In this document: positions 1-64,000 of the stretch, one piece after another
Layout of the letters: the number at the start of each line of letters is the position of its first letter
Numbering within the stretch: position 1 is the stretch's first letter
Assembly: GCA_041660605.1 (NCBI GenBank)
Contig: JBAZWB010000002.1
Span: 66,216-130,215 of the forward strand
DNA: 64,000 nucleotides
Reading direction: 5' to 3'
DNA from: Patescibacteria group bacterium
GTDB taxonomy: Bacteria; Patescibacteriota; Patescibacteriia; UBA10025; JAHIVO01
Made by a program: the position numbers and the translations under genes
The notes under the pieces: model-generated
Database searches by the model: none
Seen by the model: the letters and a program-made list of their open reading frames with translations, nothing else
Told to the model about the DNA's origin: nothing

Positions 1-77
1 CAGATCGCTTTCAAAAAAGGGTAAAAAATAACCGACTAAAAAACCCATTGAGTTTAATTTTGGGTTTTTTGTTATTT

Positions 78-770
78 TTAATTACCGCCAAACCGGCGAT
101 TTCTCTTTTTATATTCATCCACGGCGGTTTCCATGTCCCGGCCGGAAAAATCCGGCCAATGCTTAGCGGTAAAATAATATTCAGCGTAAGCCGCTTCCCA
201 TAATAAAAACCCTGAGGTGCGCATTTCACCCGAAGTCCTGATAATCAAATCCGGATAAGGCACCGTCGGATCATAAAGATTCTGCCGGATGGCTTCTTCC
301 GTAACCTGAGCAGGCTTGATCCCACGTTTAACCAGCTTTTTGACCGCGTCAATTATTTCCGCCTGGCCGCCGTAATTTATACCCACGTTTAACACCGCTT
401 TTTTATTGTCTTTCGTCCTGGCCATCGCGTTTTCCAGAGCTTGTCGCGATTCTTTTGGCAGCTCCTCGAGGCGCCCGATAATATTTAGTTTGGTGCCGTT
501 TTTTATGAACCAATCAAACTCTTTAATTACCGCCTCCCTGATCAATTTCATTAAAAAACCGACTTCTTCTTTGGGGCGCGACCAGTTTTCCTGGGAAAAA
601 GCCCAGACTGTCAGGAATTTAATCCCCTTTTTAATGCACCAATCGCCAATCCGTTTTAACGCCTGGACGCCCTCGCGGTGCCCCATAAAAGCGGGCAAGC
701 CGTGTTCTTTGGCCCAGCGCCGGTTGCCGTCCATGATTATGCCGATGTGTTTTGGCAGTTTATTTTCCAT
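78..770 (-). CDS. uppS: Undecaprenyl-diphosphate synthase (cis-isoprenyl transferase)
   Basis: 230 aa; N-terminal HIGIIMDGNRRWA motif and C-terminal RTSGE...SGFLLWE block typical of UPP synthase. Confidence 0.9.
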   Translation of the reverse strand: MENKLPKHIGIIMDGNRRWAKEHGLPAFMGHREGVQALKRIGDWCIKKGIKFLTVWAFSQENWSRPKEEVGFLMKLIREAVIKEFDWFIKNGTKLNIIGRLEELPKESRQALENAMARTKDNKKAVLNVGINYGGQAEIIDAVKKLVKRGIKPAQVTEEAIRQNLYDPTVPYPDLIIRTSGEMRTSGFLLWEAAYAEYYFTAKHWPDFSGRDMETAVDEYKKRNRRFGGN

Positions 771-829
771 AAATATAAATCCGCTTTCCCTGTTATTATC
801 GGGGATATGGAAATAAAAGGCAACCGCGC

Positions 830-1894
830 TTATTTTTCGCGATCCGCCATATATCCCAGCAGATCGGCCAATACTTTCTTATAGCTTTGGCTGATTTTCA
901 GCTGTTTGATAATTTTCAGGGCTTGCTCCCTGTAGCCGCTGACCCGCGTTTCTACAGCCTCAATTACTCCCAGTTCAATGATCAGCTTCTGCACGTAGCG
1001 CAGCTGCTGCTGGCTGATTTTGTCCCTGTCGAAAATTTTGTACAGCCTGGCTTTTTGCGCAGGGCTGGCCCGCTTGAAAAGAAAATGGTAGTAAAATGTT
1101 TTTTTATTTTCCCGAATATCCACGCCTACCGACTTGCCAATGCCGCTCTCCCTGCCAAAAAGGCCGAGATAATCATCCCTGATCTGGAATATTACTCCGA
1201 TATATTCACCCAGTTTCATTAATAGCTTGACGATTGACTGGGGCTGCCCGGCCAGCAACGCGCCTAACATTAATGGCAAAGAAACGGTGTAGCGGGCGGT
1301 CTTATACTGATAAATGGCGGCTATCTCCCGCTGGCTCGTCTCCCTCGCGGCATACCCCAGATACATTTCACTGAGCTGAGCCAGGCCTACCGAGGCCATT
1401 TCCTGGGCAAAGGTCCTGATAATTTTTTCCTTCTGCTTCTCCTTGATTTTTAATCCTGACAAAAGCTCAAAGGTAATCAAAAAAATCACGTCCCCGGCGC
1501 ATAAAGCGCTGCTCATCCCGAAATGCCCGGCTTTCTCAAATCCCTCTTTTTCCCCCAACCGCTGGTACTGCAGATGCATAGCGGGTTTGCCTCTGCGCAG
1601 AGCGCTGTTATCCATAATGTCATCATGCACCAGCAGGGCTGAATGGAAAAGTTCGATAGCGCCGGCCGTTTTGATAACCTCCTGATTGATTTTCTTCCCG
1701 AACATCTGGTAAGCCAGGATAATCAGGCTGCCGCGTATCATCTTGCCGCGCCGGGTGAATTCCAGCAGCCGGCCCATGACATCGCGGCTCCAGCGCTGGT
1801 GGACAGCCGAATACTGTCTAGTTTTCTCGCTTAAAAAAACCTTTAAAAACCTGACGATTATTCTTTTGTGCCGGCTGATAATTTTGTCTTCCAA
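830..1894 (-). CDS. Polyprenyl diphosphate synthase (trans-isoprenyl diphosphate synthase family)
   Basis: 354 aa; first Asp-rich motif LLVHDDIMD and second motif FQIRDDYLG; chain-length product not determinable. Confidence 0.8.
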   Translation of the reverse strand: MEDKIISRHKRIIVRFLKVFLSEKTRQYSAVHQRWSRDVMGRLLEFTRRGKMIRGSLIILAYQMFGKKINQEVIKTAGAIELFHSALLVHDDIMDNSALRRGKPAMHLQYQRLGEKEGFEKAGHFGMSSALCAGDVIFLITFELLSGLKIKEKQKEKIIRTFAQEMASVGLAQLSEMYLGYAARETSQREIAAIYQYKTARYTVSLPLMLGALLAGQPQSIVKLLMKLGEYIGVIFQIRDDYLGLFGRESGIGKSVGVDIRENKKTFYYHFLFKRASPAQKARLYKIFDRDKISQQQLRYVQKLIIELGVIEAVETRVSGYREQALKIIKQLKISQSYKKVLADLLGYMADREK

Positions 1895-1951
1895 TTTTTT
1901 GCCTTAAAAATATTAAGAAATTACTTGCCCTGGCCCGGTGGCCAGAAAAAG

Positions 1952-2554
1952 TCAATCCATTATATTCAGCCGCAGGAAGTCCTTCAGCTTCTTAAAAGCC
2001 AGCCCCCGATGGCTGATATCATTTTTCTCCTGGTCTGTCATTTCGGCAAAAGTTTTCTTGCCGCCCTGCGGAATAAAAACCAAATCATAGGGCAGGCTGG
2101 GTCTGTCCTGACCTGCTGTTTTGCCTGCAATAGACCCCTCAATCTTGCCGCTGAAAACCCAGTTCCGGAGCTCCGGACTGACCAGAACCAATACGCTTTC
2201 AAAATACGCCTGGCGCTTGCCAGCTGGAATTTTTTTCATTTCCTGCAGAAGTTTTTCTACGATCTTTTCACCGCTGGCGTTCTCACCTGCCCAGCGCGCG
2301 GAACGCACGCCCGGTTCTCCGCCGAGCGCTTCGACAAACAATCCGGAATCATCCGCTACGGTCCACTCTCCTGTTTGTTCGGCCACCAGCCTGGCTTTTT
2401 TCAGGGCGTTCTCCGCCAGGGTCGTGCCGTCTTCGGAAATTTCCTGCGTGACGCCAGCCGCTTCGGCACTTTTTATTTCTACTCCCAGATCTTCCAATAA
2501 ATTTTGCATTTCAATCATCTTGCCGGGATTTTTCGTGGCCATGACGATGATCAT
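1952..2554 (-). CDS. rdgB: Non-canonical purine NTP pyrophosphatase (RdgB/HAM1 family)
   Basis: 200 aa; ATKNPGK N-terminus, DDSGL, SHRG motif near C-terminus. Confidence 0.85.
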   Translation of the reverse strand: MIIVMATKNPGKMIEMQNLLEDLGVEIKSAEAAGVTQEISEDGTTLAENALKKARLVAEQTGEWTVADDSGLFVEALGGEPGVRSARWAGENASGEKIVEKLLQEMKKIPAGKRQAYFESVLVLVSPELRNWVFSGKIEGSIAGKTAGQDRPSLPYDLVFIPQGGKKTFAEMTDQEKNDISHRGLAFKKLKDFLRLNIMD

Positions 2555-2572
2555 GGAAATTTATTATTTTAA

Positions 2573-3274
2573 TTATAAGCTATTAAATTCCTTTTCTATA
2601 TAATCTTTCTCCAGCGCGAGTTCCTGGGGAGCAAGCCCGCTTTCGCAAATAAATGGCACGTCTAAACCTTTAGCTGCTTTTATAATTTCAGTTTGCCTGG
2701 TTTTAAAGAGCGGGTAATGCACGTTCTCAGAGTCTAGCCCGCTGATATGAATTTCCGACAAACGCTCAGAAAATTCCTTTATAAAATCCGCGGCCAATTT
2801 CATGGTCGGATCATTGTCCCAGATATGATTCACATCCAGAATAAAGCGAAATAAAGTATTTAACGTAAGCAGCTTGGACAGATCCTCCGGCTTCTTCCCG
2901 AAATTCTTAGCCTTGTCCATATTTTCAAACCCCACGGGGAAAGGCAGGTCATCAAATATATCAATATCTATAACGTTATCCGGATGAATAACTACCACAT
3001 CCAGCGGCCGTAGCTTGTGCGTTTCGGAAATGGCCTGGAAGATTTTAAATGTTTCCTGATTATCGGCATAATCCATTCTGGGCGCGTGCAGGCTGACATA
3101 ATCAAAACCGGCCAAATCCTCCTCGGTAATGGCCGCCAACTCTCCGGCCTCAATGCGCTCTTTGCGCACAAAACCCAGCTCTACCGCCCGGCAGCCGATC
3201 TTTTTAAATTCAGCGATAGCCTGCTTGGGCTCCATATAATCATGCAAATCACCGGTAGAAAATCCAAATATCAT
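2573..3274 (-). CDS. TIM-barrel protein, sugar-phosphate isomerase/epimerase (xylose-isomerase-like) family, putative
   Basis: 233 aa; alternating beta/alpha pattern with conserved His/Asp/Glu positions; no specific motif recognised. Confidence 0.4.
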   Translation of the reverse strand: MIFGFSTGDLHDYMEPKQAIAEFKKIGCRAVELGFVRKERIEAGELAAITEEDLAGFDYVSLHAPRMDYADNQETFKIFQAISETHKLRPLDVVVIHPDNVIDIDIFDDLPFPVGFENMDKAKNFGKKPEDLSKLLTLNTLFRFILDVNHIWDNDPTMKLAADFIKEFSERLSEIHISGLDSENVHYPLFKTRQTEIIKAAKGLDVPFICESGLAPQELALEKDYIEKEFNSL

Positions 3275-3289
3275 AGGTGGTTGTTAGAT

Positions 3290-3375
3290 AATGGCGAATG
3301 GGTTATGGTTAAAAGCATGTGGTTAAATTACTATAAGCTATTAGCTATATGCTATTAGCCAACCGCTATACGCTA
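3290..3375. repeat. Short tandem ~7-nt repeat (NAGCTAT units, about 7 imperfect copies) in an intergenic region
   Basis: agctat tagctat atgctat tagcc aaccgctat acgctat aaactat gagcta seen directly. Confidence 0.5.
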
Positions 3376-3379
3376 TAAA

Positions 3380-4294
3380 CTATGAGCTAAACTTAAACCT
3401 AATAAATAAATCCGCGAAATATTTAAAATTATTCGCTATCTGTTCAACCGCCTGTTCGCGGGTAATCTTCTCTGATTTGAAATCCACCAGTGCCTGCCAA
3501 AAAACCGTCCTGCCGACCGCAAAACCGATGACCCCGTCCACCCTGGCGCCGGTCTCAATCCATTTTTCTACCAGCTCGCGGGTCTCGCCGCGTCCCAACA
3601 CGATCATGCAGACCTGCCCGCGCCGCCCCTTGCGCATCTGCTTGATGACGTCCTGGTAATTTTCCATTTCCTGAAATCCCTCAATTTTCCAGACATCCGG
3701 ATCCACTCCGCCTTTTTGCAATTCTTTGACCATTTTTATTGCCAGGTCCGGACGCATTTCCAGATTGTACCGGCGATGGTCGGCCTGCACTTTGTTCAGC
3801 TGGTCCACAGTCGGAGGCACCAGAACTTCTAGCATGAATTTATAACCGTGAGTGCGGCAATAATCGCTTAACTTTGCTAATCGCTGGCGCTGTCGTTCGT
3901 TTAATTCCTCATCTCCGCCGGGATTGTAGCGTAGTAAAGCTTTGGCAAACTGCGGCCGGTATTTATCCAGGTGTTCGCCGAATTGGTGGTTAAATTCAAA
4001 ATCAAATTCAGCCTGCCCGCTTTTTTCCGTGCACATGCAGACAATAAAACCAGCCTGTCTGGCTTGGCGCAAAATCAAATCACCGCACTGCTCGTCCACC
4101 AGTATGGCCGCGGATTCTTTCGGCACCCCGCGGCTGACGGCCAGAGCAAAACCTTCGTAGATTATCTGCTTGTATTCCGCCAGCTTGGCCACGCGTTCAA
4201 TGGTAAACAAATCCTCCCAGCCGAACATCTTTTCAGCAAAGCTTTGGCGGTGGTCAAATGGCAATATGTATAATGGTTTGTTATATCCGAGCAT
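3380..4294 (-). CDS. Aldolase-like TIM-barrel protein (DUF2090 / 5-keto-2-deoxy-phosphogluconate aldolase-like), putative
   Basis: 304 aa; N-terminal LYILPFDHRQSF resembles the DUF2090/IolC-C-terminal-type aldolase family; family call from memory only. Confidence 0.4.
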   Translation of the reverse strand: MLGYNKPLYILPFDHRQSFAEKMFGWEDLFTIERVAKLAEYKQIIYEGFALAVSRGVPKESAAILVDEQCGDLILRQARQAGFIVCMCTEKSGQAEFDFEFNHQFGEHLDKYRPQFAKALLRYNPGGDEELNERQRQRLAKLSDYCRTHGYKFMLEVLVPPTVDQLNKVQADHRRYNLEMRPDLAIKMVKELQKGGVDPDVWKIEGFQEMENYQDVIKQMRKGRRGQVCMIVLGRGETRELVEKWIETGARVDGVIGFAVGRTVFWQALVDFKSEKITREQAVEQIANNFKYFADLFIRFKFSS

Positions 4295-4367
4295 TTTTTA
4301 TGGATTAACTTGTGTGTTTATTATAGATTAAGAGGAGATATTTTCATAATTTAATATTATAATTGCC

Positions 4368-4943
4368 CTAAAATATCTCTATTAACGATTGTCTTACCAA
4401 AGTTCTGATTTGCTCATCCGAAAATTTTATTTGGCTATTCAGCTCCTTGGCTGTTGGCGAAAGCCTATTGTACATAAATTGGATTTTTTGCTTGGCTTTT
4501 TCCTCGCCATTTCTTTTCAGGTAAAAAGGAATATTATACTCAAAAAACGCCAGGCTATCAGCGTTCATTAAAACATTAATTTCTTCGCCGCCGCCGATTT
4601 CGTGATTTTCAATAAGATATCGGGTTTTATCAATAATTTTTTCTTCAAAATGGCATTCGCTCATTAACTCAGAAATGATCTTTGCAGAAACAAATGAATG
4701 TTGTTTCTTGTACTCATTGTAATCCTTAAAATCTTCTTTTTTTACTCTTCTTTCCGGAAAGCTCCTGTCAATATCATGCCCAAGAGCAGCCACCTGAAGC
4801 GCAATGTCAGCATTTGTCTTTAATTTCAAAACGTTTTTCCAGGTCAACTGCGAATGGACGTAATCTTCTTCTGCAACAGATTTCTTGGTTAGTTCTTCTA
4901 TCTTCTTCTTTACGATTTCAAATTTATCGTTTAAATATACCAT
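4368..4943 (-). CDS. HD-domain protein (putative metal-dependent phosphohydrolase)
   Basis: About 190 aa from internal Met (MVYLNDKF...), which abuts the Fic stop; H...HD motif (AALGHDIDR); the longest ORF would overlap Fic by about 40 nt. Confidence 0.5.
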   Translation of the reverse strand: MVYLNDKFEIVKKKIEELTKKSVAEEDYVHSQLTWKNVLKLKTNADIALQVAALGHDIDRSFPERRVKKEDFKDYNEYKKQHSFVSAKIISELMSECHFEEKIIDKTRYLIENHEIGGGEEINVLMNADSLAFFEYNIPFYLKRNGEEKAKQKIQFMYNRLSPTAKELNSQIKFSDEQIRTLVRQSLIEIF

Positions 4944-4944
4944 A

Positions 4945-6003
4945 TTATTTGTTGGGAATATAAATAGTTGCTTTACCTTTGCCAACCGATTTAATCATTC
5001 TAATTTTTTTCAGTCGCTGTAAATGCAATTGCGCCGTGCGCCGGGGGCAGTTTAACACCTCTTCCGCGTCCTTAACGGTCATACGGCTGACCTGATCCAA
5101 AAAATCAATAATTTTAAGCTGTTCAGGGCTTAAATATATTTGGGACTTAACCCTCGTACCTTTGGAACGCGCTGCCAAAGACAATATCCTTCCCTTAACG
5201 CGGTCAATTTCGTCTTTAAATCCGGTTATAAAATAATCCAGCCACGGCGTGCAGTCCTTTTGCCGTTCATCATAATTTTTACCCTGATTAATGGCTTTAT
5301 AATATGCCGGCCGGTCTGTATTATAATAATCTTCCAGAGCAAATAATCGGCGGAAGTCATACCCCCGCTGATACAAAATCAAGGTGGCCAGCGCTCTAGC
5401 CGTACGGCCATTGCCGTCTGTAAACGGATGTATCGCGGCAATTTCCAGATGCGCCACTGCCGCGACGATCACCGGATTAATCTGTTTTTTTTCGCTGTCT
5501 CTGAGCCAAGCCACAAAATTATTCATCAATTGTGGCACGCGCTTGGCTTCCGGGCCGGTGTACATTATTTGCGCCGGCAGACCGAGACGCCGTCGTACTA
5601 CGTAAATCGGCCCCGGGCGGTAGTGCCCGCTGGATCGCGGAGCCAGCGTATTGCTGGTAACCAGGTTATGAATTTTAAGTATAACTTTTTCACTTATCAA
5701 CTGGCGCTGCGCCACGACTTTTTCGATGTATTCCAGTGCTTTCAGATAATTTTTTACCTCATAAATATCGCGAGCCGGCGCGTCTATCTTCCTATGAGCA
5801 TAGAGCGCCTCTACTTGGGCGATGTCCAAACGGTTGCCTTCAATTTCCGTGGAATGGTGCGTCATGCGAATGACGGCCTGGCGGCGTAAACGCAATTCCT
5901 GCTGGGGCAATATCCGGGCATGCTCAATTACGGCTTTGGCTTCCGCAATAGCCGTCAAATCGCGCAAAATATTGTCGGATAAAGTATAGACGGGTTTAAA
6001 CAT
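4945..6003 (-). CDS. Fic/Doc family AMP-transferase-like protein with N-terminal inhibitory motif and C-terminal winged-helix domain
   Basis: 352 aa; canonical Fic motif HPFTDGNGRTARAL; SxxxEG inhibitory motif (STEIEG); basic C-terminal wHTH-like tail. Confidence 0.85.
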   Translation of the reverse strand: MFKPVYTLSDNILRDLTAIAEAKAVIEHARILPQQELRLRRQAVIRMTHHSTEIEGNRLDIAQVEALYAHRKIDAPARDIYEVKNYLKALEYIEKVVAQRQLISEKVILKIHNLVTSNTLAPRSSGHYRPGPIYVVRRRLGLPAQIMYTGPEAKRVPQLMNNFVAWLRDSEKKQINPVIVAAVAHLEIAAIHPFTDGNGRTARALATLILYQRGYDFRRLFALEDYYNTDRPAYYKAINQGKNYDERQKDCTPWLDYFITGFKDEIDRVKGRILSLAARSKGTRVKSQIYLSPEQLKIIDFLDQVSRMTVKDAEEVLNCPRRTAQLHLQRLKKIRMIKSVGKGKATIYIPNK

Positions 6004-6048
6004 ATATATTGGATGCTTTCTGTATGCAGTATATCATATAATCCCGAA

Positions 6049-6078
6049 TCGCGCAAGATACGCGCAACAATCGCGCAA
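6049..6078 (-). promoter_or_regulatory. Three direct repeats TTGCGCGA (minus-strand reading) spaced exactly 11 bp, immediately upstream of a TATATGAT -10-like box of the Fic-HD operon; putative operator
   Basis: aatcgcgcaagatacgcgcaacaatcgcgcaatatt; period 6049/6060/6071. Confidence 0.4.
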
Positions 6079-6104
6079 TATTATTTAAGTCAAAAATAAA
6101 AATT

Positions 6105-6167
6105 CTCGGCAAAGCTTTGGCGGTGGTCAAATGGCAGAATGTATAATGGCTTGTTATATCCGAGCAT
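6105..6167 (-). pseudogene. Duplicated 5' fragment (first 21 codons) of the aldolase-like gene at 3380..4294
   Basis: Translates MLGYNKPLYILPFDHRQSFAE then diverges to a stop; about 94% identical to 4231..4294; all 4 differences are synonymous. Confidence 0.6.
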
Positions 6168-6234
6168 TTTTATATTTAGTACTTACGCTGGTTATTATAT
6201 CAGATTTAAATATTTAACTATGCCTACAATTTGA

Positions 6235-6498
6235 TTACTTGCTATTCCTTCTTTTAAGATGATAAGAGATTTTGGTTAATAACTCCGAACCAAATCCAAT
6301 CAATGTTCCCACAACTGCAATTTTTCCAATTAAAGACCATTTAAATCCATTTCCAATCAAAAAAACAATAACCGCAACTATTAATCCAATAATAGCACCG
6401 ATTGAAAAACCTCCCCAAACTGCATTTTTCGTTTTAAAATATTTAATTAATAACAAGATTGAAATTACTGCGAGGATAATCCAAATAGTGTTCATCAT
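6235..6498 (-). CDS. Small membrane protein (two predicted TM helices), hypothetical
   Basis: 87 aa, strongly hydrophobic; lies in the more AT-rich block. Confidence 0.4.
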   Translation of the reverse strand: MMNTIWIILAVISILLLIKYFKTKNAVWGGFSIGAIIGLIVAVIVFLIGNGFKWSLIGKIAVVGTLIGFGSELLTKISYHLKRRNSK

Positions 6499-6515
6499 AA
6501 AAATTTAATTAATTT

Positions 6516-6713
6516 TTAGTTGATGTCTCCAAAATATTTTTTTCGTGCCTCATACCAATTTTTTTCTGCGTAGTTAAGTTCTTCGGATGCTTTTATTTCT
6601 TCCTTCGTCAACCATTCCTTGTTATTATTGAGAAATGGCATATAATTTTTTATTGCCTCCTTTAAGAAATTGACTGCCCGTTTATACTCCAATTCAAACT
6701 TAGTATTTAACAT
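6516..6713 (-). CDS. Hypothetical small protein
   Basis: 65 aa, charged/helical; no similarity recognised. Confidence 0.3.
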   Translation of the reverse strand: MLNTKFELEYKRAVNFLKEAIKNYMPFLNNNKEWLTKEEIKASEELNYAEKNWYEARKKYFGDIN

Positions 6714-6749
6714 ATACGATATACTTATTTAATATCCGTGAGCACTGTC

Positions 6750-6947
6750 TTATAGTTTATAAGTTACGATATCTGCGCAAACATTACTTAAGTTAAGATT
6801 TTTTTCTGTAATATTAATTAAGCAATCAGCTCTCTTTGATTCGGCATCAATTTCATTTTTATCTCGGAAGTATATATTTAAAGAAAAAACTAAAAATAAA
6901 CCTAATGCCAGTACTATTAACTGCCAAATGATGATTTCTTTTTTCAT
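6750..6947 (-). CDS. Hypothetical small protein with N-terminal TM/signal segment
   Basis: 65 aa; MKKEIIIWQLIVLALGLFLVF hydrophobic N-terminus. Confidence 0.3.
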   Translation of the reverse strand: MKKEIIIWQLIVLALGLFLVFSLNIYFRDKNEIDAESKRADCLINITEKNLNLSNVCADIVTYKL

Positions 6948-7024
6948 AAATTTTAATGGGAATTAACTAATGGGTAATGATATTACTTTACCGATATTCT
7001 CAATTTTATTGTGCTTCATATTGT

Positions 7025-7462
7025 TTAATTAAATTTATATTCATTAGGTAAATTTTTTTTAAATATTTTTGTTAATACAATAAAATCCAATAGGATGTCA
7101 ATATCCCATGACTTTTCCGGAGGTATACCACTAATTCTTTTATCTGTTAAATGCATAAGTTCATTGTCGATACGTTTCTGCAACTTTATTATCCGTGCTG
7201 TTTTTTTGGGTAGTAATTTTTCCCATTGTTTTGATTCAATAAAATCAATAGCCCTTATATATGATTTTCCATTCTTACGATAATAAAAAAATTCTAATAA
7301 ATTTCTTGCATGCAGTAGAAAACACTCCAATGCCATCTGAAGACTTTTTTGTTCTTGTTGTTTGAGACATTCAAATATTTTATTAAAAGAAAAATTGAGC
7401 ATATCGTCTTCATATGCGAAGTGTTCAATAAGCCATGCTTTTTTATCTGAATTCTGTAACAT
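7025..7462 (-). CDS. Hypothetical protein
   Basis: 145 aa; AT-rich codon usage differs from neighbours; no motif recognised. Confidence 0.35.
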   Translation of the reverse strand: MLQNSDKKAWLIEHFAYEDDMLNFSFNKIFECLKQQEQKSLQMALECFLLHARNLLEFFYYRKNGKSYIRAIDFIESKQWEKLLPKKTARIIKLQKRIDNELMHLTDKRISGIPPEKSWDIDILLDFIVLTKIFKKNLPNEYKFN

Positions 7463-7532
7463 TTTTATTTTATTAAAGTATGAAAAGTTTTAATAATAGT
7501 ATTTTTTGATATCCCCTCATAATCCAACAACC

Positions 7533-8069
7533 CTACTTACCTTTCTCAAATATTGAAGCAAAACGGGCTTCACTAATGATTTTCATCACCTCTTCAGGCG
7601 AAAAAACTTTTCCATTTATAGCAACGTAAATGCCAGGCTTAAGATGTTCAAGCTGCGCTACGGCATACCCCAGATTAAATGGCCCATCTGAGGGTGAAAA
7701 ACCGCTAATTGGAACGGCAGATGCCGTCAGAACTATTGTCTGATCATTTCGTTTAAGATTTGCTTTCAGGAAACGGGCAGTATCAGGCATGGTGTATGTG
7801 CCATGGGTAACAATTATTTCAGTATGCGCACTATTTTCAATGATTTTTAGAATATTATCTAAATCTTCGCGTTTCAAATCACGGCTGTCTTTCATGCAAA
7901 CGGTTGTAAACTCAGCGCCATGATAAATCTTTAAACCATTAATAAAAGATGGGATTACCGAAATTTCATTTGGGACAGCCGTGTCTTTGCTGGCATCATA
8001 ATGAGAATCAATTGTCCCGCCGGTAATTATAAAATGGATTGTGCTTTTTTGTTTGCTCATATTATTCAA
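7533..8069 (-). CDS. L-asparaginase N-terminal-domain-like protein (asparaginase/glutaminase family, stand-alone short form)
   Basis: 178 aa; IITGGTIDS threonine-nucleophile motif and THGTYTMPDTA block. Confidence 0.6.
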   Translation of the reverse strand: MNNMSKQKSTIHFIITGGTIDSHYDASKDTAVPNEISVIPSFINGLKIYHGAEFTTVCMKDSRDLKREDLDNILKIIENSAHTEIIVTHGTYTMPDTARFLKANLKRNDQTIVLTASAVPISGFSPSDGPFNLGYAVAQLEHLKPGIYVAINGKVFSPEEVMKIISEARFASIFEKGK

Positions 8070-8072
8070 TAT

Positions 8073-9908
8073 TTATCTATTATTTAAAGTTAACTTAATC
8101 GCCTTTATTATTCCACTTTTATCAATTCCTTCATAGCTTAATAGTTCTGCTGGTTTCCCACTTTTCGGCATTTTCGTCACTGCCAACTTAACCACGTGTG
8201 CCTTGGCATGCCTTAGCGCGCTCAACACCGCCTCTCCCAAGCCGCCTTGCGGATAATGATCCTCAACCGTAATAATGGCTTTTGTTTCTTTGGCCGCCTT
8301 TTGCAAAGTGGCGACATCAACCGGCTTGATGCTATATAAATCAATTACTCTAATATTAATTCCCTGCTTTTTTAATTCATCATAAGCTTTCAATGCCTCA
8401 AAAACCGTGATGCCGGCAGTAACCACAGTGGCCGTGTCATTCTGGCTTTGGCGCAAAACTTTGCTTCCGCCAATGGGGAATTGCTCATTCTGCTTGTAAA
8501 TAACCGGCGTCTCTGCCCGTGTCGTGCGCAGATAAACTATGCCTTTGTGCTTCACCATTTCCTCCACCATTTTATCGCAGGACACCGGGTCGCAAGGATA
8601 TAAAACCACGCTGTCTAAAACCGACCGGAACATGGCAATATCCTCAAGTCCCATTTGCGACGGGCCATCCTCGCCAATAGACACGCCGGCGTGCGAGCCG
8701 ACGAACTTGATGTTGGCTTGCGAATAGGCGCTCATCCTGATCTGGTCAAAAGCCCGTGTGAAAAACGCGGCAAAGGTGGAGACGAACGGGATCTTCCCGC
8801 GGCGCGATAAGCCAACGGCAGCGCCAACCATATTCTGCTCGGCAATAAACATTTCAAAAAATCTTTTGGGATAATTTTTCTGGAAAATTTCAGAATAAGT
8901 GGAGTTGCTGACTTCCGCGTCCAGCGAGACAATCGGATAATTATTAGCGAGCCGCGTCAGCGCGTAACCAAACGCCTTCCGGGTGGCTATCGGATTATTA
9001 AAAATCATTGGCTCTGGTTTGCCGGAAGTAAGCGGTGCCGGTTTGAAGGTTTTTGACAAAGCAATAGAGCCGCGCACCGACGTGTCTACTTTTCCCAAAT
9101 CTTTTAGGGCTTTTTCCAATTCATCAGGTTTTAATGCCTTGCCATGCCAGCCGTCTTTATTCTCTATTAACTTAACGCCTTTACCTTTGAGCGTTTTGGC
9201 AATAATCATTACCGGCCTCCCCTTAGATTTTAAAGCTTTCGCGAAAGCATTTAAAATTGCCGGCAATTTATGCCCGTCTATAACGATAGTCTGCCACCCA
9301 AAGGCTTTGATCCTCTTTTCATATTCCAAAACTTTATGGCCGTACATGGTCTCGCCTCTTTGGCCCAGGCGGTTAACATCCAAAATGCCAATCAAATTAT
9401 CCAGCTTGTAATGCGTTGCCAATTGAATGGCCTCCCAAACCTGGCCCTCGGCCATTTCGCTGTCGCCTAATAATACATAGGTTTTATACGGCAATTTATC
9501 TAAATACTTGGCATTTAAAGCTAAACCAACGCCGACTGACAGCCCCTGGCCGAGCGAACCGGTAGCCGCTTCGCAATACGGAAATGACATGACCGGATGG
9601 CCTTCTAAACGCGAACTAAACTTGCGTAAAGTCATTAACTCCTGCTCTGTTATGGCACCGGCTGCCGCCCATAACGAATAAAACAGCGGCGAGGCATGGC
9701 CTTTGGAAAATATCAACCGGTCGTTATTGGGATTGCTCGGGTCTTTGAAATCAAAATTAAAATTACCGCCAAATATCAGGCCAGTCATTATATCCGTGGC
9801 TGACAGCGAAGACGTCGGATGGCCGGAACCGGCCGCGCTGGTGGAACGCAAAATCCAGTAGCGTATCAATTTCGCCATTGCCGGTAAATTTTGTTTATTC
9901 TTAATCAT
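8073..9908 (-). CDS. tkt: Transketolase
   Basis: 611 aa; GHPTSSLSATD ThDP motif, GDSEMAEGQVWEA, full N/middle/C domains. Confidence 0.9.
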   Translation of the reverse strand: MIKNKQNLPAMAKLIRYWILRSTSAAGSGHPTSSLSATDIMTGLIFGGNFNFDFKDPSNPNNDRLIFSKGHASPLFYSLWAAAGAITEQELMTLRKFSSRLEGHPVMSFPYCEAATGSLGQGLSVGVGLALNAKYLDKLPYKTYVLLGDSEMAEGQVWEAIQLATHYKLDNLIGILDVNRLGQRGETMYGHKVLEYEKRIKAFGWQTIVIDGHKLPAILNAFAKALKSKGRPVMIIAKTLKGKGVKLIENKDGWHGKALKPDELEKALKDLGKVDTSVRGSIALSKTFKPAPLTSGKPEPMIFNNPIATRKAFGYALTRLANNYPIVSLDAEVSNSTYSEIFQKNYPKRFFEMFIAEQNMVGAAVGLSRRGKIPFVSTFAAFFTRAFDQIRMSAYSQANIKFVGSHAGVSIGEDGPSQMGLEDIAMFRSVLDSVVLYPCDPVSCDKMVEEMVKHKGIVYLRTTRAETPVIYKQNEQFPIGGSKVLRQSQNDTATVVTAGITVFEALKAYDELKKQGINIRVIDLYSIKPVDVATLQKAAKETKAIITVEDHYPQGGLGEAVLSALRHAKAHVVKLAVTKMPKSGKPAELLSYEGIDKSGIIKAIKLTLNNR

Positions 9909-9915
9909 AAATTTT

Positions 9916-10548
9916 TTATGACATCTGGTCTTTCAGCTTTTGCAGATTGTCCGCCAGGTCGCCGGAAGCGAAAATCGCCGAACCGACGCAGATATTATTC
10001 ACCCCAGCGCTGGCCACTTCGAAGATATTGCTCTCATTAATTCCGCCGTCAATAGAAATATCAGTATCCGGATATTCATGTTCAAATTCCTTAATTTTTT
10101 CCACCACTTCAGGATGGAATTCCTGGTTCTGCCAGCCGGGCTTCACCGACATGAATAATACCCCGTCCACGTATTCCGCCCATTCCTGAATGGCTGATAG
10201 CGGCGTTTCAATATTTATGGCAATGCCCACTTCAAATCCCATCTGCCTGACTTTCTTCAGCATCTCATCAGGCGCTGGTACCGCCTCAATATGGAAATAA
10301 ACACGTTTGAAGATATCAGGGTTAAGGCTTGGCAGCCAGGCTTCAGGATCGGCCACCATCAGGTGCGCTTCCAGGCTAAGGGTGGTTTTTATCTGCAACA
10401 ATTCCTCGGGAGTGATGGATTTATTATTTACAAACTTTCCGTCCATCAGGTCAATCTGCGCCCATTCAACCACGTCGGTCAGCAAATTTAATTTATCCTG
10501 CACCTCATTTAAATCATTGCTTAAAATTGCCGGAACAATCTGGCTCAT
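9916..10548 (-). CDS. rpe: Ribulose-phosphate 3-epimerase
   Basis: 210 aa; IDLMDGKFV, HLMV, SIDGGIN motifs. Confidence 0.9.
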   Translation of the reverse strand: MSQIVPAILSNDLNEVQDKLNLLTDVVEWAQIDLMDGKFVNNKSITPEELLQIKTTLSLEAHLMVADPEAWLPSLNPDIFKRVYFHIEAVPAPDEMLKKVRQMGFEVGIAINIETPLSAIQEWAEYVDGVLFMSVKPGWQNQEFHPEVVEKIKEFEHEYPDTDISIDGGINESNIFEVASAGVNNICVGSAIFASGDLADNLQKLKDQMS

Positions 10549-10552
10549 ATAT

Positions 10553-10996
10553 TTATTTCTCCGCGCGTTTAATCATATTAACTCTCCGGTGGTGCCTGGC
10601 TGAGGCGCTGAATTTGGTTTTTAACCAAACGGCCACCATTTTTTTTGCTTCAGCCAAAGATATGTAATCGGCACCCAGGCATAACACATTGGCATCATCA
10701 TCAACCCGGGACATCTTGGCCGAGCGCAGGTTAAACGCCTGGCAAGCCCTGATGCCCTTAACTTTATTGGCCGCGATGCACCCGCCGGCGCCGGAGCGGC
10801 AAATAAAAATGCCGCGGCCATCGCGTGTCTGGGCCACCTGCCGTGCCATTTTAAAGGCGAAAACGGGATAATCGTCCTGCGGATCTACTGCTGTATTGCC
10901 TACGTCTGCCAGACTGTATTTATTCTTAATTAAAAATTTCTTCAGCTCCTCCTTGTATTTATATCCGCCGTGATCTGCTCCTAAGAATATTTTCAT
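10553..10996 (-). CDS. rpiB: Ribose-5-phosphate isomerase B (RpiB/LacAB family)
   Basis: 147 aa; MKIFLGADHGGY...ICRSGAGGCIAANK. Confidence 0.9.
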   Translation of the reverse strand: MKIFLGADHGGYKYKEELKKFLIKNKYSLADVGNTAVDPQDDYPVFAFKMARQVAQTRDGRGIFICRSGAGGCIAANKVKGIRACQAFNLRSAKMSRVDDDANVLCLGADYISLAEAKKMVAVWLKTKFSASARHHRRVNMIKRAEK

Positions 10997-11151
10997 AAAT
11001 TAAGCGCTTTACCACACCATTATAGCATATTTTGGGCAGGATTAAAGTGCCGCCACTCTACTGTCATTGTAATTGACTTTTTTTAATAACGGAATTAAGC
11101 TGGAACTGACTAAATAAAAAATACAAACTACCGCAAGAAAGTAGGCGAATC

Positions 11152-11640
11152 ATGAGAGCTTGTTTAATGGCATTTGTTTCGACTGTATTGCTTCTAGCTT
11201 CTGCTGGCTATCCTAATGACAGTACTAATACGCTGGCCAAGCAGGACACCTCAATTAACCTGGGGCAGGTGGTTGCGCCGGCTCAAACACCTGTTGTTGA
11301 AGATTCCACGCTGATTGCCACTCGCCGGCTACTGGCTCAAGGTGGCGGATATCTGGATCTTTTCGGCAAAGTCATGGAGGATGAAAAAGGCGGAGCCGAG
11401 TTTGGCGGGAGTTACCGCCTAATATCAAAACGAATGCGCGAATTGGCGAAAACGCTGGGCATGCCGCAGGATGAATTCATTGAATACGTGCGTCGCGGAA
11501 TAACAGAAGCCATGAATGACATTAATTCGCATGACGTCCAACTAGTCACGCGCAAGCTATCGCAATACGAGGATGCCGGCATAAACATTCTCGTACGACA
11601 TTCAATTGTGCGCAGTGATTCCGCAAAAACCGTACATTAG
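11152..11640 (+). CDS. Hypothetical secreted protein (signal peptide); the only plus-strand gene in the window
   Basis: 162 aa; hydrophobic N-terminus MAFVSTVLLLASAG; followed by a terminator. Confidence 0.5.
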   Translation: MRACLMAFVSTVLLLASAGYPNDSTNTLAKQDTSINLGQVVAPAQTPVVEDSTLIATRRLLAQGGGYLDLFGKVMEDEKGGAEFGGSYRLISKRMRELAKTLGMPQDEFIEYVRRGITEAMNDINSHDVQLVTRKLSQYEDAGINILVRHSIVRSDSAKTVH

Positions 11641-11665
11641 CTACCATTTTAGAGGTTACTCCACA

Positions 11666-11696
11666 CCCCGCCTGCAACAGCAGACGGGGTTTTTTA
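11666..11696 (+). terminator. Rho-independent terminator (CCCCG...CGGGG stem + T7)
   Basis: ccccgcctgcaacagcagacggggttttttat directly after the 11152..11640 stop. Confidence 0.6.
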
Positions 11697-11808
11697 TGGA
11701 TTGGAGCGCACCCAGTCTTCGACCCTGTCTTCGATCCCGATAGTCCTCAGACCGAGGGGAGGCTCAGACCCGAAGGGGGACTAATTACTAGTGGCTAACA
11801 ACTAACCA

Positions 11809-12363
11809 CTAAACTTCATACTCCCACCACGGCTGCCAGACGAATTCCTCATTGACGCACTGCTCCAGCGTACGGCGGGCGGTCAGGACGTCCAGGGCAT
11901 AATAGGTGGCGCGGTGGTCAACGATTAAAATAATTTTGTCCGGGTATTTATCTTTTATTTCCAATAAAAAACCCTGCACCCGCTCTACTGCCTGCTCATA
12001 GCTTTCGCCATTGGGAAACGGCTCTTTTATTTTTTTCGGTTTAAGGGCATAAACTTCCTTGGTGGTATGGCCGTTTAAATCCCCGTAGCTGATCTCCCGC
12101 AAGCGCCGGTCATAAATGACCGGAATTTTTTCGCCAAAAGCGATGGCTACCGTATCTTTCGCCCGTTGCAAATCCGAGGTAAAAATCAGATCAATTTTAA
12201 TATTTTTAAACCTCTCTCCCATTTCCGCTGACTGCTTTCTGCCCAATTCCGAAAGCTCCCCGGGATTTTGGCCGGTAGCCAGCCCTCTGGCATTATCGGT
12301 GGTTTCTGAATGCGTGGCGAAATATATTTTCATAAAAAAATTGTTATGCACCGCCACTCCCAC
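11809..12363 (-). CDS. Histidine phosphatase family protein (phosphoglycerate-mutase-like)
   Basis: 184 aa; N-terminal catalytic-His context MKIYFATHSETTDN, PGM-like fold pattern. Confidence 0.75.
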   Translation of the reverse strand: MGVAVHNNFFMKIYFATHSETTDNARGLATGQNPGELSELGRKQSAEMGERFKNIKIDLIFTSDLQRAKDTVAIAFGEKIPVIYDRRLREISYGDLNGHTTKEVYALKPKKIKEPFPNGESYEQAVERVQGFLLEIKDKYPDKIILIVDHRATYYALDVLTARRTLEQCVNEEFVWQPWWEYEV

Positions 12364-12483
12364 CCTGTCATTCTGAGGAGTCCCGCCGCAGGCGGGCGAC
12401 GTGAGAATCTCCTGGGTTCAGGCACCGCGGGGATTGTCACGTCATTCGCTTCGCTCATTCCTCACAATGACAGTAGAGTGGCG
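12351..12483. repeat. ~130-bp element with ~25-bp terminal inverted repeats (CGCCACTC..CTGTCATT); a solo copy of its terminus lies at 11051..11070
   Basis: 12351 ccgccactcccaccctgtcattctgagga ... tcctcacaatgacagtagagtggcg 12483; 11051 cgccactctactgtcattgt is the exact reverse complement of 12464..12483. Confidence 0.45.
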
Positions 12484-12484
12484 A

Positions 12485-13192
12485 TTACTTTTTCAAATAC
12501 CCCAGCCTTTTACTCTCCGGAAACCTCTCAATCGCGTACCTCAGCATAGTCCGCGGCATTGCTTTATAATGCCGTTGCAAAAACTTTTCTTCAGCCGCTT
12601 GGTCGCGCTTGCCCATCTCCCGGAGCATCCAACCCACTGCCTTGTGGATCAAATCGTGCTGGTCATTTAATAATATTTCAGCTATTGCTAATGCATCTTT
12701 AAAATTTTTATTCCTGAGAAAAGTAAAAGTGGCCAGCATAGCCACCCGCCTTTCCCACAAACTCGTTGACCGCGCCAGCTTATATAAAATTCCCCTGGGC
12801 TTGTCCAGTAAATATGTGCCAACGATATTTGGCGCGGACAAATCCACCAAATCCCAATTATTGATAAAGGCGGTATTCTTTAAATAAATATTAAAAATAG
12901 AACGGCGCTTTGCTTCGTCGGCTTTATTAAACTGGTCAACTAAAATCAGTAAAACCACCAAACGGTGTTCGTGGATTTTGCTTCTTAACAAAGATTCTGC
13001 GTCTTTTAAAGGCAAATCTTGGTACTTCTTAACTACCTGCCTTTGTACCGGCACTTTGATGCCCAGAAAAATATCTCCCTCGCCGTAATCTCCTTTGCCG
13101 GTTTTGAAAAAGCGCGACAGGTTTTTAGCCTGCTGAGGATTGGCGAGTTTTTTTAATTCGGCTATAACTTCAGCGAGATTACTCATAATCAA
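12485..13192 (-). CDS. DNA alkylation repair enzyme (AlkD-like HEAT-repeat glycosylase family)
   Basis: 235 aa; helical repeats, WMLRE motif characteristic of the DNA_alkylation family. Confidence 0.7.
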   Translation of the reverse strand: MIMSNLAEVIAELKKLANPQQAKNLSRFFKTGKGDYGEGDIFLGIKVPVQRQVVKKYQDLPLKDAESLLRSKIHEHRLVVLLILVDQFNKADEAKRRSIFNIYLKNTAFINNWDLVDLSAPNIVGTYLLDKPRGILYKLARSTSLWERRVAMLATFTFLRNKNFKDALAIAEILLNDQHDLIHKAVGWMLREMGKRDQAAEEKFLQRHYKAMPRTMLRYAIERFPESKRLGYLKK

Positions 13193-13359
13193 ATTTTAAC
13201 ATATTTACGGGCAATTAAAAAAGAGGAGGACTCCAAATAGATGTACGGCGGTGAACAATTTTACTCATTCAATCGCTATAATCATGTTGGAATCCGCCTC
13301 TGTGTTGGCAATTTGGCACTTCGGTTGGCAGTTACATTTCTTTTCTTTGGTTTGGGAGT

Positions 13360-13893
13360 CTATTCAGACTTCACTTCGGCTGGCTTGTCCCAAGGCTCAG
13401 TGGGCTTGGCGTTACCCTTGCGGATTTCGTGATACAGGTCCCACGCGCTGCGTAGCTTAGTGCTGCGCACTTCGATCCGGAAAACCATGAAACCATCTAA
13501 ATAATGGCTGTCCACTACGGCCCGGGCGTTGGCGGTAGAATATATGCCGCGAACTGGGGCGATCGCGTTTCCGTCTAAACAGGCATCTTCGGAAATAACA
13601 TATTCCGGCTTCATTCCCTGTTCCAGCCAGAGGCTTTTCTCGACCTGCTCCATGTCACTCAAAGTTGGATTGTCGTACAAGCAGTAGATTGCATTATACT
13701 TTTCCTCAATTTTATAATGCACTCCTTCAATTTTGACACCCGTACCAGCAGATCCGAATCCTAATTTGACATCGCGCTGTATTTCTTCCGCCAGTTCTCC
13801 AATCTTAAATCTCACTTTTACTTGCATTGTGCATTCCTTTCTCATCTCATCTCTTGATTTTGTGTTTTCTCCGCTGCCTGCCTGATATGCCAA
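13360..13893 (-). CDS. Hypothetical protein (true start probably an internal Met, MQVKVRF)
   Basis: 177 aa ORF; no motif recognised. Confidence 0.35.
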   Translation of the reverse strand: MAYQAGSGENTKSRDEMRKECTMQVKVRFKIGELAEEIQRDVKLGFGSAGTGVKIEGVHYKIEEKYNAIYCLYDNPTLSDMEQVEKSLWLEQGMKPEYVISEDACLDGNAIAPVRGIYSTANARAVVDSHYLDGFMVFRIEVRSTKLRSAWDLYHEIRKGNAKPTEPWDKPAEVKSE

Positions 13894-13997
13894 TATGCCA
13901 AAGAACGATCAACTAGGCTACCACAAAAAAAATCACCCTGTCAAGGGCGACCATCCACAAATACTTATTTTAAAGGCGTTTTATTAAATTATTCTCA

Positions 13998-14771
13998 TTA
14001 TATCAATTCTAAAATTTGTTTATGCAGTTTAGTGCCGTTGCTGATCAAGAATTTTTCATTCAAATCTTCTTTCTCCGGTTTGCCTCGCAAATCAGTGACT
14101 AAAGCGCCAGCCTCCCTGGCAATCAATTTCCCAGCCGAGTAATCGTATATTTCACAGCCATTATTGATAATCGCTTCAATTTTCCCCTGGGCTAAATAGC
14201 AGAAATCCAGGGCTGGCGACCAATTTATCAGAATCCTTTTTACTTTTTTGGCTAAAACATTTTTTAATACTCTGCCTTCCATCATTTTCGCCTGGAGCCG
14301 GTAGCTGCTATTATAGGCAATACTGGCTTTCCTGATATCCGCCACGCGTTTGACATTCAGTTTCTTGCCGTTTAAAAACGCGCCTCTGCCTTTTTTCGCG
14401 TAAAATGTCTGGCCAGTGATGGGGTTATGAACCACCGCCGCCACTATCTCGCCCAGGCGGATCAGGGAAATGGAAACGGAAAAAACCGGTATGCCCAGTA
14501 TAAAATTGTTCGTGCCGTCTAGGGGGTCAATCAAAAAAGTATAGTCCGAGCCTTTTTCCCTGGCTCCGCTTTCCTCAGCAAAAATATTGTATTTGGGGAA
14601 ATCGCGGGTCAACCGGCGGATAATTTCTTTTTCTGAATTAATATCCGCCAAAGTCCGAAAATCAGCCGGCGTTGATTTGGGCATCAGGCGCAGGCTCCGT
14701 CCGAAATATTTCTTCAAGACGCGGCCGCCGGCCTGGGCCGCCCTGGTAATATTTTTTATATCCTTATCCAT
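13998..14771 (-). CDS. Inositol monophosphatase family protein (SuhB/IMPase/FBPase-like)
   Basis: 257 aa; LIDPLDGTNNF metal-binding motif. Confidence 0.85.
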   Translation of the reverse strand: MDKDIKNITRAAQAGGRVLKKYFGRSLRLMPKSTPADFRTLADINSEKEIIRRLTRDFPKYNIFAEESGAREKGSDYTFLIDPLDGTNNFILGIPVFSVSISLIRLGEIVAAVVHNPITGQTFYAKKGRGAFLNGKKLNVKRVADIRKASIAYNSSYRLQAKMMEGRVLKNVLAKKVKRILINWSPALDFCYLAQGKIEAIINNGCEIYDYSAGKLIAREAGALVTDLRGKPEKEDLNEKFLISNGTKLHKQILELI

Positions 14772-14777
14772 ACCTCA

Positions 14778-15845
14778 TTACATCCACTTTTTTCTTTTGA
14801 AATAAATAAGCATGACGATTCCCACCGCGAACATCACCGTGATAATCATGGGATAGCCGAACCGCCAGCCCAGCTCGGGCATAAACTCAAAATTCATGCC
14901 ATAAACTCCAGCAATCCAAGTCAGGGGGATGAAAATCGTGGCAATCACAGTCAGCACTTTCATCACTGAATTCAGCTTATTGCTGACGCTGGAAAGATAA
15001 AGGTCGACCATGCCGGATAATATGTCGCGGTAAGTTTCGATCGCTTCAATCACCTGGACCGTGTGGTCATAGACATCGCGGATGTATATGCGCGTGCCTG
15101 GCTGCACTAAAGCATTTTCGTCCCTTTCAAAGCGGTTAACCACGTCCCGCAGCGGCCAGATAGAACGCCGGAGAATAATCGCCTCCTGCCTGATGCTGTT
15201 TACCTTATGCAGAGTTTTCTGGTCAGGATCGGCCAAGAGCTCATCCTCCAATTCTTCAATCCGCTCGCCGATCTGCTCCAGCACCAGGAAATAATTATCC
15301 ACGATTGAATCCAGGATCATATAGGTAATATAATCCGGCCCACGGCGGCGCACGCCCTTGCCGTCACGGATTCGCTGCCTGACCGGCTCAAACACGTCTC
15401 CCGGCCGCTCCTGCAAAGAAATCACAAAATGTTTGCCGAGGATCAGGCTGATCTGCTCGCTGTTGATTTTATTTTCTTTTTTATCCAGCGAAAACATTTT
15501 CACCACGATATAAAGCACATTGTCATAATTCTCAAACTTCGGCCGCTGCTCCGTGTGCAGGACATCCTCCAGAATCAATGGATGCAAATCAAATAACTTT
15601 CCCAATGCTTCAAAAACTTTCATATCGCCAAGGCCGACAATATCAATCCAGGAAACTGATTTCGAGCTGGCCAGGCCTTTGAGGTCATTCACTGATTTTA
15701 CCGGTTTCTCCACATAATTCGTATCAGTGAAATCAAAAAGCCTGATGCTGGTTTTAGACACCTTTTCCCTTGAAGCATTGACTAAAGTGCCTGGCGGTAA
15801 TCCCGGCTGCTTGGGTTTGCCTCTCAATAAACTTAGTGGCGGCAT
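14778..15845 (-). CDS. corA: Magnesium/cobalt transporter CorA
   Basis: About 355 aa from internal Met (MPPLSLLRGKPKQPGLPPGTL); near-collinear with Thermotoga-type CorA; YGMNFEFMPEL GMN motif and two C-terminal TM helices. Confidence 0.9.
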   Translation of the reverse strand: MPPLSLLRGKPKQPGLPPGTLVNASREKVSKTSIRLFDFTDTNYVEKPVKSVNDLKGLASSKSVSWIDIVGLGDMKVFEALGKLFDLHPLILEDVLHTEQRPKFENYDNVLYIVVKMFSLDKKENKINSEQISLILGKHFVISLQERPGDVFEPVRQRIRDGKGVRRRGPDYITYMILDSIVDNYFLVLEQIGERIEELEDELLADPDQKTLHKVNSIRQEAIILRRSIWPLRDVVNRFERDENALVQPGTRIYIRDVYDHTVQVIEAIETYRDILSGMVDLYLSSVSNKLNSVMKVLTVIATIFIPLTWIAGVYGMNFEFMPELGWRFGYPMIITVMFAVGIVMLIYFKRKKWM

Positions 15846-16128
15846 ACAAACATCATTAAATATTATTGAATTTATTATACACCTATTGGTATTAATTGAA
15901 TATTGCGGACTCGCCTGGTTGGTTCGCAAAAAACCCGCCGCCGATTGAACGGGCGACGGGAATTTATCACCATGAGGTGATTTACCGACTAGCTAGAATT
16001 GTTAGCAACAACCACCTGGGAATCCGGATCCTATTTGAAGCCGCATATAGTTTAATTCGTTTAATTATTAAATACCCGCCTATTATACACCGTCTTGCCG
16101 GCCCAAGTCAAAATCTGCATTATGCCTA

Positions 16129-17343
16129 TCAGGGCGTAACATCCAATTTTCTGGCAATCAGCTTTAATAATTTTCGCTTAAAGCGCCATTCATTGATATA
16201 GCTGGAAAAAATTACGGTCAAGCCGGCCACGATTGATTCGGTGGAGCCGATGCCGGCCAAAATCCAGCCGTTGTGCATCAAATGGAGAACCGAGCCGAGT
16301 ATGCCCATGACCGGCGCCATGGAGACGCCGATTAACAAACCGAGGCGTGCGGGGTTGGTGAAGTCCTGGATAATAGCCAATTTTGTCAGCGGCCAGCCGT
16401 CGTTAACCATTATCTTTTTCTCATCGCGCAGCTTGATCAGATTATGGCGATACATAAAAACCGACTGGATGGCTGTAGTTAATGACAGAGCTACCGCGGA
16501 AACGCCGAAAATAACGCCGGCCCAGACCAGCTGATTTCTAACAATGAATCCTTCCACTGAAAACGCGCCCCAAGTAGCCAGGGCAAATACGGGGATAAGT
16601 ATGCGCGAGCGTTTCACCAATTCTTTCCAGCTGAAACCAGAGCCGCGCAAAGCCATCAGCTCTGCTGATTCTCCCAGCAGATCGTCGGCCGAGGCGGCAA
16701 AAATCTTACCTACGCCCCTGACCCAGTGCTCCAGCACATGGGCGATCGGTCCGATAAATAGAAGTGCCTTAATGATTGACTGGGCGATTTTAGTGCGCTC
16801 ACGCGCGTTATCGGCAATCACCCGGAATACCGAATAATCAACGGCCAATGGATAAATAATCTCAGACAGCTCAGACATAAATTGCTGCTCCTGGGCGGTG
16901 ATGCCGATATTTTCCTCGTCAATCAGAACTAGCCGCTTGAAGCTCAGGCGGTCCTTCAAAATTATCTGCAGTGATTTATCCAGATCCTCGCCATGCGTCC
17001 CTGCCCTGACTCTATCTTCATCTGCAAATATTGGGAAATGTTTTTCTTTCAGCAATTTTGGCAGCCAGGTAACGATATAATTCTTCTGGCTGTAAATGCT
17101 GATCGCATTGACCGCTTTCAGAATATTTTCCGGAGTCCGTAAGACAGTACGCACTCCGATGGCCTTTCCTCTCGTCAGGATAGCGCGTATTTTTTCCTTA
17201 TACTCAGGATAACGGCTGAAAATGAAACGAATCTCTGTCGGTAAATATTCATTCCAATCGCATTCCTCGGGGAGTGAAATAACCTCGAGCCGGTAAGAAC
17301 CAATTGGTGATTTTTTTGGCGGCCTGGTAAAACCTTCAAACAT
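16129..17343 (-). CDS. Hypothetical membrane protein (N-terminal soluble domain, C-terminal multi-TM region)
   Basis: 404 aa; hydrophobic C-terminal half; no family recognised. Confidence 0.45.
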   Translation of the reverse strand: MFEGFTRPPKKSPIGSYRLEVISLPEECDWNEYLPTEIRFIFSRYPEYKEKIRAILTRGKAIGVRTVLRTPENILKAVNAISIYSQKNYIVTWLPKLLKEKHFPIFADEDRVRAGTHGEDLDKSLQIILKDRLSFKRLVLIDEENIGITAQEQQFMSELSEIIYPLAVDYSVFRVIADNARERTKIAQSIIKALLFIGPIAHVLEHWVRGVGKIFAASADDLLGESAELMALRGSGFSWKELVKRSRILIPVFALATWGAFSVEGFIVRNQLVWAGVIFGVSAVALSLTTAIQSVFMYRHNLIKLRDEKKIMVNDGWPLTKLAIIQDFTNPARLGLLIGVSMAPVMGILGSVLHLMHNGWILAGIGSTESIVAGLTVIFSSYINEWRFKRKLLKLIARKLDVTP

Positions 17344-17504
17344 ATAATTTCTTCTGCTCTTATTATACCATTAAAAGCTATTTTTTTCTAATAAAAAATT
17401 AGATTAACTAGAATCCAATTCTTTAATAATACTCAAACCCTCCCATTACGGAGTAATCATAATAAAATTGTTTAATCCGCCGATTACAAAGAAATGTTAC
17501 GAAA

Positions 17505-17762
17505 ACAGAGCGAGGAGGAATGGTTGCCCATGGGCAACCGCGTTGTACTGTTTGAGCGAACGCAGCGAAGTCTCGCCGCAGGCGGACGAAGCGAGGAGCG
17601 AGTTTACAACGCGGAATGACAACGAGCCTGTTTATGCCTGCCCCGTACCTGGAGCGAAGCGAAATGGTGCGGGGTTAATTTCTTTGTACCGGCGCAGCTC
17701 TTTTGCTTCTTTGGCGCCTGCCCCGCTGGATAGCGGGGTTTGCACAGAAAAGAAGAAATAAA
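17505..17762 (+). ncRNA. Structured intergenic repeat element, copy 1 (candidate ncRNA; strand uncertain)
   Basis: About 95-nt core identical (3 substitutions) to 24805..25005; closed by a perfect 10-bp stem CCGCGTTGTA/TACAACGCGG; 5' GAGGAGGAATG plus hairpin; 3' hairpin carrying a nested insertion. Confidence 0.4.
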
Positions 17763-17812
17763 ACTAAACAAAAAACTGCTCTTCCGCAGTTTTTACTTAT
17801 ATATTGAAATAC

Positions 17813-19060
17813 TTAAGCCAAACCAAGAATAGACGAGATTACCAAGGCAACCGTGGCCACAATAATACCGCCGATGGTCAGCCAGGAGACTATATTGCCA
17901 ATCGGTTTATTGACGTGCTTGCCCATGATGCGCTTGTTGTTGAGAATCTTGACGACAAAAATCAAGATGAATGGCAGGAGTATGCCGTTTAAATCCTGGG
18001 ACAAAATCATCACCCTGACTAACGGAATATGAGGTATCAAGACAAATAAACCCGAAATAATAATAGTGCCCAATATTATGGTATAAAAAGCCCGCCCGTT
18101 TTTCCAGGTAGTATTAAAACCCGACTCCCAGCCGAAGGCTTCGCAAAAAGCGTAAGCCGTGGTCGTCGGCAGAATAAAAGCGCCCAGCATTGAGGCGCTG
18201 AACAAGCCAAAAGCGAATAATAATTGCGCCATGCCTCCCGCGAGCGGCCGCAGGGCGATGGCTGCATCACCGGCATCATTTATCTGTATGCCAAATTTAT
18301 AAAGAGTGGCGGCCGCGCAGATTATTATAAAAAAACTGACAATATCTGTTATAAACGCGCCCATGAAAACTTCCGCCCGCTCAGCCCGATAGTGTTTTAT
18401 GGCCAGACCCTTGTCAACTACGTATGATTGTATAAAAAATTGCCCCCAGGGAGTGATAGTCGTTCCTATTAAAGCTATCATGGTCAGTAAAAATGGCGAG
18501 GTCCACTCAATTTGCGGGATAAACAGGCTGGAAACTGCCTGGCCGAAATCGGGTTTAATAACAAAGCCGTTGATGATATAAACGATATAAAAAGCGGAAA
18601 ATATTAAAAAAATCTTCTGGGTTGTCCTGAAAGACCCCTTATATAAAATAAACCAGATGATCAGTCCGGCCAGCGGAACGGCGATGTACTTGCTGACTCC
18701 GATAATTGAAAAAGCGGCGGCAATGCCGGCAAACTCAGCGATAACAGTGCCGACGTTCGCCACCAGCATGGTAACCATCGCAAAGGTCGTCCAGCGGATA
18801 CCGAAATTTTCACGGATTATACCGCCCAGTCCCTGCCTGGTAACAATGCCCAGCCTGACGCCCATCTCCTGGGTAACGGCCAGAGAAATCGTCACTAATA
18901 AAAGCACCCAGAGCATCTTGGTACCGAAATGAGCGCCGACGTAGGTGTAGGTAGTGATGCCACCGGCGTCGTTATCAGCGTTGGCCGAGATGATTCCCGG
19001 ACCGACAACGCTCACGAAGAAAACTATTCTTAACCAGAGCTTACGCCATTTTTCTTGCAT
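17813..19060 (-). CDS. mntH: Nramp-family divalent metal (Mn2+/Fe2+) transporter
   Basis: 415 aa; GPGIISANADNDAGGITTY signature; about 11 TM segments. Confidence 0.85.
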   Translation of the reverse strand: MQEKWRKLWLRIVFFVSVVGPGIISANADNDAGGITTYTYVGAHFGTKMLWVLLLVTISLAVTQEMGVRLGIVTRQGLGGIIRENFGIRWTTFAMVTMLVANVGTVIAEFAGIAAAFSIIGVSKYIAVPLAGLIIWFILYKGSFRTTQKIFLIFSAFYIVYIINGFVIKPDFGQAVSSLFIPQIEWTSPFLLTMIALIGTTITPWGQFFIQSYVVDKGLAIKHYRAERAEVFMGAFITDIVSFFIIICAAATLYKFGIQINDAGDAAIALRPLAGGMAQLLFAFGLFSASMLGAFILPTTTAYAFCEAFGWESGFNTTWKNGRAFYTIILGTIIISGLFVLIPHIPLVRVMILSQDLNGILLPFILIFVVKILNNKRIMGKHVNKPIGNIVSWLTIGGIIVATVALVISSILGLA

Positions 19061-19070
19061 AATGCATAAA

Positions 19071-20285
19071 TTAAGCTTTAGGCAGTAACTGGCTCATCAC
19101 GTCATCAATCGTTACTATCCCCAGCAGACGATGCTTGCTGTCCAGCACCGGCGCGGTCAGCAAATTGTATTTCGTCATCGTAGCGGCAATGTCCTTGATT
19201 TTTTGATGCGGGTGCAGAGGCTGAGGGTGAGGATAATGCTTCAAAATATCCCTAATCTTCATCTCCGGAGGCGAGATAACCAGCCAACGCAGTGAAAATT
19301 TTCCATGATAATATCCGTCCTCGTCAGTCACATAAACATAAAGCACGGATCTCAGTTTTGGCGAGGCATTTTTGACCTCCTTCAGCGCCTCTTGGATTGT
19401 CCAGCCAGGTCTGACCGTGGCAAAATCGACATTCATCAATCCGCCGGCGGTATTGTCGGGGTAAGACAACAATTGCTCAATTTTTTTTAGCTGGCCGCTC
19501 TTTATCTGGGATAAAAAAAGACGCGCTTCATTGCGCGGCAACACTTTTACCAAGTCAACGATTTCCGAGTCTGTCATTTTGGTTAATATCTCAGCGACTT
19601 TTTCCGGGCCAAGATACTTGACGAGAACTTTCTGCAAATTTGGGTCAACCTCCTCCAGCACCCTGGCGGCTGAATCAGCGTCCAATGAGACTACCAGTTT
19701 GCTGCCGTGTCTCAGGTTAAGATCCTCAACAATATTGGCCAAATCAGCGGGATGCAGTTTATTGAGCTTCTGCTGAGCTCTATCTAGTTTAAGTAGCCCA
19801 TGCATAAATTTTGTCTGGCGCCAGTCAATCAGATTAACTTTTAGCAGTCCTGTTTTCCCCAGCCAATCAATGCCTAAACGACGTAAAATTCCTCCCATGC
19901 CAACATCGATTCCGAGCACGCTCATTTGATCATTGACTACACCGATACGTAAATCATTTACGCGTACCACCCGCACCCCGGCGATATCGACTATCTGCTG
20001 ATCAAGCACGTCTTTTTTCAGATAAACCAGGCCTTCGGCCACTCTCTCCTGGACATGAACGGAATTATAGAGATTCTTCAGGGTAATTTCTTCCCGGCTG
20101 ATAGTCTCGACATATTCATAAGGAATAAAAATCAAATCTTTGCTTTTTGCCTTTAAAATTGCTAAAAACTCCAAGGCCGGGTATTCACCGGATTTTGGAA
20201 TGACTAAAATATCCTGCAGTTTACCTACTTTCTCGTCAGAGCTGTCTTTGACTTGTCTGTTTAATAAATGGCTTAAATAAGGCAT
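19071..20285 (-). CDS. MgtE-like cytoplasmic regulatory protein (PRC-barrel-like + MgtE N-domain + CBS pair), with no transmembrane pore domain
   Basis: 404 aa; YPDNTAGGLM CBS-region motif of MgtE; no hydrophobic C-terminal segment; stop 11 nt before the Nramp start. Confidence 0.65.
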   Translation of the reverse strand: MPYLSHLLNRQVKDSSDEKVGKLQDILVIPKSGEYPALEFLAILKAKSKDLIFIPYEYVETISREEITLKNLYNSVHVQERVAEGLVYLKKDVLDQQIVDIAGVRVVRVNDLRIGVVNDQMSVLGIDVGMGGILRRLGIDWLGKTGLLKVNLIDWRQTKFMHGLLKLDRAQQKLNKLHPADLANIVEDLNLRHGSKLVVSLDADSAARVLEEVDPNLQKVLVKYLGPEKVAEILTKMTDSEIVDLVKVLPRNEARLFLSQIKSGQLKKIEQLLSYPDNTAGGLMNVDFATVRPGWTIQEALKEVKNASPKLRSVLYVYVTDEDGYYHGKFSLRWLVISPPEMKIRDILKHYPHPQPLHPHQKIKDIAATMTKYNLLTAPVLDSKHRLLGIVTIDDVMSQLLPKA

Positions 20286-20475
20286 AGCTATTTGCCATTA
20301 ATGGCCAATAATTGTAGAAAAGAATTTAAGGGGGAGTTTTTAAACTCCAACTTCCTAGCTTAGGTCGGGGTGCCGGGACCCCGCACCACTGCTGGGTACG
20401 GGGCAAGCTTGTCACCCTTCGGGTGATCCCCCAAAGGGGGAAACTTGCGATCTCAAGCATATTTTTTCCGAAAAT

Positions 20476-20515
20476 CGGGGTACTGGGACTCGAACCCAGG
20501 GTCTTCCCGCAACAG
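20476..20515 (-). pseudogene. tRNA 3'-half fragment (T-arm CTGGG-TTCGAGT-CCCAG + acceptor TACCCCG-A) followed by a T-run
   Basis: Reverse complement reads CCACTGTTGCGGGAAGACCCTGGGTTCGAGTCCCAGTACCCCGATTTT; same acceptor 3' strand as the adjacent tRNA-Pro. Confidence 0.5.
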
Positions 20516-20592
20516 TGGTCGGGGTAGTGGGACTTGAACCCACGGCCTCATGCACCCCATGCATGCGCGCTAGCCAACTGCGCCATACCCCG
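20516..20592 (-). tRNA. tRNA-Pro (anticodon GGG) with encoded CCA
   Basis: Manual fold: acceptor CGGGGTA/TACCCCG, D-arm GCGC-AGTTGGCTA-GCGC, anticodon arm CATGC-ATGGGGT-GCATG, T-arm GTGGG-TTCAAGT-CCCAC, discriminator A, CCA. Confidence 0.8.
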
Positions 20593-20689
20593 ACCACTGT
20601 TGCGGGACGCGCTACGCCTCAGCCAAAGGCTGATCCCCGCCCACCTGCTATCGCAGATAGCGGGCGCGGCGCCTATGGTGGAAACTTCG

Positions 20690-20945
20690 CTATACCCCGT
20701 TTTTTGGAAAAAACATGCGCGATAGTTTACCCCGTATCCCGAGTGAAACGAGTGGTACGGGGCCAACGGAGTTTACCCCGCCGTATGGCGGGGCCATACC
20801 CCGACCTGAGCTATGAAAAATCTTGCACCTTTACCCCGCATCATCTGACCCTGAGCGGAGTCGAAGGAGAAGAATGGTGCGGGGCCATGCATGCTCGTTA
20901 GTTTACCCCGACCTAAGTTATGAAAAACCTTACACTTTTGGCCCA
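20690..20945. repeat. Tandem direct repeats (~120-bp period) each carrying copies of the tRNA acceptor/5'-flank (TACCCCGACC) and a 35-nt unit CCCCGACCTRAGYTATGAAAAAYCTTGCAC
   Basis: taccccg occurs at least 6 times; gccataccccgacc at 20582 is duplicated near 20775; 35-nt unit at about 20786 and 20905. Confidence 0.5.
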
Positions 20946-21061
20946 GTTATTTTTTCGGTACCTACGGCGTTTCTATTATTTAATGATGCTTTTTTAAAAT
21001 TATTTACCTAAATCGCCAAACTGAATAACAATTATAGCGTAAAATATTGTATTTGTAAAAT

Positions 21062-21090
21062 AAAAATCCCGACATGGAGCCGGGATTTTT
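21062..21090 (-). terminator. Bidirectional rho-independent terminator hairpin (A-run / stem / T-run)
   Basis: aaaaatcccgacatggagccgggattttt just downstream of the 21129 stop. Confidence 0.5.
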
Positions 21091-21128
21091 GGGCAAAACA
21101 AGGTGACGTTACAGGCTCAGCTGTCTGC

Positions 21129-21326
21129 CTAATCAGTAGTTTCGACCGGATCGCGAACAATCGTTCTGCGAAAACCACAGGGATTACTGACAGTACAAAC
21201 AAGCTCCTCGCCGTTTCCCGCCATCGCGTCATGCGTTGGACGGATTATCAATGTGCCGCGCCCACATGTGCAGCCCTTACCTTCGTTAGACAAAGCCTCG
21301 CTTCTGATGATCTCCTGTGCTGGCAT
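21129..21326 (-). CDS. Small Cys-containing protein, hypothetical
   Basis: 65 aa; strong SD (AGAGGAGG) 6 nt upstream of ATG; GKGCTCGRG...CTVSNPCGF; second gene of a two-gene operon. Confidence 0.45.
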   Translation of the reverse strand: MPAQEIIRSEALSNEGKGCTCGRGTLIIRPTHDAMAGNGEELVCTVSNPCGFRRTIVRDPVETTD

Positions 21327-21348
21327 TGCTACCTCCTCTTGAGTAAAT

Positions 21349-21558
21349 CTAAGGTACTATCTTTCTTTTTTCTACTTTTAACGAATATTTGCGGGATCCC
21401 GGTACCCGTTTCAGGAGATAGGCGTCCCCGCATTGCTGACACATGACGCCAATCTCCGTTTCTGTGTCAATTATCTTACGTGCTGCTCCGTGGCAGGTTG
21501 ATGGCTGCTGGAGCATGTGTGCAATCATCTCCCGATAACACTCTGGGTGCTTGCCCAT
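21349..21558 (-). CDS. Small zinc-ribbon-like protein (C/H x4), hypothetical
   Basis: 69 aa; SD GAGGAGG 5 nt before ATG; C7, C22-H23, C39-x2-C42; basic C-terminus. Confidence 0.5.
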   Translation of the reverse strand: MGKHPECYREMIAHMLQQPSTCHGAARKIIDTETEIGVMCQQCGDAYLLKRVPGSRKYSLKVEKRKIVP

Positions 21559-21825
21559 TAATCCTCCTCAAAAGAAATTTGGTTCTTCCCTCATAATAAA
21601 AAAATTAGCCACCTGATGGCTAATCTGTAAGTCCTTTATTTTATTAGAAAACTACAGACTAACCATCAAGCCGCTAATTATAATAATAATTGCAATAACA
21701 ATACCCGCACCTATCAGGGTGAAATTCTCGTTATATATTTTGGCACTGTTTAATTGCATATTTTTTTCCACAATTTGGCTGAAATCAGTATAGCAAATCC
21801 CGCAAAACTGTCAAAATTACATTTT

Positions 21826-22422
21826 TTAAAACATTATTTCCTCGTCAGCCCGCCTGTAATCATGAATCTCATTCTTTCGGAACCAAAGCTGTTCTTCAAA
21901 TTTCGCCTCTTCAACATTTCCGGAAGCGTGGATCAGATTTTTAACCGTTCGCTTGTTCCTATTGGCTAATATCGGCGAATCAAGGGAATAATCGCCGCGG
22001 ATGGTACCGGGCTGGGCAAAGCGAGGCAAGGTATTACCCACCATCATTCTGACCGCATCAACCGCGTGTATGCCCTGTAATAAAATAGCCACTACCGGGC
22101 CGGAGCTTAAGAATTCCATATTCCACTTCCTGACCATTTTTCCAATTTCATACGGATCCTTTGTGCCCAGCTCTTCATTCGGATCCTGTCCGTATTCTTC
22201 ATAGCTTTTCAGAGTTTTTTGTCCGACATTAGTTAAATATATTTTTTCATCCGGGTAATGCTTGGCTACCATATCCTCATTCACCCAGACCATTTTCAGG
22301 GCGGCAATCTTAAAACCTGCCTTTTCAAAGCGCGATAATAATTCACCCACAAGAGCTCTTTTTACCGTATCAGGTTTAAATAAAACTACCGTTTTTTCTA
22401 ATTGCGGGTTTTCGCCTGGCAT
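21826..22422 (-). CDS. ndk: Nucleoside diphosphate kinase (long form with insertion)
   Basis: 198 aa; KTVVLFKPDTVKRALVGELLSRFEKAGFKIAALK and NLIHASGN active-site His context. Confidence 0.8.
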   Translation of the reverse strand: MPGENPQLEKTVVLFKPDTVKRALVGELLSRFEKAGFKIAALKMVWVNEDMVAKHYPDEKIYLTNVGQKTLKSYEEYGQDPNEELGTKDPYEIGKMVRKWNMEFLSSGPVVAILLQGIHAVDAVRMMVGNTLPRFAQPGTIRGDYSLDSPILANRNKRTVKNLIHASGNVEEAKFEEQLWFRKNEIHDYRRADEEIMF

Positions 22423-22426
22423 ATTT

Positions 22427-22849
22427 TTATTTCTTCTCTCTCTTAGTTAATAAATATTTTACTTTTTCCACGATTTCAGCCGGCGTGTGGTTGGCTTTGA
22501 TGAAATAGTCATCAGCTCCCAATTCCTGCCCTTTTTCCACGTCTTCGGACTGGCCCAGGTTGGTCAGCAATAAAATATGCGTACTGCCCATGCTGGGATC
22601 TTTTTTCAATTCACGCAGTACGGCAAAACCGTCAAGCTTGGGCATAATGATATCCAATAATATAAGATCGGGTTTTTCTTTTTTGGCGATTTCCAGTCCC
22701 TGTGCGCCGTCTTCCGCTCTGATAACTTTCAGCCCCTCTTTGGAAAACTTAGTGATATACATGTCTGCCAGCATCTTATCGTCTTCAACCAGCAATATCT
22801 TTGATTTAAATTTCCCTGAATCGCTGGCAATGTTTTTTTTATCGGCCAT
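22427..22849 (-). CDS. Stand-alone response-regulator receiver domain protein (CheY-like)
   Basis: 140 aa; ILLVEDD...LILLDIIMPKLDGF phospho-acceptor Asp context; conserved Lys. Confidence 0.8.
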   Translation of the reverse strand: MADKKNIASDSGKFKSKILLVEDDKMLADMYITKFSKEGLKVIRAEDGAQGLEIAKKEKPDLILLDIIMPKLDGFAVLRELKKDPSMGSTHILLLTNLGQSEDVEKGQELGADDYFIKANHTPAEIVEKVKYLLTKREKK

Positions 22850-22908
22850 AGTTTTTATATATTACGTTTTTATTGAATTTATTATAACAGTATTTAAATC
22901 TTTGTCAA

Positions 22909-24387
22909 TCAATCGCCCGGCTTATTTTTATGCCATACAGTCGCCTGTTCGTACTGATTGCCTGCTCTGAAAAGCAGCTCCTCGTCAAATGGCTTGGCAA
23001 TCAGCTGCAAGCCAACCGGCAAATTATTCACCGGTCCGCATGGCAGGGAAATGGCGCAAACACCGCCAATATTCGCTGGGCAGGTATAAATATCGGATAG
23101 ATACATCATCAGAGGATCATTGAATTTTTCGCCAAGCTTGAAAGCCACGCTGGGTGCTGTTGGAGTCGCCAGGCAGTCAACTTTCTTGAAAATATCTCTA
23201 AACTCCTTGGCAATCAGCTGGCGTAATTTTTGAGCTTGCACGTAATACTGGTCATAATACCCGGCTGATAAAGCAAAGGTTCCCAGGATAATCCGGCGCT
23301 TGGCTTCCGGCCCGAGGCCTTTCTCTTTTGACTGGGCGTACACCTCTTTTAAACTCGGGGCGTCAACGGACAAGCCATAGCGGATGCCGTCAAAACGCGC
23401 CAGGTTGGCGGAAATTTCCGAAGTAACTGTTATCTGATAAACAGCCAATGCGTATTTCGTTAACGGCAAACTAACTTTAACAATTTTTGCACCAATCTTC
23501 TTCAGCTGGGCGATGGCGGCTTCCACGCTTTTTTGCACTTCCGGATCCATGCCCTCGATAAAATATTCTTCTGGTACTCCAATCTTAATTCCTTTGATAT
23601 CTTTATCTAAACCCTCGATAGAAACTTTTTTATTTACCGAGGTGGAATCGCTAGCATCATAACCGGCTATGGCCTGGTATAAAATGGCGTTGTCTTTGAT
23701 ATTTTTTGTAATCGGCCCGATCTGGTCCAGTGAAGACGTCATAGCCACCAGGCCATTGCGCGAAACCCGTCCATAGGTCGGTTTTAACCCCACTACTCCG
23801 CAAAAAGACGCTGGCTGCCTGACCGAACTGCCGGTGTCGGAACCTAGCGCACCTAGGCACATATCAGCAGCCACGGCTACCGCCGATCCGCCGGAGGAAC
23901 CGCCAGGCACCCTGGTCTTGTCCCACGGATTTTTTGTTTTTTTGTAAGCGGAATTTTCCGTTGACGACCCCATGGCGAATTCATCCATATTTGTTTTGCC
24001 CAGAAAAACCGCCCCGCTCTTTCTCAATCTTTTAACCACTTCTGCATCGTAAGTAGCGATATAATTTTTCAGAATTTTTGAACCGGCCGTGCATTCATGA
24101 CCTTCGATCAGCATGTTATCTTTGATGGCCAGCGGTATGCCGGTTAAATAACTAAAATCACCAGCCTTAATCTTTTTATCAGCGTCAGCAGCCTGAACCA
24201 GCGCTTCTTTTTTAAAAACATTTAAAAAAGCATCCAGCTCTGGATCTTTTTTGTCTATTTGCTCCAGACAGTCGCGGGTCAGGTCAGCAGAGGAAAATTC
24301 CTTTTTCTTCAGTCCCTGGTGAGCTTGTTCGATTGTAAGCTTGTTCAAAGGCATAAACGCTTGTTGCAAGTAAAAATTATTTATCAC
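22909..24387 (-). CDS. gatA: Glutamyl-tRNA(Gln) amidotransferase subunit A (amidase signature family)
   Basis: 492 aa; GGSSGGSAVAVAA amidase signature; adjacent gatC. Confidence 0.9.
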   Translation of the reverse strand: MINNFYLQQAFMPLNKLTIEQAHQGLKKKEFSSADLTRDCLEQIDKKDPELDAFLNVFKKEALVQAADADKKIKAGDFSYLTGIPLAIKDNMLIEGHECTAGSKILKNYIATYDAEVVKRLRKSGAVFLGKTNMDEFAMGSSTENSAYKKTKNPWDKTRVPGGSSGGSAVAVAADMCLGALGSDTGSSVRQPASFCGVVGLKPTYGRVSRNGLVAMTSSLDQIGPITKNIKDNAILYQAIAGYDASDSTSVNKKVSIEGLDKDIKGIKIGVPEEYFIEGMDPEVQKSVEAAIAQLKKIGAKIVKVSLPLTKYALAVYQITVTSEISANLARFDGIRYGLSVDAPSLKEVYAQSKEKGLGPEAKRRIILGTFALSAGYYDQYYVQAQKLRQLIAKEFRDIFKKVDCLATPTAPSVAFKLGEKFNDPLMMYLSDIYTCPANIGGVCAISLPCGPVNNLPVGLQLIAKPFDEELLFRAGNQYEQATVWHKNKPGD

Positions 24388-24424
24388 TTATACTAGTTAC
24401 TAAAAACTAGTGGCTAATTACAAC

Positions 24425-24712
24425 TTATTCTAAAACCGGCTTAACTTTATTTAAATTTCCGGACTTGTGCGGAAACTGCTTAATAATTTTTCCCACGTCT
24501 TTAAATTGCTGAACCTTGTCTTCGCGCCAGACATTTTTCAAATCAGGCAGATAAGACGCATCTTTTACTTTCGTGGTGTCTACCTCCTGGATTTGTTTGA
24601 CGTAATCTAAAATGGAAGAAATCTGCTCGGCAAATTTCTCTTTTTCACCTTCGGTTAATTTTATTCTGGCAAGCGTGGCCAGCTTTTCAATATCCTTTTT
24701 TTCGAAATTCAT
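24425..24712 (-). CDS. gatC: Asp/Glu-tRNA amidotransferase subunit C
   Basis: 95 aa; typical GatC N-terminus (DIEKLATLARIKLTEGEKEKF). Confidence 0.8.
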   Translation of the reverse strand: MNFEKKDIEKLATLARIKLTEGEKEKFAEQISSILDYVKQIQEVDTTKVKDASYLPDLKNVWREDKVQQFKDVGKIIKQFPHKSGNLNKVKPVLE

Positions 24713-24804
24713 AACAAAATTATACCATTTAATATTTGACGCTACAAACTAACCGGAGAATAAAACTCTTCAGAGACCGCCATTATAAAAAATTTAAAAG
24801 AAAA

Positions 24805-25005
24805 AGGAGTGAGGAGGAATGATCCCGCCGATAGGCGGGACCGCGTTGTACTGTGTAAGCGAACGCAGCGAAGTCTCGCCGCAGGCGGACGAAGCGAGGA
24901 GCGAGTTTACAACGCGGAATGACGACGAGCCCTTTTTCGATAATTTTTTATACAGGCGGCAACTCTTTTGCTTCTTTTCTGTTTGCACAGAAAAGAAGAA
25001 ATAAA
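24805..25005 (+). ncRNA. Structured intergenic repeat element, copy 2 (candidate ncRNA; strand uncertain)
   Basis: Same ~95-nt core as 17505..17762; the 5' hairpin has different sequence but conserved hairpin structure (tcccgcc-gata-ggcggga vs ggttgccc-atgggcaacc); perfect 11-bp 3' hairpin cttcttttctg/cagaaaagaag. Confidence 0.4.
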
Positions 25006-25032
25006 TTAATACCAAGAAAAGTAAAACCAAAA

Positions 25033-27066
<2,034 letters not shown>

Positions 27067-27117
27067 TTATAATTCTTAATGTATATTTTATTAATTATTC
27101 ATTATACATTATTAATT

Positions 27118-28455
27118 TTACCGACAATCCTCAAAAATCTTATAACTGCTGATCTGATACCAGTCAATTTTAACCGGATTAATAGTCTTATTTTCAAATC
27201 TGATGGTCCGGCCGGGCTGGGCGCTCAGGCTGAACGGTTCGGAAATAGTGCAGGTCTGGAAAGTGGCGCTGGCGGGTAAGGTAATTACCAACCCGGTTTC
27301 GCCAGTTTCCGGGTCATTTATCAGCGTTTCCAATGATGAACCCGCCGCAGAACTGACGCGTAAACTGACGTAGTACTCTGAACCAGCCAGTATCGTATCG
27401 GCCAATGGCATGGTAAAGGAGGCGCCGTTATTATTTCCCATTGAGCAATAAGTCGGCGGGGTGGCATCTGTACAGGAAACAGTATCCACGCAGCTCAGCC
27501 AGCTCGCTCCGCCAGTAGTACAGCTATCGCAATCTATACACTGGTCAGTCAGCCCGCTCTCAACCTGGACTGTGCCTGAACTGTAAATCGGCTGGCCTAA
27601 AATTATTGTTTTATAGATTTCCCCTTCGCTGAATAGCACGTAATCATACAGCCCGAACAGCGGAACTTTCCAGGGCACCTGGGCGGTCAGAGACTGCTTG
27701 AAGTTCCCCCGCGTACCCACAGATTTTATCAAAATCTGCGAAGGAAGATCATCAGCAGACAATGGATCAACGCCATTGGGCTGTTTAAATGGCGTTACTG
27801 TCAAATCCGACAAATCACCGGACATGGCCTTTATTCTTAGCCTATAGCCAGTTGGCGTAATGTCAGTAAAAACATTCAAATTAATAGGATACCCATTAAC
27901 CATCTTTAAATCTGTCGGACCGATAATTCTTCTCGCCCGGTCAGAATAACCCAATAGGCCATTTTCATTCCAGGCAGTCCAGGAAACATCCGCCCAGGAA
28001 CCGAGATTATCACCTTCATTGATAATTCTTATTGATTCTACGGTGAATAACGGGTTTAGGGAATTATCAATATCATAATAATCCGCTTGAACGTATTTAT
28101 TCTCCAGAATATTTTCATTCTCTATTTGTGTTGATTTTTTACTTGTGCCCGCATTAGAATAAGAGGCGTTATTGCTCTGAACACTGCTGAAATTATCGGC
28201 TTGGGCCAGTATCGCTGTCACAGTTTGGGTTAGATTATTGCTGTTATCAGCACGCATTATTTTTACGGTAAAAAGTCCCCGTTCAATCCCCGATTCGGCT
28301 GCGTAATAGGCCATGGTAGAGTTGGAGGCGGTGCTGGTCAGCGCCAATTCATTGACTACAATTATAGAAACTGTCAGGGCGATGGCGGTAATCAGCGACA
28401 TTATTAAAAGCGCATATAGCAGAACCGCGCCTTGATTGTCATTCTTTAAGCTCAT
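27118..28455 (-). CDS. PilX-N-domain-like pilus-associated protein (large minor-pilin-like, Cys-rich C-terminus)
   Basis: 445 aa; N-terminal TM then AAESGIERGL motif resembling PilX_N; C-terminal CIDCDSCTTGG...C cluster. Confidence 0.5.
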   Translation of the reverse strand: MSLKNDNQGAVLLYALLIMSLITAIALTVSIIVVNELALTSTASNSTMAYYAAESGIERGLFTVKIMRADNSNNLTQTVTAILAQADNFSSVQSNNASYSNAGTSKKSTQIENENILENKYVQADYYDIDNSLNPLFTVESIRIINEGDNLGSWADVSWTAWNENGLLGYSDRARRIIGPTDLKMVNGYPINLNVFTDITPTGYRLRIKAMSGDLSDLTVTPFKQPNGVDPLSADDLPSQILIKSVGTRGNFKQSLTAQVPWKVPLFGLYDYVLFSEGEIYKTIILGQPIYSSGTVQVESGLTDQCIDCDSCTTGGASWLSCVDTVSCTDATPPTYCSMGNNNGASFTMPLADTILAGSEYYVSLRVSSAAGSSLETLINDPETGETGLVITLPASATFQTCTISEPFSLSAQPGRTIRFENKTINPVKIDWYQISSYKIFEDCR

Positions 28456-28457
28456 AA

Positions 28458-29192
28458 CTAATCATAATTTAAATTCAAAACCTGGCCGGAGGCTCGCCGC
28501 AGAGAAATAGTGGTCTGCATGGAAACCGTCCGCGATTTTTCTGGCAGGGGAATTTCCGTGGCCATGGCCGTCATGGAGATCCGGACTTTTGGCTGAAAAT
28601 TACCTCCATCGGAATAATACTGGCAAAAGCACGGATCAACGGTGCAGCTGCAGCTGTAGCCATAAATGTTCAGACATTCCAGTGTTTTGGCGCTTCCGGC
28701 CGTACACGCTACAGCTGTGCTGGGTGTGAAGGGATTAGCACTGGGAGTAATAATGAACTGTAGCTGGCTGATAGAAACGCCGACTGGGGTAATGTCAAAC
28801 CAGCCAGTGCCGGTAGCCAGATCGCAATCACCGGCGATCTCCACTTTGCAATACTGCACACCGTCTCCTTCCTGACGGAAATAGATTTCCTCTCCCGACT
28901 GATTGAAAATGGCCAATATTTTATTCGTCACGCCGGCTTGGGGGTACAGTTCAATGCCGTTATCAGCATAAAAAGAATAATTTATACTGCCCAAGCGCAC
29001 CTGCTGAGCCAAAGTCTCGAATACATAGCGCAGATCGTCCTGCACGCGCTGCATGGCCACCACTTTGCGCTGAGAATTATTGATAATCAGATAGACGTTG
29101 ATCGCCGCCAAAATTGTCATCACAAAAATCGACAGAGAAATAATCATTTCTATGAGGGTAAAGCCGTTTTGATTTTTTGACAGATGGTTCAT
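28458..29192 (-). CDS. Type IV minor pilin / pseudopilin (prepilin-type N-terminal cleavage/methylation domain)
   Basis: 244 aa; NGFTLIEMIISLSIF class III signal sequence. Confidence 0.65.
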   Translation of the reverse strand: MNHLSKNQNGFTLIEMIISLSIFVMTILAAINVYLIINNSQRKVVAMQRVQDDLRYVFETLAQQVRLGSINYSFYADNGIELYPQAGVTNKILAIFNQSGEEIYFRQEGDGVQYCKVEIAGDCDLATGTGWFDITPVGVSISQLQFIITPSANPFTPSTAVACTAGSAKTLECLNIYGYSCSCTVDPCFCQYYSDGGNFQPKVRISMTAMATEIPLPEKSRTVSMQTTISLRRASGQVLNLNYD

Positions 29193-29352
29193 TGTTTCTT
29201 TCTAATTTAATCCAATATTCCTTTCAAGCTTTAACTCCATTGGATTTGACGCACTCTATGACAGGTACGCTCGGAGCTAAAATTATTCCCGCCCGCCTGA
29301 CTTCGTCAGGCGAAGTCGGGCGCGGCATTATAAATTTTAAATTATTAATTAA

Positions 29353-29961
29353 CTACAACGCCAGCCAATTATACAATCTATCCTCAATGATAATTTTCTT
29401 ACTGGAACTGGCATCCGGCCAATGCACTTCGGAAATTATTCGTACACCGACTTTTGCATAGCCGAGACCGAAAGCAGTGCAGTCATCAGTTGAGGTTTTG
29501 ACGGGTATTTTTTCATCGCCATCCGTGTCCAGTCGGCAGATGGGATTCAAATACAAAATTCTGAAAAATTCCGTCCGGCTGCCGCTAGCTGAACTGCCCT
29601 GCAAAAATTGGTCCAAAGCATCGCTGTATTTAAGATTTGTCGGTGCCGTAATGCTAAAATCTAATGTGATATTCGATGTCCCGTCGATTACCGGCTGCGC
29701 CATGTTGTCATTTCCAGAAACCAATCCGCTGTCCCAAGCTGGATGGCTGGGGTCCGACCAATTGCTATCGCGGATATTGCGCACTATTTCTATGCCCTCG
29801 CGCGCCAGGCTCGAGCCGATCAGTTTATTCCTGCTATCCCGGCCGGCGTTAATACTGGTAACAACCAAAACGATCGTCGCTGTCAGTGAAATCAATAAAA
29901 CTGAGACGGCGATTATTACTTCTAGCAAGCTTTGGCCTTTTTTGTTAAAAATAATTTTCAT
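29353..29961 (-). CDS. Type IV minor pilin (PilV-like)
   Basis: 202 aa; KGQSLLEVIIAVSVL prepilin N-terminus. Confidence 0.6.
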   Translation of the reverse strand: MKIIFNKKGQSLLEVIIAVSVLLISLTATIVLVVTSINAGRDSRNKLIGSSLAREGIEIVRNIRDSNWSDPSHPAWDSGLVSGNDNMAQPVIDGTSNITLDFSITAPTNLKYSDALDQFLQGSSASGSRTEFFRILYLNPICRLDTDGDEKIPVKTSTDDCTAFGLGYAKVGVRIISEVHWPDASSSKKIIIEDRLYNWLAL

Positions 29962-29966
29962 ATTTT

Positions 29967-30656
29967 TTATAAACTGCAGGGATTCTGGACCTCGCTTATC
30001 TGGCCGGAGATGCGGTTAATGGATATTTTCCGGCAATTTTCGGTGACAAAATTGCTTTGGACCAGTAAATCGAGGGTATTTATCAAGTCACCGTCCCCGT
30101 CCACTGCAGGCACCTGATGCAGATAAAAATGAATATCGCCATTAGGCGGCTCAAAAGTAATGTCCAGGGGATTTATAGGGCTTGGTGCCAGCGCCACCCC
30201 ATTCCCCAATTTAAACTGCAAAATATAAAGCCCCTTAATGGAAATATCTTTCAGTAAAATTGCGGCATCTACATTCGAATCATCATAGAATTGATTTTTT
30301 GTCGTATCGCCAAATAGTAAATAAGATCCGGTTGACTCCAGATGAATCCCATAGCCTCCCAAAGGCACGGAAGTTATGCAGCTATTTGGCGCGCAATAAG
30401 TGTCATCAGCGCAGGGTTTGAATGCATTGGGTTGGGGTATAGAGCCTCCCTCGCAGTATTTAATGCTGTTGCCTCCGGTAGTGTACCCCTGGGCCAGACG
30501 AAGATTTTGTAGCAGCTCAGTGCCGGCTCGCCGGAGCTCATTAGCCCGCCGGCCGTATTGGAAATTTGCCATTACCAGCACTGACATAATGCCAATAATA
30601 CTGATGGTAATCAGCAACTCTAGCAATGTAAATCCCCGGCTGTCGCGATTTTTCAT
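29967..30656 (-). CDS. Type IV minor pilin / GspH-FimT-like pseudopilin
   Basis: 229 aa; RGFTLLELLITISIIGIM prepilin N-terminus. Confidence 0.65.
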   Translation of the reverse strand: MKNRDSRGFTLLELLITISIIGIMSVLVMANFQYGRRANELRRAGTELLQNLRLAQGYTTGGNSIKYCEGGSIPQPNAFKPCADDTYCAPNSCITSVPLGGYGIHLESTGSYLLFGDTTKNQFYDDSNVDAAILLKDISIKGLYILQFKLGNGVALAPSPINPLDITFEPPNGDIHFYLHQVPAVDGDGDLINTLDLLVQSNFVTENCRKISINRISGQISEVQNPCSL

Positions 30657-31435
30657 AAGATAAGCAGATTCTTATAAAACAAAATTACCGCTGAACCAAT
30701 TAAAAAAGCTGCAAAGGTGGCCAGGCTCAGGAAGGTTCCAAAAGGTACCTGGCTTTTCCATTTTTTTCTGCCTGAAAAGATCAGCCCCAGCCCGCCTAAG
30801 GAGCCAGTAAAATAAGCAATGAATAAAGCTACCAGCAAAGCCTGATAGCCCAGCATTGCCCCCATCATCAAGCCCAGCCGGATATCGCCTCCGCCGATCC
30901 ATTTACCGCGCGAGACCAGATACTGCAGCAGAAAAAAACCTCCGCCGATCAGCAGGCCTAATAGCAGGCTAAGCAATGAAATTTTCAAAACGAAAAAAGA
31001 CAATAGGAAAGCGATAACAACCGCCGGAATCGATACCTTGTCCAAAACCAGATAATACCGCCAGTCAAAGACAAATATTATTATTAAAAATACTGTATAA
31101 ATCAGATAAACCGCGAAAGTCGCGGATAAACCGAATTTGAAATAAAGCAGTAAAAAAGCCATCGCCGTGGCCAACTCCACCAGTGGATACTGCCAGGAAA
31201 TTTTTTTCCGGCAGTAACGGCATTTGCCTTTTAGAAAAATAAAGCTAAAAACGGGAAATAAATCGCGAAAATCCAAATTGTGCTTGCAAAAAGGACAATA
31301 CGAATGCCCCTTCATAAAACTTACCCCAACATGCAGACGGTAAATGACCGCGTTTAGAAAACTGCCGATAACCAAACCTAAAATTATTACGAAAAATTCA
31401 ATCATACCAGTGTATATTATAACAGAAAAAGGCAA
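30653..31435 (-). CDS. pilD: Prepilin peptidase (A24 family)
   Basis: 260 aa; N-terminal CPFC...CRYC zinc motif, multi-TM, GGGDIRLGLMMG catalytic Asp region. Confidence 0.85.
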   Translation of the reverse strand: MPFSVIIYTGMIEFFVIILGLVIGSFLNAVIYRLHVGVSFMKGHSYCPFCKHNLDFRDLFPVFSFIFLKGKCRYCRKKISWQYPLVELATAMAFLLLYFKFGLSATFAVYLIYTVFLIIIFVFDWRYYLVLDKVSIPAVVIAFLLSFFVLKISLLSLLLGLLIGGGFFLLQYLVSRGKWIGGGDIRLGLMMGAMLGYQALLVALFIAYFTGSLGGLGLIFSGRKKWKSQVPFGTFLSLATFAAFLIGSAVILFYKNLLIL

Positions 31436-31484
31436 ATAAAAACAGATATGATTTTTTCATACCTGCTCTATTATTTAAATAGTT

Positions 31485-31898
31485 TTAGTTAATACCTTCG
31501 GGTGAAAGAGTGTGTTTGCCGGATTTCAAGCTGCCGTAATTCTTCTCCAGATTAAAGGTAATTTCATAGCCATCTTCCGCCGGTACCTTGGTTACCAGAT
31601 AGCTGGACTGACCTGGATCCGTAAATTGGCTTACGTTATTGACGTAATTCTTCAGATTGCACTGGCTGGCCAGCATATTCAGCTGATCACAGCCCCCTTC
31701 GGCTGCCCCGGCGTAACTGGCCGTATCTTTATACAGAAATTCAAAAGCTGCCTGCAGTCTGGCTATATCCGACAGCCGGCGGGCATCCCTGGTTTTGGCT
31801 TTTTCCTGGTTCAATAATACGAAGCCGCCGCCGATGAGCACGCCGAAAACTATGATTAAGACCAATATTTGAATCAGTGAGACTCCCTTTTTATTCAT
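31485..31898 (-). CDS. Pilin-like protein with non-canonical N-terminus (Gln instead of Glu at +5)
   Basis: 137 aa; KKGVSLIQILVLIIVFGVLIGG then RRLSDIARLQAAFEFY pilin-like alpha1 motif. Confidence 0.45.
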   Translation of the reverse strand: MNKKGVSLIQILVLIIVFGVLIGGGFVLLNQEKAKTRDARRLSDIARLQAAFEFLYKDTASYAGAAEGGCDQLNMLASQCNLKNYVNNVSQFTDPGQSSYLVTKVPAEDGYEITFNLEKNYGSLKSGKHTLSPEGIN

Positions 31899-31916
31899 AT
31901 CATTTAGTAATATTTA

Positions 31917-32414
31917 TTAAGTCGCTGGCAGGGTTGGGCAATGATCGCCCTCGCCGTAGATGCCGGTTGAATAAAAATAGAACCACATTTTCGTATCCGC
32001 TTCCTTATGAAAACAGATAACATAGTTCCGATGATTCACCGCGCTGTTCTCATTAGTATCATAGAAATAATAATAGTTGCTGTTGTTAATCGGATCTTTA
32101 AACGGCGCACTGATATATCCCGGATACAAAGGATTATTATGATTATTATCTGAAAAAATGGAGTTATCAATGGCCAAATCGCTGTCATCCGGGCCAGCGC
32201 CTCCGTTCGTAGCCGGTACAGGATACTGTTCGTGATCCGCGTAATAAAGGGCTAGTCCTGAACGCAACTCTGCTAAATCTGCCATACGGTGGGCATCGCG
32301 GGCCGAAGCGCGCGCGCCGTCCAGGGTCGCCAGGCCGATAACCGCCAAAATGCCTATAATCGCGATCACTACCAGCAGCTCAATTAAAGTAAAAGCTTTG
32401 TTATTTACTCCCAT
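31917..32414 (-). CDS. Type IV pilin (candidate major pilin)
   Basis: 165 aa; [19 protein letters not shown]; RDAHRMADLAELRSGLALYY motif. Confidence 0.8.
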   Translation of the reverse strand: MGVNNKAFTLIELLVVIAIIGILAVIGLATLDGARASARDAHRMADLAELRSGLALYYADHEQYPVPATNGGAGPDDSDLAIDNSIFSDNNHNNPLYPGYISAPFKDPINNSNYYYFYDTNENSAVNHRNYVICFHKEADTKMWFYFYSTGIYGEGDHCPTLPAT

Positions 32415-32456
32415 ATTATGATGCGCTTTACTTGCCTATTTATTTTACCATAAAAG

Positions 32457-35423
32457 CTAATTATTTTCCTGTGGATTCTGGTTTTTTGAATATTCCATCA
32501 ATTTCTCCTTGGCTAAAGCATTGTCGGGATTATATTCCAGGGCCGCCTGAAAATCTCTTCTGGCAGAATCAGTATTTCCCAGCTCGGACTCGATCACACC
32601 CAGGTCAGTCTGTATCATAGATATGTCACTAAGAATTTTTGCTCGGTCATTAACCACCCAGATGACTGAATTAACAATCTCCGGCGAATAATGGCCAGCC
32701 GCAGCTTCTAATATCGTCCTGGCTTTTTCTTTATCCCCAGACTGATAATACGCCGCGGCAAAATAACGGTGCAAAACAGGCTTGCCGACGGGATTCAATG
32801 TCACTGCTTTCTCAAGTATTTTTTCCGCTTCCGTATATTGCTTGGACCTTAAATAATACAAACCTAATTCCTCATACGCCTGGTAATCACCCGGGCTTGA
32901 GCTGATTGTTTTATTCAACTCATCCAAATATTCTTTTGTGTAAAACTCTTTATTATCGGGTATTAATAAATATTCGGTCCGGGCCAACCCATAATGCAGA
33001 TTGTAATTAAGCGGATCAAATTTCAGCGCACTTCTATAAATACTCTCGGCCTGCGCCAATTCCATGTTATCAGTTTTTTGTACGGCTGACTCCGCCGAAT
33101 TTGTTGAATAGAAGAAAATTAAGCCGCCAACCATGACCAACAGGGCAACCGTACCAATAACCGCTTTTGCCGTTTTTGAAAAAAGGAAAGTATCCCGCTG
33201 ATTAACATTACTAATGCCGGCTTGCCGGTTTATCAGGAAAATTTTATAGAAAACACCGAGTACGGTAAAAAAAACTATAAGGTTGGTAGGAAACTGCCAG
33301 TCCAGCTCCACGAAATTATGGATCAGGCTGCCAACCAACCCCATACCCAACCCCGCTATCAGTGCTTTATCTTCATTATTCTGAATATTTTTCAAGCCTT
33401 TCATGGCCTGGAAGACCATCAGCAGAATTATCCCGACAAACCAGAAAAAAGCCAGACCGCCAGCTACCCCGGTTTCCGCCAAAACTTTCAGATAAATATT
33501 ATGAGGATCAATGGAATAATATCTGATATCGCTTAAATACTGGCGATAGGCAATGCGATATGTGTCAAAACCTGTGCCAATAAACGGATTATGCAGAATT
33601 ATTTCTTTCGCTCCCTGCCAAAAATACAGGCGAGCAACCACGGCGTTTTCCTCGCTGGTCTCAATGGAGTAATTGATGGCCGAGCTGGTCTGATTTTCAC
33701 TGGCGGAAACCTGCGCTTGATGGGTCTTCAGCTGATTCAGCCCCCACCAGCCAACTGCCACCGCCGCGGCAACAATAACCACCGCCAGCGCAATAAAACG
33801 CCAATTTTTCCGGTAACTGCCGGCCAGCCAGCATATTACGCCCAAAGGTATGATAATGCTTAGCCAGCTGCCTCGGGAATAAGTCAGCACAAAAACCAGA
33901 GTAATAAGGATAGCAATTAATATCAGGCCGATTTTTGCTTTTTTATTTTTTATAAAAAACAAGTACGAATAAACTAACGGCAGGACGAAGAGCAAAAATC
34001 CGGCAAAAGGGTTATGCTGGTAAAAAGTCGAGGTGGCACGCAGATAATTGAAGATTTCCGTAGTCGTGAAAAAATAAATGCCGATCAGCGACAAAATAAC
34101 GCCCAGCATTATGATCAGATAGGCGATCTTGTGAGCCTCAGAAACCGCCGCGATCAGGTAGAAAACCCCGAAAAAAATAATAATATAAGACAGCCAATGC
34201 AGCAGCTGGTAATAGCCGTCATACGGCGAGATGGAGAAAAAAATTGAGATAACCGTTACTAAAAGGAAGGCCGCCAATGGCAAAATTAAATTATGCTTCC
34301 ATGGTATCTTGCCCTGGAGAGCGGGTTTTTCTGAACGCAGAGCGAAAAACACCAGCGGAAAAGCCAGAATAAACACGAAGGTGCGGGCGATCAGATCCCG
34401 GCCGCCGGTAAAAAAACTTGGTACCACGACGATTAAGGCCAGCATTATGATGGATATAAGTTCTCTGAAATTTCTGATTTCAAAAAAGTAATAAATAATC
34501 CCGAATCCCAGCGATAGCGAACGGCCTAAAATGAAAAATGGCATTGTTATGCCTTCAATAAAGCCACGCCTAAAAGCCCGCCAGGTCAGAGGAGCAATAG
34601 CTAATAAAAAAATCAGAGCTTCCGCCAGCATTATATACTTGGCAAATGGCACCATCGGCCACAGGCAAAGCGTAAACAAAAATATAAAAACTGCCGCAAT
34701 CTGCAGTTTCAATGTCTGGGGGGTGTAAGAATCACGCAGAATTTTTTTCGGATAATTTTTATACACATCCATGCGCCAGTATGAGCGCCAAAATTTCACC
34801 TTTAAATAATTCCTGAAATTATGCGGGTGCTGGTGATAGACGGCCCCATCTTTAATAAATACTATTTTGTGTCCGGCATTGGTCAGTTTATAGGCAAACT
34901 GCACGTCTTCACTCATTTTCAGATCTTCTTTGAAGCCGCCTAATTCCAAAAATAATTTTTTCCTGACAGCACCGGCGGAAAAATCCATAAAATCCAGGCC
35001 TTTTGATCTGGCCATTTTGCTGTATCTTTCCTCAAATTCCACCTGTACTAACCGGGAAATTAATCCAACTTGCTTTGTTTTATAAACTCCTTTTACCGCC
35101 GCAACTGACTGCTCGGCAAACGGCCTGGTCATTTTTTCAATCCAGTTTTCTGCTGCAACGCAATCAGAATCTATGAATAATAAGATATCGCCGGCTGCCT
35201 CTCTGGCGCCATAATTCCTGGCTGAGGCTGGCCCGGCATTTTTCTTCAGTAGATGCTTAACATCTGAAATCTTCCCGACAATCCGCCGTGTCTGGTCATA
35301 AGAGCCGTCATCAACAACAATAATTTCATAATTATCTCTGGAAACGGTCTGCTTTTCCAGTGATTTTAAGCAGTCTTTTATTGTTTTTTCAGCGTTAAAA
35401 ACTGGGACGACTACCGAGATCAT
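32457..35423 (-). CDS. Tripartite fusion: GT2 glycosyltransferase + polytopic O-antigen-ligase/Wzy_C-like domain + C-terminal TPR repeats
   Basis: 988 aa; N-terminus VVVPVFNAEKTIKDCL...IIVVDDGSYDQT...FIDSDC (GT-A DxD); about 12 TM helices in the middle; TPR-like YQAYEELGLYYLRSKQYTEAEKILEKA at the C-terminus. Confidence 0.7.
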   Translation of the reverse strand: MISVVVPVFNAEKTIKDCLKSLEKQTVSRDNYEIIVVDDGSYDQTRRIVGKISDVKHLLKKNAGPASARNYGAREAAGDILLFIDSDCVAAENWIEKMTRPFAEQSVAAVKGVYKTKQVGLISRLVQVEFEERYSKMARSKGLDFMDFSAGAVRKKLFLELGGFKEDLKMSEDVQFAYKLTNAGHKIVFIKDGAVYHQHPHNFRNYLKVKFWRSYWRMDVYKNYPKKILRDSYTPQTLKLQIAAVFIFLFTLCLWPMVPFAKYIMLAEALIFLLAIAPLTWRAFRRGFIEGITMPFFILGRSLSLGFGIIYYFFEIRNFRELISIIMLALIVVVPSFFTGGRDLIARTFVFILAFPLVFFALRSEKPALQGKIPWKHNLILPLAAFLLVTVISIFFSISPYDGYYQLLHWLSYIIIFFGVFYLIAAVSEAHKIAYLIIMLGVILSLIGIYFFTTTEIFNYLRATSTFYQHNPFAGFLLFVLPLVYSYLFFIKNKKAKIGLILIAILITLVFVLTYSRGSWLSIIIPLGVICWLAGSYRKNWRFIALAVVIVAAAVAVGWWGLNQLKTHQAQVSASENQTSSAINYSIETSEENAVVARLYFWQGAKEIILHNPFIGTGFDTYRIAYRQYLSDIRYYSIDPHNIYLKVLAETGVAGGLAFFWFVGIILLMVFQAMKGLKNIQNNEDKALIAGLGMGLVGSLIHNFVELDWQFPTNLIVFFTVLGVFYKIFLINRQAGISNVNQRDTFLFSKTAKAVIGTVALLVMVGGLIFFYSTNSAESAVQKTDNMELAQAESIYRSALKFDPLNYNLHYGLARTEYLLIPDNKEFYTKEYLDELNKTISSSPGDYQAYEELGLYYLRSKQYTEAEKILEKAVTLNPVGKPVLHRYFAAAYYQSGDKEKARTILEAAAGHYSPEIVNSVIWVVNDRAKILSDISMIQTDLGVIESELGNTDSARRDFQAALEYNPDNALAKEKLMEYSKNQNPQENN

Positions 35424-35429
35424 ACTGTC

Positions 35430-36293
35430 TTAACTGGTTAACTCTTTCTTATAACTGTCCAGTGATTCGCTTTCTGGAATATCCGCTAAGAATAACTCTA
35501 TTCTAAGTAATTTTTTCAAAATTTTTGTTTTATGAGGAGTGTAAAATTTCTGAAAAAAATAGATCATGCCTAATCTTTGCCTGATAAATTTATTATACCT
35601 TCTTTGCTCTGATTTTCCCAGGTCATAATGCACAGCGCTGGCTTCCGGATAATAAGCCACTTTCCAGCCGGCTTTTTTTATCCGATAACAAAGGTCAACT
35701 TCCTCCATATACATAAAATATTTTTCATCAAAAAAGCCTATCTTTTTCAAAACCTCCGCCTTAATTGCGAAAAACGCGCCAACCACCCAATCAGGATAGC
35801 TGATTTTTTTATAAAATCCCCGGCTTCTTATAAAATAAGCAGGAAAAAATATATTTAATAATGCTAGCTTATCTAATAAAAGATTTTTAATGTTGGGGAA
35901 TCGTCCGGCAGAATATTGAAGTTTCCCATTCGGATTATTCAGCCCGCCTCCGACCGCACCCAGATCCTGATGTGCCGATAAATAAGCGACAATTTTTTCA
36001 ACAGCCTTCTCTCCAACCATCGTATCTGCATTTAGCAATACTATAATATCCCCTATCGCCTGCTTAATGCCGATATTAACCGCTTTGGCAAAACCAAAAT
36101 TTTTTTCATTCTGAATCAGCCTGACATTACTGAATTCTTTGACGACAAAAACGGCATTATCCGACGAATTATTATCAACCACGATTATCTCATAATCAAG
36201 ATTTTCCGCTGACTTCATGCAGGTGGTGAGGCATTGGCCGATGTATTGAGCAGCTTTATAAGTAACAATTATTATTGAAGTTTTTTTGTTCAT
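35430..36293 (-). CDS. Family 2 glycosyltransferase
   Basis: 287 aa; IIVTYKAA...IIVVDNNSSD, LNADT DxD-like. Confidence 0.8.
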   Translation of the reverse strand: MNKKTSIIIVTYKAAQYIGQCLTTCMKSAENLDYEIIVVDNNSSDNAVFVVKEFSNVRLIQNEKNFGFAKAVNIGIKQAIGDIIVLLNADTMVGEKAVEKIVAYLSAHQDLGAVGGGLNNPNGKLQYSAGRFPNIKNLLLDKLALLNIFFPAYFIRSRGFYKKISYPDWVVGAFFAIKAEVLKKIGFFDEKYFMYMEEVDLCYRIKKAGWKVAYYPEASAVHYDLGKSEQRRYNKFIRQRLGMIYFFQKFYTPHKTKILKKLLRIELFLADIPESESLDSYKKELTS

Positions 36294-37288
36294 TCAGTTT
36301 TAGAAAATTTTTCTGCCCATTGTGAAAATATTTCATTGCCAAATTTCCTGCTACGGCGGATGTTGCGCCTTTTACCAAGCATTGACGGAATTTTGACTAA
36401 AACCGAAAAAAATAATTTTGTGTAAAAAAAGGCATTTTCAAAGAGGCCTGTACCGCCGGCCTGATAGGTAAACGGATTTTTCAGTGCCTTCGGCCACCAG
36501 GCCAGAGGATAAATTTTTATCATGACGAAAATCCTGCTTCTGGCAGTTAAGAACTTTTTTCTGTTGTTTTTCATCTGGGAAAAAGTCGCCGAGACTTTAT
36601 GATAAACAACCGCTTCCGGAACAAAAACGCATTTCCACTCCATCAATCGGATACGCAGTGATAAATCCGTATCCTCAATATAGGCAAAATGGTCGCTATC
36701 GAAAAAATCGTTACCCAGCCTGGACTGTTCCAGAGCTTCACGGCGGTAAAGTGCTGCTCCGGCGCAGGCGCTCAGACATTCCTCGGTTTGAAAGTATTTA
36801 TCAGATTTGCCATGACCGCGCGGAAATACTTTCAGGCTGCCGGTAAAATAAAAATCGCCGGCTGAATCAACAATATTTCTTTGATCAAAATAAAGCAATT
36901 TACTGGCACAAGCGCCGATATCTTCATCCGATTCTGCCACTTTTACCAATTTTTTCAGCCAATCAACCTTAACTTCGGTATCATTATTCAAAGTAACAAT
37001 ATATTTTACCTCGGGATTTCTTAAGGCTTCTCTGATGCCGATGTTATTTCCCTCGGCAAAGCCATAATTTTTACCCGCTTCAATTATTTTTACTTGAGCA
37101 AAGTTTTTTCTCACATATGCTATAGAGCTGTCAGATGAACCATTATCAACCATAATAACATCAAACTCGCGATAGGTTTGTTTAAACAGCGACTGCAAGC
37201 ACGTTTCCAGGTGCTGGCGGCCGTTGTAATTGAGGATGATGATTGTTGCAGGAGAGTTCATAGTTTCTTCTTGGTTAAAATATCGCAA
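36290..37288 (-). CDS. Family 2 glycosyltransferase
   Basis: 332 aa; IIILNYNGRQHLETCLQSL...VIMVDNGSSD. Confidence 0.8.
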   Translation of the reverse strand: MRYFNQEETMNSPATIIILNYNGRQHLETCLQSLFKQTYREFDVIMVDNGSSDSSIAYVRKNFAQVKIIEAGKNYGFAEGNNIGIREALRNPEVKYIVTLNNDTEVKVDWLKKLVKVAESDEDIGACASKLLYFDQRNIVDSAGDFYFTGSLKVFPRGHGKSDKYFQTEECLSACAGAALYRREALEQSRLGNDFFDSDHFAYIEDTDLSLRIRLMEWKCVFVPEAVVYHKVSATFSQMKNNRKKFLTARSRIFVMIKIYPLAWWPKALKNPFTYQAGGTGLFENAFFYTKLFFSVLVKIPSMLGKRRNIRRSRKFGNEIFSQWAEKFSKTE

Positions 37289-37303
37289 GTGCAGAATATA
37301 AAA

Positions 37304-38251
37304 TTATACTTTTTTAAGCCATAGGCTGCCTCCGATGTTTTCTAAACAGCGCGGCATATGTTCTCGCAGCCAATTTTCTTGGAATAAACCGATATAATTT
37401 CCAAATAACATTATTTGGAACTGCTTGTTATACTGCAGAAACGCCCTAATAATATAATCCTCGTTCCAGGCAATCCCTTTATAGACCCACTCAGATGGAT
37501 ATTCAAATGGATAAAAAATATCATGAATATGGATAACTACTCCCGGAGCCAGGCAGGGCAATATTTCGAATAAATAATAATTTACATCACTGCCAATCTT
37601 AGAAACATGCGTTGAATCGATAAATAAAATGTCATTTTTTTGTAATTCCCGAAAAGTATCAAGGGGTATTTCCTGCAGATCTTTCTTGATAATCTGGCAC
37701 CTTTCATGATCACCCTGTTTAAGCAAACTTAGGAGCCGTTCTGGATAGGGCTCAATAAAAATACAATTTATTTCATTATTGAAAAATAATTCGTTAGTGT
37801 CCAGCGTCACTGCAGATGAAAAGCCTGACCCCACTTCAATTATTTTTTTTGGGCGCAAATGCCTAATCAAGCTGTAGAGATAAATTGCATCAGCATAGCT
37901 ATAGCAGTCATTACGGAAATAATACCTGCCTTCCTCATTTTTCAAATCTTGAAACGGTAAATCGGCATAATGCTTGGCTAAATCCTCAAGTAATCTCACT
38001 TGTGCCTCTTCGCGTAAATCAACACCGGCAATTATTTTTTTCTGTCTGTTAAAAAGTCGATTTTCGTGCTTTTTGATTTCCTGAAGCGAAGGTATCGGGC
38101 TGTGGTAATGGCCGGGTGGATACATACCATTTGACTGGGCTGCATCGCGGCTCTCATGTAATGTATTTTTTCCATGGCGCAAATATTGCACTTTTTTCTC
38201 TATATAAGGCAGTTGGTGTAATGCTTTTTTAATTTGGTGCTTAATCGTCAT
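37304..38251 (-). CDS. Putative class I SAM-dependent methyltransferase (macrocin/TylF-like fold?)
   Basis: 315 aa; KKIIEVGSGFSSA glycine-rich motif I; acidic residue after beta2; weak call. Confidence 0.4.
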   Translation of the reverse strand: MTIKHQIKKALHQLPYIEKKVQYLRHGKNTLHESRDAAQSNGMYPPGHYHSPIPSLQEIKKHENRLFNRQKKIIAGVDLREEAQVRLLEDLAKHYADLPFQDLKNEEGRYYFRNDCYSYADAIYLYSLIRHLRPKKIIEVGSGFSSAVTLDTNELFFNNEINCIFIEPYPERLLSLLKQGDHERCQIIKKDLQEIPLDTFRELQKNDILFIDSTHVSKIGSDVNYYLFEILPCLAPGVVIHIHDIFYPFEYPSEWVYKGIAWNEDYIIRAFLQYNKQFQIMLFGNYIGLFQENWLREHMPRCLENIGGSLWLKKV

Positions 38252-38260
38252 ACTCTATCA

Positions 38261-39613
38261 TTAAAGCTCTCCTGGGTGATTAATTTTTTCGTAAATCTCA
38301 ATTATTTCCTGCGCCTGATCAGTCTGGTTACGCACTGGCCGTATGGAAAGTGTAAGATCGTTTATTTTATCCGGATTTTTTATGATCTCCTGAAGTCGCT
38401 GGCGCAGCGAATCTACATCACGAAATGCATACATCAATCCGCCGCGATACTTTTCAATAATTTCCCTTGGGCCGCTAGTATCTGGAACAATAGCGGGAGT
38501 CTTGCTGGCCAACGATTCCAACAGGGTCAAAGGGCCTGTTTCCCAGCAAATTGAGGAAATAACTGTTGTATCAATGCTTTTAAAGATATTTGCCAAATCT
38601 TTGGGCGAATACGCGCCATGAAAAAAAATAAATGGGTGCTTGCTTATTTTCTTACATTGGCGGTAATACACCGGATCAAATGAATAATCACCATGGATAT
38701 GAAGCTCTGCGGTCTCGCGTGGTAACTCATTGAAGGCCTTGATTAGCAGATGCAAACCTTTGTGCTTTAAGACGCTGCCAAAAAAACCAAATCGTACTCT
38801 GGGGCTTTCAATCTTGCTTATGCCCGCATACTCATCTGTAATAATACCATATGGTACTAATTTAATTGCGTCAACTTTTATAAGTCCAAGGCTTGCGTAT
38901 TTTTTTTTCATAAAATCTGAAGGTGTCAAAATCTGATCTACCTGTGATAACATTTCCTTCATAAATTGCTGTCGTTCCTGGATAAACCACTTTCCTTCTT
39001 GTAAATTTCGGCGATTTGCTCCGTTTAGAACAGAGATTAGCCGCTTGATGTTTTGCTTTAATAGAACTGGAGTAATTTTTTTAATAATCTGTGGAATCGG
39101 CAAATTTGTCGGTGCTGCTTCTGGCGGATGCTGACTATAAAAGCATTTCAAACAATCTAAACCCGCGTTTTGACTACACAATTTTCCATCAGCCGACAGC
39201 ATCGTGATTGACGGGCAGGCATACCAATAATCATGCAAAGTCAGAACGGTAGGATAACCGGCCTGATGCGCGATACTTATTAAATTTGCACTTAATAAAT
39301 AACAATGCTGGAAATGGACAACGTCTGGTTTTACTTCATCTAAATATCGCGAAAAAACTTTATCGATTTCAGCATTCTGATAACTCCCTACAAATGATAA
39401 TGGCGGCAGTAAATTATTTACAATCTGCGTTATTTTTAAACCATTCCTATTCTCCTGAATAATCGAATAATCTTCTTTAGACCGGTCGGACAATCTGGTA
39501 AATACAAAAACCTCATGCTTTTTCGCTAATTCCTTAGCCAAAGCATATGTATATAATTCAACTCCAGCCAGAGAGTAAGGCGGGAATCCATGTACGACTA
39601 AGACTATCTTCAT
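38261..39613 (-). CDS. Family 4 (GT-B) glycosyltransferase
   Basis: 450 aa; MKIVLVVHGFPPYSLAGVELYTYALAKEL N-terminus; C-terminal Glycos_transf_1-like E...E region. Confidence 0.7.
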   Translation of the reverse strand: MKIVLVVHGFPPYSLAGVELYTYALAKELAKKHEVFVFTRLSDRSKEDYSIIQENRNGLKITQIVNNLLPPLSFVGSYQNAEIDKVFSRYLDEVKPDVVHFQHCYLLSANLISIAHQAGYPTVLTLHDYWYACPSITMLSADGKLCSQNAGLDCLKCFYSQHPPEAAPTNLPIPQIIKKITPVLLKQNIKRLISVLNGANRRNLQEGKWFIQERQQFMKEMLSQVDQILTPSDFMKKKYASLGLIKVDAIKLVPYGIITDEYAGISKIESPRVRFGFFGSVLKHKGLHLLIKAFNELPRETAELHIHGDYSFDPVYYRQCKKISKHPFIFFHGAYSPKDLANIFKSIDTTVISSICWETGPLTLLESLASKTPAIVPDTSGPREIIEKYRGGLMYAFRDVDSLRQRLQEIIKNPDKINDLTLSIRPVRNQTDQAQEIIEIYEKINHPGEL

Positions 39614-39618
39614 AAATT

Positions 39619-40590
39619 TTAGCTTTTTTTCTTTTTAGAAACAGAAGAAAAATAATTTTCCAGCCATCGGGGCCACATTTTATAATTATAGCCCGCTAAA
39701 ATTCCAAACATAAAAGATAACCGGGCAACCGGCGTAAATACCGTCCAAAACGCTTTTCGCGGCAAAGAAATTCCTTGTCTCCAGGTATAAACTACATCTC
39801 TGATGCACCAGCCAAAAAATCTCAGGATCAATGAAAACGGATTGGTTCTGAATAGCTTGCCAAAAGTTTTTACTAAAAATTTTGAATCATCATACAGCAA
39901 CCGGAAAGTCTGGCTGGGTGACCGATAAAAATTATGTGAATGAATGACCGAATTACTAGGATCATAAGCTATCGCTTTTCCATTTAGCAGCACTTCCCTT
40001 GCCCAGGCTACATCTTCACCGAACTCAATCACTTTGAATGGATGTTCTAAAAAATAAGATCTTTTCACGATACTGCAGACAGTGGTAAAGACGCAGGCAT
40101 AGCGCTTTTCGGCATTGGTCAGCGCTTCAAAATTTTTGGGATCGTCAAGGCGTTGTAAGCGTGGTTGCTCGGGAAAATCATTTTCCAACTCACGCTTGCG
40201 CAAAGGGTTAAGACCGGGGCGAGGTAGATTTTTTAAATACACAGCGACTACATCTTGGGATATAATCTCCTTAAAAAGTTTTTGCAGCCATTGGCTTCCA
40301 ACTGGCGTGACGTCCTGATTCATAAATACGATAAATTCACCTCGTGCCTTTTTGGCGCCCAGGTTGCGCGTACCGCCATGGTTAAAAGATTCGGGCGGTA
40401 TTTGGATAAGTTGAATCGGAAATTTTTTAATAATATCTAAAGTGCTGTCCCGCGATCCCGAATCAATGATTATTACTTCATATTTAAAGCCAACCTTCTG
40501 GGTATAAATTGACTCCAGCACTCCCCCTAAGTATTCCTCCCCATTTTTCGTTAGAATGATAATTGATACTTTAATGTCTTGAGTGCCCAT
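39619..40590 (-). CDS. Family 2 glycosyltransferase (rhamnosyltransferase-like)
   Basis: 323 aa; VSIIILTKNGEEYL...VIIIDSGSRDST. Confidence 0.75.
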   Translation of the reverse strand: MGTQDIKVSIIILTKNGEEYLGGVLESIYTQKVGFKYEVIIIDSGSRDSTLDIIKKFPIQLIQIPPESFNHGGTRNLGAKKARGEFIVFMNQDVTPVGSQWLQKLFKEIISQDVVAVYLKNLPRPGLNPLRKRELENDFPEQPRLQRLDDPKNFEALTNAEKRYACVFTTVCSIVKRSYFLEHPFKVIEFGEDVAWAREVLLNGKAIAYDPSNSVIHSHNFYRSPSQTFRLLYDDSKFLVKTFGKLFRTNPFSLILRFFGWCIRDVVYTWRQGISLPRKAFWTVFTPVARLSFMFGILAGYNYKMWPRWLENYFSSVSKKKKS

Positions 40591-41725
40591 TTTTTATTTT
40601 TTTTATGCCAGGTATTTTCATTCTCAATTTATGCAAAAACGCTGCTAGCCTAAAGGATGGTGAAGTTATAATTTTATTAATTTCTTTACTCAAGTCGTCT
40701 ATGCGTTTTTTTGCTTCATTATTGTATTTTAATCGCTCTATAAAAGTAGAAATTAAAAAATCTAATTTTCTCAATTGGCTGACGGCTTTTTTATCAACAG
40801 TAGCGTCTCGATTCTCTCTATATATATCAACTAATCGCTTGGCTGCGTTTTCCAGGCAATGTTCTTTTTCTATTATTTCACGATTTTTTACGGCCAGTCG
40901 AGGGTCATATTTTTGCATTTCCTTAACTAATTGATCGGCATTATATCGAATACCATATTGCCGCCCGGAAAAATTTTTTTTCCTTATCTCATAATAATTG
41001 TCTTGACGAAGCATACCGTCGCCTCCGTTATAGTCATAAACGATCACGTCTCGGTTACAGGACATGGCCTGCAAGACTCCTTTACCCAAGCTAATTACCA
41101 AATCAGCTTCATTTATGTATTCCTCAACTGGCCATACTGAATTTACATTTAAACCAATCACCTTTAAGTTCAAGCCTAATTTGCTGCAAGCACTTTCAAT
41201 AATCCCTTTATGATCACCAAAATAATGATTGCTGATTACCAATACATTTTTTAATTCCTTGCTGACTGGCTTGGTGGGCTTAAATCTTCCAGTCTCAGTA
41301 AAATTCCTTATTATCTCCAAGTCTTTTTCGTTTACAAATTTATTTTTCAGCATGCTCTCCGTGACTTCTTCACTCACAGCTAAATATTTGGCAATGCCTA
41401 TATCAAATTCTGGCAAATGTTCTAACTGAGGCAAAACGCCATGCTGCAAATAAACCATGGGTACTGCGGGGAAAAAATACCTAGCCAGCAATGCGCTTAC
41501 ATTATGATGCGCGTGAATTATATCAAACTTTGTACCTATAATTTCCTCTAGATTATCTACCACTGGGATGCCGCAGCCCTCTATCCTTTGCGAGACCTCG
41601 CCTTTAAATAATGTAAATACCACGACAAAATGGCCCAAAGCTTTAAGTTCATTGGCTAATTCGTATGTATATAATTCCGAACCGGCGTAATTTACAAGAT
41701 GATAATTTGTCAGTAATATCTTCAT
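40571..41725 (-). CDS. GT-B fold glycosyltransferase (GT4-like)
   Basis: 384 aa; MKILLTNYHLVNYAGSELYTYELANEL N-terminus. Confidence 0.55.
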   Translation of the reverse strand: MKILLTNYHLVNYAGSELYTYELANELKALGHFVVVFTLFKGEVSQRIEGCGIPVVDNLEEIIGTKFDIIHAHHNVSALLARYFFPAVPMVYLQHGVLPQLEHLPEFDIGIAKYLAVSEEVTESMLKNKFVNEKDLEIIRNFTETGRFKPTKPVSKELKNVLVISNHYFGDHKGIIESACSKLGLNLKVIGLNVNSVWPVEEYINEADLVISLGKGVLQAMSCNRDVIVYDYNGGDGMLRQDNYYEIRKKNFSGRQYGIRYNADQLVKEMQKYDPRLAVKNREIIEKEHCLENAAKRLVDIYRENRDATVDKKAVSQLRKLDFLISTFIERLKYNNEAKKRIDDLSKEINKIITSPSFRLAAFLHKLRMKIPGIKKIKNGHSRH

Positions 41726-43111
41726 CTACTCTTTTTTAGCAATAATAATATATTCGGGCAGGTCATCCAATTCTAATGAATCGGCATACCCGGCTAATCT
41801 TCCTCTGGATATTTTATATTTATTGAACCCTCCCGCCATCATCATCTCCTTGATCTCCTGCTGGCTATAACGATGGGTAAATCCTGCAAGTTCTGAGGTT
41901 TTATAGTAATCCGACAACTCATTCGGCATCACCATGTAAAGGGTACCATCTTTTATCAAGACCCTCTTGGCTTCCTGGATGTATGAAATAATATCGATTT
42001 TTTGTAAATGTAGAAAGGTATTTATAGAATAAACTAAATTAATTTGCTTATCCCCGACGGGTATTCGGCAACCATTTGTGATGAATAATTCAAACGATTT
42101 AATTTGCCTGTCTTTTTTAAAATTAACGCGCGCTTGGTTCAAATATTCCTGACTCACGTCAATACCAATTATTTTTTTTGCCCGATAGCCTATGTATTTT
42201 AAAATTCTGCCTACGCCAACTCCAATTTCTAAAACAATTGAATTAGAATCATAAAAATCTTTCAGCTTATCTGCTTCTTGCCGTCCCTCAAGCCAAAAGC
42301 GCTCTTCGTTACGGTTTGGTAAAATGTAATTAATGCTATTATCAGAACGCGCGAGCTCATTCCAATACATTTGGTAATAGCTCTTATGGGATTGGTAAAA
42401 CTCGATCACCTCGGCTGGAGTGCCTTGTCGAACCATCTTGCCGCTTTCTAGCAAAATCACCCTATGGCAAAATTTATTTACGGTAAATAAATCATGGCTG
42501 ACAAAAATTATCGTCTTGCCTTCATCACGTAAACGCTTAAAAACATCGTAGCATTTTTTTCTAAAATCCAAATCCCCCACGGCCAGCACCTCGTCCACCA
42601 ATAAAATATCCGCCTCAGCCTGGATAGCCGTGGCAAAAGCCAAACGCACCTGCATGCCGGAAGAAAAATTCTTCAGCTTCTGGTCGACAAATCTTTCCAG
42701 CTCGGCAAACTTTATTATATCGCTAAACTTTCCATCAATCGTACTGCGCGATAAACCCAGAATCGCGCCATACAGATAAACATTGTCGCGAGCCGATAAA
42801 TCACCCTGAAATCCCACACCCAGCTCAAGGAATGGCGCGATTGTACCGTTGACAATCACCCGGCCGGAATTTGGTTTCAAAATACCGGCAATGATTTTTA
42901 AGAGTGTCGATTTGCCCGAACCGTTGCGTCCGATAATACCGAGAAACTCGCCTTTTTTTACATTAAAACTTACCTCTTGCAAAGCCTTCAACCTTTCTGC
43001 CTGGCTGCGCTTAAGCATCCCTAAAAAATGCTCTTTCAGAGTATTTCTGCGCTCATGCGGCAGTTTGAAAATCTTGCTGACGTTTTGAATTTTAATAATT
43101 TCTTCTATCAT
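41726..43111 (-). CDS. Polysaccharide ABC exporter ATP-binding protein (Wzt/TagH-like) fused to a C-terminal SAM-dependent methyltransferase domain
   Basis: 461 aa; Walker A GRNGSGKST, signature LSGGMQVRLAFA, Walker B LLVDEVLAVGD, then VLEIGVGVGRIL methyltransferase motif I. Confidence 0.8.
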   Translation of the reverse strand: MIEEIIKIQNVSKIFKLPHERRNTLKEHFLGMLKRSQAERLKALQEVSFNVKKGEFLGIIGRNGSGKSTLLKIIAGILKPNSGRVIVNGTIAPFLELGVGFQGDLSARDNVYLYGAILGLSRSTIDGKFSDIIKFAELERFVDQKLKNFSSGMQVRLAFATAIQAEADILLVDEVLAVGDLDFRKKCYDVFKRLRDEGKTIIFVSHDLFTVNKFCHRVILLESGKMVRQGTPAEVIEFYQSHKSYYQMYWNELARSDNSINYILPNRNEERFWLEGRQEADKLKDFYDSNSIVLEIGVGVGRILKYIGYRAKKIIGIDVSQEYLNQARVNFKKDRQIKSFELFITNGCRIPVGDKQINLVYSINTFLHLQKIDIISYIQEAKRVLIKDGTLYMVMPNELSDYYKTSELAGFTHRYSQQEIKEMMMAGGFNKYKISRGRLAGYADSLELDDLPEYIIIAKKE

Positions 43112-43114
43112 TTT

Positions 43115-43882
43115 TTATAAATCTTCCGCAAAAAAAGGTTCGCGTTTTTTAAATACTAAGTAGCCGACAACAAAAACTGCCACAGTAATAAGGATAGAAC
43201 CAAAAATACCTTTTAAATCCGGGGTCTGGCCGTATATGACCGCCTCACGTGAATATTGGATAATCCGGGTCATCGGATTAAGGAAAACCCAAAAATGGTA
43301 TTTTTCCGGGATCATGGCTAGTGAATAAATTATCGGCGTGGCCCAAAAACCTGCCTGCAGCAATATTTCCCAGATATGTGATAAATCACGGAATTTTATG
43401 TTTAACGACGAAATTAAAAAACCCAGTCCCAAAACAATAAGATAAAGCTCTGCTAAAAATAAAATCAACAGCAAAAACGCCGGTGTCAACTGCACTCCGG
43501 AAAAAATAAAAAAAACGACGAAGACAATTAGATTAAGAAGTAAAGTTAAAAGAGAGGTAATTGTGGAAGCAATGACAATCAAAGTGCGGGGAAAAAATAC
43601 GCGGGAAATCAGCCCACCCTTGCTGATCAAGCTGTTTACCGCATTGGTCGTCCCTTCTGCCAGATAACCCCATAAAATTATACCGAGCAGTAAATATAAA
43701 TTATAATGTTCAATGTTAAAACGCAAAAAAATAGAAAAAACTAGATACGATATCCCGAATAAAAGCAACGGCTTAATAAAAGACCAAACATAACCCAGGA
43801 CAGAACTCTGGTATTTCAGTTTGAAGTCAGAGATCGCCAGTTCACGGATCAAATTTATTTCCTTCTGGTTTATTATCTTCAT
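43115..43882 (-). CDS. ABC-2 type polysaccharide exporter permease (Wzm/TagG-like)
   Basis: 255 aa; 6 TM helices; immediately upstream of and co-oriented with the ATPase. Confidence 0.8.
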   Translation of the reverse strand: MKIINQKEINLIRELAISDFKLKYQSSVLGYVWSFIKPLLLFGISYLVFSIFLRFNIEHYNLYLLLGIILWGYLAEGTTNAVNSLISKGGLISRVFFPRTLIVIASTITSLLTLLLNLIVFVVFFIFSGVQLTPAFLLLILFLAELYLIVLGLGFLISSLNIKFRDLSHIWEILLQAGFWATPIIYSLAMIPEKYHFWVFLNPMTRIIQYSREAVIYGQTPDLKGIFGSILITVAVFVVGYLVFKKREPFFAEDL

Positions 43883-44082
43883 GAATATCCGTCCACTTTT
43901 AATTAACTATCTCTTGATCTTTAAAAAATATTTAGCCTAATAGCTAACGACTAATTACTAGTGACTAATCTTCCAAATTATACCATTTATAAAGGCTTAT
44001 ATTCAACCTTGCCTCGAGCGAAGCCCCCGCGTGGGGGGCGGAGTCGAGAGGACCCGATAATCCACCACCTTGCTTGCCCTAG

Positions 44083-44235
44083 CCGAGACTTCTCCATTCC
44101 TCTTCGGCTACGCTCAGAGTCAGTCGAAGTGACAAGCGTTTGTTCAGGTAAAACCCTTATGATAGGCACCAGCGCTTGTCATGTCGACCATAGGCCCTGA
44201 GCTTGCCGAAGGGCCGAAGTGGAGACATCTCAGTC
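44083..44235. repeat. Palindrome-bearing intergenic repeat, copy A
   Basis: GTCGAAGTGACAAGCG (44123) and CGCTTGTCATGTCGAC (44173) form a 16-bp inverted repeat; leader GAGACTTCTCCATTCCTCTTCGGCTACGCTCAGAGTCAGTCGAAGTGACA is repeated at 44805. Confidence 0.55.
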
Positions 44236-44244
44236 AACTGCACC

Positions 44245-44538
44245 TTACCCATACCACCCCTCACTCAAATCATTCCAGCAGGGATTCATGCTATTAATCA
44301 ACCATTCTTTTTTCTCCCGGCGCCACCGTTTTATCTGTTTCTCCCTTTGTATTGCCACAAAAATATCGTCGTGCACTTCGTAATACACTAGCTTGTTAAC
44401 ATTATACTTACTTGTAAAACCCGGATATACTTTATTCTTATGCTGCCAAACACGACTTTCAAGATTTGAAGTAACCCCGACATATAAAACACTCTTCATT
44501 TTATTAGTCAGTATATAAACATAATATTGCCAGGCCAT
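44245..44538 (-). CDS. GIY-YIG nuclease superfamily protein (YhbQ/UPF0213-like small stand-alone form)
   Basis: About 97 aa from internal Met (MAWQYYVYILTN...SVLYVGVTSNLESRVWQHK...KLVYYE...REKQIKRWRREKK); the longer ORF extends to 44604. Confidence 0.8.
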   Translation of the reverse strand: MAWQYYVYILTNKMKSVLYVGVTSNLESRVWQHKNKVYPGFTSKYNVNKLVYYEVHDDIFVAIQREKQIKRWRREKKEWLINSMNPCWNDLSEGWYG

Positions 44539-44620
44539 AATAAAAATTCCTTCCGTTTGAGGAAGGCTATGGTCTAATAGTAGTATATTAATTAACTTTG
44601 TCAATCATACTAGCGTTTTT

Positions 44621-44775
44621 AACTCCAAGTCGAGATTTCTCCATTCGTCCTCGTTCCACTCGGGCTCAGTCGAAATGACATGCGTTTTTTGACGACAAAC
44701 AACACCTGATAAAACCACCCAAGTCTGTCATATCGACCCCCTCGACTACGCTCGGGGCAGGCTTCGCGGAGACAT
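44621..44775. repeat. Palindrome-bearing intergenic repeat, copy B (diverged)
   Basis: gtcgaaatgaca ... tgtcatatcgac; shares the GAGACATCTCRG tail with copy A. Confidence 0.5.
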
Positions 44776-44804
44776 CTCGGCTAAGCCCCACCCACGTTGT
44801 TTAT

Positions 44805-44862
44805 TCCAAAAACGAGACTTCTCCATTCCTCTTCGGCTACGCTCAGAGTCAGTCGAAGTGAC
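44805..44862. repeat. Partial copy C of the same repeat (left arm only, 50/50 identical to the copy A leader)
   Basis: cgagacttctccattcctcttcggctacgctcagagtcagtcgaagtgaca. Confidence 0.5.
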
Positions 44863-44883
44863 AGGGCGTATACCCCCAACACA

Positions 44884-44912
44884 AAAAGCGCCCAAGAAAT
44901 GAGCGCTCTTTG
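44884..44912 (-). terminator. Rho-independent terminator downstream of the pilin gene (minus strand)
   Basis: Minus-strand reading AAAGAGCGCTCATTTCTTGGGCGCTTTTTG. Confidence 0.5.
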
Positions 44913-44937
44913 ATTATAATAAGTCTGCTTTTTTACA

Positions 44938-45459
44938 TTATCCCTCACATTCTAAATCAGCAGCTAAATCGCCACAAACTGGCGCAGTAGTAGATACCCA
45001 GTTTGAACAGGAAGTACCATCCCCTTTCAGCCAATACCAGTGCGAAGTGCTAGTACTTGGTGATTCCATTAATGCATAGACTATGTAATATGGTTCGAGT
45101 TCTCCTGGGGTTGCGCCACAGGCAACATATTCATAGTTATATAGATTTGAATCCGCTCCCGCAGATCCTGCTTTTGGATCATCCGGTACTACTGAAATAT
45201 AATCCGTTGCCAATAGCGTGCCTAAAACGGATTTAGCATTATCTAATGCCGCAATCGAAGTAACATTTGGATAAGTACTGGAATTATCGTCTGAATACAG
45301 CACTAACCCGGTCCTAATCTGACCGAGGTCTGATTTTCTAGACGCGTCGCGGGCTTTTTCTCTAGCACCGTTCAGGGCCACCAAACCGATGGTAGCCAAA
45401 ATACCGATGATGGCGATAACCACCAATAACTCAATGAGTGTAAAACCTTTCTTTTTCAT
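44938..45459 (-). CDS. Type IV pilin (candidate major pilin)
   Basis: About 173 aa from [22 protein letters not shown]; [19 protein letters not shown]; C-terminal Cys pair. Confidence 0.8.
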
Positions 45460-45689
45460 GAATTCACCCCCTTTCATATGTTGAGAACGGTGAATCTTTT
45501 AATTGACTTATAACGATTCACAGATCACGGATCCGAGCTGACCCGTGATAATTATGAGCCAAAAAAGTATTACCGGTCTGCTGTTAATTTTTATTATTGA
45601 CCAAAGAACTATTGATAATATTGAATAAGTGATATATAAATAATATCATATTTTACCGTAATTGTCAAACAATTATCCACTATTTCCCT

Positions 45690-46895
45690 TTAAATAGCAC
45701 TGGAAAGGTTATACATCGGCAGTATAATGGCGGAAATGAGGAAGGCTACCCCGATACCCATGATAATCATGACTATCGGCTCAATCAAGGTGGTCATATT
45801 GCGTATTGAATTTTCCAGTTCCCGGGTGTAAAAATCTGAAACTTTTCCGAGTATTTTGTCCAATTGCCCGGACTGCTCTCCCACGCTCATCATCTGGGAA
45901 AGCATCAATGGCACTTCTTTATGCTGCACAAAGACCGTGGTGATGGAAGCGCCTCCCTCAACCTGCTCAATTGTCTCCCGGATTATATCGCGATACAAAG
46001 TATTCCCCACTACATCAGCTACGATGTCCAGGGACTTGGTCAGTGGCACGCCGGAAGCCAACAGTGTTGACAAAGACTGCGCAAAGCGGGAAATATAGGT
46101 CCGATTAAAAATTGGTCCGGCAATGGGAACTTTTATTTTCAGTAAATCAACCGTATGGCGCCCATTTTCCGTTTTTACATAAGCCCGGTAGCCGATTACA
46201 CATCCGATAATAGCCAGTATCATCAGCCACCAGAAACTACGCAGGAAATCCCCCATGCCCATGAATATCCTGGTAGTCACCGGCAGTTCCGCGGAACCCT
46301 CCTCAAAAATTGAGGTGATCTGAGGCAGGACGAACATCAGCATCAGGGAGCCGACCAGGAGCAAAGCGGATAAAATGAAAACCGGATAAATCATGGCGCC
46401 CTTGGCTTTACTGCGGAGATCATAATCCTTTTCCAGCTGATCAGCCAGATACACCAAAATCTCATCCAAACGGCCGGTTGTTTCCGCTGAGCGCACCATC
46501 TGGATGTAAAAATTGCTGAAGACTTTGGGATACTTGCCTAATGATTGCGATAATTTCGCGCCGCCATCCACTTCGTCGGCCAGATCGGAAATAACGCTCT
46601 TCAATCTGTTATTATCCGTTTGGCGCACCAGCACCCGCAAAGCGCGGACGATCGGCACGTTTGAGGAAATCATGACCGACAGCTGGCGGGAAAAAACTAC
46701 GATATCTTTCGCCTTGACGCCGGAACCGAAAGACAGGCCTTTTAGAAATTCCCTGGCTTTCTTTTCTTTCAAATCGACAATCACAAGATCCTTATCCCTT
46801 AGAATTCCATAGGCGATATTTTCGGTTGGCGCGACCACCATTCCATTGATTACCTCTCCGGTTTTATTTCTGGCTTTATAATTAAAATTGGCCAT
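45690..46895 (-). CDS. pilC: Type IV pilus assembly platform protein PilC (GspF family)
   Basis: 401 aa; two GspF repeats, 3 TM segments. Confidence 0.9.
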   Translation of the reverse strand: MANFNYKARNKTGEVINGMVVAPTENIAYGILRDKDLVIVDLKEKKAREFLKGLSFGSGVKAKDIVVFSRQLSVMISSNVPIVRALRVLVRQTDNNRLKSVISDLADEVDGGAKLSQSLGKYPKVFSNFYIQMVRSAETTGRLDEILVYLADQLEKDYDLRSKAKGAMIYPVFILSALLLVGSLMLMFVLPQITSIFEEGSAELPVTTRIFMGMGDFLRSFWWLMILAIIGCVIGYRAYVKTENGRHTVDLLKIKVPIAGPIFNRTYISRFAQSLSTLLASGVPLTKSLDIVADVVGNTLYRDIIRETIEQVEGGASITTVFVQHKEVPLMLSQMMSVGEQSGQLDKILGKVSDFYTRELENSIRNMTTLIEPIVMIIMGIGVAFLISAIILPMYNLSSAI

Positions 46896-46922
46896 AATTT
46901 ATATTTTGTTTTTTGATTTTTT

Positions 46923-47309
46923 TTAGCTAACCAGCTTTTTTACTTTTTCCACCACTTCGGAGGGCATAAAATGTGCCTTGATCAGATAGTCATTTGCACC
47001 GAGTGCCAATCCCTTATTTACATCCTCGCGCTGCCCGAGATTAGTCAGTAAAATTACTGGAATATTGCGGGTTTTTGCCTGTTTTTTCAGGGTTTTCAGG
47101 ACGTCAAATCCGCTCATTTTTGGCAGGATTATGTCCAATAATATTAACTGGGGCATCTCCTCTTGCGCCATTTTCAGGCCTTTCTCTCCATCATTGGCCT
47201 GCACCACTTGGAATCCCTCTAAATTAAGCTTGGCCTGATACATTCCCGCTAAAAAAGTATCATCCTCGACTAACAGAATTTTTGTTTTTACTGATTTATT
47301 TTTTGGCAT
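46923..47309 (-). CDS. Stand-alone response-regulator receiver domain (CheY/PilH-like)
   Basis: 128 aa; ILLVEDD...LILLDIILPKMSGF. Confidence 0.8.
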   Translation of the reverse strand: MPKNKSVKTKILLVEDDTFLAGMYQAKLNLEGFQVVQANDGEKGLKMAQEEMPQLILLDIILPKMSGFDVLKTLKKQAKTRNIPVILLTNLGQREDVNKGLALGANDYLIKAHFMPSEVVEKVKKLVS

Positions 47310-47328
47310 ATTTTTATAAAATTTGGAA

Positions 47329-49080
47329 TTAATCTTTTGTTGCCCTGATTACCTCTGATAAAGAAGTTTTTCTCTCTAACGCCTTGAGGATGCCGTCTTG
47401 GCTCATCGCTACCATATTCTGCCGCTTGGCGGTTTCCTTGATGGCATCAATGGTAGGATTAGTGACAATGACATTCCTCAGCTCGTCATCAACTGCCAAT
47501 ATTTCATCGATTAACACCCGGCCCTTATAACCGGTGTTTTCACATTTCGTACATCCCTTGCCCTCATAGAATTCCAGTTTTGGTTTTTCCTTGCCAAACC
47601 GTATTTTTATTATTTCCGGCGGGATGGTTGATAGCTGCCTTTCCACTTCTTTGACCATTATCTCGGGCAGTTTAATCTTCTCCTGGCAGTACGGGCATAA
47701 ACGCCGCACCAGGCGTTGGGCAACGATAGTGGATAAGGCGGAGGTGACCAGGAAAGGTTCAATTTTCATATCAATCAAGCGCGGTATAGCGCCAAAAGAA
47801 TCATTGGTATGCAGAGTGGAGAGTACCAAGTGGCCGGTCAGCGCGGCATGGACCGCCAATTCCGCTGTTTCATTATCGCGAATTTCACCGACCATGATGA
47901 TATCCGGATCCTGGCGCAGGATGGAACGCAGACCGGCGGCAAATGTCAGACCGACATCAGGATTGATTTGGGACTGGTTAACGCCGTCAATATAATACTC
48001 AACCGGATCCTCCAGGGTAATAATATTGATGTCTTCCTTGTTCAAAATGGTCAATAATGCCGAAAGAGTAGTGGATTTTCCTGAACCAGTCGGCCCAGTC
48101 AGCAATATCATACCCACGGTTTTTTTGATTGACTGGCGCATTATTTCCAGATGTTCGCCTTCAAAGCCTAATTTTTCCAGGTCCAAAACTACTGCCGCCC
48201 GGTCTAAAATACGCATCACCACTTTTTCATTGCTGAACAGCGGCAGGGTGGAAACACGGTAATCAATGACCCTCCCGTCCCATTCAGTGCGGAAACGCCC
48301 GTCCTGCGGTACGCGGGTCTCGTCCAGTTTCAAATTGCATAGTACTTTTATCCTGGCCACGATGGAAGAATGCACGTATTTGGGTAAAACCAGCGAGGTA
48401 TGCAGGATACCGTCAACGCGATAACGCACCCTGGTCTCATTCTCTACCGGCTCAATATGTATGTCAGAAGCATTGCCCTCAACCGCGTGCTTCAAAATAA
48501 CTGAAACCATTTTTGAGACTGGGGCGCTTTTTACCACCTCTTCCATGCCCTTTTCCTTGCCGAGAATGGCGTCTAAATCGTTACCGTCAACTTTTTCCGT
48601 GCCAGCCAGCGCCTCTTCGACTTCAGCGCCCAGCGTGGCGTATTGCTTATGGGCAAAACGGAAACCGCTTTGGGAGATTATATAATACTTAATCTTAAAA
48701 CTATTTTTTCTGGCTATAAACTCAATGGCTTCAATAGCTTTGAAATCGCTGGGGTCAACCATGGCTACTCCCACCTCGCCGCCGTCCCGGCCGAAGGAAA
48801 CGATATGGTAATTTTCTGCCAATTCGCGGGGTATCACGTGCAGGACGGACTGTGAAATAGTCTTGCCAAACAGGTCGATATAGGGCACGCCAATTATTTT
48901 ACCGCGGACTTTCGTCAGATCTTCCTCGGAAACAATGCCCTTGCGGTTTATCAGATTCAATAATTCATCCTCATCTTTCACCTCCACTCTTAGCTCAGCC
49001 AATTTTTCTGCAGTCAGGTAGCCTTCCTCGACCAATATATCGAGAAAAGATTTTTTTGCTTGTATTTGCGTGTTTTCCAT
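47329..49080 (-). CDS. pilB: Type IV pilus assembly ATPase PilB (GspE family)
   Basis: 583 aa; N-terminal GSPII_E_N, Walker A LLTGPTGSGKSTTL, tetracysteine CPYC...CTKC. Confidence 0.9.
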   Translation of the reverse strand: MENTQIQAKKSFLDILVEEGYLTAEKLAELRVEVKDEDELLNLINRKGIVSEEDLTKVRGKIIGVPYIDLFGKTISQSVLHVIPRELAENYHIVSFGRDGGEVGVAMVDPSDFKAIEAIEFIARKNSFKIKYYIISQSGFRFAHKQYATLGAEVEEALAGTEKVDGNDLDAILGKEKGMEEVVKSAPVSKMVSVILKHAVEGNASDIHIEPVENETRVRYRVDGILHTSLVLPKYVHSSIVARIKVLCNLKLDETRVPQDGRFRTEWDGRVIDYRVSTLPLFSNEKVVMRILDRAAVVLDLEKLGFEGEHLEIMRQSIKKTVGMILLTGPTGSGKSTTLSALLTILNKEDINIITLEDPVEYYIDGVNQSQINPDVGLTFAAGLRSILRQDPDIIMVGEIRDNETAELAVHAALTGHLVLSTLHTNDSFGAIPRLIDMKIEPFLVTSALSTIVAQRLVRRLCPYCQEKIKLPEIMVKEVERQLSTIPPEIIKIRFGKEKPKLEFYEGKGCTKCENTGYKGRVLIDEILAVDDELRNVIVTNPTIDAIKETAKRQNMVAMSQDGILKALERKTSLSEVIRATKD

Positions 49081-49100
49081 AAACTAAAACGTCAAAATAT

Positions 49101-50117
49101 CTAAAATTCTATCGGCTCAAAGGGATTATAATTGTAAGGGGAAGCTAATATATCCTTCGATGATTCATTGCCGCTATTGTCAACGCTGGTTATCGTATAA
49201 TAATAAGTAATATTCGGATCAATGGCCACCATCGCGCAGCTGCGCCCTGTTTTCTTATCAACGCTGATCTTCTCTAAAATGGCCGTATCAGTAACGCAGT
49301 CCAACGCCTCTACGCTTTCTTTAAGCACATGAGCTTCGACGCCGGGAGTTAATTTTTCCATCAGTTGACCAACCTGGCCTTTTATTTTTGATTCATAAAT
49401 CCTGATGCCGCTGGCATCATTTTCCGGCGGTTCCACCCAGGAAATCATCAGCTGGTCATTGCCAATATCGCTTATCTTCACATTGCTGGGTGCTGTGGGC
49501 GGAAATTCATCGTTAGGAATCGCGCTATACTGCTGAATATTCAATGAGCTTAAACCGTCCTGTTTATCGTCCGGTATATTAGGGTCATAGATGGCGCTTT
49601 TCACGGTATAAAAATAAACGGTGCCATTTGTTAAATCTGCATCCTCGAGGCTCATGCGCGTTTTGGCCGGATCAACAGGCATCAAGGCGACTGATTTTCC
49701 AAGAGTACCGGCTTTTTCGGAACGGAATATTTTTATTTTATTGAAATTCACCTGCTCAGGCAGTTGCCAGCTGATCAATAGTTTCCCCCCGATCCTGAGA
49801 TTATTCACGGATATATTCACCGGTGCCAGAGGAACCTTCTCGTCCAGCGCCATCCCCTCGTACTGTTCGGTGAAGCCGGCAAATTTCTTTCTTTCCAGAC
49901 TTAGAAACTGCGTATCAGAAAAAATTGAATCCTCAATCGCCGGCACTATTTTTCTGTCAGACAAAATCGCGGTGCTAAGAGACGAATTTACGGCCTTTGG
50001 CTTGGCCGCGGCAAAATAGCTTTTATAAACAAAATATCCGGCCGCGACTATAAAAACCGCCACGACTACCAATATTATTTTTGTTTTTTTATTAAATTCT
50101 GTTTTTTTGACCAACAT
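49101..50117 (-). CDS. Hypothetical membrane-anchored protein with FN3-like beta-sandwich repeats (pilus-associated?)
   Basis: 338 aa; N-terminal TM; PSNVKISDIGNDQLMISWVEPPENDASGIRIYESK FN3-like. Confidence 0.4.
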   Translation of the reverse strand: MLVKKTEFNKKTKIILVVVAVFIVAAGYFVYKSYFAAAKPKAVNSSLSTAILSDRKIVPAIEDSIFSDTQFLSLERKKFAGFTEQYEGMALDEKVPLAPVNISVNNLRIGGKLLISWQLPEQVNFNKIKIFRSEKAGTLGKSVALMPVDPAKTRMSLEDADLTNGTVYFYTVKSAIYDPNIPDDKQDGLSSLNIQQYSAIPNDEFPPTAPSNVKISDIGNDQLMISWVEPPENDASGIRIYESKIKGQVGQLMEKLTPGVEAHVLKESVEALDCVTDTAILEKISVDKKTGRSCAMVAIDPNITYYYTITSVDNSGNESSKDILASPYNYNPFEPIEF

Positions 50118-50120
50118 ATT

Positions 50121-50738
50121 TTATTTATAATAGGTGGTGAGATTTAGCGCGTAAACGTCCGTTTCCGGGGAGTATGAAAGGGAATTCAGCTCTAAGAGCG
50201 GCAGGCGCTGGCTCATATTATCCAGAAAATCTTTTAATTTGAAATAGCTGTCAATGCCTTTGATGCCGAGAGTGATGTTCAGGCTGCTGACTGCGCTGCC
50301 CTTGGCGGCGGTGTCGCCCAAAGTATTGCCCAAAGGACCGCTTTCTATGCTGTTCAGAACCAATTTATTTTCTGTAATAAAATCTTTTATTTCAATCATT
50401 AAGAAAGGTATTTCTGATTCGCTGGGCAAAAAATAACTCAGTTGATCCAGCTTTTCTTTCTGTATGCCGGAATATTTTTCCTTGAGCTTATTCAATTTAT
50501 CCAGGGTCAATTGCTTTTGCTGCAAGACACCCTCTTCCGTCCGCAGACTAGTGATGCCGGTATTGTTTATCTCTGTCAGCGTATCCTTGACAAACAGCAT
50601 ATAAGCTCCGCCCAGTATTATTAAAACTACCAGGGCAACAATAATTATAAAATATTTATTGAAGATATAGGCTATTTTTGTTTTTATTGATGCTAGTTTC
50701 ATATTTTTATCGCGGGAAAAGATAAATTGTCGGATCAA
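50121..50738 (-). CDS. PilO-like type IV pilus inner-membrane component
   Basis: 205 aa; single TM, coiled coil, then ...LPSESEIPFLMIEIKDF...LVLNSIE PilO-like block. Confidence 0.5.
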   Translation of the reverse strand: MIRQFIFSRDKNMKLASIKTKIAYIFNKYFIIIVALVVLIILGGAYMLFVKDTLTEINNTGITSLRTEEGVLQQKQLTLDKLNKLKEKYSGIQKEKLDQLSYFLPSESEIPFLMIEIKDFITENKLVLNSIESGPLGNTLGDTAAKGSAVSSLNITLGIKGIDSYFKLKDFLDNMSQRLPLLELNSLSYSPETDVYALNLTTYYK

Positions 50739-52602
50739 TCATTAATTCGGCATTAAAAAGAACGGGTTTTTCCACATTGGAATTTTCTGCGCCCTCCTCG
50801 GCTGCCTGCCCGAGATTATCAGAAAACACAATATTAGAAACGGTCGCCGCTTTTATTACATCCTTAGCCTGCTCATAAATCATTAATTGCTTGATGGCCG
50901 AATCATAGTCTTTGCCAGCCGCCGATAATTTTATATAGCCATTTACATCGGCAGTCATGTTGGTGTAGTAAACATCTGGGGTCGTATATTCTTCCAAAAT
51001 TTCAAATAACTTTGACCAGTATATATGCTGCGACATTAAGGTGGTGGTATCCTGGATATCCTGATTCAGGCTTTGAACGTTTTGCAGCAACTGATCGTAT
51101 TGCTTGATCCGGGCGTCAGCCTCAAATATTTTTTGTTTTACATCACCTATCTGTGCGGTAATATTATTTTTATACCAGTCTGACCAGACCCAGCCGCCAA
51201 ATGACAAGCCGAAGGCGATTATAATAAACAATGCCAGATACAGCCAGCGCGAAGCCAAAACTTTTACCTCAACCGCATCTTCTGGAATGAGATTTACTTC
51301 CCACTCCATATTTTCGTTTGTAGCTGGTTCGGTTCTTGGCTCGGTCATATTCATGCCGTCTTTTCCGCTTTTTGGCGGAGGAGGGGGCGGGATAGTATTT
51401 GCTATTTTTTCTTCCGGCTTTTCTTTTATAAATGTAGCTGGCCCCGCCTCTGACGGATGCAATAAATCAATTTTATCCAGCGGCTTTCTTTCCTTTGGTG
51501 CTGGCTCTGGAACTATTTCCGATTTAACTTCCGATACCATTGCTTCAGAGGGAATAGCTTTCTTCTTCCCGGCGAATATTCCAGTCAGCTTTCCCCATAT
51601 TTTTTTCAGCCAGATCGAAAACTTTGAAGGCCCCTGAAGTTTACCGGGTTTTTCTTTTTTTATTTGAACAGCTGGAGCAGGCGGTGGCGGAATTAATTCA
51701 AAACTGGGCAGTTCCTTCTTAATAGCTTCCGGTTTTGGCAAAACCGAAGCAGCTGCTTTTTTAGCTTCCTTCTCATTTTTTGGCTGCCGCTTAAAGGTAA
51801 ATATTTTTTTTATTGACTCCAATAAAGACTTCCACCAAACGGCCAGCTTTGATGGCCGTTTTATCTTTTTCTCCACTAGCTTTTTTATCTCCGGTTTAGA
51901 ATGTATAGAGGGCTTTATCAGCTCAATTGGTTTCAGTTTTTCCTCAACCTTGATCACCTCTTCCTTAGCAGGCGGATAAGTCTTCCTGACTGGCAGTATG
52001 AATGGTGCTGGTTCGCTTGCCGGTTGTACTATCTGGCTTTGCGGCTTGGTATCTGATTCACCGCTGCCATTTTTTACATACTCAGTGGTAATATTAATAA
52101 TCTCACCGCGGCGAGGTTTGATGTCGCTGGGTTTGAAAATCTTTTCTGATCTGACCGGCTTGTATTTAGGAAACTGATCTTCCGGATACTGGCCAAAATA
52201 CTTCTTCTCCGGCTTAGCCTGAATGTTTCTTTTTCTGGAAAATATTCCAGATATAAATTTCCAAAATTTCTGCCATAGACTTTCTCTGGAATCCATCCTC
52301 ATGGATTCCGGCTTGGTCGTGTATAATTTGACTTCTTTCCTGACCGGTGCCGGTGCGATTGGTTCGCGTATAATTTCCTTCCTGATATAAATCTTCTTTT
52401 GAGGAAAAATTTTCTCCTTTTTGCTCTCTGCGCTGGGCCGCTGGAATGCCTGTTTGAAAAACATCAAAACGCCCGACTGCTTGACAGCCGGCCTGATTTT
52501 TTCCGCTTTGACAGGTCCCATTAATTCAATATGCGTTACTTCCTGCCGTTTGAAATTTTTGATTTTTAATTTTTCCTCATCAGGGAGGAGATTAATAGGC
52601 AT
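50707..52602 (-). CDS. PilN-like pilus assembly protein with about 450-aa K/P/E-rich low-complexity N-terminal extension
   Basis: 631 aa; C-terminal TM + PilN-like domain; the N-terminal region carries three Trp-containing amphipathic repeats. Confidence 0.55.
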   Translation of the reverse strand: MPINLLPDEEKLKIKNFKRQEVTHIELMGPVKAEKIRPAVKQSGVLMFFKQAFQRPSAESKKEKIFPQKKIYIRKEIIREPIAPAPVRKEVKLYTTKPESMRMDSRESLWQKFWKFISGIFSRKRNIQAKPEKKYFGQYPEDQFPKYKPVRSEKIFKPSDIKPRRGEIINITTEYVKNGSGESDTKPQSQIVQPASEPAPFILPVRKTYPPAKEEVIKVEEKLKPIELIKPSIHSKPEIKKLVEKKIKRPSKLAVWWKSLLESIKKIFTFKRQPKNEKEAKKAAASVLPKPEAIKKELPSFELIPPPPAPAVQIKKEKPGKLQGPSKFSIWLKKIWGKLTGIFAGKKKAIPSEAMVSEVKSEIVPEPAPKERKPLDKIDLLHPSEAGPATFIKEKPEEKIANTIPPPPPPKSGKDGMNMTEPRTEPATNENMEWEVNLIPEDAVEVKVLASRWLYLALFIIIAFGLSFGGWVWSDWYKNNITAQIGDVKQKIFEADARIKQYDQLLQNVQSLNQDIQDTTTLMSQHIYWSKLFEILEEYTTPDVYYTNMTADVNGYIKLSAAGKDYDSAIKQLMIYEQAKDVIKAATVSNIVFSDNLGQAAEEGAENSNVEKPVLFNAELMIDPTIYLFPR

Positions 52603-52830
52603 TATTTTTGTTTTATTTTGGTTTTTTGGTTGAACTCCGGTAAAAAACAGCCTTTTGCCTATAAAATAAGGCGATTCATATCCCCTATGCAGGGAGACTA
52701 TGAGTCTTTTACCTCTGTATATATTTTAGCACATTTAAAAAAATAAGTCAACCCTTTTTAGCTTTTTCGACAAAATAAAACCGCTATCACTACCCTGCCT
52801 GATAGCTATAGCACATTTTAAAAATAACTT

Positions 52831-53949
52831 TTAAACAATCTCGCGCATAGCCAAACCGATGGCGACAGATAATTTTGGCCCTAATTGTTTAAGCATTTTA
52901 TCTATTTCAACCGGATGTATGACCCTGGCCCAGGGATCACCGACAAATGACTTGATATTGAATATGTTCTGGATGTAATCCGTCATATTGACCAGGAAAG
53001 ACGAACCGCCGGTCATGATCACCTTGGAGATCGGCTGTTTATTCTGATTTTGGTAAATATTCAAAATATACCTGACCTCATTTATTATAGAATTGATCAG
53101 ATAAGCGACCGGCTCCGGAAGATTTTCAATTTTTTCTTTCATTACCGCCATACCCATATCTCTCTTGAATTGCTCTGCCTGCCCTTCTGACAAACCCATG
53201 ATATCAACCAGTGATTTGGTGATATTCTTGCCGCCAACGTCGATACTGCGGTTGAGGATGGGCACGCCGCCGGAAAAAATTATAATACTGGTAGAAGCGC
53301 TGCCGATGTCAATTACCATTATCGGATTGCGATCGTTGCCTACCAGCGATCTCTCCAGAGCGAATGATTCGGTTTCCAGGCCAACCAGCTGGATGCCAAC
53401 TTCCTTAAAAATCTCTACATAGCGATTGACCAGATTTTTCGGAGCCGCTGTCAGCAATACTTTCAAATTGCCTTTTCTGGGCGGATTGTCCGATTCCCCA
53501 TCTTTATCTTTTTTATTTTTCTTGCCAGTTTTTTTATCATCCAAATCTTCCTTATTTATTCCTGCCTGGCCAGGCTCTTTCAGTATCTCCCAGTCCAAAA
53601 TCATCTCTTCCAGTGGAATTGGTACAAACTTCTTTGCCTCCCAGCGCACGGCGGAAATAAGGTCCTTCTTATTCATTTCCGGCAGGCTGATGATCGAGCT
53701 GAATACGCTGAAACTGGGCATGGCGGAAATCGCCCGGTCGGAAGAAACTTTTGATGTTTTCAGCAATTCCTTCAGATGGCCGGCCAGCGCACGGCGAGCC
53801 TCCGGACTGTCGTCTTTAATAATATTATATGTTTCATCTATAAAACCGTAGGTCACCAGCTGCGGCCGGTTGTTGACGCTTTTTAACTCCACTACTTTCA
53901 GGCTCGATCCTCCCAGATCAATGCCGACATAACTTTGTTTTTTTGCCAC
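52831..53949 (-). CDS. pilM: Type IV pilus assembly protein PilM (actin-like ATPase fold) with insert
   Basis: 372 aa; SYVGIDLGGSSLKVVELK N-terminus; DIGSASTSIIIFSGG. Confidence 0.85.
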   Translation of the reverse strand: MAKKQSYVGIDLGGSSLKVVELKSVNNRPQLVTYGFIDETYNIIKDDSPEARRALAGHLKELLKTSKVSSDRAISAMPSFSVFSSIISLPEMNKKDLISAVRWEAKKFVPIPLEEMILDWEILKEPGQAGINKEDLDDKKTGKKNKKDKDGESDNPPRKGNLKVLLTAAPKNLVNRYVEIFKEVGIQLVGLETESFALERSLVGNDRNPIMVIDIGSASTSIIIFSGGVPILNRSIDVGGKNITKSLVDIMGLSEGQAEQFKRDMGMAVMKEKIENLPEPVAYLINSIINEVRYILNIYQNQNKQPISKVIMTGGSSFLVNMTDYIQNIFNIKSFVGDPWARVIHPVEIDKMLKQLGPKLSVAIGLAMREIV

Positions 53950-54000
53950 GGGATTTAATTAATAATGAATAATGTATAATTCATAATGAAAAAGTTGTAA

Positions 54001-54369
54001 TTATTTTGTTTTTGATTTGATAATAATAGTTGTAAGAATTTTTATAATCTCCTGAGATTTATCTTTTAGCATCACCTTGGATTCCTTGGTAACTCTGTTG
54101 ACCGAAAATATATATTCAAGCCAGTTATCAGTTTCAATAGCTGATTTCCTGGCATAATGAAGATAATTAATAAAATCCTTCCTGCTTGTTGCCCCGGAGC
54201 CTTCAGCCAAATTACCAGAAATCGAGGTCGCTGAACGCACAATCTGACCAACTAAAACCTTAATAATGGAATTATATGGGATCTTCTTGCAAAGATTAAA
54301 AACCATTAAACTCAAACTAAATGATTTCTTCCAAATATCCAAATCCTTATAATTTTTAAACGTACCCAT
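54001..54369 (-). CDS. Four-helix-bundle protein (23S rRNA intervening-sequence protein family)
   Basis: 122 aa; YKDLDIWKKSF...IVRSATSISGNLAEGSG...ARKSAIETDNWLE family signature. Confidence 0.8.
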   Translation of the reverse strand: MGTFKNYKDLDIWKKSFSLSLMVFNLCKKIPYNSIIKVLVGQIVRSATSISGNLAEGSGATSRKDFINYLHYARKSAIETDNWLEYIFSVNRVTKESKVMLKDKSQEIIKILTTIIIKSKTK

Positions 54370-54420
54370 CTTAATCTACAAATTATACATTATAAATTAT
54401 GAATTATGAATTATAAATTA

Positions 54421-57400
54421 CTATGGTATGACCTGCTGATATACCGGCAGCGCTTTTGTAAAGTCTGATAAACCCGGCGGCGTATTGGCTACCACCCTTC
54501 CATCATACACAATCTGTTCAGACGGAGCAAGATCTTTGGAATACTTCCTGTCAAAACTGTAACCCTTGGCTACGAACAAACCGGAGACCTGGAGAGGTAA
54601 TCGATAATTAACCACCAGATTACCGGTCCCCTCCTTGAGGCCACGGTATTCGCCATCTCCGGCTGTTGTCTCAACTGTATCGTTGCCGCGGCGCAGCCGT
54701 AATACCATTTCAGATTTGCCGCTGACGCCTGGCTGGTAATCACCCCTGCCGATAAAAGACTCTACTAAAGTGGTAATATCCCGCAGATAGACCGTCTCAT
54801 CAGTAGTCCATTCGGTATCGCTGATATTTTGGGCAGTTTCCGAGACATCATCAGTCATTAGCGCGCCATAAGGATTTGAGCTGAAATCAGGATAATCTCT
54901 CACCAAACCCTGCCTGGTCTGGAATCCCACTCCTCCGCTGTCGCAAACACTGGCACGTAAGTGCGCATCTAATATTTCCACATTGGCAGGCAGATTAATT
55001 CCTTTAAACCGTAAATATGTCCTTTCGGCGCTACCGGCATTCCAGCCGATATTCATGCAGGCGGCACCCTGATCATAACTGCCTGGTAAGGCCGCAGTAT
55101 CATTGCCTAGATCTGTTATATCATAATTCACCTGTTGCGGTGAAAATTCTATTATTAATTCTGCCGGGGAACCATCCTCAACTGAACTAAAACTGCGATA
55201 TTCATCGCCACTGGCATCACCCTCTTTCAACACGACTCCCATATATGAAGTTGCATTATCATAATATGTCTTTTCATACTCATCGGAATTTATATACTTC
55301 TGTACCAAAGACTTGATGTCCGGAGTGATGTTTTCGCCATTATCAACCCAATCAGTAACATCATAGCTGACGCTATTGGAGGTGGGTATATCATACAAAT
55401 TCTGGGCGTTAGGATTCTGAAAACTTGGAGGAGGAACAGTATGATTAAAAGCATAAATGTCATTATAATTAGCCAGATATATCCTACCGATAAAATCACC
55501 AGCGACCGCATTGTCACCTGTTAATTTTATTTTAGCGGATTTAATTTCCGAGTTGGGCGGGATATTCAAGCCGCCGGTGCCAAAACCCCAGCGCAAGTAC
55601 GAACGGTAGGTGACGCCAGCATCTAAACCGAACTTTAATGAATCGCCGTCATTTACATTATTATAAACAGCTCCAGCTTTTGAAACATAAGCGTCGTCAA
55701 CGCCAGCCTGGACTGTCTGCGATACTGGCAATCTTCTGCCAGTACTGATAACGCCCTTTACAACATCATCCGTGGTATCCGGATCAATAGCCACAAACAC
55801 GCCAGCCAGCTGGTCAACCGTGGAATTAATGTAAATATTGCCGCGCACGATTACCGCCGCTGAAGCCATCTCGCTGATGGAATCAAGCGTGCCGGAATTA
55901 TAATAAGTATTGTCGTTGATTTCCAGATCGCCATCAATCACAATCAATCCATTGCCAGAAGTTCCATTAAAACCATTTTCAAAAGTCATTTCATTATTTA
56001 TGACGTAATGGTCCGCTCCGCTAAAATGATAAATCTGGCCGTCTAATGCCATACTGCCGTGAGTGATGCTGCAGTTACTGATATCAACTACGCTGCCGCT
56101 GGCGTCTACCTGCGTCTGAACTCTATTGCCATTACGATTCAGACCTCCAGTATTTGCAACTAAACCATCTATATCCAAAGTTTCCAAAACATTTTGCCCA
56201 AGCGGGAATCCCGCGCCCGCCGTCCACGAACCGCCGTGGTCCGCGCAGCTGATCTCGGAAACATAAGCGGGAAGGCTGCACTTACCGCCGATCAATGAAT
56301 CCAGGCCCTGCTGATAAAAACCGCTGGTTGGCAATCCGGTCTGGGTCTGAGAGTAATAGCTAGGGATGCCCTGAATGCTGCCGTCTGCCAATATTAAATA
56401 TGTTGAAGTAAAATCTTCAGAACCTCTGGGCGGCGGCGCCAGCTGGATATTCTCCTGGGCGTAAATATCGCTGTACATAGTATTGACCCAGGGGATGCCG
56501 ATCAAAGCGCCTACCGGCATGACCTCCAGCCAACCCAGGCCGGATTTAAACTTGCCGGGAGTCCAGCGGTTGTATTTCAAATCAGAGGCTACACAATATT
56601 TTTCTGCGCTCGATGGCCAACTATAAGTAATACAATAAGGATATTGGGGATTAGTGCAATCAAGTGATGACCCAAAATTATCCAGCGCGCCGGTAGTCAG
56701 CCAGCGTTTTTCCGTTCGCCAATTGCCATCATCCCCGGAACCGACAATATACATATACGCAGTATCAATAGCCATCCCATTGACATATTTACTCGCCGCC
56801 GCGCCAGTTACCACCCCACTGCCGGCATCGCCAAAGTCACCGGCTGGACAGGCGCCTGCAGTGCAGAGCGCGCCGGTATTAATATTATATTTTTCAATTC
56901 TCAAATCTTCTTCAAACTCATCATTTCCTGCAATATAAATATATTCCTGGTCAATATCCAGCTCACCGAGAATAAGGGTGGCAGACTGCCCGGCAATCAC
57001 CCCACCAGTCCCAAAATCACCGGCTGGACAGGCGCCTGCAGTGCAGAGCGCGCCGGTATCCAAACGGCGTTTTTCGATATGCCAGTCATTAGCAACGGTG
57101 CCGCCAATATACATGTATTCACTGTCGATTTTTATTGAATACAGCGTAACATTCGTCCCTGCGACAGTGATTATTCCGCTCCCGGCATCGCCAAAGTCAC
57201 CGTCTGAACAAGTGCCAGCGGTGCAGAGCGCGCCGGTATCCAGGCTGCGTTTTTCGATACGCCCTTTATTAGAATCATTGAAGCCTGCTACATATAAATA
57301 ATTATCATCAATAACAATATCTTGAGCCTTATTACTATCGCTGGCACCGGTTATTATTCCGGCAGTGCCGAATGAATCAACCAATGAACCATCTGACAGA

Positions 57401-60400
57401 CGGCGTTTTTCGATACGCCAGTTATTAGAGTCGTCCTTTCCAGATATGTACATATAACTGCCATCAATAGCTATGCCACCTGCATTCATCCCATCAACAC
57501 TGGTAACGGTTCCACCTGTACCAAAACTTGCGTACAAAGAGCCGTCGGATAACAACCTTTTTTCTATACGCCAGTTACTGGGCGGCGTAGTCGCGCCAAA
57601 CACATACATATATGTTGAGTCAATGGCGATTCTTCTAGCACCATTGCCTCCAGCAGGTCCATTTACTACCCCCCCAATGCCAAAGGTCCCAGCTGAACAG
57701 ACGCCAGCAGCACATAATTCCCCGTCAGCTGACCGGCGTTTTTCTATATGCCACGTTGCGTCATCATTCGAACCTATGGTGTACATATAATCAGTTTCAA
57801 GGGCTACGTCATTCGCACTTGACGTTGAAGCTACTTCCACTATTCCATCTCCATCAAACGCTCCGCATTGCAGGCCGCCGGCAAAAGCGACCGGATCAAC
57901 CTGCGTATCAATCCAAATAATATGCGGATTGCCCAAGGCATCCAGTTTAACGCTGTTTAAGCGCGAATGCCAGTCTGATGACGCGTCAACAGTCAAATAT
58001 AGATCATCATAATTTAATAGGCCGCCGGAATCCCCAGATGCCGTTACCCAGGCGCCGCTGCCACCGGAAGACAAAGGGCTCCAATAGCGGTAGCGCACAT
58101 CAGCGATCCCGCGCCAAGCCAAGTCGTCGCCCCAAACCACGTGTGGCCTGTCTTGGTCATCAAACGTCAAATCCATGGAATGGCTGGCATGAACCGTCAT
58201 TTCCGGTTCACCCACAGCCGGACGATTAGGCCAGATATCATCAAACTGCCCATCTACTGGATTTGCATCCACCCAATCCTTAGCGGCCGTATCCCACTGC
58301 AAAAAGATTAAACGCCCCGGATCGCGCCAGAGCAAGCCCGGTCGGTTGTCAGAAGTCAGGGCAATTTTGGGATCAGCGCCTTCTGGATTAGGAATACCGA
58401 TGCCCCAACTGTTTGAATCAATATTAGCCGATACGTCATCATCAGGGCCGTCAGCAGGGTCAGCGTCCACCCAACCGCTACCATCCCACCAGCGGTAAAA
58501 AATTTCTTCGCCCGAAGCAGTACTGGCCGCGGTATTTTCCTGCCAGACAATGTGGGGCCTTTGCTCCGGCGTCTCATTGCCCAGGGCCAGTCTGGGATTA
58601 TTAGATTCAGTAGCGGTATTGCTGACATTAACAAAACCATTGGCCGTACCGTCAGCCGTCACCCAAGCCGTGCCATTATTCCAGCGGTAATATATTTCCG
58701 CTAAAGCATATGAATCTTTTCGATAAACAATATGCGGATGATTGTTTCGGTCTATTTCCATAGAGGGCATATAACTCCCCGTATCAACCTGGCTCGGCGC
58801 TTGCCAGGACCTCGCCGTACTGTCCCAGGATGAATAATAAACAATGCTATTTTCGTCCCAAGCCAGATGCGGCAGGTCATTGCCGTCCAGCGCTAAAGAG
58901 AGACGTTCGGCATCCTCGCTCTCTTTACCGGCCGGTTTTGCAACCTGGCCGTTAACGCCCGGCTGGTACTCACTGTCGTCCGCGGTCAGCCAGCGGCCAT
59001 TTTTGTATTTAATATAATAAATGACATAACTGGCGGTGGCATCGTTATAATTCACCCAGGCCAGATGCGGATCTCCGGCTGAATCAATGGCGATGTCCGG
59101 ATATCCCGGATTATCATAAATATTAGTGGCTACTTTTTTTGTATTACTGACATTAACGGCCGGCAGCCAGCGCGAGCGCGTGCTGAAATCGTTCTTTTCC
59201 GCGTTCCAGCCCCATCCGAACAGGCTATATAACGGTATTTCATCGGGATTCAAATCCGGATCGCCAAGGTACGACTGGGTATCTACGCTAGTGCCAACCG
59301 TACTGTAGCTCCCCTTATTACCCTGCCCATCGTCATACTCTCCGCTCCAGCTGATCCAGCCCCAGGCACAAGGCTGTGTTGAGCCAGCGATACCGCAGTT
59401 ATAGCCGGCGCCGATGTCTTTCAAGGACATAATGCGGGCCCAACCGTCTATGCCATGCGTCGTGCCGTTAAAATTGGAAGTAGCAAAAGTATGGCACACG
59501 TCATTTACCGGATCAATCGTACAGGTGCCTGCTTGCCCACCCGAGGCGCTACGGCTACAGGTATATCTTTTGTCATAATCAAACAAACAAGTGGCCGATG
59601 CCGGCACGGCGCAATGAGTCAAATTCACCGTGGTGCACCAAGCGCTATTATCGGAGCACTGGCCGTACATATTACCGTCTTTATCATAGCAGTAGCCATA
59701 AGTAACTCCATCCGGCGGACTGCCGGCGCTCTCATTGCAAGTGTTTGCCACGCCACAATCAATGTCAGTGTAACAACCCTTTTGCGAATCATTACTGCAG
59801 ACGCTCTCATATGAACTTATCCAGCCTAGGCCGGTGGTAACTGGTTCTGCTGCTGGTGATATTTTATAAATAAAATTTGTACCATAATCTGTTGACCAGA
59901 TACTGGATCCGTCATTTATGATCTGCTTAGGCTCTGACGGATTTCCAAAGTCAAACCTTTTTATGGTGCTCTGATTAATGGGATCTATTTGATAAACAGA
60001 ATGTTTCTGCGCATCCCCCAGCCATAAATTACCGTGAAAATATTCCAGCCCATACATGTCATCGCCAGTCCAGTCGCCATCAGTTATTTGAATAACATTG
60101 CCATTTGCTGGATCGAGCCTGGTCAGTCCCGACTGGCGAGCTACCCATAGATATCGGTTGTCAAAAGCCAAGTCATACGGCTTAGTTATGCCTGCGCCTA
60201 AATTGTAAGTATTATTTACTGAACCATCTAAACCAATTCGTGAAATAAAATTACTGCCGTAGTTTGGCGCCCAGACATACTTGCCGTCAAACAGCGGCCA
60301 GGTAGGCGAACTGCCGACTCCATAACGGGCTGATTCTACGCCGTCACTCACCCGGATTCGCGATACTTCCCCAGCCACCACATTATGAGTCACCCACAGC

Positions 60401-63400
60401 TCTGCTTCAACATAAACAATCCCCTCTAAATTGCAGGCGCCGGTATCGCAGCCGGAAATCGCTATAGAACCGCCAGTCTGAACCGGAAAAACCGCGCCAT
60501 TGCTTGGATCAACTTTGTATATTATCCCGTCGCCAGCTGAAACCACCCACAGATTGGTGCCGTCATAGGCTAGGCTCCGTAAATTATTACCAAACGCAGC
60601 GCATGGTGTAGTAGGCGGCAATAGAAGATGATCTTCTCCGTCATCACAATCCAACTCATGCCCCGTTGCCTTACTAATACGGGCCAAACGGCTGTTGGTG
60701 CCCGATTCCGCGCCCAGTACCACCCATATTTCTCCCACGCCTACTTTAGCTACGCCAAAACCCTGATCCATGCCCAGATCAGCACTGTCGCTTTTAGTCC
60801 ACTCGTCCTCTAATGCCTGACCGGAGGCGCTCCAGGCATAGCCCTCCAGCGGATTAAATTCCCGCGACTCCACGAAATGGGTATTCAGTCCCCAGTGATT
60901 GGCCGCACCGCAGCTGTAATCGCTCTGGTCATAGCGGTTCAGGCAGTTAAATGACACCCAGCCGATATTTGACGACCAGGCCCAGCCGACCACGTTGTTT
61001 TTCACCAGGAATAATGTCGCTTCACTCCCGAAATTAGTCGGCACGCAGCTGCGGTCCTGGACACAGCCAGTGGAATCTATGACAGAATCTTCGCCATTGC
61101 GGGCTTTAACTTTAAAATCATATTTGACGGAAGCCTCCAGGTTGGTAATATCCACTCCCGCGTCTCCGCCCCAGTCCGCCCGCGATCCCCAGGCAACGAC
61201 ACCTGGCGCCGGATCATAACCATTTGCGCAGTCGGGATTATTCACCGGGTCAACGGTGGTAAAGTCTATCGAACCATCAGATTTAACATACTTTTCCCCG
61301 GCCACTGTGCCGTCGGCATTATACTTGGTAACGCAAATGGCGTACTGGGTATATTCAACCGGTACGGTAGGATTGTCATCAGAGCGCAGGCGCAGGTTCA
61401 TGGTCGTACCGTCAACCGTATAAATGAACGGCCGCCTTGGCGCCCAGGCCAGCGTATAAATGCATTCTCCCGGATTAGGGGGGATAAAACCGCTGTAATC
61501 TCCGGTACCGTCATTCGGATTTGAGCAATCGCCGTTGCATGACTGCACCTGGTAGCAATACTCCCTGTTTCCCTCTAGGCCATTATCAGTAGCCTTGGGG
61601 TTCTTGCGGTATTCATGGAATCCCGGATCACTCCCGGCTCCATAATTACCGCTATTTTTTATTTCTTCAAAAATAATTCCCGAACTGCTCTCCAATAAAT
61701 TTGAGTAGTCACTGACCTCGCCGGCATCCAGGCTGATCGTTTGCTCTGCGCGATCTAAAAATTGTATAGACGCAGGTGTTTGAATTGAAGTATAGGCCGA
61801 AGCGGTCGATGACTGCGGCCCAGCGCCAGAAGCATTGGAGGCCTTGACATATACCTGATATCTGGAATTTGGATTCAGCCCTTCCTGTAAATATTCATCG
61901 GTAAATATCGGCACTTTTCCATTGAGGGACAGGCCGGTCAGTGCATCAAAAATTTCATATGAGGTAGGTAAGGGAAGTCCTAGCGGTGGACTCCAGTTCC
62001 ATCTGATTGAACTCAAATCCTGGGTGGTATGGTTAGGCGCAGGCAAGACAGGCCAGAGCGGAGCGCACGGCGGGGTCAGTCCCTGTGCAGTACTGCCACC
62101 GCTATAGCTGGTGCAATCATTCAAATGAGGGAGATCATTGAGACATGCCCCGGTGTCATCCTGATTTTTCGCCCTCATATGGAATATATAGGTCGTATTG
62201 CACAGAGATAAATCTTTAAATGTCAATATTCCGCCATCCGCGCCGGCCAGTCCTAAGCCGCCTGAACTAGTTGGCTCAGTCTTAGTCCTCCAGCCATCAT
62301 ACCCCGGATAATCATTCCAGCTTGTTCCGCCGTTGGTTGAGTATTGAATCTGATATTTTGTAAGGTGGGGATTGCCGGTAAGGCCAGTGACGGTTACCTT
62401 ACAATTTTGATTGTCTGTTGTATCATACTTACATTCTACCCCGATCAAAGGTTTTTTAGCGGCTGTAAAGGCTGAAATAGTAGCAGTCTTTTGGCCCTCC
62501 CTGCCCCGGGAATCAACTGCCCGCAAATATGCCGAATACTGCGTATTCGGCGTTAAGGAACCGCCCCATCTGTCTAACATCTGCGTAAAACTAGTTAGTC
62601 CTCCAAAGATGTCTGCTCCTATTTGCGTACCACCAAAATCATAAAACTTGTAATAATCTACGGCTAATCCACCCACCGGTGCTTGCCATGACCATCGCAG
62701 AATGGTATATACTGGATTGTCGGCATGGGCAAAACTGCTTGGCGGGCAGGGCGGCAGAGTGTCGTACCGCGAGGTGGCAGAATATGCCGTCTCTACCAAA
62801 TCAAAATTTCTTGCTTTGACTCGATAATGATAAAAATAATTCGCGTCACAGGTTATTCCTCCGGATTCCCTATGGGTAAAAGTGAAATTGCGCGGCTGCG
62901 CGGTCCAGTCCATCGCCGTTTTTCCGCTGCCCCAATTTGGCGTAGTACTAGTGGTATTGCTATATTGAATAAAATAATGAGTACCATCAGGATTATTGGC
63001 GGTATTTATGGTCACCCTACAATAATATCCAAGCGCGTCATAGCCGCACGTCACCGCACCAACATCTAGCAAGGGCTGGTCCGCTAAGGAGCAAAAATGG
63101 GTGACCGCTGACATGGGGGTATAGAGAGTGCAAGGTCGGTCTTCGAGAGCGCAATCAAGATCGTTTTCGCAAACGTAGTTGTTTCCACATCTGCCAGCTA
63201 CTTCTCCCTCGACTTGCGGAGTATCGCGGTTCCGTGATTTGGTGGTGAAATCAAGGCAGGTATTCGGACCGATAGCGCTCCCGTCCACCTTTGTGGACAC
63301 GGTCACGGGCGCGGATAGCGGCACGTTAGTCCCGGTAGGGGTAGGATCCCACTGGCACAACCCGTCAAAATCAGCATCAGTTGGATCATAGAGATCGCAC

Positions 63401-64000
63401 CAGACACCGGCATCAGCGGGATTCGTTGTCCAGCTGCCATTGTTCTTCAGGTAATGGCCGCAACTGGTTGAGTCACAGATGGCATAATCGGTATTAGTGG
63501 GGTTAATAGCTTCGGGAGATGATGGCGGATCCGTATTGATCTGGACCTGTATCGAATTCACTGTGACCGCACCAATCTGTGGCGCACTCTGGTTGCGTGC
63601 GCGGGTGGTCTCCATGGAGAAGGCCGTCGGCGCAGTCCTTATGGCATCACCGTTTGTCGCGTAGGCGCCAATCGAATAATAGGTGGTGTCCGGCGAAAAA
63701 TCATTGGGTGTCGAGTCATATCCAACCAAATTTAGATACGGGGGCATATCCATGCCAACATGCGGAATAGTGCCCTCCATGTTATTCCATTCATCTAATG
63801 TTTGGGTGACTATACTATTACTGTTAAGCAAAAAAACTGGATAAAATCCAAAGTGGGCTCCTGTTCCGCCAGCTATGCTCCTGCCGTTCCAGCTGAAAGT
63901 AAAATCCTGGAGAGGTGGTATCAAGCCGGGATTAGTAACGTTCTTAATACGAAATTGGGAGTATTCGATCGAATCAGTAACCGGCGCGACATTTCCCAGG
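54421..64000 (-). CDS. Giant extracellular repeat protein (>3,190 aa; N-terminus lies beyond the window) with delta-60-type and propeller-like repeats
   Basis: The ORF tracker start at 63924 is a TTG; the frame stays open to position 64000; about 8 tandem ~60-aa units (YMYIxG...W[RH]IEKRRLxDGxL...FG.GG); NHL/propeller-like YLWV/NLWV repeats; Cys-rich segments. Confidence 0.85.
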   Translation of the reverse strand, partial: LGNVAPVTDSIEYSQFRIKNVTNPGLIPPLQDFTFSWNGRSIAGGTGAHFGFYPVFLLNSNSIVTQTLDEWNNMEGTIPHVGMDMPPYLNLVGYDSTPNDFSPDTTYYSIGAYATNGDAIRTAPTAFSMETTRARNQSAPQIGAVTVNSIQVQINTDPPSSPEAINPTNTDYAICDSTSCGHYLKNNGSWTTNPADAGVWCDLYDPTDADFDGLCQWDPTPTGTNVPLSAPVTVSTKVDGSAIGPNTCLDFTTKSRNRDTPQVEGEVAGRCGNNYVCENDLDCALEDRPCTLYTPMSAVTHFCSLADQPLLDVGAVTCGYDALGYYCRVTINTANNPDGTHYFIQYSNTTSTTPNWGSGKTAMDWTAQPRNFTFTHRESGGITCDANYFYHYRVKARNFDLVETAYSATSRYDTLPPCPPSSFAHADNPVYTILRWSWQAPVGGLAVDYYKFYDFGGTQIGADIFGGLTSFTQMLDRWGGSLTPNTQYSAYLRAVDSRGREGQKTATISAFTAAKKPLIGVECKYDTTDNQNCKVTVTGLTGNPHLTKYQIQYSTNGGTSWNDYPGYDGWRTKTEPTSSGGLGLAGADGGILTFKDLSLCNTTYIFHMRAKNQDDTGACLNDLPHLNDCTSYSGGSTAQGLTPPCAPLWPVLPAPNHTTQDLSSIRWNWSPPLGLPLPTSYEIFDALTGLSLNGKVPIFTDEYLQEGLNPNSRYQVYVKASNASGAGPQSSTASAYTSIQTPASIQFLDRAEQTISLDAGEVSDYSNLLESSSGIIFEEIKNSGNYGAGSDPGFHEYRKNPKATDNGLEGNREYCYQVQSCNGDCSNPNDGTGDYSGFIPPNPGECIYTLAWAPRRPFIYTVDGTTMNLRLRSDDNPTVPVEYTQYAICVTKYNADGTVAGEKYVKSDGSIDFTTVDPVNNPDCANGYDPAPGVVAWGSRADWGGDAGVDITNLEASVKYDFKVKARNGEDSVIDSTGCVQDRSCVPTNFGSEATLFLVKNNVVGWAWSSNIGWVSFNCLNRYDQSDYSCGAANHWGLNTHFVESREFNPLEGYAWSASGQALEDEWTKSDSADLGMDQGFGVAKVGVGEIWVVLGAESGTNSRLARISKATGHELDCDDGEDHLLLPPTTPCAAFGNNLRSLAYDGTNLWVVSAGDGIIYKVDPSNGAVFPVQTGGSIAISGCDTGACNLEGIVYVEAELWVTHNVVAGEVSRIRVSDGVESARYGVGSSPTWPLFDGKYVWAPNYGSNFISRIGLDGSVNNTYNLGAGITKPYDLAFDNRYLWVARQSGLTRLDPANGNVIQITDGDWTGDDMYGLEYFHGNLWLGDAQKHSVYQIDPINQSTIKRFDFGNPSEPKQIINDGSSIWSTDYGTNFIYKISPAAEPVTTGLGWISSYESVCSNDSQKGCYTDIDCGVANTCNESAGSPPDGVTYGYCYDKDGNMYGQCSDNSAWCTTVNLTHCAVPASATCLFDYDKRYTCSRSASGGQAGTCTIDPVNDVCHTFATSNFNGTTHGIDGWARIMSLKDIGAGYNCGIAGSTQPCAWGWISWSGEYDDGQGNKGSYSTVGTSVDTQSYLGDPDLNPDEIPLYSLFGWGWNAEKNDFSTRSRWLPAVNVSNTKKVATNIYDNPGYPDIAIDSAGDPHLAWVNYNDATASYVIYYIKYKNGRWLTADDSEYQPGVNGQVAKPAGKESEDAERLSLALDGNDLPHLAWDENSIVYYSSWDSTARSWQAPSQVDTGSYMPSMEIDRNNHPHIVYRKDSYALAEIYYRWNNGTAWVTADGTANGFVNVSNTATESNNPRLALGNETPEQRPHIVWQENTAASTASGEEIFYRWWDGSGWVDADPADGPDDDVSANIDSNSWGIGIPNPEGADPKIALTSDNRPGLLWRDPGRLIFLQWDTAAKDWVDANPVDGQFDDIWPNRPAVGEPEMTVHASHSMDLTFDDQDRPHVVWGDDLAWRGIADVRYRYWSPLSSGGSGAWVTASGDSGGLLNYDDLYLTVDASSDWHSRLNSVKLDALGNPHIIWIDTQVDPVAFAGGLQCGAFDGDGIVEVASTSSANDVALETDYMYTIGSNDDATWHIEKRRSADGELCAAGVCSAGTFGIGGVVNGPAGGNGARRIAIDSTYMYVFGATTPPSNWRIEKRLLSDGSLYASFGTGGTVTSVDGMNAGGIAIDGSYMYISGKDDSNNWRIEKRRLSDGSLVDSFGTAGIITGASDSNKAQDIVIDDNYLYVAGFNDSNKGRIEKRSLDTGALCTAGTCSDGDFGDAGSGIITVAGTNVTLYSIKIDSEYMYIGGTVANDWHIEKRRLDTGALCTAGACPAGDFGTGGVIAGQSATLILGELDIDQEYIYIAGNDEFEEDLRIEKYNINTGALCTAGACPAGDFGDAGSGVVTGAAASKYVNGMAIDTAYMYIVGSGDDGNWRTEKRWLTTGALDNFGSSLDCTNPQYPYCITYSWPSSAEKYCVASDLKYNRWTPGKFKSGLGWLEVMPVGALIGIPWVNTMYSDIYAQENIQLAPPPRGSEDFTSTYLILADGSIQGIPSYYSQTQTGLPTSGFYQQGLDSLIGGKCSLPAYVSEISCADHGGSWTAGAGFPLGQNVLETLDIDGLVANTGGLNRNGNRVQTQVDASGSVVDISNCSITHGSMALDGQIYHFSGADHYVINNEMTFENGFNGTSGNGLIVIDGDLEINDNTYYNSGTLDSISEMASAAVIVRGNIYINSTVDQLAGVFVAIDPDTTDDVVKGVISTGRRLPVSQTVQAGVDDAYVSKAGAVYNNVNDGDSLKFGLDAGVTYRSYLRWGFGTGGLNIPPNSEIKSAKIKLTGDNAVAGDFIGRIYLANYNDIYAFNHTVPPPSFQNPNAQNLYDIPTSNSVSYDVTDWVDNGENITPDIKSLVQKYINSDEYEKTYYDNATSYMGVVLKEGDASGDEYRSFSSVEDGSPAELIIEFSPQQVNYDITDLGNDTAALPGSYDQGAACMNIGWNAGSAERTYLRFKGINLPANVEILDAHLRASVCDSGGVGFQTRQGLVRDYPDFSSNPYGALMTDDVSETAQNISDTEWTTDETVYLRDITTLVESFIGRGDYQPGVSGKSEMVLRLRRGNDTVETTAGDGEYRGLKEGTGNLVVNYRLPLQVSGLFVAKGYSFDRKYSKDLAPSEQIVYDGRVVANTPPGLSDFTKALPVYQQVIP

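Follow-up and report, generated by a model that had tools for sequence, protein, structure and literature searches.

The window, by which we mean the whole stretch of 64,000 nucleotides analyzed here, contains a type IV pilus operon and, next to it on the same strand, most of a giant gene (Table 1). Translation of positions 54421-63999 on the minus strand yields 3,192 sense codons and a stop codon (54421-54423) with no internal stops, and the frame is still open at position 64000, just as the initial annotation had described it (an ORF of more than 3,190 amino acids and 9.6 kb, running off the edge). The full-length public record, P0001, comprises 4,004 amino acids as called and lies on a 960-kb contig; the same protein sequence was found, identical, on two contigs. 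The gene is intact. The TTG codon at position 63924 does appear in the ORF list as a start, but it is not the real start of the gene, which reaches 2.4 kb past the window to a called start at window-equivalent position 66435, with an in-frame ATG another 54 nucleotides upstream (window-equivalent position 66489). An in-frame stop and a new start shortly beyond position 64000, an eventuality that the initial annotation had raised, are absent, and the frame continues for 812 residues (830 codons from the upstream ATG). The true length of the protein is probably 4,022 amino acids, including an N-terminal membrane helix. Hence, a real exported protein of approximately 4,000 residues, from a Patescibacteria/CPR bacterium with a tiny genome, is represented in the window by its C-terminal 3,192 residues.

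Table 1. Features of the giant gene and of the adjoining pilus operon in the window.
Feature	Position	Strand	Remarks
Giant gene, in-window C-terminal part	54421..64000	-	100% identity to P0001 (4,004 aa); locus L001
FN3/Ig-like region with Cys-rich loops	61009..63582	-	fn3 at 61801-62013, weaker FN3 matches around it
Scaffold piece 1, GW repeats 1-2	60826..61008	-	GWAWSSNIGWVSFNC ... GYAWSASG; HMM 32-88
Propeller P2, seven hWV blades, DUF6923/virginiamycin-B-lyase type, inserted	59845..60777	-	PF21959 match
Cys-rich segment and scaffold piece 2, GW repeats 3-4	59164..59844	-	GLGWISS, AWGWISWSG, GWGWNAEKN
Propeller P3, seven PH[LIV][AV]W units, BNR_4/PDIAV-lipoprotein-like, inserted	57865..59163	-	Sub-cut-off matches
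Propeller P4, seven IEKR blades, delta-60-like sister family, inserted	56701..57843	-	Repeat array noted in the initial annotation
Scaffold piece 3, last GW repeat and conserved beta-helix module	55735..56664	-	SGLGWLEVMP; beta-helix motifs LAPPPRGS..., GNGLIVIDGDLEIN, IVRGNIYIN, GVFVA
DNRLRE domain pair, carbohydrate-binding-module fold, inserted	54616..55698	-	NF033679
Scaffold piece 4, near-invariant C-terminal tail	54430..54615	-	PLQVSGLFVAKGYSFDRKYSKDLAPSEQIVYDGRVVANTPPGLSDFTKALPVYQQVIP; HMM 415-477, i-E 6e-25
Four-helix-bundle gene, 122 aa, between giant gene and pilM	54001..54369	-	PF05635/TIGR02436
pilM	52831..53949	-	TIGR01175, 185 bits (cut-off 133)
pilN-like gene, 631 aa	50707..52602	-	N-terminal INLLP motif, single TM segment at about aa 444
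pilO-like gene	50121..50702	-	PF04350, 23 bits (cut-off 22)
Membrane-anchored FN3 protein, 338 aa	49101..50117	-	Follows the pilO-like gene
pilB	47329-49080	-	
Response regulator	46923-47309	-	
pilC	45690-46895	-	
Type IV pilin	44938-45459	-	

The upstream sequence, whose retrieval the initial annotation had advised, allowed us to locate the N-terminus of the protein. At L001 it reads MFKNSKKLLNILLSLSVIMTAVLLGYVWF, and the orthologues are similar; a TM-like segment is found at the N-terminus of all three full-length orthologues and is the sole hydrophobic segment in the 4,022 amino acids. Judged by hydropathy and by eye, which are the only basis on which a signal anchor and a cleaved signal peptide were told apart here, this segment is classified as an N-terminal signal peptide or signal anchor of the Sec type. 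The single N-terminal segment probably serves as a membrane anchor, and the remainder of the protein would then be extracellular. A class III signal peptide (G|F-T-L-I-E) is absent from the N-termini of P0001, P0002 and P0003, and the N-terminal segment has no Pfam match to N_methyl (PF07963) at E<=0.01; the true pilin of the operon does carry the class III motif. The absence of this signal peptide rules out a pilin-borne adhesin. A cell-wall or exosortase sorting signal at the C-terminus was likewise ruled out, since the tail is polar, possesses no hydrophobic helix, and the C-terminal segment is matched by no NCBIfam sorting-signal model (LPXTG, PEP-CTERM-like).

Distributed over the protein is a conserved scaffold of about 480 amino acids. 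In it, four Cys-rich repeats of the form GWxWS..GWIxF are followed by a right-handed beta-helix module and, at the C-terminus, by a near-invariant tail of 55 residues. The HMM of the small family aligns with it at positions 32-88 (P0001 1810-1870; i-E 7.5e-11) and 110-187 (P0001 2318-2424; i-E 3e-7), and the four pieces together cover HMM positions 32-477 in order with a full E of 2.7e-78. The same collinear arrangement in four pieces was obtained with the small-family HMM on three giants (full E 1e-78 to 1e-85). Approximately 40 columns of the C-terminal tail are invariant across six proteins (44-53% identical overall). These matches place the giant protein in what we call the pre-pilM scaffold family. 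The beta-helix has as its top structural matches non-enzymatic ice-binding proteins and adhesins and, weakly, the type IV pilus-linked ComZ and tapirin. For the C-terminal region, AF2 yielded a model of only moderate quality (mean pLDDT 59), and since it gives the invariant tail no confident placement, docking of the tail to the pilus is purely our inference.

In this lineage the scaffold has become inflated, with an N-terminal extension, three propellers of seven units each in scaffold loops, and two DNRLRE domains before the tail. The extension of about 1,800 residues contains a DUF7948-like domain, FN3 domains, and one IEKR propeller. Growth of the protein by insertion and extension appears to fit better than gene fusion. 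Fusion of a small pre-pilM gene with a separate upstream large gene was ruled out by BLAST, as the large genes that immediately precede the small family members of other lineages (L017, L020, L022) have no similarity to the giant. A recent repeat expansion was also ruled out because tandem repeats at the DNA level are lacking.

Several of the modules had been foreseen in the initial annotation. The Cys-rich, Trp-containing segments reported there are real and represent the conserved core of the pilM-adjacent family. Its many Ig/FN3-like stretches include at least one true FN3 domain (PF00041 at aa 663-733; 44 bits, cut-off 25, E 2e-11), the further FN3 matches being weak. The blades with YLWV/NLWV motifs are real as well and form propeller P2, where we counted seven hWV motifs (aa 1090-1366), but their proposed NHL-like character did not hold: NHL (PF01436) has zero matches at E<=10 over the whole protein, the P2 blade region included, and P2 is instead of the DUF6923/Vgb-lyase type (DUF6923, PF21959, 46 bits, cut-off 27; Vgb_lyase E 6e-8, below the cut-off). 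For propeller P3, BNR_4 (E 1.6e-5) and NF053835 (E 2.3e-7) both remained under their cut-offs; its BNR-type likeness was counted on the side of binding-type modules. The DNRLRE domains score above the NF033679 cut-off and adopt a CBM-like beta-sandwich fold; in structure they come closest to the CBMs of two lyases, one for chondroitin and one for alginate.

Propeller P4 corresponds to the repeat array in which the initial annotation had recognized delta-60 repeats. The pattern given there ([ID]xx[YF][MI]Y[IV]xG...W[RH]IEKRRLxDGxL..FGxxG) is indeed present in the array. However, the number of units is seven (window-protein aa 2085-2429, spacing 51-61 residues) and not about eight, and the array is found at 64-76% of the in-window protein and not in its central third. 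The AF2 model of P4 is a seven-bladed propeller with four-stranded blades (pLDDT 87). The 812 N-terminal residues outside the window contain another set of IEKR repeats, which is more degenerate. As for the delta-60 identity, TIGR02608 and PF17164 gave zero matches at E<=10 on the whole window protein or the repeat segment, while a delta-60 consensus used as positive control scored 181 bits with TIGR02608 (cut-off 76.5) and 112 bits with PF17164 (cut-off 27). This consensus was validated solely by these scores. One N-terminal unit outside the window reached 22 bits with TIGR02608, under the cut-off of 76.5, and 4 of the 66 IEKR family members passed PF17164. At the level of profiles, the family (66 sequences) aligned with the delta-60 consensus in register over two units (hhalign; probability 98.4%, E 4.6e-15). 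The two kinds of repeats share a unit of about 55-60 residues, the seven-bladed propeller fold, and the blade-junction motif R-x-x-x-DGSL-xx-FGtgG, but the IEKR family possesses its own signature (IAIDSTxMYVVG...QWRIEKR), and a Cys-x4-Cys loop (TGALCTAGACPAGDFG) replaces DGSLxxSFG in four of the seven blades. Since the family HMMs fail but the profiles are homologous in register, the IEKR repeats are classified as a divergent sister of delta-60 and not as members, so that of the original proposal the propeller and the homology stand; canonical delta-60 or NHL membership is ruled out by HMMs with a functioning positive control.

The best structural match of P4 is CylK, an enzyme, and among solved structures (PDB) the IEKR profile retrieves designed 'Bagel' propellers and RIP matches confined to a short motif, and nothing else. 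Among the 120 IEKR-propeller homologues listed, 14 fit a strict lipobox and several more have Cys-containing signal-peptide ends by eye; P0081 fits the type IV pilin N-terminal pattern, and P0012 is pilin-like by eye. The IEKR propeller is common and distinct from its sister delta-60; present models overlook it, and automated pipelines give it wrong labels, e.g., RIP.

The pilus genes that the initial annotation had seen beside the giant are PilM, PilN, PilO, PilB, PilC and the pilin, all directly downstream. In the window only the four-helix-bundle gene, which is present or absent depending on the orthologous locus, parts the giant gene from pilM; orthologous loci are directly adjacent. The gene immediately preceding pilM belongs to the family at 13/13 genome loci and at 60 of 65 assessable loci picked by PilM similarity alone, and pilM also directly follows all six small members checked. 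The 60 of 65 loci correspond to a figure of 92% that refers to PilM loci at least 42% identical to the PilMs of known family-carrying operons and to one part of the Patescibacteria. Two to five related pilM loci are without a family member. No terminator-like site was detected on the coding strand between the stop codon of the giant gene and pilM, and promoter and terminator scans from the giant gene to pilM gave chance level only. The members of the scaffold family form the first gene of a pilM-pilN-pilO-...-pilB-RR-pilC-pilin operon. PilN is larger in giant-bearing operons (631-691 versus 335-424 amino acids), and so is the protein following PilO (317-338 versus about 100 amino acids), the slot of the FN3 protein being occupied by a protein of about 100 residues in operons with small family members. 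Because the Cys/Trp segments and the C-terminus of the giant are the core of the pilM-adjacent family, its place beside the pilus genes is a defining and conserved trait, not an incidental one. The flanking PF05635 genes are Avd-like, which prompted a check for a DGR. The giant gene as a DGR target was ruled out, as neither a TR/VR-like repeat in 32 kb of L001 nor a reverse transcriptase (no window ORF of at least 200 amino acids with a YxDD motif) was found.

An exhaustive profile search retrieved 1,440 proteins at E<=1e-3, among them about 25 clusters of 3,000-5,073 amino acids and many proteins of 350-1,000 amino acids that match parts of the scaffold only. The 32 complete members form a continuum of sizes from about 460 to 3,100 amino acids. 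The same few sites repeatedly carry insertions and N-terminal extensions, and the inserted propellers, FN3 domains and CBMs amount to anything from none to about 3,500 residues. Most members lack propellers, and small members without any propeller also adjoin pilM. The family has no match in Pfam-A, NCBIfam 20.0 or PHROGs v4 and no relative in the PDB by sequence, and the names on record for the ten members looked up are blank or 'hypothetical protein'. Judging from these searches, the pre-pilM family is a large, widespread and unannotated family of the Patescibacteria.

As an inflated member of the family that opens the pilus operon, the giant is a strong candidate for the recognition of partner cells by the pilus. 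We favor the reading that it is a pilus-coupled, multivalent protein binding glycans or partner cells, and assign to it a probability of roughly 55%, with both the coupling and the binding deduced from the analysis. The initial annotation had proposed a giant surface protein with propeller modules and Ig/FN3-like stretches, beside the pilus genes, as a candidate for attachment; this description is supported, and a role in attachment is plausible. The protein of about 4,000 residues would leave the cell via Sec, with its N-terminal hydrophobic segment keeping hold in the membrane. Coupling to the type IV pilus, whether to its apparatus or to the filament, may be achieved by the conserved scaffold and tail, and the variable inserted modules could together act as a long arm with multivalent binding to glycans or to the surface of a partner cell. 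Extension and retraction of the pilus might thereby be linked to specific attachment, as in PilY1 or tapirins, the giant being outside both of these families.

The near-universal presence of the family at the fixed head of pilMNO (60/65, 13/13 and 6/6 loci) suits a core part of the machine as well as an adhesin. The scaffold might be an extracytoplasmic part of the type IV pilus machine with its inserted domains as lineage-specific decoration, for instance a collar spanning the cell wall or S-layer, or an alignment partner of PilN/PilO that replaces the missing PilP/PilQ. Such a role is favored by the strong conservation of the tail, by the report that CPR lack PilQ (PMC6744442), and by the enlarged PilN and post-PilO proteins accompanying giants, which suggest co-variation of extracytoplasmic parts. 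However, several sites of the scaffold accept inserts hundreds to thousands of residues long, and N-terminal extensions are tolerated as well, which is unusual for a tightly packed subunit; the inserted modules are of the binding type (CBMs, propellers, FN3), and the 2-5 related pilM loci without the family also argue against a machine part, which we consider improbable.

We regard it as still less probable that the giant is an extracellular glycan-degrading enzyme, in which a beta-helix lyase or hydrolase together with CBMs and a sialidase-like propeller would open the capsule or wall of the partner for pili. Polysaccharide lyases and glycosidases commonly use a right-handed beta-helix or a BNR propeller as their catalytic fold, the relatives of the DNRLRE domains (lyase CBMs), P2 (Vgb-lyase type) and P4 (CylK) point in the same direction, and CPR pili have been reported to reach into host cells (cryo-TEM). 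Yet no catalytic family model matches any segment, BNR_4 and Vgb_lyase stay under their cut-offs, and the top matches of the beta-helix are not enzymes. A stand-alone giant adhesin built from canonical delta-60 and NHL propellers, with an incidental position next to the pilus genes, would accord with the propellers and FN3 domains present, with the profile-level homology to delta-60, and with the common occurrence of giant surface proteins in CPR (PMC8080830); the failure of the delta-60 and NHL models beside a working positive control speaks against it, and the synteny statistics, in which pilM adjacency is conserved in related loci even for propeller-free small members, have largely refuted this view, so that we hold it to be very unlikely. 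That the giant gene is an assembly chimera or a decaying, non-functional pseudogene, for which its unusual length is the sole support, has a negligible probability in view of 9.6 kb free of stops, the identical protein on two contigs, collinear orthologues of 3,000-5,073 amino acids in many MAGs (one closed chromosome among them), and the absence of DNA-level tandem repeats able to mislead an assembly.

The favored reading of a pilus-coupled binding protein bears on how Patescibacteria find their partners. An attached life on other microbes has been reported for all of their cultivated representatives (PMC11623550), and the foremost candidates for establishing this contact are the type IV pili. 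What was a hypothetical giant is now a member of a defined, widespread family at the head of pilus operons that accepts large insertions of binding domains. One may tentatively envisage the pre-pilM family as the missing component by which the type IV pili of Patescibacteria recognize their partners, with its conserved core of GW repeats, beta-helix and tail docking to the pilus or machine and its hypervariable insertions setting host or substrate specificity, although we would judge this broader proposal to be possible rather than probable. Kerfeldbacteria seem to be strongly attached to hosts, and a genomic explanation is lacking (bioRxiv 10.1101/2020.05.14.094862); the giant family is a candidate for it, and if the proposal is true, giants of the Kerfeldbacteria type would account for the unusually strong host attachment of that clade.

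Giant membrane proteins of 1,392-4,163 amino acids have been proposed to serve host attachment in Vampirococcus lugosii (PMC8080830). CPR giant surface proteins share with the protein studied here the size class, the membrane or extracellular location, the content of WD40/propeller and FN3 domains, and the proposed role in attachment, but no link to a conserved pilM-adjacent scaffold was drawn for them (PMC8080830). In Nanosynbacter lyticus TM7x, deletion of pilX2, which encodes a propeller-bearing type IV pilus protein, halves host binding (PMC11623550). PilX1 and PilX2 are likewise proteins from a Patescibacteria pilus locus with lectin-like or seven-bladed propeller modules and without a canonical PilD signal, but they belong to the modular pilins, which combine a pilin helix at the N-terminus with a globular pilin domain, and are encoded amid pilin genes (PMC11623550); in the giant both a pilin domain and the N_methyl motif are missing, its size is about 10 times theirs, and its gene lies upstream of pilM. 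The tapirins of Caldicellulosiruptor (bioRxiv 10.1101/359786) and ComZ of Thermus thermophilus (PDB 6qvi) show no sequence relationship to the giant and differ from it in operon position and domain plan.

No segment of the giant protein matches the PilY1 domain (PF05567). PilY1 is the tip-associated adhesin of the type IVa pili of Pseudomonas and Myxococcus. It sits with minor pilins, whereas the giant gene precedes pilM with no minor-pilin genes adjoining; its conserved C-terminus is a propeller, that of the giant a beta-helix plus tail, and the propellers of the giant are, unlike that of PilY1, insertions lacking in most family members. Since it has neither a pilin-type leader nor a PilY1 domain nor neighboring minor pilins, the giant may never ride on the filament. 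Both are nevertheless large non-pilin proteins that are exported via Sec (as predicted for the giant), encoded at a type IV pilus locus, and equipped with a seven-bladed propeller and with a conserved C-terminal part next to a variable remainder. PilY1 serves as our working analogy, with one end conserved for docking and the other variable for binding.

Read on the minus strand, 54421-63999 comprises 3,192 sense codons followed by a stop and is uninterrupted as far as the window edge, where the frame is still open, as the initial annotation had reported. G, D, S, A, T and N are abundant in the window protein, which possesses 65 cysteines. By searching 5.8 billion proteins, we recovered a protein called at 4,004 aa (P0001) that is 100% identical to it and present on two contigs (maximum length 960,449 bp). 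In the locus taken from the contig of that length (L001; ena:ERZ27249449:k141_729649), the window edge corresponds to position 12436, and 812 N-terminal residues lie outside the window. The TTG at 63924 is therefore internal to the gene, and a complete gene with a start shortly beyond 64000 is excluded. L001 also has an in-frame ATG located 54 nt before the called start. Translation from there would add MFKNSKKLLNILLSLSVI and give an N-terminus that is basic and then hydrophobic, as in the full-length orthologues P0002 and P0003. This segment is the sole hydrophobic one in the resulting 4,022-aa product.

The gene is the extreme form of a family of type IV pilus (T4P) operon-encoded, non-pilin, insertion-tolerant scaffold proteins. 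The three full-length giants, P0001 from this genome, P0002 (4,484 aa) and P0003 (4,400 aa; Ca. Kerfeldbacteria), are collinear and best conserved in their C-terminal ~430 aa (44% identity); in six aligned C-terminal regions, the last 55 residues are near-invariant (PLQVSGLFVAxGYNFDRKYTKDLAPAEQIVYDGRVVANTPPGLSDFTKALPIYQRVTP). When 1.84 billion cluster representatives were searched exhaustively with HMMER and a C-terminal profile, 1,440 proteins matched at E<=1e-3. About 25 of these are clusters of 3,000-5,073 aa; most others are 350-1,000 aa long and match, at their own C-termini, only profile positions ~70-325 and ~950-1011, so that the DNRLRE domain pair is a giant-specific insertion. The small members share a Sec signal peptide, Cys-rich GWAWSxNxGWIxF repeats, and a ~300-aa module ending in SGLMIARKFxFxRTY..AExIIYDGRLLANTPPGLxDFAKALPIWR. 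They had no match in Pfam or NCBIfam, one small member scanned against PHROGs had none there, and a 33-member profile found no PDB sequence. A 481-position HMM derived from 44 of the small proteins is collinear on all three giants (full E 1e-78 to 1e-85), and its four collinear pieces on P0001 (see the table) demonstrate that the entire small protein is contained in the giant. Family sizes are continuous from about 460 to 3,100 aa among 32 complete metagenome members, in which N-terminal extensions and insertions recur at a few scaffold sites. The Cys-rich, Trp-containing segments pointed out initially are real and represent a hallmark of this family, of which the giant is the only member in the window. 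An AF2 model of the last 753 aa, based on only six sequences, was of moderate confidence (mean pLDDT 59); the pLDDT was 70-85 in a beta-rich core and the two DNRLRE sandwiches, while the initial ~170 residues and the invariant tail stayed under 50. The scaffold module is likely a beta-helix; a resemblance to ComZ and tapirin specifically is only a lead.

In the giant, the scaffold is interrupted by a propeller (P2) plus a Cys-rich segment, by two further propellers (P3 and P4), and by the DNRLRE pair. P2 carries seven hWV motifs (window-protein aa 1090-1366) and resembles the virginiamycin-B-lyase type; these blades had been termed NHL-like, but the NHL model fails and DUF6923 passes instead. 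P3 possesses seven PH[LIV][AV]W motifs (aa 1644-2025), with weak likeness to BNR_4 and PDIAV lipoproteins. Both DNRLRE domains score above their model's cut-off, and the suspected FN3 domain was confirmed by HMM. In its ~1,800-aa N-terminal extension, P0001 combines a DUF7948-like domain (29 bits) with FN3 domains and a second array of the type of IEKR repeats that make up P4.

The initial annotation had read P4 as about eight delta-60 units in the central third of the protein. The array is real; it comprises seven units, with the motif [WGL][RH][IT]EK[RY] at window-protein aa 2085, 2145, 2196, 2248, 2308, 2368 and 2429 (spacing 51-61 aa), and it falls within the third quarter of the portion encoded in the window. 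No tandem repeat was detected in it at the DNA level, and the units are therefore old and diverged. TIGR02608 (delta-60), PF17164 and NHL matched neither the whole window protein nor, at E<=10, any of nine overlapping segments of it. As a control, a hand-written canonical delta-60 consensus reached 181 bits with TIGR02608 and 112 bits with PF17164, which shows that the libraries contain functioning versions of both. The delta-60 call thus fails by the initial annotation's own yardstick; what stands is an in-register alignment of a 66-sequence IEKR profile with the hand-written delta-60 consensus (98.4% probability, E 4.6e-15). Only 4 of the 66 family members pass PF17164, and TIGR02608 gives 22 bits (cut-off 76.5) for one N-terminal unit outside the window. 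The repeats constitute a seven-bladed propeller of a divergent delta-60 sister family, and the curated models do not place them in delta-60 itself.

Searching with the repeat module (aa 2040-2470) gave 357 matches at E<=1e-3, of which 120 were listed; most of those listed are proteins of 250-750 aa, and the few with a named source derive from Planctomycetota, Parcubacteria and Nitrospirota. The family consensus is a clean 60-aa unit (DGSLVxxFGTGGVVTSNPSxxxDxAxxIAIDSTxMYVVGxDxxPGxxQWRIEKRxL). A strict lipobox pattern occurs in 14 of the 120 listed homologues, several more have Cys-containing signal-peptide ends by eye, and two carry pilin-like N-termini (P0081 by pattern, P0012 by eye). PF00161 (ribosome-inactivating protein, RIP) is matched by 40 of 66 members of this family (homologues of window 56590-57882), and many also match DUF7599, RNF220 or PRS7_OB; in a PDB search, the RIP matches were confined to short motifs. 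These look like systematic false annotations, as the proteins leave no space for such domains.

The giant indeed sits beside pilus assembly genes. In L001 it is preceded by genes for three large secreted proteins and a four-helix-bundle gene, and followed by a second four-helix-bundle gene, pilM, pilN-like and pilO-like genes, a gene for a membrane-anchored FN3 protein, pilB, a response regulator gene, pilC and a pilin gene, and the surroundings of P0002 and P0003 have the same order. When 185,579 species genomes were scanned, the C-terminal profile marked 13 loci, all in Patescibacteria-type MAGs, including one closed Ca. Kerfeldbacteria chromosome of 1.31 Mb; in all 13, pilM comes directly after the stop codon of the giant gene, with the remaining operon genes downstream wherever enough sequence exists. 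Small members lie immediately upstream of the pilM-position gene in six of six cases looked up. In the reverse direction, 80 metagenome loci were chosen by PilM alignment alone; in 60 of the 65 with at least 400 nt of upstream sequence, a family gene on the pilM strand terminates 12-554 nt ahead of pilM (92%, a value for this part of Patescibacteria only, as these PilMs are >=42% identical to those of family-carrying operons). From the giant's stop codon to pilM, a scan at chance level gave no terminator-like site on the coding strand.

Coordinates of the giant gene, its scaffold segments and neighboring genes
Feature	Location	Strand	Remark
Giant ORF as listed	window 54421-63924	minus	TTG start
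Small-family HMM 32-88	P0001 aa 1810-1870
Small-family HMM 110-187	P0001 aa 2318-2424
Small-family HMM 146-414	P0001 aa 3258-3567
Small-family HMM 415-477	P0001 aa 3941-4002
Three large secreted proteins	L001 151-9377		985, 1,292, 765 aa; upstream of giant, outside window
Four-helix-bundle gene (PF05635 / TIGR02436)	L001 9488-9901		upstream of giant, outside window
Second four-helix-bundle gene (PF05635 / TIGR02436)	window 54001-54369	minus	between giant and pilM
pilN-like gene	window 50707-52602	minus	631 aa; INLLP motif
Response-regulator receiver gene	window 46923-47309	minus	stand-alone; between pilB and pilC

Several neighbors deserve description. The two four-helix-bundle genes are divergent, and their copies vary by locus (none in L002, one in L003 and L014, the upstream copy in L007). 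They belong to the '23S rRNA intervening sequence protein' family, of which the DGR accessory protein Avd is also a member; neither an RT nor a TR/VR pair was detected near them. The PilN-like protein has the PilM-binding INLLP motif at its start and its only TM segment at about aa 444, which implies a ~400-aa cytoplasmic insertion; it measures 631-691 aa in giant-bearing operons vs. 335-424 aa in those with small members. Likewise, the gene after pilO encodes 317-338 aa with an FN3 domain vs. about 100 aa. The response regulator gene is kept in every related operon examined that covers that stretch, small-member operons included. The three large upstream proteins retain their synteny in related genomes; in each, a Sec signal peptide precedes a common A-W-E/Q-E-P...AP motif, and they share the FDGxYxW propeller-blade motif with P2. 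A 1,087-aa protein upstream of a small member (L017) has a similar post-signal motif. Four loci (L005, L010, L012, L015) are TPA records titled 'uncultured Gammaproteobacteria bacterium' despite a Patescibacteria-type operon, very likely a taxonomic mislabel.

Elsewhere in the window, 6001-8000 has a GC content of 0.31 (about 0.45 flanking) with no ORF of at least 120 aa between about 6003 and 7025, and may be an island or non-coding. GC is also lower (0.38-0.41) in a cluster of envelope glycan genes (32457-43882), whose products include GT4 enzymes, a 988-aa protein in which a GT2 glycosyltransferase is joined to a Wzy_C/O-antigen-ligase-like domain and TPR repeats, and an ABC ATPase with a fused methyltransferase domain. 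Rfam and ARAGORN both detected a single RNA gene across the 64 kb, tRNA-Pro(GGG) (20516-20592, minus).

The giant gene is intact and keeps a conserved place at the start of the pilus operon, and its product combines a single N-terminal hydrophobic segment with an ectodomain of binding-type modules and membership in the scaffold family. We favor, at a probability of roughly 0.55, a pilus-coupled protein: the scaffold and tail would connect it to the pilus machine or filament, and the inserted propellers, FN3 domains and CBMs would make up an extended multivalent arm for binding glycans or a partner cell. A structural part of the pilus machine in place of the missing PilP/PilQ is a reading that we consider unlikely, although the near-universal presence of the family speaks for it, as does the finding that operons with giants have both PilN and the post-PilO protein enlarged. 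A glycan-degrading enzyme is more doubtful still, for its beta-helix, BNR-like and lyase-associated CBM folds speak for this function but no catalytic family matches.

Giant surface proteins of Patescibacteria (CPR) and T4P-linked adhesins are already known kinds. A census of protein families in CPR names PilA, B, T, C, M, N, O and D together with an MdbA-like oxidoreductase, and no family upstream of pilM (PMC6744442). We found no description of the scaffold family in the searchable literature, whose incomplete coverage leaves room for an earlier description elsewhere. The pilus-coupled binding protein proposed here draws support from other systems, as well as from the lipobox and pilin-like N-termini among the IEKR-propeller homologues. 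Kerfeldbacteria were enriched on large-pore filters, an observation taken to reflect strong attachment to hosts, for which 'no genomic features' offered an explanation (bioRxiv 10.1101/2020.05.14.094862). In Vampirococcus, giant membrane proteins have been proposed as attachment factors (PMC8080830), and in TM7x, the T4P protein PilX2, which has a seven-bladed propeller, is needed for efficient host binding, which is inhibited by sugars (PMC11623550).
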